Shown here piece by piece: positions 1-36,416 of a stretch of 36,416 nucleotides of DNA. The notes beneath the pieces were generated by a model. It had not been told where the DNA came from. It saw only the letters and a program-made list of their open reading frames with translations, and did no database searches. This DNA comes from a candidate division WOR-3 bacterium (lineage in GTDB: Bacteria; Hydrothermota; Tepidihabitantia; Tepidihabitantales; Tepidihabitantaceae). Made by a program: the position numbers and the translations under genes. The stretch's first letter is position 1. Every line of letters starts with the position of its first letter. Where the stretch lies: positions 1 through 36,416 of the forward strand of contig JBDRUH010000007.1 in NCBI GenBank assembly GCA_039801225.1, written 5' to 3'.

Positions 1-168
1 TTACTCGGAACAGAATATGGAATTGGGGATTTAGATGATGGCTTGATGGATATCGGGACCAATTACTGTCTCAATCACGAAACCCCAAAATGTGACCATT
101 GCCCGGTAAATAAACTCTGTCTCAGTTATAAGAAAAACAAACATTTAATAACCGATTTTAGAACATAA
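1..168 (+). CDS. 3' end of an HhH-GPD/endonuclease III-like DNA glycosylase with a [4Fe-4S] loop (partial)
   Basis: Frame 1 reads LLGTEYGIGDLDDGLMDIGTNYCLNHETPKCDHCPVNKLCLSYKKNKHLITDFRT* (TAA 166-168). C-x7-C-x2-C-x5-C resembles the EndoIII FCL motif. Not in the ORF track. Confidence 0.65.
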   Translation, partial: LLGTEYGIGDLDDGLMDIGTNYCLNHETPKCDHCPVNKLCLSYKKNKHLITDFRT

Positions 169-278
169 GGAACTCTTCAGTACCATTTTGCCCGCCAGAG
201 TCTTGCTCTGTGCTTAACAACCTATCCGAAATACCGGCAGAAGGTAATAAATAGTAATGTTTCAGAGATATGACCTCT

Positions 279-307
279 TTGACACCGGTCAAGTCTTGAA
301 CTATATT
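279..307 (+). promoter_or_regulatory. sigma70-type promoter; the -35 lies in a TTGAC-N4-GTCAA palindrome
   Basis: TTGACA 279-284, 17 nt spacer, TATATT 302-307; palindrome ttgacaccggtcaa 279-292. Confidence 0.45.
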
Positions 308-436
308 ATCACCGGCAATTAACTCATTACTTTTAAAAAAAAGGTTATATTCTTTGCTTAGAAGAAAACTATCCGGTTTTTTTATTTATATTCCCCACGA
401 GGATATCATACGCCTCTTTTTTGAACTCATCGCATT

Positions 437-1402
437 ATGAGTGGAAATAAACCAATAGTGCTTTTTTCCCGCTGTCTCGGTTTTGAGCCCTGCCGGTATA
501 ATGGCGAGATTGTCCGCGACCAGTTTGTTGAGCACTTGAAGGGTTTCGTTGAACCAATTACGGTGTGCCCGGAGATGGCGATTGGTCTGGGGGTCCCCAG
601 AGAGCCGATTCGGATTATTTATCTCGCTGACCAGCCGCGCCTGATTCAGCCCGCAACCGGCAGAGACCTTACCGACCTAATGTCCAATTTTGTCCGCTCC
701 TTTCTTGACGAATTGAAGGAGATTGACGGGTTTGTCTTAAAATCCCGCTCCCCCTCTTGTGGAATCAGAGATGTCAAGTCCTATAATGAGGAGGGTAATC
801 TCCGACCGTCGGTAAACCGTCGGGGATTTTTCGGCAATGCGGTGATGGCAAAATTCCCTTTTAAGCCGGTTGAGGATGAAGGCAGGCTGAAAAACTTCTT
901 AATCCGCGAAAGTTTTCTCTCCCGGCTCTTTGCCCTTGCCCGTTTCCGCGCGTTGCGGAAAAATCCAACTATGTCCGCGCTGGTTGACTTTCACGCCCGG
1001 CACAAACTCTTGCTCCTGGCATACAATCAGGCTTTAATGCGAGAGCTGGGCAGAATTGTTGCCAATCCGCAAAAACGCCCGCTAAAAGAACTCTTAAACG
1101 AGTATGAGCCTTTGCTTTCCCAAGCCCTTTCCCGCCCGCCAAAATACACCAGCGCCATCAATGTCCTCTTGCATTCGCTCGGTTATTTTTCCCAGCGCCT
1201 GAGCGCAAATGAGAAGGCATTTTTCCTTGATACGATTGAGAGTTATCGCCGGGGAAAACTGCCTCTGAGTGTGCCGGTCAGCCTGATTCGCTCCTATATT
1301 GTCCGCTTTGACGAGCCCTATCTTGCCAAACAGTATTTCTTCAACCCCTATCCTGCTGAACTCTTAGACATTGCCGATTCGGGCAAAGGGAGGGACCGCT
1401 GA
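437..1402 (+). CDS. DUF523 (thiouracil desulfidase-like) + DUF1722 protein, YbgA/RudS family
   Basis: SRCLGFEPCRYNG, VCPEMAIGLGVPREPI and LKSRSPSCG motifs (DUF523); C-terminal FHARHKLLLLAY...YLAKQYFFNPYP (DUF1722). Confidence 0.9.
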   Translation: MSGNKPIVLFSRCLGFEPCRYNGEIVRDQFVEHLKGFVEPITVCPEMAIGLGVPREPIRIIYLADQPRLIQPATGRDLTDLMSNFVRSFLDELKEIDGFVLKSRSPSCGIRDVKSYNEEGNLRPSVNRRGFFGNAVMAKFPFKPVEDEGRLKNFLIRESFLSRLFALARFRALRKNPTMSALVDFHARHKLLLLAYNQALMRELGRIVANPQKRPLKELLNEYEPLLSQALSRPPKYTSAINVLLHSLGYFSQRLSANEKAFFLDTIESYRRGKLPLSVPVSLIRSYIVRFDEPYLAKQYFFNPYPAELLDIADSGKGRDR

Positions 1403-2358
1403 TGCGTATCGGTTATCCCTGTATCAACCTTTCCCTTGAATGCCGGGGAACAAAGACCTTTCGTCTCCGTTCCTATTCTCCGGAAAGATTCCAAGAGACC
1501 TTAGCCAACAACCTCGCCTGCCTGGAAAAAACGATAGAGTGGAACATAAAACACCACCTGCTTTTCTTTCGCATCAGTTCTGATTTGGTGCCGTTTGCCT
1601 CTCATCCGGTCTGCAAATTTCCCTGGCAAAAGGTGTTTCAAAGGGAGTTTCGCATTATCGGCAGGCTGATAAAAAGGGCGCAGATGCGCATCTCAATGCA
1701 TCCTGACCAGTTTGTGCTTTTAAATGCGCTTGATGAAAGGGTTGTCCGGGATTCAGTTCGTGAACTGAAATATCATTCCGAGATTCTTGATTTGCTCAGC
1801 CTGCCTTCAAACGCCAAGGTGCAGATTCACATCGGCGGTGTTTATGGAAATAAAGACAAAAGCGTTGCCCGTTTTATCCGGCGCTATGAAAAACTGCCCG
1901 AAGCAATCAAGCGCCGGCTGGTGATTGAGAATGACGACCGGCTTTACAATGTCTCTGACTGTCTGAAAATTAGTAAAGAAACCGGCATCCCGGTCCTTTT
2001 TGACTCATTCCATCACGAGGTGAATCCGAATGGCGACGATTTAAGAACCGCCTTTGAAAAATGCGCCCTTACCTGGCGGAAAAGGGATGGATTGCCGATG
2101 GTTGATTACAGTTCCCAGAAGCCCTCTTCCCGTTTCGGCTCTCATTCGGAACACATCAACCCTTTCCATTTCCGGCAATTTCTTTTTCAACTTGCCGGTT
2201 ATCAGTTTGACCTGATGCTGGAAATCAAGGACAAGGAGAAAAGCGCGCTTACTGCACTTAAAATCTACCAATCGCTCAAAGGTAATATCAACAATTTTAT
2301 GTCCAATACCCCGACGCTCTTGGTAAAGGGAAAAGTCAAAAAGATAAAAAGAGTCTGA
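1402..2358 (+). CDS. uvsE: UV DNA damage endonuclease
   Basis: MRIGYPCIN, FFRISSDLVPFASHP, RISMHPDQF, IHIGG, RLVIENDD, FDSFHH and MLEIKDKE motifs; TGATG coupling to the upstream gene. Confidence 0.93.
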   Translation: MRIGYPCINLSLECRGTKTFRLRSYSPERFQETLANNLACLEKTIEWNIKHHLLFFRISSDLVPFASHPVCKFPWQKVFQREFRIIGRLIKRAQMRISMHPDQFVLLNALDERVVRDSVRELKYHSEILDLLSLPSNAKVQIHIGGVYGNKDKSVARFIRRYEKLPEAIKRRLVIENDDRLYNVSDCLKISKETGIPVLFDSFHHEVNPNGDDLRTAFEKCALTWRKRDGLPMVDYSSQKPSSRFGSHSEHINPFHFRQFLFQLAGYQFDLMLEIKDKEKSALTALKIYQSLKGNINNFMSNTPTLLVKGKVKKIKRV

Positions 2359-2377
2359 TGCTCTCGCCAGTTCTGAA

Positions 2378-2405
2378 TGGACATTTTTGTTGACCGGGGT
2401 AAAAT
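2378..2405 (+). promoter_or_regulatory. possible sigma70 promoter for the radical SAM gene
   Basis: TGGACA 2378-2383, N16, TAAAAT 2400-2405, then 8 nt to ATG 2414. Confidence 0.35.
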
Positions 2406-2413
2406 AAAAAAGG

Positions 2414-3493
2414 ATGGTCTGTAAAGTCTGTCATAAGGAAAAGGTGGGCGCTAAAGTCCTTGGTTTGTGCGTTGACTGTCTCAGGCAAAATCCCGCGAGG
2501 TGTTTACCAATAATTTACCAGGCGCATAAAATGGTAAGGGAGAGGTTCGGTTTGCCCGTAGAACCGCCCAAAAGCAAAGATGGCAGGGGTTGTCGGCTCT
2601 GCGACCATCGGTGTCAGATTGGCGAAGGAGAGAAAGGGTATTGTGGACTGCGGGAGATGAAAAATGGCGAACTTAAAAGCCGGGTATCGTTACATAAAGG
2701 TCTGATTCACACCTACCTTGACCCGATTCCAACCAACTGCTGCTCCGCCTGGTTCTGCCCGGCAAGCAGAGATAATAAAGGAAGTTATAATCTTGCCGTT
2801 TTTGCTTATGGCTGTTCCTTCAACTGCCTTTTCTGTCAGAACCCCCAGCATAAGGAGATAGACCGGGTACCGGAGAAATCGGTAGAAGATTTTATCAATG
2901 AGGCGCTTGACGAGCGGGTCTCTTGTGTATGCTTCTTTGGTGGTTCAATAGAACCGCAGTTGCCCTTTGCCCTTTATGCGGCAAAAGAGATTTTGAAAAG
3001 AAGAAGGGTGAGAATCTGCTGGGAGTGGAACGGTATCGGCAATGAGAATTTAGTCCTTCAGGCGGCACAAATATCCTTTGAGTCCGGTGGCAATGTAAAG
3101 TTTGACCTCAAGGCATTTTATGAAGGTGTCAGTCTCGGACTCTCCGGGGTTGCCAACCGGAAGGCTTATGAAAATTTTGCCCTGGTGGCGAAGGAGTTTT
3201 TCTTTAAAAGAAAGGAGCCGGTTCTCACCGCCACAACTTTACTCGTCCCCGGCTATGTGGATGAGGTGGAGGTTGAAAAGATTGCCGAATTTATCGCCTC
3301 TTTAAGCAAAGAGATTCCTTACTCCCTATTGATTTTCCACCCTGACTTTTTTATGAAGGATTTACCTGTTACTCCTAAAGAGCAGGTTGAGGCTTGTTAT
3401 ACAGTAGCCAAGCGTCATCTTACCAGTGTCAACATTGGCAATCTTTTTCTCCTTAATCAAATACCCTCTTGTGATTACGCCCAAGGGTGGTGA
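2414..3493 (+). CDS. radical SAM protein (AmmeMemoRadiSam/PFL-activase-like) with Cys-rich N-terminus
   Basis: CSFNCLFC (CxxxCxxC) followed by QN; N-terminal CRLCDHRC...GYCGLR; GGSIEP; C-terminal IPYSLLIFHPDF...VNIGN. Confidence 0.85.
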   Translation: MVCKVCHKEKVGAKVLGLCVDCLRQNPARCLPIIYQAHKMVRERFGLPVEPPKSKDGRGCRLCDHRCQIGEGEKGYCGLREMKNGELKSRVSLHKGLIHTYLDPIPTNCCSAWFCPASRDNKGSYNLAVFAYGCSFNCLFCQNPQHKEIDRVPEKSVEDFINEALDERVSCVCFFGGSIEPQLPFALYAAKEILKRRRVRICWEWNGIGNENLVLQAAQISFESGGNVKFDLKAFYEGVSLGLSGVANRKAYENFALVAKEFFFKRKEPVLTATTLLVPGYVDEVEVEKIAEFIASLSKEIPYSLLIFHPDFFMKDLPVTPKEQVEACYTVAKRHLTSVNIGNLFLLNQIPSCDYAQGW

Positions 3494-3497
3494 GGTG

Positions 3498-4049
3498 ATG
3501 AAATCAGCCCAGTTAAGTGTCATCGCCTTTCCGAAACTGAGCAAAGAGAAGGAGATACTGGAACTTCGGGAAAAATTTGTGCCGGAAATTTCTCAGATAG
3601 AGCCCCATATTCCGATTGTTTCTCCCTGGACTCCAGCAGAACTGGGTGAGGTCCTCTCGGTAATTGATTCAATCAGTCGGACAAGAAAAAAACTCAGTCC
3701 GATTGCCATTGCCGGGGAAGGCTGGCGCCGGCAGGATGAACTCCTTATCTTAGAGATTACCGAAGGTGCCGAGGCGCTCGTTCAACTCTCCCGAAATATC
3801 ACCGGTGCTGAGCCGTTGTCGCTTTTACCGGAGACAAAAGAAGAGAAGGTTAATCTAATCGTCTGCCGGATTCCGAAAGGAAAAGACTGGGGCACGGTGC
3901 TGAAGGAGGCAAAAAAAATTGGCCGAACTGTTGGGGTGATTGATAGTATGATGTTGATTCGGCACCTGCCCGACCGCTCCTATCAAAGGGTAGCAAAGTT
4001 CCCCTTTGGTGTCGGGCGGGTTGACTTTTACGAGCGGCTGTTAGGTTAG
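3498..4049 (+). CDS. degenerate 2H phosphoesterase (2'-5' RNA ligase-like) family protein
   Basis: ILELREKF...IEPHIPIVSP resembles the 2H N-terminal lobe; start moved to ATG 3498 after GGTGAGGTG. Confidence 0.5.
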   Translation: MKSAQLSVIAFPKLSKEKEILELREKFVPEISQIEPHIPIVSPWTPAELGEVLSVIDSISRTRKKLSPIAIAGEGWRRQDELLILEITEGAEALVQLSRNITGAEPLSLLPETKEEKVNLIVCRIPKGKDWGTVLKEAKKIGRTVGVIDSMMLIRHLPDRSYQRVAKFPFGVGRVDFYERLLG

Positions 4050-4067
4050 AGTGTTAAATCGCTCAGC

Positions 4068-5828
4068 CTATGGCACTATCACCTTCTCCGTTCGTCCCTT
4101 TTGATTGACGACAAAATAGACGCCACTTTTTTTCGGACACCAAGATGCCTGACCATTACGCTCGGGTAAAAGACGCTTTTGGATTCTACCCAGCCCATCA
4201 ACAATTATTGCGCAACTCCCGGATATTGACAGTTCAATATCCTGCCCTTTAATCACCATCCTCCCATTCTTGGGCTTCATTCCCTGACTCTTTTCCTGAA
4301 CACCAGGCGGGCTCTGGAAGATGGTTATAATCGTATCAATCGGAACCTGGGTAACGGTGCGGCTGCCGTCGGGCCAGCGGATTACCACCGAGTCAATCGC
4401 TGAGTGCTGACCCAGCCCAAAGTGTTGGCGGGGAACGAAAAGTGAGCCGTAGTGCCCACCCTGATTGTGCAGCACCTCCCTAGTTACCCGTAAACTATCA
4501 GCCCAGACATCTATCCTTGCGCCGATTGCCGAGGTATTCGGATAATCACCTTTCAAATCCAGTTCCAGCCAGTGATTGGAGTTGCCGGAGTTGACCCAGA
4601 ATTCGTAGTAAGTGGTAGAACCGTCAGAACGCGCCCAGAACAAATCCAAAGCGCCATCGTTATTAAAGTCCACCCAGATGCCATAACTGACGCACTGCCT
4701 TGGACCCAATCCCAACGAATCGCTAACATCGGTGAAGTGACAGTTGCCCTCGTTGCGGTAAAGGTAAAAATCCGGGCGCGGGGCACCATAAAGGTTGGTC
4801 CAGAACAGGTCAACATCACCATCATTATCAAAATCACCGCAGGAGGGGCTGGAACCAATTTCGGTGTTCTTCATTCCTGAGCCTTGAAAGTGGCAGGTGA
4901 AATCCCAGTTCGGTGGTCCGTTATTTATCCAGAGATGTCCGGTGGAATCGCCGGGATAGCCCGGATGATGGGTAATCGGCGTAAATATGTCCAGATGCCC
5001 GTCATTATTGTAGTCGGCTATCGCGGCACCGATGTTGTGCCCGTAGTAGCCGCCGATATAAAGCCCCTGGACACCCTTTTCCTCCGCCACATCAATGAAA
5101 ATCCCCTCACCATTGTTCTGCCATAAAAGGTTGGGCAAAAGCCGGTAAACCGAAACAAACACATCCACATCACCGTCCTCATCAAAGTCAAAAAGACTGA
5201 CCCCGCGGGAACAGTACCAGGGAATAGAAACACCGGAAATATCAGAATAATCAATGAACTCACCGCCATTACTAAAAAGAAAAAGATAGTCCGGCTTGCC
5301 CTGAGCCGAATTGGGGGGCCACTCATAACTTGTGAGGAAGAAGTCCAAGAAGCCATCACCATTGCAATCAAACCAGGCCGGGTCAACCAGGTCGCGGTCA
5401 AAAATTGTATCCAGTCTGCCCAGACCCAATGACTCGGAAACATTCCGCAAGGTCCAGAAGGGCGGACCCTCATTTTTGTATATTAATACGAAATTGGTAT
5501 CATAGGTGTTCCCACCAAATCTCCGGTTGGTAACCATATCCGGGTAGCCATCACCATTAAAGTCTGCCCAGTCAACCAGTTCACTTTCAAAAATTCGGGT
5601 TGAATCCAGCCGGATAAAATGCGCCCCGGTGCCATCATTTAAGTAGACGACATTGGAAAAGAAGTCCAAAAAGCCATCCTGGTTATAGTCAACGAACGAA
5701 TTGCTCGCCGAACTGAATATGGTGTCAATGCCCAGTTCCGCAGGCGTGCGCCTGGTAAATGTAACCTGGGCGGTTGCGGTCGCCATCGCCGCCCCAAGCA
5801 TTAAAAACAGATTTATTATTTTTGCCAT
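4068..5828 (-). CDS. secreted FG-GAP repeat / ASPIC-UnbV (CRTAC1-like) protein with T9SS-like C-terminal tail
   Basis: Signal peptide; about 7 DxNxDGxxD repeats; NHWLELDLKG...AIGARI...HFGLG...IRWPDG; tail IVDGLGR...SGVYFV...TEKVIV. Confidence 0.85.
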   Translation of the reverse strand: MAKIINLFLMLGAAMATATAQVTFTRRTPAELGIDTIFSSASNSFVDYNQDGFLDFFSNVVYLNDGTGAHFIRLDSTRIFESELVDWADFNGDGYPDMVTNRRFGGNTYDTNFVLIYKNEGPPFWTLRNVSESLGLGRLDTIFDRDLVDPAWFDCNGDGFLDFFLTSYEWPPNSAQGKPDYLFLFSNGGEFIDYSDISGVSIPWYCSRGVSLFDFDEDGDVDVFVSVYRLLPNLLWQNNGEGIFIDVAEEKGVQGLYIGGYYGHNIGAAIADYNNDGHLDIFTPITHHPGYPGDSTGHLWINNGPPNWDFTCHFQGSGMKNTEIGSSPSCGDFDNDGDVDLFWTNLYGAPRPDFYLYRNEGNCHFTDVSDSLGLGPRQCVSYGIWVDFNNDGALDLFWARSDGSTTYYEFWVNSGNSNHWLELDLKGDYPNTSAIGARIDVWADSLRVTREVLHNQGGHYGSLFVPRQHFGLGQHSAIDSVVIRWPDGSRTVTQVPIDTIITIFQSPPGVQEKSQGMKPKNGRMVIKGQDIELSISGSCAIIVDGLGRIQKRLLPERNGQASWCPKKSGVYFVVNQKGRTEKVIVP

Positions 5829-5960
5829 CGTCCACTCCTTTTCTTCTTCTCTATATTATCTCCCCTTACCCAATCTGTCAACTAGCCACTATTTTATTTT
5901 TCCCCCGCTAGTAGGGTAATTCATAAATTGCCCCTAAGGTGATGGGATAGCTTTGCTCTA

Positions 5961-6195
5961 GCCTGCCCCGAGCCGACGCCAATAAATCCTAATTTTAAAG
6001 CACTAAATCCTAAACAATTTCTAATACCAAAGCCTGCCCCGAGCCCACAGAAAGGCCTGCCCCGAGCGACCAGACCCGAATCGGGCACTTCGGTCGGAAT
6101 GACGGGGCGAGGGGTCCCAATTATCAAAACATTTTGGATTTAGAACATTGGAGTTTTGAATTTGTTTAGAATTTAGGATTTCGGATTTAGAGTTT
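5961..6195. repeat. composite intergenic repeat: 3 x GCCTGCCCCGAGC, a GC-rich nested hairpin and inverted heptamer-like arrays
   Basis: GCCTGCCCCGAGC at 5961, 6032 and 6055; ctaaatcctaaacaatttctaa (6003-6024) is an imperfect inverted repeat of tttgaatttgtttagaatttag (about 6155-6176). Confidence 0.75.
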
Positions 6196-6244
6196 CTCCT
6201 TGAATTGAACACGGGGTGTTGACCAGAGAATAAAGTTCAATAAG

Positions 6245-7228
6245 ATGAAAAGAAAGATGGCGCCGGAAGATGTTTTCCCCGAAGTCTTAAAAAGACTTTT
6301 GGGGGAGGTTAGTAACTCTTTGCACAGAATCGTGCCCGTTTCCGGGCGGGAGAGGCGAAGCAAATTTATCAATTTTGAAGGTGGTGGTGTTGAACAGCAA
6401 TTTAACCGCCATCTCCTGTTGCACCATTGTGCCAATTATGCGGCAGCGCTCTCAATCTTTATCTCGGAAAAAAGCGGCCGGCGGATTCTGGAATTGGGCT
6501 GCGGCAGCGGTCTTCTATCCAGTGCCTTTGCCCGACTATTGCCCGAGGGCTATAGTCTCCTTGCTACCGATTATTCCTCCCAGATGATTGAATACGCCCG
6601 GTCAATCTGGCAGAAACAGTCAGGGTCCGCTCTGCGATTCGAGTGCTTGAACGCCAGAGATATTTCGGCAAATCTCCTTAAGGAGTTTGATGGGGTAATG
6701 TTCTTGGAGGTGCTTGAACACCTGCTACCCGAAGATGCGACCAGTTTACTTTACCGGCTCCACCACGGTCTTAAACCCGGCGGAATAGTGGTCATAAGCA
6801 CCCTTGACCGCTCGCCTTTTAAAAGACCCTTCTCCGGTTATATCCACCATCGGGTTGAGTATTCTTATGAGAAACTGCGAGATTTCCTATCCTCTCACGA
6901 GAACAATCCTTTTGCGACCTTTCAAGTCTATCGGTTGGTATCACCTGAAATCACTAAGAAGGCGGTGCACAGTGAAAATTGGGGCGGCTATCTATTCAAC
7001 CGGCTGGTCGGGATTCTCGAAATGATGAGCCGGCGCAATTCCGGTCTTGAGGTTACAAAGAAGAGAGTGGCAAATCTATTTTACCGGTTCTTCAACCCCT
7101 TATCCTCCAAGATGGGCTCCTATCCCCTCTCCTGCTTAGAAGACATCCAGTTTGTCACGACAGAGCCAGAAAGTTATAACCAGAATTCCTTCAGCCTTAT
7201 TGCCGTCCTTAAAAAGGCTACTGAGTAG
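6245..7228 (+). CDS. class I SAM-dependent methyltransferase
   Basis: ILELGCGSG motif I, DYSSQMIEYAR, FDGVMFLEVLEHL, LKPGGIVVIST. Confidence 0.85.
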   Translation: MKRKMAPEDVFPEVLKRLLGEVSNSLHRIVPVSGRERRSKFINFEGGGVEQQFNRHLLLHHCANYAAALSIFISEKSGRRILELGCGSGLLSSAFARLLPEGYSLLATDYSSQMIEYARSIWQKQSGSALRFECLNARDISANLLKEFDGVMFLEVLEHLLPEDATSLLYRLHHGLKPGGIVVISTLDRSPFKRPFSGYIHHRVEYSYEKLRDFLSSHENNPFATFQVYRLVSPEITKKAVHSENWGGYLFNRLVGILEMMSRRNSGLEVTKKRVANLFYRFFNPLSSKMGSYPLSCLEDIQFVTTEPESYNQNSFSLIAVLKKATE

Positions 7229-7820
7229 AAGCGATTATATATCTTATCTTTACCGGTGGTTTTGCCTGCCCCAGTTTCTCAAGGACATCCATCCCTTCAA
7301 CAATTTTCCCGATTACGGTGTATTTACCGTCAAGTTGCGGTAGCGGCTGGAGGCAGAAGTAGAACTGACTACCCGAAGACTCCTTGTTGGGGTTGACCTG
7401 GTCCGGCAGGCGCGCCATCGCCATTGACCCCTTCTCGTGCTTGCGCTTTATCTCCGCCGGCACAGTGTAACCCGGACCACCGGTGCCATCGCCCTTCGGG
7501 TCGCCACCCTGGACAACAAATCCGGGCTCAATCCTATGAAATGTCAATCCATTGTAAAACCCTTTAATCGCTAAGTTGACAACATTCTTCACATTCCGTG
7601 GGGCATCCTGAGGGAACATCTCCACCTTCATCTTACCGAAATCCTCCACACTGATGTTCAGAAAAAGTTTCTCGGGCAGGTTCATTCCTGCTATCGTATC
7701 GGTGAGCAACCCGGGTATGTTTATCTCCTCTTCGGTTATCGGTTTTGTCTTTACTTCCTTCTTTGCCCCGCAGTTGAAAATCAAGAGGGCAATTACCAAA
7801 AACGAAACGATTCTTAACAT
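7218..7820 (-). CDS. cyclophilin-type peptidyl-prolyl isomerase, probable lipoprotein
   Basis: FYNGLTFHRIEPGFVVQGGDP, GSMAMAR, SGSQFY, LDGKYTVIG; N-terminal LLIFNC lipoprotein-type signal. Confidence 0.92.
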   Translation of the reverse strand: MLRIVSFLVIALLIFNCGAKKEVKTKPITEEEINIPGLLTDTIAGMNLPEKLFLNISVEDFGKMKVEMFPQDAPRNVKNVVNLAIKGFYNGLTFHRIEPGFVVQGGDPKGDGTGGPGYTVPAEIKRKHEKGSMAMARLPDQVNPNKESSGSQFYFCLQPLPQLDGKYTVIGKIVEGMDVLEKLGQAKPPVKIRYIIASTQ

Positions 7821-7844
7821 ATTACCTCCTATTTTTTATCATTG

Positions 7845-8582
7845 CTAAAATAACTTTAACCGGAAATAGCGCTCCGGATGGGCTTTGATGTCGGTTATAA
7901 ACTCCTGCAACTGGCGGTTGGTCTTGAGTAACTCTTCATAAAGTTCTGGAGAACTCAAAAGTTTTTTCGCCGTGGACTCCTTGCCCAGCAGTTGTGTCAG
8001 GGTATCTAAGATTATGCTCAACCGCTGAATATTAGCCGCGGTAACCCCAAAACCCGAATCCAGACCCCGCAACCGGCTATTCACCAGACGGAGGAGTTCA
8101 TCCCGGGTGTGACGCAACTCCGCGCTTAAAAGCGCGGGGTCAATTCCCCCTAAGAGTCGGTCAAGGCGTAAAAAGGTACTCTCTAAGTCTAAGACCTCAT
8201 TGACACCATTAAAAGTAAACGTATCGGCAACAACTGCCCCTTCCCCAGGGGTAACGGTCAGATAGCGGTCACTACCAAGATAACTTAACGACCGAATGGC
8301 AAATCGGGCATTCTCGGTAAGCCGGACATCTCTATCAATCGCCAACTTGACCAATACCCCATTCCCCATCAGTTTCAACTCAACAATTCTGCCCTTGGTA
8401 ATCCCTAAGACATCCACCCGGTCACCAACCCGTAAGCCGGAAACATCAGAAAAATAGACCTTAACCAACCTTCTTCCTTGGGGAAAGAGCCTGCCGCCAA
8501 ACCAGAAATAACCAAAAACTCCGAGAAAGATACCGAGAAGGACAAAAATGGTAACTAAAATTTCACGGACACGCCGGTTCAT
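7845..8582 (-). CDS. mlaD: MCE/MlaD family protein
   Basis: N-terminal TM helix, FSDVSGLRVGDRVDVLG MCE motif, helical C-terminus ending DIKAHPERYF. Confidence 0.85.
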   Translation of the reverse strand: MNRRVREILVTIFVLLGIFLGVFGYFWFGGRLFPQGRRLVKVYFSDVSGLRVGDRVDVLGITKGRIVELKLMGNGVLVKLAIDRDVRLTENARFAIRSLSYLGSDRYLTVTPGEGAVVADTFTFNGVNEVLDLESTFLRLDRLLGGIDPALLSAELRHTRDELLRLVNSRLRGLDSGFGVTAANIQRLSIILDTLTQLLGKESTAKKLLSSPELYEELLKTNRQLQEFITDIKAHPERYFRLKLF

Positions 8583-9261
8583 AATCTTCCTTTTTTACAT
8601 CCACCGCAAGAACCAATTGATTGCCTTTTAATAGATAAAACCTTTCGGCCAACCGTCGGGCACTTTCCAGGTCATGAGTTACCACCACCACACTTCTTTT
8701 TCCCTTTTTGCTCACCTCGGTAATTAACTGACACACCCTTTCCCGGTTTGCCGGGTCAAGCCCGCTGGTGGGCTCATCAAAAAAGAGATAACTGGGGTCA
8801 TTAACTAACGCCCGGGCGATAGCAACCAGTTTTACCATCCCGCCGGAAAGTTCTCGCACCTTCAATTTTGCTGCCCCGGTCATTCCAACATCATTAAGGC
8901 TTTGCGCCACCCGCTCCTTAATCTCATTTTTGCTCAAGTGCGTCTTCTCGGTTAAAGGCAAAGCGACATTCTCTGCCACATTCAGCCAGTCAAATAAAGC
9001 CCCGGTCTGAAACACAAACCCAATCCTCTTTAGAATTGGCTCATTATCCACCACTCTACCATACCGTAGCGGTGTTCCATCATAGAGAACTTGTCCGGAA
9101 TCGGGTGGAATAAGTCCGGCGATGATTTTTAAAAGAACCGTCTTGCCCGCGCCTGAAGGACCAAGCACCACCACAATAGCCGAGTCCGGCACCGTCATAT
9201 TTACCCCGTCTAAAACCAACTGCCCTCGTAGCCGTTTTGATACCCTTTCCACCACGATCAT
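8563..9261 (-). CDS. mlaF: MlaF-type ABC ATPase
   Basis: Walker A GPSGAGKT, FQTGALFD, LSGGM, FFDEPTSGLDP; lies between mlaE and mlaD. Confidence 0.88.
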   Translation of the reverse strand: MIVVERVSKRLRGQLVLDGVNMTVPDSAIVVVLGPSGAGKTVLLKIIAGLIPPDSGQVLYDGTPLRYGRVVDNEPILKRIGFVFQTGALFDWLNVAENVALPLTEKTHLSKNEIKERVAQSLNDVGMTGAAKLKVRELSGGMVKLVAIARALVNDPSYLFFDEPTSGLDPANRERVCQLITEVSKKGKRSVVVVTHDLESARRLAERFYLLKGNQLVLAVDVKKEDYEPACP

Positions 9262-9292
9262 AATAATGGAACAAAATTAACCGAAGGCGTAA

Positions 9293-10033
9293 TCATCGGG
9301 AAAACATCACCAGGGCAACCAGAAAATCAAAGACTAAAATTAAAACCGCTGATAAGACCACCGCTTTGGTTGTTGCCCTTCCCACCTCCTGCGCCCCCTC
9401 TTTCACTTTAAACCCGAAATAACAGCCGCTGGTCCCGATTAAAAGTCCGAAAATCACCGCCTTTATGACTCCGCCGATAAAATCCCGCACCTGGACAAAG
9501 TGGGTCAATCCATAAATGAAGGTGTCTTTGGGCACGCCCAAAATACCCGAGACCACTAAGGCGGTCCAACTGGCAAGAACCTCCATTACCACTACCAGAA
9601 TCGGCAGGCTTATCGTTGTGGCTAAGATTCGGGGCAGGAAGAGGAAACGGTAGGGGCATATCGCCATTACCTCTAAGGCATCAATCTGCTCCGAGATGCG
9701 CATCGCGCCAATCTCCGCCGCCATCGCCGAAGCGGAACGACTGGCAACAATAAATGCCGCAAACACCGGTCCTAACTCAATCAAAAGCATCCGTCCCACC
9801 CCCATACCGATAAAATACTTTGGCACTATCCCCGATAATTGATAACTGGTCTGAACCGCCGTGGTCAAACCGACGAACACACTGGCGAGAAAGACAATCG
9901 GCAACGCCGCCGCACCGTTATGATAGAGTTGCTCAACCACCCTGGGTCCGGTTCGTGGCCAATCCCAGGGCATTGCCAGACTCCGCCACAAAAAATAGAC
10001 AAAATCTAACGGCGCGGTCAAAGATATCACCAC
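9293..10033 (-). CDS. mlaE: MlaE-type ABC permease (start may be GTG 10030)
   Basis: ELGPV, AEIGAMRISEQIDALEVM, PRILA and VGRATTKAVV motifs. Confidence 0.92.
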   Translation of the reverse strand: MVISLTAPLDFVYFLWRSLAMPWDWPRTGPRVVEQLYHNGAAALPIVFLASVFVGLTTAVQTSYQLSGIVPKYFIGMGVGRMLLIELGPVFAAFIVASRSASAMAAEIGAMRISEQIDALEVMAICPYRFLFLPRILATTISLPILVVVMEVLASWTALVVSGILGVPKDTFIYGLTHFVQVRDFIGGVIKAVIFGLLIGTSGCYFGFKVKEGAQEVGRATTKAVVLSAVLILVFDFLVALVMFSR

Positions 10034-10036
10034 TCT

Positions 10037-10064
10037 ATCTTATCCACCACCTTGACCCTGTCAA
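10037..10064 (-). promoter_or_regulatory. sigma70 promoter of the mla operon, probably leaderless
   Basis: Minus strand TTGACA-N16-TAAGAT, then 6 nt to GTG 10030; no SD. Confidence 0.55.
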
Positions 10065-10149
10065 TCAATCTCGGGAATATCTCCCATCAAAAAATGGTTG
10101 AGGTAAAGGTATTGTTGTAAGGCAAATCTGTAGCGTAAGCCTTTAGTTT

Positions 10150-10177
10150 TTGACTCTCACAATACCTGGGGTAAAAT
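10150..10177 (+). promoter_or_regulatory. sigma70 promoter
   Basis: TTGACT 10150-10155, N16, TAAAAT 10172-10177. Confidence 0.5.
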
Positions 10178-10241
10178 TAAGGAGTGCGGATATTTCAACC
10201 ATTTGAGGCTTTTATCTCAATTAAAATCTTAGGAGGTTTTA

Positions 10242-11786
10242 ATGATTAAAAGAATCCTTTTTTGTTTGTCTTTCTTATCAGCGACGGTGTTCGCGGGGAA
10301 ACCGCCTATTATCTACTGGGATTTAGAAGAGCGACCAGAAGAGCCACCCTTTCCGGTTCTTTCTTTGAGAGTCAAAGCCCTGGGTGAGGAGTTCTTAGGA
10401 ATTGTTGCCGATTTGAGAAGCGATATCCTCTTAAACCCATCGCTTATTCCTTTGTTAGAAGAGAATGAAGTGGCTATTACCTTTTTGCCCAATATGCCCG
10501 GTCTCTATTACCGGCAAAATCTAATCGCCTCCTCGGTCTTTCTCCCGAAATTATTTATTCGCCAACTGGGTTTTGGGGCTCACAATCAATTCACTTCTTT
10601 TAGTTACGGTTACCAGTCCTTTTATTACGATTATTACTTAAGAGACGAAGACTTCAGCTCTTTTCAGCAGTCGCTTTTTTTACCCTGGTCTCTTTCCCCT
10701 TTATTAAAACTCGCCCTCTCTTACACATTTACCAGAAGTCCCCTTGAAATAGAGGGCGGATATGAGAGTGAAAATTACGAAATAGAAAATAAAGATACCG
10801 TTAATATCAGGAGGTATACCTACGGTTCGCAACTTGCGGACATCCTCTCTTCTCATCAATTTGGTTTGGGAACGACCTTTAACTTTTCCACCCACCTTTT
10901 ACAGTTGACATTCTCTTATAAAAAAGGGAAAAACGAAATTGACTATCACCAAAATAGCGAGGATTACCTCCTCCATACCGATTCTTCTTTCTATACTTAT
11001 GACAGTTCTTATCACTATCTCTTTTGGAGAAGGGTGGATTACCTAACCACCGGCGGTGAAGTTGATGATTCCAAAGAGGGTAATGAGATAAAATTCACCG
11101 GTCGCTTTAGTAAAGCGGTTGAGGGCGAGAAGCGTTTTAACGCCCTCTTGAACCTGGCTAAATCATCGGCAAATTTAAAGGGAAGGGAAAGAGACTCCTC
11201 TTACAATTTCCACAAGGATTCTGTTTATGAGCGGTGGCAGAACTATCCCAATCCTGAGTCAACTGATATTGACACCCGCACCTTAACCGAATATTTCACC
11301 AAGAACCTCAACATCAGCGGCAGGACAGAAAAGATAACCGGGGTTTTCGGTTTGGGTTATGAGTATCCGATTAACAAATCTCTTAAGGGTTTTTGGGGTT
11401 TAAAAACGGTTTGGGCAATGGAAAAGGATAGTGTTCAAAAAGAGGGTTTAGAAATCTTCACTGATAGTCTGACCGATTCCAATCTCGTTTCCAACTATCA
11501 AGTGAATAATATTAATACCCTCACAATGGCTATCCCGTTGGGATTGGAATATAAAATCTCCTCTCTGATATTGAGAGGCGGAATTACCCCGAAGTTTACT
11601 TATCAGAAGAGTATATTTAAAGACGAGCGCAAGACCTATCCGGATTTAGCCAGTTATGTCCTTGATATAGCATATTCCTGGGGAATCACTTGGCGGGTTT
11701 TAGAGAGGCTCTCCTTTGATGCCTACAACTCGGGGAATCTCTTCACTTTAAAAGATTGGCTTATTCAGTTCTCTTATTGGTTCTAA
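10242..11786 (+). CDS. hypothetical outer-membrane beta-barrel protein
   Basis: AGGAGG SD, signal peptide ending VFA, alternating aromatic strands, C-terminal IQFSYWF. Confidence 0.65.
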   Translation: MIKRILFCLSFLSATVFAGKPPIIYWDLEERPEEPPFPVLSLRVKALGEEFLGIVADLRSDILLNPSLIPLLEENEVAITFLPNMPGLYYRQNLIASSVFLPKLFIRQLGFGAHNQFTSFSYGYQSFYYDYYLRDEDFSSFQQSLFLPWSLSPLLKLALSYTFTRSPLEIEGGYESENYEIENKDTVNIRRYTYGSQLADILSSHQFGLGTTFNFSTHLLQLTFSYKKGKNEIDYHQNSEDYLLHTDSSFYTYDSSYHYLFWRRVDYLTTGGEVDDSKEGNEIKFTGRFSKAVEGEKRFNALLNLAKSSANLKGRERDSSYNFHKDSVYERWQNYPNPESTDIDTRTLTEYFTKNLNISGRTEKITGVFGLGYEYPINKSLKGFWGLKTVWAMEKDSVQKEGLEIFTDSLTDSNLVSNYQVNNINTLTMAIPLGLEYKISSLILRGGITPKFTYQKSIFKDERKTYPDLASYVLDIAYSWGITWRVLERLSFDAYNSGNLFTLKDWLIQFSYWF

Positions 11787-12288
11787 ACACACTAAACGGT
11801 TGTAACTTTATTAAATGGGTTGCTTCGGGCTCTATCCCAAACTTCTGAGAAGGCTAAGTTTAGTTATATATAAACAAAATTCCGATGGCTAAAATTGAGT
11901 TAAGTTTCGTAATTAAATAACTTAATTAGAAGACCGGTTTATCTGGGGGGCTGTCCACTCCAGCACTAGGGTGGTAAAACCCTTTCCTGACTCGGTTTTG
12001 GACCTGTTGCTAAGTTTGATGTTAAAATCACAGTTAAATTGAAAGGTAAAATCAAATGGCGGGATGGCTGTAAAAATTGGTCTAAAAAAGTTTTCAGGAG
12101 TGGCTTTTAATTTAATCCTAAGTTAAAGCCCAAAAAGAAGGCTAAAAAGCGCCTGAAGATCTGATTTCAAAAAAGTCCTAAAAAGGAAGATTCAGCCGAT
12201 TTTAACAACCAAATTAAAATTAAAAGATATCAAATGAGTTTAAGAAACAAAGCAGACAAACAAGAAGGTCAAAGAAATCTGCGGCTAT

Positions 12289-12347
12289 GGGATTACTTCG
12301 TCGCTTTTGCTCATCGCCCAAAAACGGGCACGATTCTGTGCAATGAC
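12289..12347. repeat. REP-like palindromic element with an internal hairpin insertion
   Basis: GGGATTACTTCGTCGCTTTTGCTCATCGC...GCAATGAC resembles recalled GAGATTGCTTCG...CTCGCAATGAC intergenic repeats; inner gccc-aaaaac-gggc hairpin. Confidence 0.45.
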
Positions 12348-12371
12348 CATCATTAACAGCGGTAGTTTTTC

Positions 12372-12399
12372 TTGACTGAAATTGATTGGAATTTATGAT
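12372..12399 (+). promoter_or_regulatory. sigma70 promoter of the selenoprotein operon, probably leaderless
   Basis: TTGACT 12372-12377, N16, TATGAT 12394-12399, then 6 nt to ATG 12406. Confidence 0.55.
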
Positions 12400-12405
12400 T
12401 GAGCG

Positions 12406-13200
12406 ATGTTACGCAGGTTTATATTTTGGGGAATTTTCGCCGGGCTGGTCGCGCTTTGTTGTTCGGAAGCACCCCAGATTGTCCGTGAAGCAAACCGGCT
12501 GGTGCTGGTTGAACTTTTTTCTACACCCTTAGATGAATGACCTTACTGCGCGTCCGCGGCGCGGGCATTGGAGAGTTTGAAGGCGGTTTATGGCGATTCA
12601 ATGGCTTTTGTGATTTATTACTCAGGTGAAGCCCATCCCGAGCTTTCATCGCCGGCGGGCAAAGCCCGGAATGAGTGGTATGGCGTTGGTGTGGAGGCAC
12701 CGCTGGCTTTCTTCAATGGAACATTACGCTCACCGCATATTATGATTCCGGACTCATTTTATCCGGTTTATCGGGATATGATTGACGCCGCCCGGTCGCG
12801 GAAAACCTGCCTGGAGATGGCACTTGACAGCTCCAGCACAACCATTGACTCGGCAACACTGCGGCTTCTAGTCAGGCTCACGCCAACCGACTCGTTAATT
12901 GACACAATAACGAGCCTGAGGCTGGTGGCGATTGTATTTGAGGACAGCATCCCCTATTACTCTTCTTTCGTTGGCGACACCACTTATGCACCAATGGCGG
13001 TGCGTAAGGTAATCGGTGACAGTTTCGGCATCCCCGTAACTTTAAAATTTGGCCGGGATTTTGATACCCTGCTGACAACCGGCGTCAGTGGTTATAATGT
13101 TAACCGGCTCGGGGTTGCTGTTTCGGTTCAGGATTTTGTCACCAAGGAGGTGTGGCAAAGTGTGGTTAAATGGCGAATTAAAAGAGAGGAGGCAAGATGA
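12406..13200 (+). CDS. putative selenoprotein: exported Omp28-like/thioredoxin-fold protein with UPYC motif (Sec45, 264 aa)
   Basis: MLRRFIFWGIFAGLVALCCSEAPQIVREANRLVLVELFSTPLDE-TGA(12538-12540)-PYCASAARALESLK continues in frame into ORF 12568-13200. VLVELFS...xxC is a thioredoxin-fold active site. Signal peptide present; hairpin after the TGA. Confidence 0.82.
12552..12566 (+). promoter_or_regulatory. candidate bacterial SECIS element 1
   Basis: GUCCG-CGGCG-CGGGC stem-loop; loop starts 17 nt after the UGA with G in position 2. An alternative pairing CGCGUC/GGCGCG is also possible. Confidence 0.5.
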
Positions 13201-13748
13201 AGAGACTCTTTTTCATTATTATAGCCTTGATGTTGGTTTTGAGTGCCGTGAGCGCTGAGGAGAAAGAGGAGCCCAAGTATGAAAAGGCACCGGACTTTAC
13301 TCTATCGGACATTGAAGGCAATGAAGTAACCCTGTCAGAACTGTTGAAAGTGGGACCGGTATATATGGAGTGCTGGGATTTGTCCTGTGTCAACTGTATT
13401 AACGAACTGGATGCCCTTTTACCGGTTTATGACTCGCTGAAGGAAAGAGGTTTACAGATTATCGCCCTTTCGGTGGATAAGCCTTCGGATGCGGCGCGAG
13501 TGAAGGCTTTTGTTAAAGCAAAGAAGTGGCCATATATTGTTCTCTTGGACCAACAGCAAAAGGTGAAGAAGGCGTATAACATCATTATCAAACCTACCGC
13601 GGTGTTGGTTAATATGAAAGGTGAGATTGTCTATACCCATATCGGGTATAAGAAGGGCGATGAGAAAAAGATTGCTCTTGAGATGAGCAAGTGGCTGCCC
13701 GAGGAGGAAGATGAGCCAACCGGCGAGGAGGGTGAGAAACAGAAATGA
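13197..13748 (+). CDS. exported TlpA/ResA-like thiol-disulfide oxidoreductase
   Basis: Signal peptide, APDFTLSDIEG, WDLSCVNC (CxxC), IIALSVD, PTAVLVNMKGEIVY; ATGA overlap with the upstream gene. Confidence 0.88.
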   Translation: MKRLFFIIIALMLVLSAVSAEEKEEPKYEKAPDFTLSDIEGNEVTLSELLKVGPVYMECWDLSCVNCINELDALLPVYDSLKERGLQIIALSVDKPSDAARVKAFVKAKKWPYIVLLDQQQKVKKAYNIIIKPTAVLVNMKGEIVYTHIGYKKGDEKKIALEMSKWLPEEEDEPTGEEGEKQK

Positions 13749-13755
13749 GGTACCT

Positions 13756-15207
13756 TTGACTTTTCTCCTTCTTGCTACGCTATTTGGCACCAATTTTACC
13801 ATTCAAGGGAGTAACCGGGCAGAGTTCTGGGGTTATCAGGAGGAGTGGGCAACAAGCGTTGAAAATAAACTGGATTTGACCGCCCGTTACGGCGACTTTG
13901 AAGGTGAGTTCGGGCTACTTTTTTTTGAACCCTCAAAGCACTCACCGGCGGTGCGCAAACCAATCCGGCTTTTGGACTATTCAGTTGGCTATAACCCCAA
14001 GGAACTTGAACTCCGGGTGGGTAGGTTTTTTGCTACATTCGGTCAGGGGCTATCGCTACGCACCTATTCGGATGACGACTTTCGCCATTACAAGAGCCTG
14101 CACGGACTTTTGGGCAGGTTTCGGCTGCCGTTACGCAGTGAAATAACCCTCTTGGGTGGTAGGCTGCGAGATATATTTTTCCAGGAGAATACCTATAAAA
14201 TAATGAACGAACTGGACACTGCCGACCAGGTTTTGGGCGTAGACCTGACCACCCAGCCAATGAGATTTTTGAACTTTGGCGGTAGATATGTTCGGATTAA
14301 TCGGGAGGCGGACCCGAGTGCCAAGGCGTTTACCGAACTTTTTGGTGGCGGTGCCGGTCTAAATTTTGGACCAGCAGCAATTTCCGGCGAGTTATGCTGG
14401 CGTCTCGGAACAAAACCCGGTATTGGCGGTAGGGAAAAAGGTATTGGTGGCGTGGCAAATGTCAGCCTGACCCTTGCCGGTTTTTCCATCATCGGTCAGT
14501 ATGTTGATTACACCCGGCTCGGCTTTCCTCCTGAAGTTTATCACTACAATGACCCGCCTACTCCTATTAAGTCTGGTGTGGCGATAAATCGCGGGGTTGA
14601 CGAAAGAGGTTTTGGCATTCAGGTCTCCGGAATGCCGACCGGTAGCCTTTATCTTGAGGCGGAGTTAGGTAGACTGTTTGTCCATGATGATACCAGCGCT
14701 GGGGTTTTAGAGGGGGAGTTTAAGGGCAAATATACCTTAAGCAGCAACTTGACTGTTGAGACAAAGTTCAATTCTATGCTACAGAAAAATATTGAGTCAG
14801 GAACCTATCGCCGGATAACCAACCGCCCTGCTCTTTTGTTTAATTATTCACTTGACAACCACACCTTTGCCTTTGAGGCGGAACTGGGCTGGGTGGAGGA
14901 GCGTCCAACCGACACCAGTAAGGGGGCGGTATGGCGATATCACGAACCGAACATCTCTTTCAGTTACGGCTACAGTGAGAAATGGTTTTGGACAGTCTCT
15001 TGGCAGGGGGTTGATAAGGATTCATTGAAAAGGTATGACAATCAGAAATCCTGGCCAATGTTTGAAACGGTCTGGAACATAAATGAGCGGAATGTTTTGC
15101 GAGTCCGGGTGGGCGCGGAAAAGGGGGGCTATACCTGTTCGGGCGGGGTGTGCCGTTACGAGGCTCCCTTTCGGGGTGTAAAGTTGCAGTTAATCAGCCG
15201 AATATAA
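13756..15207 (+). CDS. outer-membrane beta-barrel with C-terminal CxGGVC motif (DUF6029-like)
   Basis: ELRVGRFFATFGQGLSLR and C-terminal GGYTCSGGVCRYEAPFRG; probable start TTG 13756 after GAGG. Confidence 0.7.
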   Translation: MTFLLLATLFGTNFTIQGSNRAEFWGYQEEWATSVENKLDLTARYGDFEGEFGLLFFEPSKHSPAVRKPIRLLDYSVGYNPKELELRVGRFFATFGQGLSLRTYSDDDFRHYKSLHGLLGRFRLPLRSEITLLGGRLRDIFFQENTYKIMNELDTADQVLGVDLTTQPMRFLNFGGRYVRINREADPSAKAFTELFGGGAGLNFGPAAISGELCWRLGTKPGIGGREKGIGGVANVSLTLAGFSIIGQYVDYTRLGFPPEVYHYNDPPTPIKSGVAINRGVDERGFGIQVSGMPTGSLYLEAELGRLFVHDDTSAGVLEGEFKGKYTLSSNLTVETKFNSMLQKNIESGTYRRITNRPALLFNYSLDNHTFAFEAELGWVEERPTDTSKGAVWRYHEPNISFSYGYSEKWFWTVSWQGVDKDSLKRYDNQKSWPMFETVWNINERNVLRVRVGAEKGGYTCSGGVCRYEAPFRGVKLQLISRI

Positions 15208-15210
15208 GTG

Positions 15211-15345
15211 ATGCGTAAGGTATTAGTTATTTTACTGGTGCTCTTGGGCGTGGTAGCGATTGCGTTCGGGATAAAATTGGGAATGCTATTGGTGATTCGT
15301 GGGTTTGCCGGACAGATATGACTATCCTGTATGGGTCTCGTGTAG
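15211..15345 (+). CDS. putative small membrane selenoprotein with ULSC motif (Sec37, 44 aa; CD1871A-like CxxC peptide)
   Basis: MRKVLVILLVLLGVVAIAFGIKLGMLLVIRGFAGQI-TGA(15319-15321)-LSCMGLV-TAG. Fills the gap between the OM barrel and the 4Fe-4S gene and matches the recalled I-C-L-x-C-I/M-G pattern. Confidence 0.8.
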
Positions 15346-15350
15346 ACCAT
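15331..15350 (+). promoter_or_regulatory. candidate bacterial SECIS element 2
   Basis: AUGGGUCU-CGUGU-AGACCAU, 7 bp with one bulged G; loop starts 18 nt after the UGA with G in position 2. Confidence 0.6.
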
Positions 15351-15355
15351 TAAAA

Positions 15356-16642
15356 ATGCCGAAAAGAAGAGTTGCCCCTTATCGCATCGGTCAGATAATT
15401 GGGACGGTCGTTCTCAACGCCTATATCCTTGCCTATATTCAAGGCAAAATTATCTACTCCGGGTTTCTGAAGAGCATCCCGGAGCCGGTTCTTAACTGTT
15501 ATGGTGGTCCGCTATCGGTCTTTGCCTGCCCGCTTGGCTCATTTCAGCAGATTTTTGGTCAGCAGGGGCTGGCATTTTATTTAAGAATACCATGGGTAAT
15601 CATCGGTCTTGTGGTGATTATCGGTGCGTTCGTCGGCAGGACCCCTTGTGCCTGGGTCTGTCCTTTTGGACTATGGCAGGATTTGCTTTACAAAATAAAG
15701 GTTGGTCCCCAGGCAAAGGGCAAGCGCTGGCTCACCTTTTCGGTTATCGGGCTAATCGGTTTGGTGGTGGTAGCGCTCTTAGTGGTTTTTGTCAAAGTCA
15801 ACCTCTTTAAAGCACTTCTCTTCGGCTGGCTACCGTTTATCGTCCTCTGTCTTTTTGGGGCGCTCAAAGGGAAAATGAATTTACCCGGACGCTGGTTTTT
15901 AAGCGGGACGCTGGTCGGAATCGGATTAGGACTGTTTGTGGGGTGGAAGCACGACATTAACCTCGGCATAGCCAGCGGAGTTGTAGCGTTGACTTTGTTT
16001 AGCCTTGCCAGCAGTAAAGTAACACTTCTACTTGCAGTTCCCACTGGTTTTGTAATATCACTTTTCGGTAGAGGCGTGCAACTTGGACCCTTTGCCGGTG
16101 CTGAACTGGGAATGCTTTTTGCCATTTTTGCTTTCCTGGTGGTAATGGTGTTTGACCAGTGGCTGAAAATCTCTTTGCCGGCAACCGGCTTGAAATATCT
16201 CTTTCTGCTCTTGGTGGCGGGTTTAGTCGCATTCTTTACCGGTGAACCTTGGTTCTGTAAACTTTGCCCCCAGGGCACATTAGAGGCGGGAATTCCTTTA
16301 GTTCTCTGGGACCCGGTCCAGGGTCTGCGGGCACTTGTCTCCTGGCTTTTTTATCTCAAAGTAGGAATTCTCCTTTTTGTCATCTGGGCGGCAATGCTTA
16401 TTAAACGACCCTTCTGTCGGATAGTCTGCCCGATTGGTGCAGTATACTCAATCTTTAACCGGGTCAGCCTTTTACGGCTGAAACTGAACCGGGAAAGTTG
16501 CACCCGATGCCAGGTCTGTCGCCGGGTTTGTCCGACCGATATTGAGCCTTATGAAGAACCAAACCAGACCGACTGTATCCGCTGTTTTGAGTGTGTCTGG
16601 AAATGCCCCCGTTCCAGTTTGAAAATAACGCTTGGCGGATAG
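15356..16642 (+). CDS. polytopic membrane 4Fe-4S binding protein (NapH/MauN/RdxA-like)
   Basis: FACPLG, GRTPCAWVCPFG, WFCKLCPQG, RPFCRIVCPIG and two ferredoxin motifs (CTRCQVCRRVCP, CIRCFECVWKCP); start moved to ATG 15356. Confidence 0.88.
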   Translation: MPKRRVAPYRIGQIIGTVVLNAYILAYIQGKIIYSGFLKSIPEPVLNCYGGPLSVFACPLGSFQQIFGQQGLAFYLRIPWVIIGLVVIIGAFVGRTPCAWVCPFGLWQDLLYKIKVGPQAKGKRWLTFSVIGLIGLVVVALLVVFVKVNLFKALLFGWLPFIVLCLFGALKGKMNLPGRWFLSGTLVGIGLGLFVGWKHDINLGIASGVVALTLFSLASSKVTLLLAVPTGFVISLFGRGVQLGPFAGAELGMLFAIFAFLVVMVFDQWLKISLPATGLKYLFLLLVAGLVAFFTGEPWFCKLCPQGTLEAGIPLVLWDPVQGLRALVSWLFYLKVGILLFVIWAAMLIKRPFCRIVCPIGAVYSIFNRVSLLRLKLNRESCTRCQVCRRVCPTDIEPYEEPNQTDCIRCFECVWKCPRSSLKITLGG

Positions 16643-16684
16643 TTAAGCATAGGTTGAGGTTGAGATTTTTAAAGGGGATTTATA

Positions 16685-17527
16685 ATGCGACGACCGAATT
16701 GGCTTAAGACCCGCTTACCAACCGGCGAGGAGTTTAACCGGGTAAATGAGATTCTTAATCGCTACCGCCTGAAAACGGTCTGCAGTTCTGCCCGCTGTCC
16801 CAATCTTGCCGAATGCTGGAACTCAGGCACCGCGACAATAATGATTCTTGGTAATATCTGTACCCGTCACTGCCGATTCTGCGCGGTAAAAACCGGCAAT
16901 CCTGGCGGTAAAGTTGAGCCGGATGAGCCAGACCGGGTGGCGAAAGCGGTTGGGGAATTAAAGATAATGTATCTGGTATTAACCTCGGTTGACCGGGATG
17001 ACCTTATTGACCTTGGTTCGGATGCTTTTGCCCAAACCGTCCGAGCGGTAAAGGAAGCAAATCCACAGGTAAAAGTGGAGGTGCTTACCCCGGACTTTGG
17101 CGCAAAACCGAACCTGATAAAATTGCTCGTTGATGCTGGTCCTGATGTATGGGCGCATAATATTGAGACAGTAGAGCGGTTGGCACCATTTGTCCGGGAC
17201 CCTCGGGCGAGCTATTCACTCTCCCTCACACTTCTTAAGACGGTGAAGAGCATTTCGCCGACAACAGTTACAAAAAGCGGGCTGATGCTCGGACTGGGTG
17301 AAACCCGGGATGAGATAATTGCCACATTGAATGACCTGCGCAGTACCGGCTGCGATATTGTTACTATCGGACAGTATCTCCAGCCAAAAAGAAGTTGCCT
17401 GCCGGTTGCCCGGTACTGGACTGAAGCGGAGTTTGCTGAACTGGCACGGGAGGGAGAAAAGATGGGTTTCCGAAAGGTTTTTGCCGGGCCGATGGTGCGA
17501 AGTTCCTACAGAGCCGGAGAGATGTAA
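16685..17527 (+). CDS. lipA: lipoyl synthase
   Basis: TVCSSARCPNLAECW, CTRHCRFC, TSVDRDDL, HNIETVERL, TIGQYLQP, VRSSYRA. Confidence 0.97.
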   Translation: MRRPNWLKTRLPTGEEFNRVNEILNRYRLKTVCSSARCPNLAECWNSGTATIMILGNICTRHCRFCAVKTGNPGGKVEPDEPDRVAKAVGELKIMYLVLTSVDRDDLIDLGSDAFAQTVRAVKEANPQVKVEVLTPDFGAKPNLIKLLVDAGPDVWAHNIETVERLAPFVRDPRASYSLSLTLLKTVKSISPTTVTKSGLMLGLGETRDEIIATLNDLRSTGCDIVTIGQYLQPKRSCLPVARYWTEAEFAELAREGEKMGFRKVFAGPMVRSSYRAGEM

Positions 17528-17528
17528 A

Positions 17529-18890
17529 TTGATAAGGGAACTTACACCACCAGAGATAAATCGCGGTCTGAAAATCTCCATACTTGAGGGGCTCTTCGCC
17601 ACGCTTTACACCACTCTGGCCGGCGGGATGTTTCTTGCCGGTCTGGCACTTTATCTCGGTGCCAACTCATTCCAGATCGCCCTTTTAAGCGCCGTTCCGG
17701 CATTGGTGAGCGGATTCAGTTTTCTTGCCGGGTATCTGGTGCGACGGGTTGGTGCCCGCAAACCAATCGTGCTCTGGACCGCAGGGCTGGGCAGGACGGT
17801 CTATCTCCTTTTTGTCCCCTTCCTTCTTTTTGGCATCAAGTTTAAGATGGAACTCTTCCTTTTGGTGGTGATGCTTTCCAGTGTTTTAATGGCAATTGCT
17901 GGCACGGTCTGGACCTCCTGGATAAGCGATTTGGTGCCCGAAGCACGCCGGGGGAGATTCTTCGGATTGCGCAACGCCATTCTCAATGTCAGCGGCGTCT
18001 TTGTGGCTTATGCTGCCGGGCGGGGAATGGACTGGTTAAAAGCAGGCGGACAGGAGGTCTCCGGTTATGCACTTGCCTTTACCCTTGCGGTCAGTTTCGG
18101 TCTGGTTTCAACCCTTCTTTTAACCCGCCAGCCTGAACCTGACCTGCCCAAAAGACCTGAACCCGGTTTAAAGGAAATATTCCTCGGACCTTTACACGAA
18201 CCCCAGTTCCGGCGTTTAACAGTTTTCCTTGCGGTCTGGTTTCTTACCGGCACCCTGGCATCGCCCTTTTATTTAGTCCATTTGATAAAAAACCTCCATT
18301 TCAGTTTCGCCGCTATCGCCATCTACTCAATGATTGGTGGTGTCATCGGTGTTTTATTTCAACTCTTCTGGGGGAGAATGGTTGACAAGTTTGGCTCCAG
18401 ACCGGTTACGGTCTTAAATTTCACCCTGGTGGGGGTAATGCCCCTCTTGTGGCTCTTCGCCACGCCCCGTTTCCGCCTGCCCATCTGGATTGATGGCATT
18501 CTTAACGGTGCTGTCTGGACCGGTGCCAACCTCGGTCTCTGGAATCTTCTCCTGGACTTGGCTGACAATCCGTCACGCAAGGAGAGTTACTTCGCAATTT
18601 ACTCGGTTGTGACCGGTTTAGGAGCATTCATCGCGGCGATTTTTGCCGGCACCGTGGCACAAATGCTCTCCAGTTTTCACATCACCATTTTATCCCTTGA
18701 CTTCTACAACTACGATGTGATGTTTTTACTTGCCGGTATTGCCCGCTTTGCCTGCCTGCCTCTCCTTCTCCGGGTTCAGGAGAGAGGAAGCAAGCCGGTT
18801 CGGCACACGATTCGTGTCCTGGGCAACTTAGCCCTTTGGTGGCTCAATGCTGGCAAAGATACCTTACTGCAGGTCCTGGGAATACGGTAA
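17529..18890 (+). CDS. MFS transporter
   Basis: About 12 TM helices, WISDLVPEARRGRFFG, WGRMVDKFGSRP; probable TTG start 17529 after GGAGA. Confidence 0.85.
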   Translation: MIRELTPPEINRGLKISILEGLFATLYTTLAGGMFLAGLALYLGANSFQIALLSAVPALVSGFSFLAGYLVRRVGARKPIVLWTAGLGRTVYLLFVPFLLFGIKFKMELFLLVVMLSSVLMAIAGTVWTSWISDLVPEARRGRFFGLRNAILNVSGVFVAYAAGRGMDWLKAGGQEVSGYALAFTLAVSFGLVSTLLLTRQPEPDLPKRPEPGLKEIFLGPLHEPQFRRLTVFLAVWFLTGTLASPFYLVHLIKNLHFSFAAIAIYSMIGGVIGVLFQLFWGRMVDKFGSRPVTVLNFTLVGVMPLLWLFATPRFRLPIWIDGILNGAVWTGANLGLWNLLLDLADNPSRKESYFAIYSVVTGLGAFIAAIFAGTVAQMLSSFHITILSLDFYNYDVMFLLAGIARFACLPLLLRVQERGSKPVRHTIRVLGNLALWWLNAGKDTLLQVLGIR

Positions 18891-18920
18891 TTTCTCTTAA
18901 AACAATTCGGCCGACGACCG

Positions 18921-19646
18921 TTAGCTGTCCTCCGGTTCAAACTGGTCTTTACTTGCCCCACAAACCGGACACACCCAGTCATCAGGCAAGTTCTCAAAAG
19001 ATGTCCCCGGCGGAATATCATGTTCCGGGTCGCCCTCCAATGGGTCATAAACATAACCGCACACTGTGCAAACATAGCGTGTCATATTATTGCCCCTTTC
19101 TTGCGGCTTAATTTCAATTTTATCTTCTTTCTCCTCCCGGTAACTCGGTGCCCCTCTACCGGTCTTACCCTTTTTAACTAGATGATAATAAGCGTAGGTC
19201 AACGGTTCGGCATCCTTTATTACCCGGGCAGCAACTACCTCAGCAACAAACAGGTCGTGGGTTACGCAATCAACTATTTCCTTTACCCTACCTTCAATCA
19301 ATGATACAGTATAATCAGTTATCAGCGGAACACCGGTAATACCAGTTTCATAACTTAATCCCTCAAATTTGTTAAAATCACGCCCTGAGCGGAATCCGAA
19401 TCGGCCAATGAACTCCAGTGGCGTATCCCTCTCCAAAACCGAAATCGCCAAGACACCACTTTTCCGGACAAACTCATTGGTCAGACTGTTCTTATTGATA
19501 GTAACTGAAACCAGTGTCGGATTAAGCGCAACTTGAACCACTGTGTTCACCACCAGTCCATTCAACCGTTCAGCGTCCCGGCTGGTCACAACATAAACCC
19601 CGTAACTAAATTTGTCAAGAGCACTTTGATTGACCTGATTTTCCAT
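18921..19646 (-). CDS. flavin reductase-rubredoxin fusion (high-molecular-weight rubredoxin)
   Basis: SYGVYVVTS...[12 protein letters not shown]...HDLFVAEV, plus C-terminal [12 protein letters not shown]...WVCPVCG. Confidence 0.9.
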
Positions 19647-20841
19647 TAATTTTTCCTTTCAGAACTCTTGCCACCTTTCTCCCTAACTGCTGACAGGCAT
19701 CCAGTGCATTCTGGTCCGGGACATATTTTACCTTATATGGCTCGGCAACCATCTCCATTCCCATACCTTTAAGTTCCTCAGCGATAATCCTTGGTGCCTC
19801 ACCGCTCCAGCCATAGGAACCGAATGCCATTGCCAGTTTGCCTTTCGGCTTTAACCCTTTCATATATGTCAGCATATCCGCCACGGTGGGAAAAAGACCG
19901 TTATTTAATGTTGGTGAACCGATAACCACTGCACCGGCATCAAGAATTTCCATCATAACATCACTCCGGTCATTTGCCCGTAACTTCATCACCTTTACTT
20001 CCACCCCTTCAAGGGCAACCCCGTCAGCAATCGCCCGTGCCATCTTATCGGTGCCTTGCCACATCGTATCATAAACAATCACTACTTTAGCCTTCGGCTC
20101 TTGTCTCGCCCACTCCTCATACCAAGACACTATTGTCCCCGGCCCTTTCCGCCATATTGGACCGTGATCCGGAGCAATGGTCTCAATGGGTATATTGAGT
20201 GCCTTAATTCTATCTAAGAGTTTAAGGATGAGTGGTGCATAGGGCAAAAGGATATTGGCAAAATATTTTGCCCCTTCCTGTCTGAGTAAGCTAGGATCCA
20301 ATTCATCGGCAAATCGTTCACCTGTTGCCAGGTGCATTCCAAAACCGTCCTGAGAGAAAAGAATTTTCTCCTCTATTAGATAAGAAACCATACTGTCGGG
20401 CCAGTGAAGCATCCGTGTCTCTAAGAATTTGAGATTGAGATTGCCGAGGTTGAGCGTATCCCCGTCTTTTAAGCCAGTAATCTCATAATCAAGATGAAAA
20501 TGTTCTTTCAGCGCCTTTACCCCCATCACTGAGGCAAATACCTTTTCCGGTTTTACCACATTAATGATTTCCGGCAATGCGCCCGAATGGTCCATCTCTG
20601 CATGATTGGAAATGATATAATCAATATCTTCTGGTTTAATAACCGTGGCGATGCGGGCAAGGAGTTCGTCCTTAAACGATGTTTTAACCGTGTCAATTAG
20701 GGTTATCTTATCCGCCAGAACCAGATAGGCATTATATGTTGTCCCCTGGTTGGTAGAATAGCCGTGAAAGTCCCGAACGGTCCAGTCAATAGCACCTACC
20801 CAGTAGACATTCTCAGTCAACCGAACCGCATTGAATGCCAT
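19615..20841 (-). CDS. fprA: flavodiiron protein (A-type flavoprotein)
   Basis: [28 protein letters not shown], flavodoxin domain GSPTLN and [11 protein letters not shown]. Confidence 0.95.
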
Positions 20842-20868
20842 CGCTCACATCCTTGCGATCAAGCCGAA

Positions 20869-21414
20869 CTATTGACTCGGACTGGTTCCCTGAGCGTAAA
20901 GGGTAGCCAGTTCTGGTGGCAAGACAAATGTCCGGCTCCCCAGTTCCCGATCCAGCATCAATATGCCCCGTCCATCATTACCTATCAATCGCAGTTGCTG
21001 GGCAATCTTGGCAGTGCTGTCTTCCTCTTCAACCTGTTCATCAACAAACCACTGCAGGAGAGAATTGGAGGCGTAGTCAGCCTCTTCCTGGGCGAGTTTT
21101 ACCAGTTCGTTGATTTTACTGGTGATGAACCGCTCATGCTCATAAGCCGCCTCAAAAGCTTGAAGCGGCGATTCCCATTTCGTCTCCAGCACGCTCAAAG
21201 GTAACAATCTCACTGTGCCACCGCGCTCAATAATATGTTTATAAAACCGCATTGCATGGGTTACCTCTTCCTGAACCTGTGCCCGCATCCATCTCCCCAT
21301 ACCCTCAAACCCGGTATTATCAAAGTACGCCGCCATCGCCAGATAAAGATAAGCCGATTCCAGTTCGTGTTTTATCTGCTCATTAAATGCATTCTCAATT
21401 TTCGGGGAAATCAT
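20869..21414 (-). CDS. ftnA: non-heme ferritin
   Basis: NEQIKHELESAYLYLAMAAYF, EEVTHAM, HERFIT, LQWFVDEQVEEE; start moved to ATG 21414. Confidence 0.92.
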   Translation of the reverse strand: MISPKIENAFNEQIKHELESAYLYLAMAAYFDNTGFEGMGRWMRAQVQEEVTHAMRFYKHIIERGGTVRLLPLSVLETKWESPLQAFEAAYEHERFITSKINELVKLAQEEADYASNSLLQWFVDEQVEEEDSTAKIAQQLRLIGNDGRGILMLDRELGSRTFVLPPELATLYAQGTSPSQ

Positions 21415-21416
21415 CC

Positions 21417-21794
21417 TCAAACCCCTTTCCACAACCCGTGAATATTACAGTATTCACGGGCATAGACATTTTCTGCCTGAATTGAGAAAAAAGCCTCAGG
21501 TGCCTGCCCTGGGCTGAGAAACTCTCGGTAAGCTCGTCCATCCGCTACCAGTTCAATCCATTCAATGTAATGCTTTTCCTCCATCGGGTGGGGAACACCG
21601 CCCACCTTGACCTTAAACCCATTAGCCATCTTCTCAATTACCGGCACATGCTTTTCTTTACCGACATCCGCTGTCTTTTCTTCCATAAGTTTCATCGGCT
21701 GACCGCAACATACTAATTGACCAGCGCCTGGATGAATCACTTCAACGATATTGCCACAGATTTCACACTTATAAATTTCCAGCCTTTTGGTCAT
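21417..21794 (-). CDS. dfx: desulfoferrodoxin (superoxide reductase)
   Basis: [12 protein letters not shown]...[31 protein letters not shown]. Confidence 0.96.
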
Positions 21795-22115
21795 TTATAA
21801 CTCCTTTCCTTTCATCAACCGGCTATCAATCCCGGTAAATCCGCATTCCGGGATATAGCAGGTTACATCAACAAACTTACAATGCTGTCCGCAAGATGGA
21901 CAGCGTTCTGGTGGGCTCATTGCCTGAAGAACATAATGACAATTTGCGCAACTCCAGTAAGGGGCATTCACTGGAACTGCTTTATCTTCTTTGGGTTTTT
22001 CTGCCCCTTCCTGCATCAATTTGTTACAGCATACCAGTCTCCCCCCACCTTTATGAACCAATGTAACAATCTGACCGCAAACCTGGCAACTGAATATTGG
22101 CGATTCTTTGCCCAT
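21795..22115 (-). CDS. small two-domain metal-binding protein: desulforedoxin-like + rubredoxin-like
   Basis: CQVCGQ...LVCC, then WSCANC...[21 protein letters not shown]. Confidence 0.75.
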
Positions 22116-22124
22116 TCCTACTCC

Positions 22125-22643
22125 TTAACTTAATTTCCTTACCACTTCCAGAACTGCTGCATAATCAGGCTCCTTCCCCGCCTCTTTTACCAACTGGATG
22201 TAGCGAACAATACCTTCCCGGTCTATCACAAAAACTGCTCGGGCGAGAAGTCGCAACTCTTTTATCAACACGCCGTATGCTAAACCAAAACTACCATCAC
22301 GGTGGTCTGATGCGGTAATTACCCGGTTAACACCTGCTGCTCCGCACCACCTTTTCTGGGCAAAGGGCAAATCCATACTGACCACTAAAATTACCACATC
22401 TTCGCCTAAATCTGCCGCCTCTTGATTGAATCTTCTCGTTTCAATATCGCAGACCGGCGTGTCCAGCGAAGGAACCGAAAGGAGCACTAGCACCTTACCC
22501 TTAAACTGTTCACTGATTACTGGCTGGAGGTCGTTGCCGACGAGCAGAAAATTTGGTGCTTTTTCGCCAATCTTCGGGAGTGAACCGAGCAGGGTAACCT
22601 GATTGCCATTAACCGTTACTTCACCTTTTCGTTCATCCATCAC
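22125..22643 (-). CDS. tpx: thiol peroxidase (atypical 2-Cys peroxiredoxin)
   Basis: [44 protein letters not shown]. Confidence 0.95.
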
Positions 22644-23212
22644 CAGTTCTCTCCTAAGATTTCAAAATACCCTTGGGGATGGGCACAGGAGGGGCAAACC
22701 TCGGGTGCCTCGGTTCCCTCATGAAGATAACCACAGTTGATGCACCGCCAGACAACCGTCTTGTCTCGACGAAATACCTGACCGTCTTCAATATTTGCCT
22801 TCAAAGCGAGATATCTCTTTTCATGCTGTTTCTCTGCCACGGCAATAGCCCGGAATATCGCCGCTATTTCGGAAAAGCCTTCCTCCTCGGCAATTTTTGC
22901 GAACTCGGGATACATTTGCGTCCACTCGTAATTTTCCCCCGCCGCCGCTGCTTTCAAATTGTCAACTGTTGAGCCAATCACCCCGGCTGGAAATGAAGCC
23001 TTAATCTCCACCTCGCCACCTTCAAGGAGTTTGAAAAGCCGCTTGGCGTGCTCCTTTTCCTGATTTGCTGTCTCCTCAAAGATTAGCGCCATCTGGATAT
23101 ACCCTTCATCCCGCGCCTTACTGGCAAAATAGGTATATCTATTTCTTGCCTGGGATTCACCGGCAAATGCCGTGAGGATATTTTTTTCTGTTCTACTGCC
23201 TTTTAACTGCAT
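22640..23212 (-). CDS. rbr: rubrerythrin
   Basis: [45 protein letters not shown]...CPSCAHP. Confidence 0.96.
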
Positions 23213-23323
23213 ATTTCCTCCTAATATATTTTATATTTCTCTAAAGCAAACCTAAGACTTGCTTTACCGTTTTGTTGTTGGGTGTAGAACACGCTGCTTT
23301 GGCAGGTCGCAAAGCAACAACTT

Positions 23324-24493
23324 TTACACCCTACTATCACTTTTTTCTTCTTCCAATCCATTTATATCCTTTAGACCAGTTATTTCACCCAGTCGATTCT
23401 CGGTCTTTATGTCAAAAAAATGGAGCCTTTTAATATCAAACCTGAGGTTGACCACCTCACCCGGTTTGGGCACCTGCTCAGAGGCGGTCCGAAGAACAAC
23501 CTGCTCCTGACCGAGTTTAAGATAAATTAGTGCCTCATTACCCAAATTTTCCACCACCTCTACCATCGCGCCTTTTATAGATTCCTGCTTCCCGTTCCCA
23601 ACTCCCCCGGGAAAAATCTGAATATGTTCGGGGCGGATGCCCAAAATTACCTCAGAAGGAGGAAAACCAACATCCGTCTTCTGACTTCCGTCTTCCGTGA
23701 TTATCGGAATGGTGAATGCCGGATGCACAAAGCGTGGCGGGGCTTCCCGAACAATTTTGCCTGAAAAGAAGTTCATCGGCGGTGAACCGATAAATCCGGC
23801 GACAAATTTGTTGAGCGGCCGGTCGTAAATCACCTTTGGCTCACCCACCTGAAGGAGTTTACCATCTCGCATTACTCCAATTCGCTCTCCTAAGGTCATC
23901 GCCTCAATTTGGTCGTGGGTAACATAGATAACGGTAACCGCCAACTGCTGGTGCAGCCGGGCGAGTTCGGCACGCATTCCCACCCGCAGTCGGGCATCAA
24001 GGTTGGAAAGTGGCTCATCAAACAGAAACACCTTGGGGTTCCGGACAATCGCCCGACCTACCGCCACCCGCTGGCGCTGACCGCCGGATAGTTCTGCTGG
24101 CTTGCGGTTAAGGAGCTCCTCAATCCCTAAGACTCTGGCTGCATTTAAAACCCTATTACTTATCTCATCTTTTGGCAATCCGCGCAACTTCAGGGCAAAC
24201 GCCATATTCTCAAATACACTCATATGGGGATAAAGGGCATAGTTTTGAAACACCATGGCAATGTCCCGCTCCTTAGGCTCAACCTGATTTACCAACTTAT
24301 TGCCAATGTAGATTTCTCCGGAATCGGGTTGTTCCAAACCGGCGACAAGCCGTAAAATCGTTGACTTACCACAACCGGACGGTCCGAGAATAACAAAAAA
24401 CTCTTTATCCTTAACCTCAAGTGTCACCCGGTCAACCGCAACGACCCGGCGAGAAAAAGTTTTGGTGATCTCTTTAAGTAGGACCCGGCTCAT
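23324..24493 (-). CDS. carbohydrate ABC transporter ATPase (MalK/MsmX/UgpC family)
   Basis: GPSGCGKST, VFQNYALYPHM, LSGGQRQR, DEPLSNLDA, FVAGFIGSPPMN, TOBE domain; start moved to ATG 24493. Confidence 0.93.
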   Translation of the reverse strand: MSRVLLKEITKTFSRRVVAVDRVTLEVKDKEFFVILGPSGCGKSTILRLVAGLEQPDSGEIYIGNKLVNQVEPKERDIAMVFQNYALYPHMSVFENMAFALKLRGLPKDEISNRVLNAARVLGIEELLNRKPAELSGGQRQRVAVGRAIVRNPKVFLFDEPLSNLDARLRVGMRAELARLHQQLAVTVIYVTHDQIEAMTLGERIGVMRDGKLLQVGEPKVIYDRPLNKFVAGFIGSPPMNFFSGKIVREAPPRFVHPAFTIPIITEDGSQKTDVGFPPSEVILGIRPEHIQIFPGGVGNGKQESIKGAMVEVVENLGNEALIYLKLGQEQVVLRTASEQVPKPGEVVNLRFDIKRLHFFDIKTENRLGEITGLKDINGLEEEKSDSRV

Positions 24494-24514
24494 TGCTGAG
24501 CCCCTCACCCCTAC

Positions 24515-24585
24515 ATCATTCCGAGCTCCTCGCCTGACGGCTGACGGCTGTCAGCCAGTTGGACTCGGGGCAGGCTCTGGCGAGG
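24515..24585. repeat. further copy of the GCCTGCCCCGAG repeat family
   Basis: CTCGGGGCAGGC 24564-24575 is the reverse complement of GCCTGCCCCGAG; tcattccga matches the reverse complement of tcggaatga near 6094; cctcgcc/ggcgagg inverted repeat; ctgacgg tandem heptamers. Confidence 0.6.
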
Positions 24586-24592
24586 TAAAAAT

Positions 24593-25405
24593 TCAATATC
24601 TTTTGTGCCACAATACCGAAAGGAGATTGGCAACAGTCTCCCTGAGGTTGCGCCGGGGCACAACCAAGTCAATCAGTCCGTGCTTGAGCATAAACTCAGC
24701 GCGCTGAAAGCCCTCGGGCAGTTTCTCACCAATCGTGTCCTCAATCACCCTCTGACCGGCAAAGCCCAAGAGCGCACCCGGCTCCGAGATAATCACATCC
24801 CCAAGCGAGGCGAACGATGCCATCACCCCGGCGGTACACGGGTCTACCGGAATTGAGATGAAAGGGATTTTTGCCCGGTGTAGAAGTCCGAGTTCCGCTG
24901 AAGTCTTTGCCATCTGAAAAAGCGAGATAATCCCCTCCTGCATCCGGGCGCCACCTGATGTCGCGACAATGACCAGCGGTCTTCTTTCCTCTCTTGCCCG
25001 ACGGATGGCGCGTGCCACCTTCTCACCAACAACCGAACCCATACTCCCGCCGATGAAACTAAAGTCCATCACCCCGAACACTATCGGACACCCGGCAATT
25101 TTCCCCCGACCATAACTGAAGGCGTCATTGCGACCGGTCTTCTTTTGGGACTCCTTGACCTTTTCTTGGTACTTGGGAAACTTAATCGGGTCAAGGGTAA
25201 CGAGATTGGCGTCCAGTTCCTCCCAGGCGTTCTCGTCCAATAGGATTCTTATGTAATCATCCGGCGTTATCCGGAAGTGATAGCCACAGCGATTGCACAC
25301 ATAGAAGTTCGCCTCCAGGGTCTTCCGGTAGATAATTTCGCCACAGGCAGAGCACCGCAACCAGAGCGGCTTGCTTGCCTCTTGAGTTGAGTCGCGCTCT
25401 CTCAC
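24593..25405 (-). CDS. accD: acetyl-CoA carboxylase carboxyltransferase beta subunit
   Basis: LWLRCSAC...VCNRCGYH zinc finger, DFSFIGGSMGSVVGEK, SGGARMQEG, GFAGQRVIE, FQRAEF. Confidence 0.96.
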   Translation of the reverse strand: MRERDSTQEASKPLWLRCSACGEIIYRKTLEANFYVCNRCGYHFRITPDDYIRILLDENAWEELDANLVTLDPIKFPKYQEKVKESQKKTGRNDAFSYGRGKIAGCPIVFGVMDFSFIGGSMGSVVGEKVARAIRRAREERRPLVIVATSGGARMQEGIISLFQMAKTSAELGLLHRAKIPFISIPVDPCTAGVMASFASLGDVIISEPGALLGFAGQRVIEDTIGEKLPEGFQRAEFMLKHGLIDLVVPRRNLRETVANLLSVLWHKRY

Positions 25406-25414
25406 TATAGTAGA

Positions 25415-25442
25415 AGTATAAAAAGAGGCTCTACCCTGTCAA
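25415..25442 (-). promoter_or_regulatory. sigma70 promoter of accD
   Basis: TTGACA (25442-25437), N16, TATACT (25420-25415), then 9 nt to GTG 25405. Confidence 0.55.
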
Positions 25443-25458
25443 GGTAAAGCCCCTTTTT
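25420..25458 (-). terminator. intrinsic (bidirectional-type) terminator of the RRM gene, overlapping the accD promoter
   Basis: Minus strand AAAAAGGGGCUUUACCUU-GAC-AGGGUAGAGCCUCUUUUU, fully paired including GU pairs, ending in a U tract. Confidence 0.7.
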
Positions 25459-25487
25459 ATTTTTCTATGTGTGTTGGCTACGCCACT

Positions 25488-25766
25488 TTACCGCGAATCA
25501 CGCCTGGGTGGGCGTTCGGTGCGGGCGCGTGCCTCATTCACTGTGAGCTGCCTACCGTCCATCTCAAAACGATTCAGGGCGGCGATGGCTGCTGCAGCCC
25601 CCTCATCAGTCGCCATTTCCACAAAGGCAAATCCCCGAGAACGATCGGTAAATTTGTCTTTGATAATTTCAACCGAGGTCACTTCACCATGCTGACCGAA
25701 AAGGTCGCGCAGTCGCTCCTCGGTGGCGCTGAAGGGGAGATTCCCCACAAATACGCGCTTACTCAT
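25488..25766 (-). CDS. single-RRM RNA-binding protein
   Basis: RNP2 VFVGNL, RNP1 RGFAFVEM, LTVNEAR; GGAGG SD. Confidence 0.95.
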   Translation of the reverse strand: MSKRVFVGNLPFSATEERLRDLFGQHGEVTSVEIIKDKFTDRSRGFAFVEMATDEGAAAAIAALNRFEMDGRQLTVNEARARTERPPRRDSR

Positions 25767-25988
25767 TTTATACTACCTCCAGTAGTAAAGTTTGCGCTTG
25801 GGGAGACGTTACAGACTACGGGACAGAATTTTAGCCGACGCAGACTCTAACGGACCACAAGCCTACTATTCAGGGTCTCTTTTCTATTCAGCAATCGGGC
25901 CGGACCCATCGGCACCGATTTAATTAATAATACTAATAAAACTTCTATTTGTCAAATTTAGCCCACAGCCGACAGCGGATGACAGCAG

Positions 25989-27563
25989 TTAGAAGAGTCT
26001 TCGGGTGTAAGTTAAACTAACCTGGCGCTCGGAAAAACTCTCTTCTCCCCTTGCAAAAAAGAAACCAAAGCCCCATTCAAGGCTTAAAATGTCATTCTTG
26101 GTGAAGTTGAAACCGCTCTTTCCTGATATACGGATATTTTTGCCGGTATTTCCCGGAGAATAATTGAATATAAGACTGCTGGTCAATCTATTGCTCCATC
26201 CCCGATGGGTTCCTGAGATAACCAAACTATTTTGACCTTTTCTCTCTTGAGACAAAATAGAGCGGATGTGGTTGAAAGATAGTGTTATGGTAATATTAGG
26301 TCTCGGGGATATTGAATTGTTGAGGGCAAAGGTGATGGTCTGGGTTGAAGGCAACCGAGTAAGAGGGAGAAAATTCTTAAATTCCTGATAAAAGAACATA
26401 AGGGTAGAATTGGTAGGCATCTGAAAGACCTTAAAAGTGTAACAAGGAGAAATATTAATCCACCGGATGGTATTGTGGATTTTAAAACTATCGCCTGAGG
26501 CATCCTTTCGCTGTTGTTTCTGATTGAAGTTAGTGTTGAGGCTCAATCTCTGATTGGGAGTGAAGCGGAGCGAAATGCCCACCCCTCGAGTTTTAGTCGT
26601 TGCCAGCTTGTCTTGAGTGAGGTTGTCATACTCTTGCTCCAGAGAGAAGTCAACTGTAGTCTTGGGCACGACTTTCGTATTAATGGCTCCCCGGAATCGC
26701 CTACAATCGTTTTTTAAATAAGGCACGCCCAAAGAAGTATAACCCGCTCCCACCTGACCAAAAGAAAAGTCTATTGTAAACAACCTCAGATTTAATTTCA
26801 GACCGTTTCTTATCGCAAAATCTACTCTTGATGACCGTCGGGGCTGATAGATGCGATATATAAACTCCGGTATCCTTTGATGTTGTATGGTATCGCTCCG
26901 TAAGTCGCGGGTGTGTAAACTTCCCGTGCCTTCTAGTGAAAAAGTGAGGACTCTGAATAAAGAGAAGTTGGTCTCAATTCCGCCCACCAGATTCTCTTCC
27001 GGGCGAGCGGTATCCTCTTTCGGAAGGGAGTTTATGTCATCTTTAACCTTTAAAACATTGATGGTGAAGAAGGTGGTGCCCAGCCTTAGACCGATAAGAT
27101 TTCTCTTATAGGTATTATTAACGGTGTCGGCTCGCTTTGACTCGCCACCTAACACGGTGAAGCGGAAAACCTTTGGGAAAAGTCTCAGCTGCCCACCACG
27201 AACTGAAAAACCGGCAAGGGTATATTCGGTAAAAGAGGGAGAAAAATCGCCGATATCAATTGCCCCCCACTTCCACTGGGGTTTAAGATTGAACCGGTTT
27301 ACCCGCTGAGCGGTGAACCTATCTTCCGAGGTGTAGAAGAGTCCTATCCCAAGCGTGAGAAAGGAAAAACTGCTGGTGGTGTTCAATGAGAAGCGGTAGG
27401 TAGTTGGTGGACGACGGTTGATAGGACGGTCTGACCAATAGGACTCCAAATAGGAGGAGAAATCGCCACTCACAGTGGGTTTTGGAAACTTTATTGCAAA
27501 TACCGACGAGAACAATGATAACAAGAAGGATATGAGACCAATTCGCCAGGTGGAGAAAGGCGT
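25989..27563 (-). CDS. hypothetical outer-membrane beta-barrel protein; apparent start codon ACG
   Basis: GDFSPSFTEYTLAG...VRGG, many amphipathic strands, C-terminal TYTRRLF. The signal peptide begins at ACG 27563, 4 nt after GGAGG. The ORF track start at 27641 overlaps the upstream gene. Confidence 0.65.
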   Translation of the reverse strand, partial: TPFSTWRIGLISFLLSLFSSVFAIKFPKPTVSGDFSSYLESYWSDRPINRRPPTTYRFSLNTTSSFSFLTLGIGLFYTSEDRFTAQRVNRFNLKPQWKWGAIDIGDFSPSFTEYTLAGFSVRGGQLRLFPKVFRFTVLGGESKRADTVNNTYKRNLIGLRLGTTFFTINVLKVKDDINSLPKEDTARPEENLVGGIETNFSLFRVLTFSLEGTGSLHTRDLRSDTIQHQRIPEFIYRIYQPRRSSRVDFAIRNGLKLNLRLFTIDFSFGQVGAGYTSLGVPYLKNDCRRFRGAINTKVVPKTTVDFSLEQEYDNLTQDKLATTKTRGVGISLRFTPNQRLSLNTNFNQKQQRKDASGDSFKIHNTIRWINISPCYTFKVFQMPTNSTLMFFYQEFKNFLPLTRLPSTQTITFALNNSISPRPNITITLSFNHIRSILSQERKGQNSLVISGTHRGWSNRLTSSLIFNYSPGNTGKNIRISGKSGFNFTKNDILSLEWGFGFFFARGEESFSERQVSLTYTRRLF

Positions 27564-27573
27564 CTCTCCTCCT

Positions 27574-29562
27574 TTACGGAACACGGGACTCGGACACGGT
27601 TGCCGGCTCGCTCTTATTGCTCTCATTTCCTGATGTGTCAACCGATGTCACCCGGTAATAATACCCCTTCTTACCCTCCGGGTCGCTGAATCCTTCTGTT
27701 TTCCAGGGTTTCTTGTTCAATTTCACATATACACCGGTCGGCAGCTCGGAACGATAAACATTATAGCCGTCCAAGTCATCAGCCAGGACTTTTTCCCATG
27801 TGAGATTTATCCGATTGGCGACATAACTCACCTTCAACCCCTTAGGTGTCGGCGGGGAGTAGATGTCTCGGGGAGTAATATGGAACTTTATCCGCTCGCT
27901 CTCATTGCCGACGCTGTCAACCGCACTGACGAAATAGTAATACGCCACCCCCTTCTCACAGGTTCTGTCAAGGTAGGAGTTGGTATTCATCCCAACCTCC
28001 GCTATTCTTTGCGGTGAAGCACCTTCTCGCTGGCGATAGATATAATATTTTGCTAAATCCAGTGCTAGGCTGACCTGCCATTTCACCGTTACCGTGCCGT
28101 CGTCGTTATTTTGGCAGTAAACCTCAGGCGGTGGCATGGGTGGTTCATCATCCGGGATTTTTACTTCAATCATCGTCCTTTTCCCTTCATTCATCGCGAT
28201 ATCAACCTGAGACACATAATAATAATAATTCCTGCCCGGATAAAGCCCTTTGCTACTGAATCCGGAGTCAACAAAAAATGGGGAGTTTTTACTCACCGGT
28301 GGCCCGACCAGACGAAATAACCGCTCCTTTTCTTCTGCCCGATAGACATAATAACCATCTAAGTCGGGCGTCCGCTGCGGTTCCCAGGTCAATTTCACCA
28401 TCCTCTTTTCCACCTTTGCCCTCAGATTGGCAACTGCGGGCGGCGGGGTGGTGTCTTTAGGCATACCGAATGCCGCGGTTGACTTTTCTCCTTCCAGACC
28501 ATCATCGTCAATCGCCGAGACTCGGTAGACATATAACATCCCGGTCGCCGAGACATCTTTGTCAACAAATCTCCGCTCCTCCTTGGGAATTGGCTCTTTA
28601 TTTATCCTTTTAAACTCGCCGTGAATAGACCACGAGCGATATATGTTATATCCCACCACATCCTCAGCCAGTGATGGCTCCCAGGTGATGACAATCTCTC
28701 CTTCCTCAGGTGTCGCAACAACCTCCAATGGTGGCGGTGGCGGTGTGATGTCCTTCACTTTCACAACTACCACCTCCGATTTTGGACCTTCAGCACCAAT
28801 CAGGTCCACCGCTGTCAGGTAATACTCATAGGTCTTGCCCTCCTCAACTTTTCGGTCAATATAAAAAATTCTTTCGCCAGTTCGGAGATACGGGAAGGGA
28901 AGAACCTTCTTGAATTCACCCTCTTCTAAACTCCTCTTGTAGATATTAAACCCCACGACAATATCCTCTTTTCTGCCGGTCCATTTCGGATAGTCCCATT
29001 CCAACTTTATATAGTCCTTTCCCACAGAAAAGACAATCTTAGTCACCTGGTTCGGTGGTGGCTTATGTTTCCGGACAATGACCCGCGCCTCAACCCTTGA
29101 GAACTCTTCACCCTGATAATTTATAAAAGAAATCCGGTAGATATACTCTTCATTAGACCGCGCCGTAGTATCAATAAACAACTTCCCCAGAACTTTGGCA
29201 ACATTCAGACTTACCAGGGAAAGGGCACCACCAACACCCGGGTCCATAATCCGGCGGTAAAATGTGAACTCATCCTCGGCTTTAAAGACCTGGGCAAGCC
29301 AGTTATACTCCTCCTCAGGAAAAAACTCTCTGATGAGCAAAGGGTCTTTAATTTTGGTTATCGGCTCAGGTGTAAAAAGAGTAAATTCCTTTTCTCCCTT
29401 TGCCTTTCTTGAAACGGTCCATGAGACCATCTCTTTCGGAGGTGAAGCGAGAATTACATATACCTTATTCTCATCCGGTATTATAAGAAATGGCGGTGCC
29501 TTTTGGGCAAAAAGTGCCTCTGCGGCGAATAGAAGGAGAAAAAAGTTAGCCAGTAGCCTCAT
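27574..29562 (-). CDS. secreted fibronectin type III repeat protein
   Basis: Signal peptide; at least 5 repeats of PPxP..L.W...GYNIYR...F.D...Y.Y.V.AVD..GNES. Confidence 0.85.
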   Translation of the reverse strand: MRLLANFFLLLFAAEALFAQKAPPFLIIPDENKVYVILASPPKEMVSWTVSRKAKGEKEFTLFTPEPITKIKDPLLIREFFPEEEYNWLAQVFKAEDEFTFYRRIMDPGVGGALSLVSLNVAKVLGKLFIDTTARSNEEYIYRISFINYQGEEFSRVEARVIVRKHKPPPNQVTKIVFSVGKDYIKLEWDYPKWTGRKEDIVVGFNIYKRSLEEGEFKKVLPFPYLRTGERIFYIDRKVEEGKTYEYYLTAVDLIGAEGPKSEVVVVKVKDITPPPPPLEVVATPEEGEIVITWEPSLAEDVVGYNIYRSWSIHGEFKRINKEPIPKEERRFVDKDVSATGMLYVYRVSAIDDDGLEGEKSTAAFGMPKDTTPPPAVANLRAKVEKRMVKLTWEPQRTPDLDGYYVYRAEEKERLFRLVGPPVSKNSPFFVDSGFSSKGLYPGRNYYYYVSQVDIAMNEGKRTMIEVKIPDDEPPMPPPEVYCQNNDDGTVTVKWQVSLALDLAKYYIYRQREGASPQRIAEVGMNTNSYLDRTCEKGVAYYYFVSAVDSVGNESERIKFHITPRDIYSPPTPKGLKVSYVANRINLTWEKVLADDLDGYNVYRSELPTGVYVKLNKKPWKTEGFSDPEGKKGYYYRVTSVDTSGNESNKSEPATVSESRVP

Positions 29563-29571
29563 ATCCCCTCC

Positions 29572-32500
29572 TTAATAAGTGAACTCTGCCTGGGCGGTGG
29601 TTTTAAGTCCAGCACCATTTTCCGCCTCAACCTTGAAGATGTATCTCCGCTCATAAAACCCCTCCCGGGGCTGGAGGCTCTCCAGTTGGGAAATTGGGAA
29701 GGTAACGCTCCGCTGGGGCATAGGGGCCCAGTCGGTTACCGGATTACCAGCAGGAGTCTCCAGGCGGTACCGATAAGAATATATCCCGGACTCATTGTCA
29801 TAGGTACTATCCCGGTTGCAGGTTACCGATATGAGCCTTGGCGGATATGCGGTCACAGACCAGTTCTTGTTAACAGTGATATTAAATGGTGCCGGCGGGG
29901 TGTTGTCAAAGAAATGGACCACCATTGAAGTGGTGTCAGTACTTTCCAGACCTATAGTATTGAAAGCCCGCAAGGTAAGATAAAGGGTATCACCTTCCCG
30001 GTAAGGTTTAGGATTACCTGCATAGAAGTAGGCAAATGTCGTCCTTACATTTGTGGTGTCAACAATATCGGTGCCGTAAGGTCTTTTCCCGATGGAATAG
30101 AGATACTTTTTAAGACCGGACTCATTATCCTCTGACCTTTGCCAGCGAGCGAACAGGGTGAGAGGTCCGCGGTATAATGTGCGGGTAAACTCAAGGATAT
30201 GTGGTATCGTCGGCGGGGAAGTATCAACCTTTATTGACCTCGTCGCCTCCGGACTCCATAGACCCACCCCATTCTTTGCCCTGACCTTTAAGGTATAGGT
30301 TTTACTGTGCTGAAGATTCAGACCCCGGATATTCACCTCAGTCCTGCCCCCCGAAGATGTCCAGTCAACAAGCGGATTGTATATATATCTGCCGATTGTT
30401 GGGTTGTAGAAATAGGTGCCGAGGGTGTATTGATACTCCTCAACCCCGGACTCAGCATCATAGGAAAGCCAACTGGCATAAACCTGCCCGGTGCTTGATA
30501 TTATGGTATCGGTGGTGATCAAGGGTCTTGTTGGTGGTGTGGTGTCAATAGAACTCATACTGTTTCTCTGTTGCGGTACATCCGGACCGTAATAATCAAC
30601 TTTTACTACCCCCTTTCGGGTAATTGCATACCCACCTGCCCCCCTTGCCCGCAAAAATATTCCATAGTCTCCCGGCTCGTTGATACCGTAAATAAACGGC
30701 AGCCACAGTTCTCTTGAAAGCCCTAAGGTCTTGGGCTGGGGCATAGTATAGAAAAATCCCCCCTCTTTTTTTATCCAGAAACTGTAGTCAACCACCTTTA
30801 CCGGATGGGTTGCAGACCAGTTGAGGGTCAGACGCCCAAAACTTTGCGGTGTAGTGGCATCAGAGCGGTATTCACCGGTGAACGAGGTTATCCTGGGAGA
30901 TGTCAGGAGTTGGGCAAGCCCTGCCTTCCGCCTGGATATGGGGCTGAAACCCGTGGTTCGGGCTATCATCGGATATCTCATTCCTTCAATCCTTACCATT
31001 CTCTGGGGAGCAGGTGTTGGCACATCACCCATAAGTTCCATTTGGTCATACAGGTCATAAAGAAGTTCATAGAGGTCCGCCTTCCGGGAATAGACCCTAT
31101 CCAAAGAACTGGTGTAATTTATCCAGGAACGGGCGTATTCGCCAGTTGTCCGCTGATAAACCGCCTTTAATGAATCCCATCGCGCCTGGGCTAAATTGAT
31201 AATGCCTTGATAACCTGCCTTAGGAATGTTATACCATATCTCCATTCCGTAAGTAACCCACATATTCCGCAAATCCCTTAAAGGCACCGCCAGGCTCGGT
31301 CTTTGAAATGATGTATCAAGAACTCTAATTATCTCCTGCCTGGTCCCCGTCCATATCAATAACGGCAAAGAGTCAATCGCCATGACTTTGTTCTGTAACT
31401 CCTGGTAGATTGCACTGCTACAGGAAATGGTCGTTATTGTCCAAGGATTAGGGTTATATGGGACATTTCTATTCAGATAGATTCGTTTTCTCGCGGCATT
31501 ATTCTGGTTTTTCTCTAAGTAATCGCCCAGATACCAGTAGTAGTCAATAACCTTCTTATAACCCTCCTGATAGAGACTGCAAAGGCTTGACATATCATTC
31601 TTCTGATAAGCGGTGCTGATGTATAACAGACTGTCAAGTTTTAATAGTTTCTCATCAATTACCCCGGCAATCCTTATTAACTCCTGACGGTAGGCTTCGT
31701 TATCCTTCTGAACATCACTCATAGTTCTCTTTTGTTCATCAGCCTGGGCGTAGTTTAGCTCATAACCCACCTCCACCCCGGAAACGGTGAAAGAGGTGTC
31801 AGCGCCACTTACTGTTATCGTTTGGCGGTTCTTTCCCTGTAATGGTGAACCCAGTGTGCCAATTTCCCTGACCGTTGGTAACCGCTCCTCCAGGAGTGCC
31901 TGATAGTTAGCCAATCGCTGGTCAACCCTGACCCGGGTGGTATCCACTCTTCTGGTAAGGAAATAGCGCGTGGTTCTCTCCTTCTCCGACAGGTTGTCCC
32001 TCATCACCTTAAGACTCTCGGCAACCGCATCAAATAGTGCCGAATCGCGCTGCTTTATGAGGATCCCTGGCACAGAACCAAAGTTTGATATCCAGCGGTT
32101 TTCTTCCAGGAAATACCAAGTCCGGTAGAGAAACCATCTCCAGCCCGCCGCCTCAATCAATGCCATCCCCGCCCGTGCCCTTGTCTCTTCACTCAATGCA
32201 TACATTGTCGCCTGCGCTTCTGCCATCGCATCTTTTACCCGGTTCTTCTCCTCCTGCATCTGATTCGCCATATTCCTCGCATCCTCAATCAACTTGTCAT
32301 ACCTTGAGTTCCTGCCGGTTCCACCATCAAACCCATCTTTACCAATTGAAACCCAGATACTACCGGAGAAAACCTCTACCCATAAGACCTCAACCGAAAG
32401 GCTACCAACGCAGTAGATGATATAAACCGGCTCGCCGATCAAAGCACCTTCCAGTCCGAAACTGGCACCCGCCAGACCACCAAGGATTTCTGCTGAGGCA

Positions 32501-35500
32501 TGAAGTCCGGCATAACCACCCCAGGACCTGGGTTCAATCCGTTTGTACCAGACCATCCCGTCAAAGTCTATTGAACCGCTCAGGACATAGATATCAATCC
32601 CGAACCCTAAACTCATCTCCAGTAAAAATCCCGGATTGCCGATAAAGAAATCGGTCTCGGCATTGGCGAGCCGCACCACCTTCAGGTTAGCACCACCCAT
32701 CACTCCCCAGGCATCCTGGGAATAGACATAAAACTCAAAATTGCCGTTTCCGGTAATCAACTCTATCACATTTACATCAACCTTAACCCTTCCCTCAGCA
32801 TAAGCCGGATTCCAGCCCACTGAGAGATACATAGTTCCTTTTGCATCCATCGCTGGCTCGGCCATCTTCAAAACCTTGGCTTCAGCATCAAGGTCAAACC
32901 TTCTGGTTGTCAGGGTTAATAGCGCCCTCCCGGTTACTAAAGCATCAGTCCCCAGAAATGTCACACCGCCATAAAGAAGAAGGGCAAAAGCGCCCGGGTC
33001 ATCAGACCTTGGCCTTTTCTCCTGAAACTTGTTGGTCATCTCGGGACGGGTGAAGCCACAATGGTGCCGCACCGTCTGTAAATCTATCTCCTCCGGATAC
33101 CAAAAGAAACCACCGCCTAATTCCACCAAGGTAATCCCTGGTCCAACCGGAATCTGAAGCCCCCGCGCCGCAACGAATAATCCAAACGACGGGTTACCAT
33201 CCCGATTACCAATTTTGCCCACCGCGGTAACGCCGACGCCAGATGGAATGTTCAGTGTGCCGGCGAACCGCAAAGTGCCGGTGGGGTTAGAGTAGTCATA
33301 ATCGGCTAAGAGTTGCATCCCGGCGATTGTCAAATCAGCACCGGTCAGCGTCACCTTCTTTGAACCACCGCCAGAAGGTTTATAAACGAGGAGGCGGTCA
33401 AACCCCCCTGAGGCGATTCTACCACCCTCGCCGATATTTATCCCGGCATCCTCCATCAGAAAATATCCCCGGCAGGAGATACTCTGGGTACCACTCTGGA
33501 AGTTCCTATCTTCACCTTCGCCGGTCGTCTGGTCAACATTGAATGTTAGGGTGGTATCCCGATTGCTCCAACTGATTCGTCCGACACTGACATTGAACAC
33601 CTCTAAGATTTTGAACTCACCACCACGGATTATCGGATATTCAACATCGCCTGAGGTATAAACCTTAAACCCTTCCACCATCGCACCGCCGCCAACACCG
33701 GAGATGTTTATTCCTAAGGAGCAGTTTAAAACAAATGCGAAGGGCAGGGGCTCAATCGCCAGCCTACTCAACTTGAACTTAAGCACATCGCCCAAATCCA
33801 GCCTCTTATTTTGAATCACCGGTATTTCAGGGGGCAGGTCCCAGTGGATGTTCCCATTGAAATCAATCGTCAATCCTCCTGCTAACTCATTACCCACGAT
33901 CTCGCCAATCGCCAGCCGGCGTTCGGTTATAGACAAGAGATTTCCGGCATCATTCTTGAACGGGAAATAGACATCAAGCGCCATCTCGATCTTGGACTGA
34001 TTCAACTTCAAATCGCCATTCTGAATCGTCAAAACCAGCCCCAGATAGGTCAAATCCAGGGTGCAGTTGAGCACGGGGATGGAAAACTCCGAGATATCAT
34101 TCCCCGCTCCCCTTCGGTCTGGGAGAAGTTCATTCAAAGGCGCAACGCGTCCGACAGTATTTCCGTCAATATCCAGGAGAAAACTGAACCTCGTCCGGGG
34201 GAGAAGGGTATCAATCGGCTTGGGCAGACTCTCAATCTTTCCAGCAAACCGAAGGTAGTATTGGTCAAGAGAGTCAAAGAAACTTATCGTATCAAGTTTC
34301 ACATAAGAGTTTCCCGGAATGAGCCGGAACGGGTCGGCAAAGGAAAACCGACCGGTTATTTTCCCTTGATGGGTAACTTTGAAGTTGGTGAACTGGGTAA
34401 GGAGGTGTTGAGTCCCCTGCCGGGAGAACTTTATGTCTCCAGATAGTGATGCCCATAGGGTATCGCCACTTTTCCCGATGGTGATCGCCTTATTTGCGCC
34501 TATGTCATGGAGAGAGAAGGTCACCCCCCACCTTGAGAACTCCTGGGTCGTGGAGACCCCTTTGCCTTCAATCCCCCCGGCTCTAACTATTAAATCGTTA
34601 ATCTCATAAAGTGTTATATTAATCCGTGGTATGTTTAACTTGGCATTTATTAAAATAAAATCAACCGGACTTCCTCTCTTCTCAAATCTTACTTTGGTTA
34701 TCTTTAAAAAATCGTCCTTGTAACCAAATAATGCAGTGTCAATCCCACAACTTCGCTGGACGACTCCAGTATCTATTGTCGAGTTGAATGGGTTAGCTGG
34801 GTTGAGCACTATATTAAAACTCTGGAGGGTACATAAAGGAACCTCTTTATTGTCAAGGGAAATAAGCCGCATCGTTGCCGTGCCACTCAGCCGGTAGCGG
34901 TTACTTCCTGCTGGTCCTTCAGGGGTTGGCGGTTCGGAGAAGTTTTTCAAATATGCGACATTAGGCACTAAACAGAGTGAATCAATCCGAAGGGTTTCCG
35001 CTGTTACCCGGTAGTTTACCGAATCTTTAAGACTGTCCGGAGAGACGATTTCTACCTTCAATTTATGCCTACCGGTGTCGGTGGCATTGGCCGGAAGAGG
35101 AAGAGATAAGAACGAGTCGGGGGAGGTTTCAGTATAGTGGCTGAATACCCGCCATGGTGTGCCATCTAATAAGAATCTACCCTGGACATCACCTGACCCA
35201 CTTACATCAAACTTAACCTTTGCCCGGACGGTTGTACCCACCGGAACCACCCCGGGCAGAATCAACTGAAGGTTTGATATTGTAAACCCGTGTGGAACAC
35301 TCTGGAATATAAACCGAAAGATATCGCTCTTCCCTTCATTCTCACCAATCGGGATATTATTCCGGTCCTTTGCCTGAACTTGCCACACATACCATTTATT
35401 CTCTTCAAACGGTCGGGCACTCACTGGATAAGTCCAACTGGTCAGGTCAACCACCGTTTCCTCGTGATGAGGAATGTTATTTATCGCCTGTTGTGGTGTC

Positions 35501-36099
35501 TGTCCGGATAGAATTTCGCAAATCTTAACTGAGTATCGGACCTCAAATCCCGGGTGAGATGTTGCCGGTGTCCATTGAAATGTTGGCAGGGCAACCCGAA
35601 TTGTATCACCATCTCCCGGCGTTAAAAGCGAAGGTTGCTGAAATCCCAAGATGGTAAAGGTCACTGGATTACCTGAGGCTATAAGTTCACCGGTTGATTT
35701 GCGAATGAGATAGGTGTAAAGGGTATAAGTCCCTTCCAACAACCGATTTGTTCTAATAATCTCCTCTTGAAACTCGGAATTATAGGTAATTCCCCGATAG
35801 TTAATGAAATCCCGATTGTCTTTCTCTATTGGCGAGGATAAAAACGGGATATCTGCCGAACTACCCTTAGCGACAAAGCCATGTTCAATAGAATGGAGAC
35901 TGTCAACTAACTTTACCGTATCCGGGGTGGAACCGGTAATTATGATGGAAATAATCCCCGGGTTATTTTCCCAGTCAGAAAGGTAGGGGCTGGGATAAGG
36001 ATTGGGACAGACAACACTAACTGACCACTGAGCCGGAGCCGAAACACATAAAAATAAGAGAAGCCCGATTGCTATTACAGTTAACTTAACCCCTTTCAT
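29572..36099 (-). CDS. 2175-aa secreted multidomain protein (Ig/FN3-like N-terminus, long beta-rich core, helical region, C-terminal FN3-like domains)
   Basis: GGAGG SD, signal peptide, PTFQWTP...YVWQVQAKD, Gly-rich beta region, coiled-coil-like segment, repeated DxESG...Y.Y..G domains. Confidence 0.75.
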   Translation of the reverse strand: MKGVKLTVIAIGLLLFLCVSAPAQWSVSVVCPNPYPSPYLSDWENNPGIISIIITGSTPDTVKLVDSLHSIEHGFVAKGSSADIPFLSSPIEKDNRDFINYRGITYNSEFQEEIIRTNRLLEGTYTLYTYLIRKSTGELIASGNPVTFTILGFQQPSLLTPGDGDTIRVALPTFQWTPATSHPGFEVRYSVKICEILSGQTPQQAINNIPHHEETVVDLTSWTYPVSARPFEENKWYVWQVQAKDRNNIPIGENEGKSDIFRFIFQSVPHGFTISNLQLILPGVVPVGTTVRAKVKFDVSGSGDVQGRFLLDGTPWRVFSHYTETSPDSFLSLPLPANATDTGRHKLKVEIVSPDSLKDSVNYRVTAETLRIDSLCLVPNVAYLKNFSEPPTPEGPAGSNRYRLSGTATMRLISLDNKEVPLCTLQSFNIVLNPANPFNSTIDTGVVQRSCGIDTALFGYKDDFLKITKVRFEKRGSPVDFILINAKLNIPRINITLYEINDLIVRAGGIEGKGVSTTQEFSRWGVTFSLHDIGANKAITIGKSGDTLWASLSGDIKFSRQGTQHLLTQFTNFKVTHQGKITGRFSFADPFRLIPGNSYVKLDTISFFDSLDQYYLRFAGKIESLPKPIDTLLPRTRFSFLLDIDGNTVGRVAPLNELLPDRRGAGNDISEFSIPVLNCTLDLTYLGLVLTIQNGDLKLNQSKIEMALDVYFPFKNDAGNLLSITERRLAIGEIVGNELAGGLTIDFNGNIHWDLPPEIPVIQNKRLDLGDVLKFKLSRLAIEPLPFAFVLNCSLGINISGVGGGAMVEGFKVYTSGDVEYPIIRGGEFKILEVFNVSVGRISWSNRDTTLTFNVDQTTGEGEDRNFQSGTQSISCRGYFLMEDAGINIGEGGRIASGGFDRLLVYKPSGGGSKKVTLTGADLTIAGMQLLADYDYSNPTGTLRFAGTLNIPSGVGVTAVGKIGNRDGNPSFGLFVAARGLQIPVGPGITLVELGGGFFWYPEEIDLQTVRHHCGFTRPEMTNKFQEKRPRSDDPGAFALLLYGGVTFLGTDALVTGRALLTLTTRRFDLDAEAKVLKMAEPAMDAKGTMYLSVGWNPAYAEGRVKVDVNVIELITGNGNFEFYVYSQDAWGVMGGANLKVVRLANAETDFFIGNPGFLLEMSLGFGIDIYVLSGSIDFDGMVWYKRIEPRSWGGYAGLHASAEILGGLAGASFGLEGALIGEPVYIIYCVGSLSVEVLWVEVFSGSIWVSIGKDGFDGGTGRNSRYDKLIEDARNMANQMQEEKNRVKDAMAEAQATMYALSEETRARAGMALIEAAGWRWFLYRTWYFLEENRWISNFGSVPGILIKQRDSALFDAVAESLKVMRDNLSEKERTTRYFLTRRVDTTRVRVDQRLANYQALLEERLPTVREIGTLGSPLQGKNRQTITVSGADTSFTVSGVEVGYELNYAQADEQKRTMSDVQKDNEAYRQELIRIAGVIDEKLLKLDSLLYISTAYQKNDMSSLCSLYQEGYKKVIDYYWYLGDYLEKNQNNAARKRIYLNRNVPYNPNPWTITTISCSSAIYQELQNKVMAIDSLPLLIWTGTRQEIIRVLDTSFQRPSLAVPLRDLRNMWVTYGMEIWYNIPKAGYQGIINLAQARWDSLKAVYQRTTGEYARSWINYTSSLDRVYSRKADLYELLYDLYDQMELMGDVPTPAPQRMVRIEGMRYPMIARTTGFSPISRRKAGLAQLLTSPRITSFTGEYRSDATTPQSFGRLTLNWSATHPVKVVDYSFWIKKEGGFFYTMPQPKTLGLSRELWLPFIYGINEPGDYGIFLRARGAGGYAITRKGVVKVDYYGPDVPQQRNSMSSIDTTPPTRPLITTDTIISSTGQVYASWLSYDAESGVEEYQYTLGTYFYNPTIGRYIYNPLVDWTSSGGRTEVNIRGLNLQHSKTYTLKVRAKNGVGLWSPEATRSIKVDTSPPTIPHILEFTRTLYRGPLTLFARWQRSEDNESGLKKYLYSIGKRPYGTDIVDTTNVRTTFAYFYAGNPKPYREGDTLYLTLRAFNTIGLESTDTTSMVVHFFDNTPPAPFNITVNKNWSVTAYPPRLISVTCNRDSTYDNESGIYSYRYRLETPAGNPVTDWAPMPQRSVTFPISQLESLQPREGFYERRYIFKVEAENGAGLKTTAQAEFTY

Positions 36100-36245
36100 A
36101 ATCGCCTCCGGATAATATACACTATTACTTCCTACAACGTTAACAATAGCAGAAACCTCTTTTGCTCCTTGATTAGGATTAACTTCTAATCATTAAAAAC
36201 TACTCCCCTTCAAAGAGCAACTACTTCCACTTTTAAATATATTAA

Positions 36246-36273
36246 TTTTCCGGTAAAAGTCAAGACTGTATTT
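36246..36273 (-). promoter_or_regulatory. possible sigma70 promoter upstream of the large secreted-protein locus (the -10 lies just below this interval)
   Basis: Minus strand TTGACT (36273-36268), then tttaccggaaaattaatatatt; the spacing to a -10-like TATATT/TAATAT was read by eye only. Confidence 0.3.
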
Positions 36274-36276
36274 ATT

Positions 36277-36414
36277 TTATTTTTGCGCCAAGACATCGTT
36301 ACCAGAGTACGGCGAGGGTAGTATTGGAGCATTGGTGGGAAAAAGCCGCCTGGATATACTTCTACAACCTACAGCGACCACATCAGGACGCAGATATGAA
36401 CCTTCGCCCTTTGT
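36277..36414 (-). CDS. possible 3' end of an upstream gene (partial)
   Basis: Open frame TKGEGSYLRPDVVAVGCRSISRRLFPTNAPILPSPYSGNDVLAQK* runs to the window edge; no recognisable motif. Confidence 0.25.
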   Translation of the reverse strand, partial: TKGEGSYLRPDVVAVGCRSISRRLFPTNAPILPSPYSGNDVLAQK

Positions 36415-36416
36415 CC

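Follow-up and report, generated by a model that had tools for sequence, protein, structure and literature searches.

A probable selenocysteine codon in the active site of a putative exported thioredoxin-fold protein from a candidate division WOR-3 bacterium

The locus and its reading frame

The question at this locus is whether the TGA at 12538-12540 is a stop codon or whether it encodes the redox-active residue of a longer protein. The window, by which we mean the whole 36,416-nucleotide stretch analysed here (contig JBDRUH010000007.1 of a candidate division WOR-3 bacterium), holds the gene on its plus strand. Under translation table 11 the ORF runs from TTG 12568 to 13200, giving 210 aa with the N-terminus MESLKAVYGD. 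As a preliminary description of the sequence had said, that ORF is without a leader and without a CxxC motif. Translating TGA as U gives one frame from ATG 12406 to a terminal TGA at 13198-13200, with 12538-12540 as the sole internal TGA and a length of 264 codons plus the stop. The read-through product has the N-terminus MLRRFIFWGIFAGLVALCCSEAP and the active-site segment VLVELFSTPLDE-U-PYC, and the read-through thus supplies both of the elements that it had been said to supply, a leader ending in CC and the motif of the active site. There is an in-frame stop 2 codons 5' of the ATG, and therefore 12406 is the only possible start. The features of the gene are as follows, with the residue at the TGA numbered 45.

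12406..13200, plus strand: probable selenoprotein coding sequence, internal UGA read as selenocysteine (translation, orthologue alignments)
12406..12462, plus strand: putative signal peptide, residues 1-18, and invariant Cys19, whose codon is 12460-12462 (residue conservation, AlphaFold2 helix)
12538..12540, plus strand: UGA, probable selenocysteine 45, first residue of the U-P-Y-C redox motif (same column in orthologues)
12547..12549, plus strand: Cys48, the putative resolving cysteine of U-x-x-C (invariant in 63 sequences)

Recoding of TGA across the whole genome was one candidate explanation, and it is rejected. TGA terminates 11 of 30 long ORFs of the window, these 30 having been chosen from the 40 listed by leaving out ORFs that are nested in or overlap a longer one, so TGA is an ordinary stop here, in agreement with what had been said of it before.

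Conservation of the TGA and its cysteine counterparts

Searched in six frames, 166 of the 272 genomes of the phylum have matches. All 28 of the complete orthologous loci that were fetched, at 41-76% identity, have exactly one internal TGA, and it is in the same column as in the window. Another 41 loci are more distant; 16 of them read U-x-x-C at the site, 22 read C-x-x-C, mostly as C-[VTP]-Y-C-P, and 3 have no alignment over it. The compared genomes are kin, and counts such as these overstate the independence of the cases. The 22 Cys forms have TGT or TGC at the UGA column, and the Cys paralogues are continuous proteins with CxxC in that place. Homologues were expected to have CxxC at this site, and they do: C-x-x-C is found in 22 of 22 Cys forms, beside U-x-x-C in 44 TGA forms.

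The part of the frame that lies before the TGA can be examined for the pattern of its substitutions. Between Cys19 and the TGA, the pairwise differences per site among the 15 orthologues with the same spacing are 0.12, 0.09, and 0.52 at codon positions 1, 2, and 3, and the same comparison in the other 13 orthologues gives 0.26, 0.25, and 0.50. Because the differences concentrate at third codon positions, the stretch upstream of the TGA reads as coding sequence that is conserved as protein. A gene that only seemed to extend upstream could have had homologues with no Cys at the column and an unconserved leader part. Both points are contradicted, the first by the Cys column, which is kept, and the second by the bias of the upstream differences toward position 3.

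These data bear directly on the reading of the TGA as a nonsense mutation or an assembly error, by which the locus would be a pseudogene or would contain a mis-read Cys codon. One such case probably exists elsewhere: a TGA-bearing paralogue (L073/L118) has a Cys-clade sequence, no hairpin of the kind described below, and no cluster neighbours, as a Cys gene would that was broken or mis-read. What stands against this reading at the window locus is that 28 of 28 orthologues, taken from separate assemblies, have the TGA in this column, that purifying selection is seen on both sides of it, and that a covarying hairpin lies behind it. A check of the reads for the TGA had been proposed as well. The Logan contigs from all 3 runs covering 12538-12540 (X1, X2, and X4, all from a single study and perhaps from the source sample itself) keep the TGA and have no other letter there. 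We give an error or a pseudogene next to no weight. Run X5, which is labelled metatranscriptomic and is probably DNA, covers 12648-12914 only.

A different question is raised by the way the gene appears in public databases. Searching protein clusters with the read-through query returns 27 clusters, with source names of candidate division WOR-3, and every one is a fragment of 163-210 aa that contains the post-TGA part only, covering 49-78% of the query. This is what the gene callers make of the locus, and taken at face value it would mean 2 products, a 44-residue peptide ending at TGA 12538 and a 210-residue protein starting at TTG 12568. Yet the 27 nt between the TGA and TTG 12568 encode, in frame, the invariant Cys48 and other conserved residues; the Cys paralogues are continuous; and the downstream fragment would lack the leader and, from a fold predicted confidently as one domain, both strand 1 and the active site. 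The TTG at 12568 also falls within the hairpin. That the cell makes the 2 products separately is hardly credible on this evidence, and we continue with the single read-through protein.

A conserved hairpin behind the UGA

If the UGA is read as selenocysteine by a bacterial system, a SECIS-type element in the mRNA is of interest, and a scan of that type had been suggested for this gene. A covarying hairpin is found just 3' of the TGA.

12550..12568, plus strand: candidate SECIS-type hairpin, 5' arm 12550-12557, loop GGC 12558-12560, 3' arm 12561-12568 (alignment A1, pair counts, RNAalifold)

In the 28-sequence alignment A1, an 8-bp helix with a triloop begins 10 nt past the UGA. Pairing is kept in 98.2% of the 224 cells of this helix, and compensatory changes, meaning changes on both sides, are found at 5 of the 8 pairs. 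None of 500 shuffles matches the observed pairing or the covariation score, controls slid to other registers are 29-60% paired, and RNAalifold independently yields the same helix. The copy in the window has 6 Watson-Crick or G-U pairs, followed by a C.A mismatch and a final G-U, and its minimum free energy (MFE) of -9.2 compares with a family median of -13.5. The element is revealed only by the comparative analysis: folding 12530-12610 as a single sequence gives nothing better than shuffles (z +0.75), and an Rfam scan of 11700-13300 with E up to 1 finds no family.

There are 2 details by which selection on the RNA can be told from selection on the protein. The first base of the loop is G in 28 of 28 sequences, while the codon that contains it varies among GCG, GAG, GUG, and UUG, for Ala, Glu, Val, and Leu. 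At columns 30 and 38 a C-G pair is replaced by U-A, where the change on one side is a synonymous Ser change and that on the other side turns Arg into Gln. Because the loop G is invariant in a varying codon, and because an Arg-to-Gln change preserves a pair, the constraint on the hairpin region appears, from the alignment, to act on the RNA rather than on the protein.

The hairpin also separates the TGA forms from the Cys forms. With MFE computed over 27 nt from position +10, the median is -13.5 kcal/mol in the 44 TGA forms versus -4.45 in the 22 Cys forms (Mann-Whitney p 9e-11, which the kinship of the genomes makes too small as a measure of independent cases). A stable hairpin, with an MFE of -9.0 kcal/mol or lower, is present in 43 of 44 TGA forms versus 2 of 22 Cys forms, and 41 of the 44 TGA forms have it in the exact register of the window.

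Selenocysteine machinery and the reading of the UGA

The source genome, an assembly of 1.5 Mb in 72 contigs that is 88.8% complete, has the full pathway. SelB scores 381 bits, SelA 571 bits, and 2 SelD proteins 359 and 337 bits, all of them above the curated cut-offs. The gene of the 337-bit SelD adjoins selB and has an in-frame TGA of its own. A tRNA-Sec is found with 74.6 bits, which likewise exceeds its cut-off, and ARAGORN calls it tRNA-SeC with anticodon TCA.

By this machinery, SelB carrying Sec-tRNA(UCA) would bind the mRNA hairpin at 12550-12568 and would deliver selenocysteine to the ribosome at UGA 12538-12540. The arrangement resembles the recoding in E. coli fdhF in that the UGA is in frame, a hairpin lies a short way past it within the coding sequence, the loop starts with G, and SelA, SelB, SelD, and tRNA-Sec are present. 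The difference from fdhF is in the dimensions, since the stem in the window is only 8 bp, the loop has 3 nt (GGN), and the first loop base is 17 nt past the UGA. A SECIS consensus specific to the organism and shared between its genes was considered and rejected, as the genome's own selD SECIS has the loop AGUUG at +26 to +30, with a loop size and a spacing unlike those of the hairpin at 12550-12568.

The shortness of the hairpin, and the fact that selenocysteine is assigned here by inference, leave some room for a near-cognate or suppressor tRNA that inserts one of the standard amino acids (Cys, Trp, or Gly) at the UGA, with the hairpin as a mere stimulator of read-through. The genome, however, keeps the full Sec pathway, the UGA stands in place of a redox Cys to make a classic Sec/Cys pair, and the 11 long ORFs of the window that end in TGA show that the codon is not generally read through. 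We consider a standard amino acid at this position improbable. Our reading is that 12406-13200 is the gene of a selenoprotein with a thioredoxin fold, in which UGA 12538-12540 encodes selenocysteine, and we put its probability at roughly 0.9.

A promoter-like site

The preliminary description placed a promoter directly before ATG 12406, and a site of that description is present.

12372..12399, plus strand: promoter-like site TTGACT-16-TATGAT, ending 6 nt before the ATG (10 of 12 matches)

Promoter-like sites in the scanned region are no commoner than in shuffles. The support for this one comes from its conservation: the arrangement TTGAC[ACT], 16-17 nt, TAnnnT, and then the next in-frame start at -5 to +10 nt is found in 27 of 27 orthologous loci, which are those with enough upstream DNA. 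Transcription usually starts 6-8 nt past the -10 box, so with a promoter abutting the ATG the mRNA would be leaderless or would have a very short leader.

The protein: fold, active site, and export

Alignment A2, with 63 sequences, has the invariant residues C19, S20, P23, R31, E36, U/C45, C48, and Y92. The AlphaFold2 model of the read-through protein has a mean pLDDT of 93.5 and a pTM of 0.87. It begins with a leader helix (residues 2-18), from which a linker of low confidence leads to a beta-alpha-beta core of the thioredoxin type and a C-terminal beta-sandwich. In the core, strand 33-39 is followed by U45 and by helix 46-65, and P99, which is conserved in at least 90%, precedes strand 100-103; we infer that P99 is the cis-Pro of the thioredoxin fold. 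The marks of that fold are thus present: strand 1 leads to a C/U-x-x-C that opens helix 1, and a conserved Pro stands ahead of strand 3. When PDB sequences are searched with a profile, U-x-Y-C falls on the CPYC/CPHC of 1nho and 1fo5, both small thioredoxins, with Sec45 on the first Cys of each. The nucleophile of thioredoxin-fold enzymes is the N-terminal residue of this motif, and therefore Sec45 is in the attacking position, where the preliminary description had put it. On this reading, Sec45 and Cys48 would cycle between the selenol/thiol and the selenenylsulfide states, and we propose that the protein may act as a thiol/selenol-disulfide oxidoreductase.

The leader has 2 Arg residues, then 13 hydrophobic residues (F5-L17), and then C18-C19. 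Cys19-Ser20 is invariant in 63 of 63 sequences; in the window S-E-A-P trails Cys19, and an acidic residue is found at +3 in 53 of 63. The residue before the cysteine was compared with the lipobox consensus. It is S, G, or A in 33 of 63 sequences and non-canonical (F, R, Q, H, and others) in 30 of 63; in the window it is Cys. The hydrophobic N-terminal leader and the invariant Cys19-Ser20 support export of the protein. The leader is probably of the lipoprotein type with a relaxed lipobox, and Cys19 the probable lipidation site, although lipidation is not certain because the residue before Cys19 is non-canonical in the window and in 30 of 63. After export by the signal peptide, Cys19 would most likely tether the protein to a membrane of the cell envelope.

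Relation to known families

What family the protein belongs to depends on the level at which it is asked. Foldseek against the PDB finds as its best match 5y1a, HBP35 of P. gingivalis, with E 2.2e-10 and TM 0.70 over 252 columns, followed by 2axo, a DUF1223 protein, with E 4e-10, and by the Omp28 domain 2r2c with E 1e-5 and TM 0.65 normalised to the target. Against the curated model NF045500, 'Omp28-related selenoprotein', the window protein scores 21.9 bits and stays below the cut-off of 200, and against NF033782, 'Omp28 family outer membrane lipoprotein', it scores 21.4 bits and stays below the cut-off of 150. Pfam gives the window protein no Omp28 (PF11551) match, only a sub-threshold Glutaredoxin. 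A search of its own genome with NF045500 has no match, and 0 of the 272 genomes of the phylum reach the NF045500 cut-off, the best score being 97.8 bits. Among the 63 relatives, taking E up to 0.01, which admits weak matches, 58 match NF045500 (best E 3e-21) and 59 match NF033782 (best E 9e-20); 23 of the 63 match Pfam Omp28 PF11551.

The earlier label of Omp28-like therefore stands at the level of the superfamily, through the 58-59 of 63 matching relatives and the fold match to 2r2c, but not at the level of the family, where 21.9 and 21.4 bits are to be compared with 200 and 150. Because of the score of 21.9 against 200 bits and the 0 of 272 genomes over the cut-off, the protein is not a member of the curated NF045500 family; it is a distant branch of the Omp28/HBP35 thioredoxin superfamily.

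The resemblances to the described members can be listed with their limits. NF045500 has a thioredoxin-like fold, U-x-x-C, and Cys homologues in common with the window protein, but the model has 377 positions and the window match ends at 265, so NF045500 members are longer. The Omp28 family (NF033782, PF11551, and 2r2c) has a lipoprotein-type leader, as the window protein probably does, and the C-terminal beta-sandwich matches 2r2c. HBP35 (5y1a) has an N-terminal thioredoxin domain with C-x-x-C and a beta-sandwich in common. It has Cys rather than Sec, a C-terminal type IX secretion domain, and haem binding, whereas the window protein would use Sec, has a leader that is probably of the lipoprotein type, has no C-terminal sorting domain, and is 13% identical to it. 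According to the portion of the HBP35 work available to us, recombinant HBP35 reduces insulin and its C48S/C51S mutant does not (PMC2907840). In Zhang & Gladyshev 2008 (PMC2398784), 'Hypothetical protein GOS_C' is given as having a thioredoxin-like fold with UxxC, with 74 Sec and 312 Cys sequences, and the paper nowhere uses the word Omp28. By this description, GOS_C is like the window protein in its thioredoxin-like fold with UxxC and in its Cys homologues.

Our literature search returned no paper joining Omp28 and selenoprotein and, among the selenoprotein papers listed, nothing on the family of the window protein; for WOR-3 and selenocysteine it returned work on Lost City metabolism, not on this gene. 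UxxC selenoproteins with a thioredoxin fold are already on record, including the 'Omp28-related' NCBIfam model, and the window protein is a divergent member of a recognised kind.

The gene cluster and a possible module

Downstream of the selenoprotein gene there are 3 genes on the same strand, the first of which overlaps it by ATGA.

13197..13748, plus strand: ResA/TlpA-like exported thiol-disulfide oxidoreductase, AhpC-TSA/Redoxin fold, with CVNC (family matches, synteny)
13711..15207, plus strand: DUF6029 protein, a probable outer-membrane beta-barrel, with invariant C476-x4-C481 (GGYTCSGGVCR; family match, alignment)
15299..16642, plus strand: NapH/MauN-like polytopic membrane ferredoxin with CxxxCP motifs and 2 4Fe-4S motifs (family matches, synteny)

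Beyond the NapH-like gene the same strand encodes lipoyl synthase and then an MFS transporter. In all 28 close orthologous loci the Sec gene has the ResA-like gene as its immediate neighbour, and DUF6029 too lies downstream. In the extended orthologous loci the NapH-like gene and LipA are found in 8 of 8 and the MFS gene in 6 of 8. The 19 distant TGA-form loci, which reach down to 27% identity and include other families of the class, have the ResA-like gene in 18, DUF6029 in 17, and the NapH-like gene in 16, and the misses are the hairpin-less outlier L118 and 2 contig ends. Among 20 Cys-form loci, DUF6029 is found in 0 and the NapH-like gene in 0, and there is 1 ResA-like match, at a contig end.

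With E up to 1e-10, 203 proteins are homologous to DUF6029; some of them carry Porin_4, and one source name is alginate-export domain protein. In the portion of PMC9603273 available to us, DUF6029 is tied to the Wzi beta-barrel by HHpred. All 45 aligned DUF6029 proteins keep the C-x4-C near their C-terminus, as do those of the 8 extended loci and of the 17 distant loci in which the C-terminus is present.

What the cluster does can be approached by comparison with the pathways that lead from DsbD/CcdA to TlpA/ResA/CcmG. In common with them there is a ResA/TlpA-like exported CxxC protein next door, and at another place the genome has a gene for a CcdA/DsbD-type membrane protein (40.8 bits). The differences are that the inner-membrane partner in the cluster is a NapH-like iron-sulfur protein, not DsbD, and that the pathway here would end in a probable Sec lipoprotein, which has a probable outer-membrane barrel for a partner. 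We would suppose that the Sec gene is co-transcribed with the ResA/TlpA-like, DUF6029, and NapH-like genes from the conserved promoter. The ResA/TlpA-like neighbour would be the likely electron donor that keeps the Sec45-Cys48 centre reduced, and the Sec protein may act on a DUF6029-linked substrate, either the Cys pair of the barrel itself or something passing through the barrel. This assignment of the electron path and the substrate is tentative, and we would sooner expect it to need revision than to hold as given. Put together, the genes may form a four-gene redox module of the envelope, conserved across a class of the WOR-3 phylum, in which electrons would go from the NapH-like protein, replacing DsbD, to the ResA/TlpA-like protein and on to the Sec lipoprotein, which would act on or through the DUF6029 barrel. 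The complete module in this form is doubtful.

Significance

Every public copy that was found, in 27 of 27 protein clusters, had been cut by gene callers, and therefore the databases lack the catalytic part and the export signal of the subfamily, and counts of selenoproteins in this hot-spring phylum come out too low. The Arg-to-Gln change that keeps a SECIS base pair is an example of an RNA structure constraining the sequence of a protein. The Sec form, with its hairpin and its cluster of ResA-like, DUF6029, and NapH-like genes, can be set against the Cys form, which has neither hairpin nor cluster, and the split provides a testable context for families that are uncharacterised, namely the Omp28-like redoxins and DUF6029. 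We know of no described system that takes thiol or selenol chemistry to the outer membrane or across it. The proposed module, if it is true, would do just that, and what could be of consequence at this locus is the conserved four-gene cluster that accompanies the Sec form.

Sequences upstream of the selenocysteine gene

Two features lie ahead of the thioredoxin-fold selenocysteine (Sec) gene at 12406-13200:
10242-11786, 514-aa exported protein, upstream of the intergenic region preceding the Sec gene
12314-12346, 33-bp dispersed repeat within that long intergenic region

The exported protein has no Pfam or NCBIfam match. A search of the 1.5 kb preceding the Sec gene at the 27 other close orthologous loci (L021-L047) and at one partial locus (L048) did not find it. 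The repeat has 4 copies in the genome when up to 3 mismatches are allowed. On contig C31, 2 of these are inverted relative to each other with about 1 kb between them, an arrangement that resembles the two termini of a small mobile element. Contigs from metagenomes match the window over the 33 repeat bases only, and their sequence beyond differs from that of the window.

Downstream cluster genes

Two members of the downstream cluster are considered here:
13711-15207, DUF6029 barrel
15299-16642, NapH-like ORF, listed with a GTG start

The barrel has a cysteine pair, C476-S-G-G-V-C481, that is invariant among the aligned homologues and sits within a strongly conserved C-terminal block, GAEKGGYTCSGGVCRYEAPFRGVK. 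The NapH-like ORF contains 3 CxxxCP-type motifs and 2 4Fe-4S motifs; its listed GTG start is probably too far upstream, and Met20 (MPKRR...) looks like the true start.

Other TGA-bearing genes

Two further loci are of interest:
C5:25243-26151 of the window's own genome (locus L009), one of two selD genes, adjoining selB at C5:26205-28073
C137:11452-12165 of genome G131 (L073/L118), a paralogue with TGA at the redox column

The L009 selD itself encodes a selenoprotein, with the motif C-A-G-U-A-S-K. In the hairpin 3' of its UGA, the loop is AGUUG (5 nt, +26 to +30), which differs from the GGN triloop found in the Sec gene at 12406-13200. The L073/L118 sequence (FTNAR-U-TYCPW) falls in the Cys clade; it has no hairpin after the TGA (MFE -5.0), nor any ResA, DUF6029 or NapH gene among its neighbors. 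This TGA probably reflects either a nonsense mutation or an error in sequencing.

Extent of the family

A phylum-wide search finds many further Omp28/thioredoxin-like domains in WOR-3 genomes. They lie within open frames roughly 600 aa long, of which some have one in-frame TGA and others none. Hence, the Sec/Cys family is much larger than the short form to which the gene at 12406-13200 belongs.

Follow-up and report, generated by a model that had tools for sequence, protein, structure and literature searches.

Five tightly packed genes of an uncultured hot-spring bacterium, on the + strand at 12406–16642 of the window (the whole 36,416-nt stretch of DNA analyzed), each encode a Cys or Sec redox motif. 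We consider it probable (roughly 0.6) that this operon encodes an envelope thiol/selenol redox relay that contains two genuine selenoproteins and is reducing via its Fe–S protein. Judged from sequence, reducing power is most likely carried from the Fe–S membrane protein to envelope thioredoxin-like proteins. In a comparison of 16 orthologous operons, conservation of the motifs was far above chance. The features are listed in Table 1.

Table 1. Positions of the five genes (g1–g5), their recoding elements, and adjoining features in the window.
Feature	Position	Strand	Remark
Promoter-like site TTGACT-16-TATGAT	12372..12399	+	10/12 consensus matches; just upstream of g1
g1: 264-aa lipoprotein, thioredoxin-like domain and β-sandwich (HBP35/Omp28 fold)	12406..13200	+	active site U45-P-Y-C48
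Sec codon (TGA) of g1, U45 in UPYC	12538..12540	+	TGA in 16/16 orthologs
SECIS-like hairpin of g1	12550..12568	+	8-bp stem, 3-nt loop, begins 12 nt after UGA
g2: exported TlpA/ResA-like thiol-disulfide oxidoreductase	13197..13748	+	motif CVNC; 4-nt overlap with g1
g3: DUF6029 outer-membrane β-barrel, C-terminal CSGGVC hairpin	13711..15207	+	ATG at 13711
g4: 44-aa peptide, basic N-terminus, one TM helix, tail QIULSCMGLV	15211..15345	+	3 nt after g3
Sec codon (TGA) of g4, U37	15319..15321	+	TGA in 16/16 orthologous operons
SECIS-like hairpin of g4	15333..15349	+	5–6 bp, loop CGUGU
g5: 428-aa polytopic NapH-like protein	15356..16642	+	10 nt after g4
lipA (lipoyl synthase)	16685..17527	+	Pfam Radical_SAM and LIAS_N; downstream of g5

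The five-gene layout and motifs reported in an earlier note on this DNA were found at their positions (a 4-nt overlap, then gaps of 7, 3, and 10 nt); the 7-nt gap after g2 belongs to an alternative g3 start, TTG at 13756. The note had also looked to synteny among relatives, and the order g1–g2–g3–g4–g5 was the same in 15 of 15 related loci fetched. As shown by comparison of these loci, the five genes are inherited together. The promoter-like site is only a candidate, because a scan of the region gave 7 such sites against 6.0 expected. Directly 3′ of g5, lipA was found in all 16 close operons and in both (2/2) loci examined from family f3, and it was missing after g5 in two loci of f4 and one of f14. 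It is a conserved neighbor, and its membership in the system is uncertain. The public records that were looked up mishandle both Sec genes, as had been claimed: g1 is recorded as two pieces of 44 and 210 aa, and the only entry for g4 is cut to 36 aa and comes from another contig.

By comparative evidence, it is almost certain that the two in-frame TGAs encode selenocysteine. The genome contains selA, selB, two selD genes, and tRNA-Sec, the machinery that this reading calls for. TGA is also an ordinary stop in this genome, because g1 and g2 both end at TGA. All 16 matches of g1 with E ≤ 8.5e-47 had an in-frame TGA at the same site; the flanking residues diverged to 40–67% identity while the TGA codon was identical in 16/16. 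The amino acids downstream of TGA were conserved, with synonymous variation. The expectation that the TGAs would be conserved and would align with Cys in homologs was borne out for both genes: TGA was kept in the 16 orthologs, five Cys paralogs of g1 have CPYC or CVYC at the UxxC site, and the more distant families f3, f4, and f14 have Cys (TGY) at the Sec site of g4, in the same g3–peptide–g5 context. One of the two selD genes itself contains an in-frame TGA.

Both post-TGA hairpins beat all 500 shuffles in pairing and covariation score. For the g1 hairpin, 97.3% of cells were paired versus 79.6% in shuffles (0/500 reached it), slid controls gave 30–57%, and compensatory changes were present at five of the eight pairs. 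The g4 hairpin includes the TAG stop, with its 3′ arm beyond the ORF; 94.8% of its cells were paired versus 84.5% in shuffles (0/500), slid controls gave 26–60%, and one pair was GC in 6 operons, CG in 5, and UA in 5. MFE folding of the window's own hairpin copies alone gave no excess over shuffles. The reading of the TGAs as true stops or sequencing artifacts, with g1 broken, g4 only 36 aa long, and the operon a set of mere neighbors, agrees with the public gene calls and this folding result, but it is scarcely credible and is already contradicted by the comparative data (an identical codon between diverging flanks, conserved post-TGA residues with synonymous variation, Cys in homologs, two covarying hairpins, and complete Sec machinery).

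The UxxC of g1 was retained in 16/16 orthologous operons, and its lipobox Cys19 was invariant in 20/20 aligned sequences. The AF2 model of g1 had a pLDDT of 89.6. Foldseek gave 5y1a (HBP35) as its top match (E 3.4e-11, TMq 0.70) and the Omp28 domain 2r2c as the third. In profile searches, Pfam Omp28 was not matched, and NCBIfam scores were 21.4 against a cut-off of 150 (Omp28) and 21.9 against 200 (Omp28_seleno). The likeness of g1 to Omp28/HBP35 of Porphyromonas gingivalis lies in the fold, the N-terminal lipobox Cys, and a CxxC-type site in the same place; in Bacteroidales, Omp28 likewise has TlpA and DUF6029 neighbors. HBP35 is described as having in vitro thioredoxin activity that depends on its two cysteines (PMC2907840). 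A Sec-bearing relative has already been modeled by NCBIfam ("Omp28-related selenoprotein", NF045500). Unlike these families, g1 always carries Sec, in all 16 orthologs, and falls below their NCBIfam cut-offs. It is a distant, lineage-specific branch.

In g4, U-L-[S/G]-C-M-G-L was retained in 16/16 operons. Its sequence is distantly related to the CD1871A CXXC peptides of NCBIfam (NF040920), with which it shares a single TM helix, a length of about 45 aa, and a C-terminal tail of the form C-x-x-C-x-G-x-G/V. Against CD1871A_fam, g4 scored 12.6 bits and its orthologs up to 24.0, all below the cut-off of 32. Two further differences are that the first Cys is selenocysteine and that the g4–g5 pair belongs to a diderm operon that also encodes a barrel and a lipoprotein. 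The peptide is not strictly tied to the 4Fe–4S gene, because a second peptide type adjoins HBP35-like gene pairs with no g5 nearby.

The g5 protein has four membrane-proximal Cys-pair motifs, two CxxCxxCxxxCP motifs, and a C-terminal 2×[4Fe–4S] domain, and all 16 of its Cys were kept in 16/16 operons. Hydropathy and charge counts, the only basis for its topology, placed two Cys-pair motifs at the inner face and two at the outer face. In the published topology of NapH, the CX3CP motifs are on the cytoplasmic side. PF12801 (Fer4_5) was matched with 42.3 bits (cut-off 22), and g5 resembles the NapH/NosR/PceC modules of this family in being polytopic, with CxxxCP-type motifs and a C-terminal 2×[4Fe–4S] domain. 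It differs from them in three ways: it lacks an FMN-binding domain and an ApbE partner, being paired instead with a CxxC/UxxC peptide and thioredoxins; an extra TM insertion of about 150 aa is present relative to relatives of about 290 aa; and the NapH/MauN score (TIGR02163) is far below its cut-off (55 versus 213).

In their treatment of NapH-like proteins, Meheust et al. 2021 (PMC8238504) proposed that these proteins carry electrons across the membrane, and connected thioredoxin-like proteins with DsbD rather than with the NapH-like group. A binding test of g4 with g5, using only the 36-aa part of the peptide before UGA and no alignments, scored 0.59 versus 0.00 for the best control. At least 66% of contacts were shared between its runs, and the partner pLDDT was at least 65. 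Among solved complexes, 51 of 78 attained this mark, compared with 2 of 108 mismatched pairs; at such a level the test is wrong more often than right unless the guess is already likely, and its support for the pairing is weak.

For g2, Pfam AhpC-TSA (75.5 bits) and Redoxin (63.6 bits) were both over their cut-offs, the NCBIfam ResA match was below cut-off, and both CxxC cysteines were kept in 16/16 operons. A role in cytochrome c maturation is unlikely, because no cytochrome c assembly gene scored above cut-off in this genome. The g3 protein matched PF19494 with 62.8 bits (cut-off 27), and its Cys pair was kept in 16/16 operons; CxGGVC also occurs in two Bacteroidales DUF6029 proteins. Its AF2 model was a β-barrel with a pLDDT of 69.5, below 50 in the Cys hairpin, and its fold matches were generic large barrels only. 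Among these was MtrB (6r2q_B; rank 12, TMq 0.34), a match no better than those to TonB-dependent receptor barrels. The periplasmic carrier, large barrel, and lipoprotein are analogous in architecture to the MtrCAB porin–cytochrome conduit, whereas the operon has no hemes and its carriers are thiol/selenol proteins.

As shown by sequence comparison, the operon combines two modules that are separate elsewhere and share TlpA. The first consists of TlpA, a DUF6029 barrel, and an Omp28/HBP35-type thioredoxin-fold lipoprotein; the second, of TlpA, a CxxC-tail membrane peptide, and a NapH-like Fe–S membrane protein. DUF6029 was present in two of the five Bacteroidota genomes tried. Both of these Bacteroidales loci had the order TlpA–DUF6029–Omp28; Omp28 carried CxxC, and the barrel carried CxGGVC. 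Among 150 sampled Clostridia genomes, 28 had a CD1871A peptide that scored above the curated cut-off; the peptide was directly followed by a NapH-like gene in 28/28 loci, and a TlpA-like gene lay within 1.5 kb in 23/28. The earlier note's idea of joined modules is supported, because both associations it had named, in Bacteroidota and in anaerobes, were found in these genomes; TlpA is the element common to both. In other phyla, nine peptide and g5-like pairs were found, five with an AhpC-TSA/Redoxin neighbor and two with an exported rhodanese. Sec also occurred at other nodes, in the peptides of two loci (L083 and L121) and in a TlpA-like protein (USGC) of a third (L078).

The relay resembles CcdA/DsbD with TlpA/ResA/CcmG in ending at an exported TlpA/ResA-like CxxC thioredoxin and in its presumed task of supplying envelope thiol proteins with exported reducing equivalents. 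It differs in that the operon has no DsbD_TM, its membrane part being the NapH-like Fe–S protein with the 44-aa U/CxxC peptide, and in having two selenium-bearing nodes. Among the Clostridia genomes, the peptide module was commoner where CcdA/DsbD was not found: DsbD_TM was present in 6 of 28 genomes with the peptide versus 58 of 122 without it (odds ratio 0.30, Fisher p 0.012), a modest anti-correlation that is uncorrected for phylogeny and counts kin that are not independent. Because peptide genomes carry CcdA/DsbD less often, Fe–S-driven supply of reductant to envelope thioredoxins is the best reading. The window's genome has a CcdA/DsbD_TM homolog (40.8 bits), so the canonical route may exist alongside, and the "DsbD/CcdA-independent" path that had been proposed is not forced here.

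We infer the electron direction, donor, and final substrate of the relay as follows. The cytoplasmic 2×[4Fe–4S] domain of g5 would be loaded from a low-potential donor, most likely ferredoxin, and electrons would pass via Fe–S sites held by the four Cys-pair motifs (putative clusters). Sites at the outer face would then reduce the selenenylsulfide in the U-L-S-C tail of the peptide. In both ferredoxin:thioredoxin reductase and heterodisulfide reductase, a [4Fe–4S] site lies beside a redox-active Cys pair, and single electrons are used for disulfide reduction. The g5–peptide chemistry would resemble theirs by mechanistic analogy only, with no sequence relation, and would differ in its location, the outer face of a membrane protein, and in acting on a separate peptide. 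The reduced peptide would pass electrons to periplasmic TlpA (g2) by thiol-disulfide exchange, and TlpA to the UxxC lipoprotein g1, acting at or with the g3 barrel. As the final substrate, our best guess is oxidized cysteines or disulfides in proteins of the envelope or in exported ones. No description of such a route from an Fe–S protein to envelope thioredoxins was found in the literature searched.

Electrons could also run in reverse, with the peptide and NapH-like protein re-oxidizing envelope thioredoxin-fold proteins and passing electrons to menaquinone or a cytoplasmic acceptor, acting as a DsbB/VKOR-like oxidase that would let an anaerobe form disulfides. We regard this as unlikely. 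The operon has no dehydrogenase or donor gene, and the conserved Cys pairs of the barrel and of HBP35-like proteins could be structural disulfides, both of which would suit an oxidase; however, quinone reduction needs no cytoplasmic 2×[4Fe–4S] domain, and the module's anti-correlation in Clostridia with CcdA/DsbD, a reductant exporter, fits its being redundant with a reducing route rather than an oxidizing one. Where TlpA/ResA-type proteins have been characterized, they act as reductants. The description of NapH proper as a quinol-linked subunit (PMC8238504) would also suit an oxidase, whereas the table of a 2026 review lists UxxC in thioredoxin folds as typical of reductases and peroxidases (PMC13188914).

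It is similarly improbable that the relay ends in a small-molecule reductase rather than in the repair of proteins, with g1 at the barrel reducing external or periplasmic S, Se, metal(loid), or heme-bound species for respiration, detoxification, or uptake. The presence of a large barrel next to a lipoprotein suggests that a substrate could be reached across the outer membrane, but no transporter or terminal-reductase family was found in the operon by profile searches, and g1 has no recognizable substrate-binding or metal site. In two Anaerolineae loci, an exported rhodanese-domain protein, instead of TlpA, follows the peptide and NapH-like pair and points to sulfane-sulfur chemistry, whereas the partners outside the phylum are mostly plain TlpA-like lipoproteins. 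The runs containing operon DNA are labeled hot springs metagenome, and HBP35, the closest solved fold, is reported to bind hemin and to be needed under hemin limitation (PMC2907840); both would fit such a reductase.

Overall, what the earlier note observed was confirmed, none of the outcomes it had named as refuting (missing Sec machinery, unconserved TGAs, lack of synteny) was observed, and its interpretation was partly supported. In a strict anaerobe, the reducing thiol/selenol relay would maintain a selenol reductase associated with the outer membrane in its reduced state. If this is true, the job of CcdA/DsbD would be done by a different membrane machine.

The operon consists of five + strand genes (g1 to g5) at 12406-16642 of the window, and their positions and spacing agreed with the earlier note. 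Family scans with Pfam and NCBIfam placed four of the five genes. In public gene calls, g1 is present as two pieces (44 aa and 210 aa), and g4, the peptide, is represented solely by a 36-aa truncation that comes from another contig. Protein homology search with g4 returned nothing beyond its own 36-aa truncation. Promoter and terminator scans of the region gave counts at chance level, and Rfam search of the window and the operon surroundings gave no match. The sequencing runs holding the window DNA were labeled as hot springs metagenome, with no RNA run among those listed.

Positions of the five operon genes and their in-frame TGA codons in the window
Gene	Position	Strand	Feature
g1	12406-13200	+	TGA 12538-12540 = U45 in V-E-L-F-S-T-P-L-D-E-U-P-Y-C
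g2	13197-13748	+	4-nt overlap with g1
g3	ATG 13711 or TTG 13756 to 15207	+	
g4	15211-15345	+	TGA 15319-15321 = U37 in tail Q-I-U-L-S-C-M-G-L-V
g5	15356-16642	+	

The genome holding the window (1.5 Mb, 72 contigs, 89% complete) was checked for Sec machinery, as the earlier note had proposed. It encodes selA, selB, and two selD, all above curated cut-offs, and one tRNA-SeC was found by Aragorn. One selD, located beside selB (C5:25243-26151 and C5:26205-28073 of genome G000), is probably itself a selenoprotein because it contains an in-frame TGA. Genome-wide reassignment of TGA was rejected: g1 and g2 both terminate at TGA, so this codon is otherwise a stop in the genome.

Of 41 genomes of the family and order searched with g1, 39 had a match. 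An in-frame TGA was present in all 16 matches at E <= 8.5e-47, and the weaker paralogues were a mixture, some without a TGA and some with one. Fifteen orthologous loci and five paralogue loci were fetched for comparison. The g1 TGA was at the same codon in the window and in 15/15 orthologous loci (16/16), right after the strand (L/V)-(V/A/S/L)-E-(L/V/I/T)-F and ahead of x-(Y/F)-C. The five Cys paralogues contained C-P-Y-C or C-V-Y-C at the U45 site. One relative's locus, L031, was excluded from the g1 alignment (A3) because its g1 is frameshifted. In L031 (G002:C5, ~4526-5318), the g1 orthologue is split about 207 codons in, either through an error of assembly or because the gene recently became a pseudogene.

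The peptide gene g4 was recovered by tblastn in 11 of the 15 orthologous loci and by direct reading in all 15. Its tail, ...I-U-L-[S/G]-C-M-G-L-[V/G]-stop, contained the TGA in every one of them (16/16 with the window). The Cys form CLSC was found at the g4 Sec site in families f3, f4, and f14 and in a second peptide type. Thus, the expectation that both TGAs would be conserved and would align to Cys in homologues held for g1 and g4.

Comparison among relatives also revealed a hairpin 3' of each UGA. The g1 hairpin begins 12 nt 3' of the UGA and has an 8-bp stem and a 3-nt loop, with compensatory changes in 5 of the 8 pairs. Its paired cells amounted to 97.3%, versus 79.6% in shuffles and 30-57% when slid, and the pairing was retained while the encoded amino acids varied. 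The g4 hairpin begins 14-15 nt 3' of the UGA and has a 5-6 bp stem. It includes the stop codon, its 3' arm lies outside the ORF, and the third base of a Gly codon pairs with a non-coding base (GC 6, CG 5, UA 5). Its pairing was 94.8%, versus 84.5% in shuffles. For both hairpins, 0 of 500 shuffles matched the observed pairing or covariation score. The hairpins became evident only through this comparison; when the post-UGA stretches of the window alone were folded by MFE, they showed no difference from shuffles. For g1 and g4 alike, we put the probability that the gene encodes a selenoprotein at about 0.95, judging from the sequences and their relatives.

The predicted model of g1 (pLDDT 89.6) contained a thioredoxin-like domain followed by a beta-sandwich. 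Foldseek gave HBP35 of P. gingivalis as the best solved fold match (5y1a, E 3.4e-11, TMq 0.70), and then 2axo and the Omp28 domain 2r2c. HBP35 is reported to have cysteine-dependent thioredoxin activity and to bind hemin (PMC2907840). Cys19 of g1, which follows the signal sequence, was invariant in 20/20 aligned sequences and hence marks g1 as a putative lipoprotein. With this fold and lipobox, g1 has Omp28-type traits. Its scores were 21.4 bits on the Omp28 lipoprotein model NF033782 (cut-off 150) and 21.9 bits on the 'Omp28-related selenoprotein' model NF045500 (cut-off 200), both below the cut-offs, and Pfam Omp28 gave no match at E 0.01.

For g2, Pfam scores were 75.5 bits (AhpC-TSA) and 63.6 bits (Redoxin), with cut-offs of about 26; the score on the NCBIfam ResA subfamily was 84.8 bits, below its cut-off of 170. 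The CxxC cysteines were kept in 16/16 sequences, and the N-terminus is hydrophobic. The g2 protein is a predicted ResA/TlpA-like thiol-disulfide oxidoreductase with an export signal. A role of g2 in cytochrome c maturation was considered and rejected as unlikely, since no cytochrome c assembly gene was found above cut-off in the 89% complete genome.

The g3 protein matched DUF6029 (PF19494) at 62.8 bits, versus a gathering cut-off of 27. Its predicted model is a large beta-barrel (pLDDT 69.5) in which the C-x-G-G-V-C hairpin is of low confidence, and Foldseek search returned only generic large barrels such as BtuB, PfeA, OprC, and MtrB.

The window's g4 gave a faint full-length match to the CD1871A family model NF040920 (12.6 bits, E 0.098, cut-off 32). 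When 13 further related peptides were compared with the model, 8 matched at E <= 10 and none exceeded 32 bits; the best of the 13 reached 24.0 bits (E 2.7e-5). The layout of g4 is of the CD1871A type, with about 45 aa, one TM helix, a C-terminal CxxC tail, and a NapH-like gene directly downstream. A difference is that the first tail Cys of the CD1871A family is replaced by Sec in g4.

The polytopic g5 protein matched Fer4_5 (PF12801) at 42.3 bits, versus a cut-off of 22. It contains four Cys-pair motifs and two ferredoxin-type 4Fe-4S motifs, and all 16 Cys were invariant in 16 operons. Only its C-terminal part matched NapH/MauN TIGR02163, at 55.3 bits and below the cut-off of 213. Close homologues of g5 bear names of candidate division WOR-3. 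The '4Fe-4S binding proteins' of about 290 aa, with g5 as core, form a very large family (5534 representatives at E <= 0.001), and the cluster names of ten such relatives were uninformative. An insertion of about 150 aa in g5 carries additional TM helices. Many g5 orthologues are about 535 aa long, with about 110 extra N-terminal residues forming further TM helices (loci L030, L036, and L037, and proteins of the P0048 type). Hydropathy and charge counts suggest that g5 may have eight helices in an N-in/C-in topology. Motifs 2 and 4 (C98, C102, C354, and C358) would then face inward, and motifs 1 and 3 (C48, C58, C301, and C304) outward.

Complex prediction with g5 and the 36-aa pre-UGA part of g4, run with no alignments, scored 0.59 versus 0.00 for the best control; this weakly supports a contact, as scores <= 0.60 in this test are oftener wrong than right unless the guess is already likely. 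In the runs, at least 66% of contacts agreed and partner pLDDT was at least 65. The mark of the binding test is attained by 51/78 solved complexes and 2/108 mismatched pairs.

To follow the spread of the peptide, we used the DNA pattern of its tail. The pattern was present in 51 of 272 genomes of the phylum, including 42 of the 43 genomes of the window's family; the reversed controls gave no match. Two types of peptide were observed. Type A, located between g3 and g5, carries the TGA in families f1 and f2 and is in Cys form in f3, f4, and f14, where the operon order is g2-g3-peptide-g5. Type B adjoins a pair of HBP35-like genes with no g5, and its site is TGA or Cys depending on the genus. Type B modules were located at L039 970-3711, L041 about 4500-7290 (- strand), L054, L059, L068, and L072. 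The gene pair in them is HBP35/Omp28-like with a thioredoxin fold; one of the two genes encodes about 600 aa and ends in a T9SS-type C-terminus. None of the type B loci had an adjacent NapH-like gene.

In the window, lipA (lipoyl synthase; 16685-17527) is directly 3' of g5 on the same strand. It follows g5 in 16/16 close operons and 2/2 loci of f3 (window; L024-L038, L186, and L188), and is missing in two loci of f4 and one of f14. An MFS transporter comes next after lipA in several loci. A run of oxygen-defence genes is located at 18921-23212 (- strand), encoding a flavin reductase-rubredoxin, a flavodiiron-type protein, ferritin, desulfoferrodoxin, a small rubredoxin-like protein, a peroxiredoxin, and rubrerythrin. 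The ~620 nt 5' of g1 (11787-12405) had no ORF >= 60 aa, only short ORFs of 30-40 aa, and no Rfam match. Upstream of this (10242-11786) is a 514-aa exported protein with the C-terminus Y-W-F, which may be a barrel. Pfam gave no match for this protein, nor for a 2175-aa ORF at 29572-36099.

The tail pattern was then run on one genome per species, giving 73 loci. We read 40 of them as having a TM-peptide ORF and 33 as chance or unrelated matches. Nine of the 40 peptide loci were outside WOR-3-type operons, labeled Lachnospiraceae, Eubacterium, Ammonifex, Bacillota, Phoenicibacter, Anaerolineae, Actinomycetota, and unnamed bacterium. A g5 homologue was beside the peptide in all nine (E 1e-26 to 1e-36). 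An AhpC-TSA/Redoxin lipoprotein was found at five of these loci, an exported rhodanese at two, and nothing recognisable at two. Four outside peptides scored 42-53 bits on NF040920, above its cut-off. Through these four, with which they have tail and neighbours in common, the WOR-3 peptides are linked to the CD1871A family.

Two of the nine outside peptides contained Sec. Both are beside a NapH-like gene: L083 (Actinomycetota label; tail I-I-I-U-L-E-C-M-G-L-V) and L121 (Anaerolineae label; tail L-L-L-U-F-S-C-M-G-L-G). The downstream partner in the Anaerolineae locus is an exported rhodanese-domain protein. At another locus, L078 (1013-1612), a TlpA-like lipoprotein gene has an in-frame TGA in the active site F-F-S-S-G-U-S-G-C and is split in two by public ORF calling; it adjoins a CD1871A-type peptide and a NapH-like gene.

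The earlier note had named two gene associations in other bacteria, and both were recovered. For CD1871A-like peptides preceding a 4Fe-4S gene in anaerobes, we sampled 150 Clostridia genomes. The family was present in 28 of them, with a NapH-like gene adjacent in 28/28 loci and a TlpA-like gene within 1.5-kb flanks in 23/28. DsbD_TM was present in 64 of the 150 genomes, namely 6/28 with the peptide versus 58/122 without it (odds ratio 0.30, Fisher p 0.012, with kin not independent). For co-occurrence of Omp28-, TlpA-, and DUF6029-like genes in Bacteroidota, DUF6029 was found in two of five genomes tried, and both loci were TlpA-DUF6029-Omp28. Their Omp28 proteins were above the Omp28 cut-off and had CxxC, and the only two cysteines of each barrel formed the same CxGGVC as in g3. 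The WOR-3 operon thus combines a trio of the Bacteroidales type with one of the Clostridia type, TlpA being common to both.

Sections of Meheust et al. 2021 (PMC8238504) present NapH-like proteins as modular carriers of electrons across the membrane that have flavinylated partners, and place thioredoxin-like partners with DsbD. NosR/PceC have an extracytosolic FMN-binding partner, whereas none was found in the five genes or their neighbours. In the DsbD/CcdA reducing system, DsbD_TM is encoded with a thioredoxin; the g1-g5 operon differs in lacking it. Our literature search found no paper on CD1871A, none on an Omp28 or HBP35 selenoprotein, and none linking a selenoprotein with TlpA and 4Fe-4S. 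Portions of a 2026 selenoproteome review list UxxC thiol:disulfide proteins and a UGC TlpA family; in these portions, Omp28, HBP35, WOR-3, and 'transmembrane' are absent (PMC13188914). CD1871, NapH, Omp28, and TlpA are absent from the main text of a 2022 preprint on eight selenoprotein families, as are Omp28, lipoprotein, 4Fe-4S, and WOR-3 from that of the deep-Sep paper. NCBIfam already models an 'Omp28-related selenoprotein' and a CD1871A CXXC family; the operon parts therefore have known kin, though g1 and g4 miss both NCBIfam cut-offs.

The inheritance pattern, selenocysteine codons, folds, and cross-phylum association are backed by data, and a mechanism can be proposed on them. Electrons would enter the cytoplasmic ferredoxin-like domain of g5 and cross the membrane via sites made by its Cys-pair motifs. 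The selenenylsulfide of the peptide would be reduced at the outer face, and thiol exchange would pass from the peptide to TlpA and then to the U-x-x-C lipoprotein at the barrel. Here, we infer which way electrons flow, their donor and final substrate, the topology, and the binding of clusters by the Cys pairs. The path had been proposed to be independent of DsbD/CcdA. The operon has no DsbD_TM, but such independence is not compelled in the genome as a whole, where a DsbD_TM homologue is encoded elsewhere (contig C13). This homologue and the type B peptides without a neighbouring g5 count against a simple 'CcdA replacement' here.

We tentatively propose, as a rather unlikely joint claim, that a NapH-like protein and a CxxC/UxxC-tail peptide form a second, Fe-S-based reductant route across the cytoplasmic membrane onto thiol-redox proteins, apart from the DsbD/CcdA cysteine cascade and in at least five phyla or candidate phyla (WOR-3, Bacillota, Actinomycetota, Chloroflexota, and a locus with a Planctomycetia label). 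In WOR-3, this route would have selenium at two nodes and be extended via the DUF6029 barrel, ending in a selenoprotein of the outer membrane or cell surface, as a thiol/selenol counterpart of the trans-envelope MtrCAB conduit.

The g1 and g4 products are very probably genuine selenoproteins, and the operon represents a new form of envelope thiol-redox system, in which a NapH-like Fe-S protein is combined with a tiny peptide of the U/CxxC type, with a proposed mechanism. Both selenoproteins that the operon adds are split or truncated by gene callers, and one is a membrane peptide of 44 aa with Cys relatives that are common among anaerobes. Three families that had no known function, namely CD1871A peptides, the large class of ~290-aa '4Fe-4S binding proteins', and DUF6029, each receive a partner and a likely task. 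The operon also offers a candidate answer to how the many anaerobes without CcdA/DsbD keep exported TlpA-like thioredoxins reduced. The Fe-S-to-selenenylsulfide step, if real, would be a new kind of transmembrane redox coupling.
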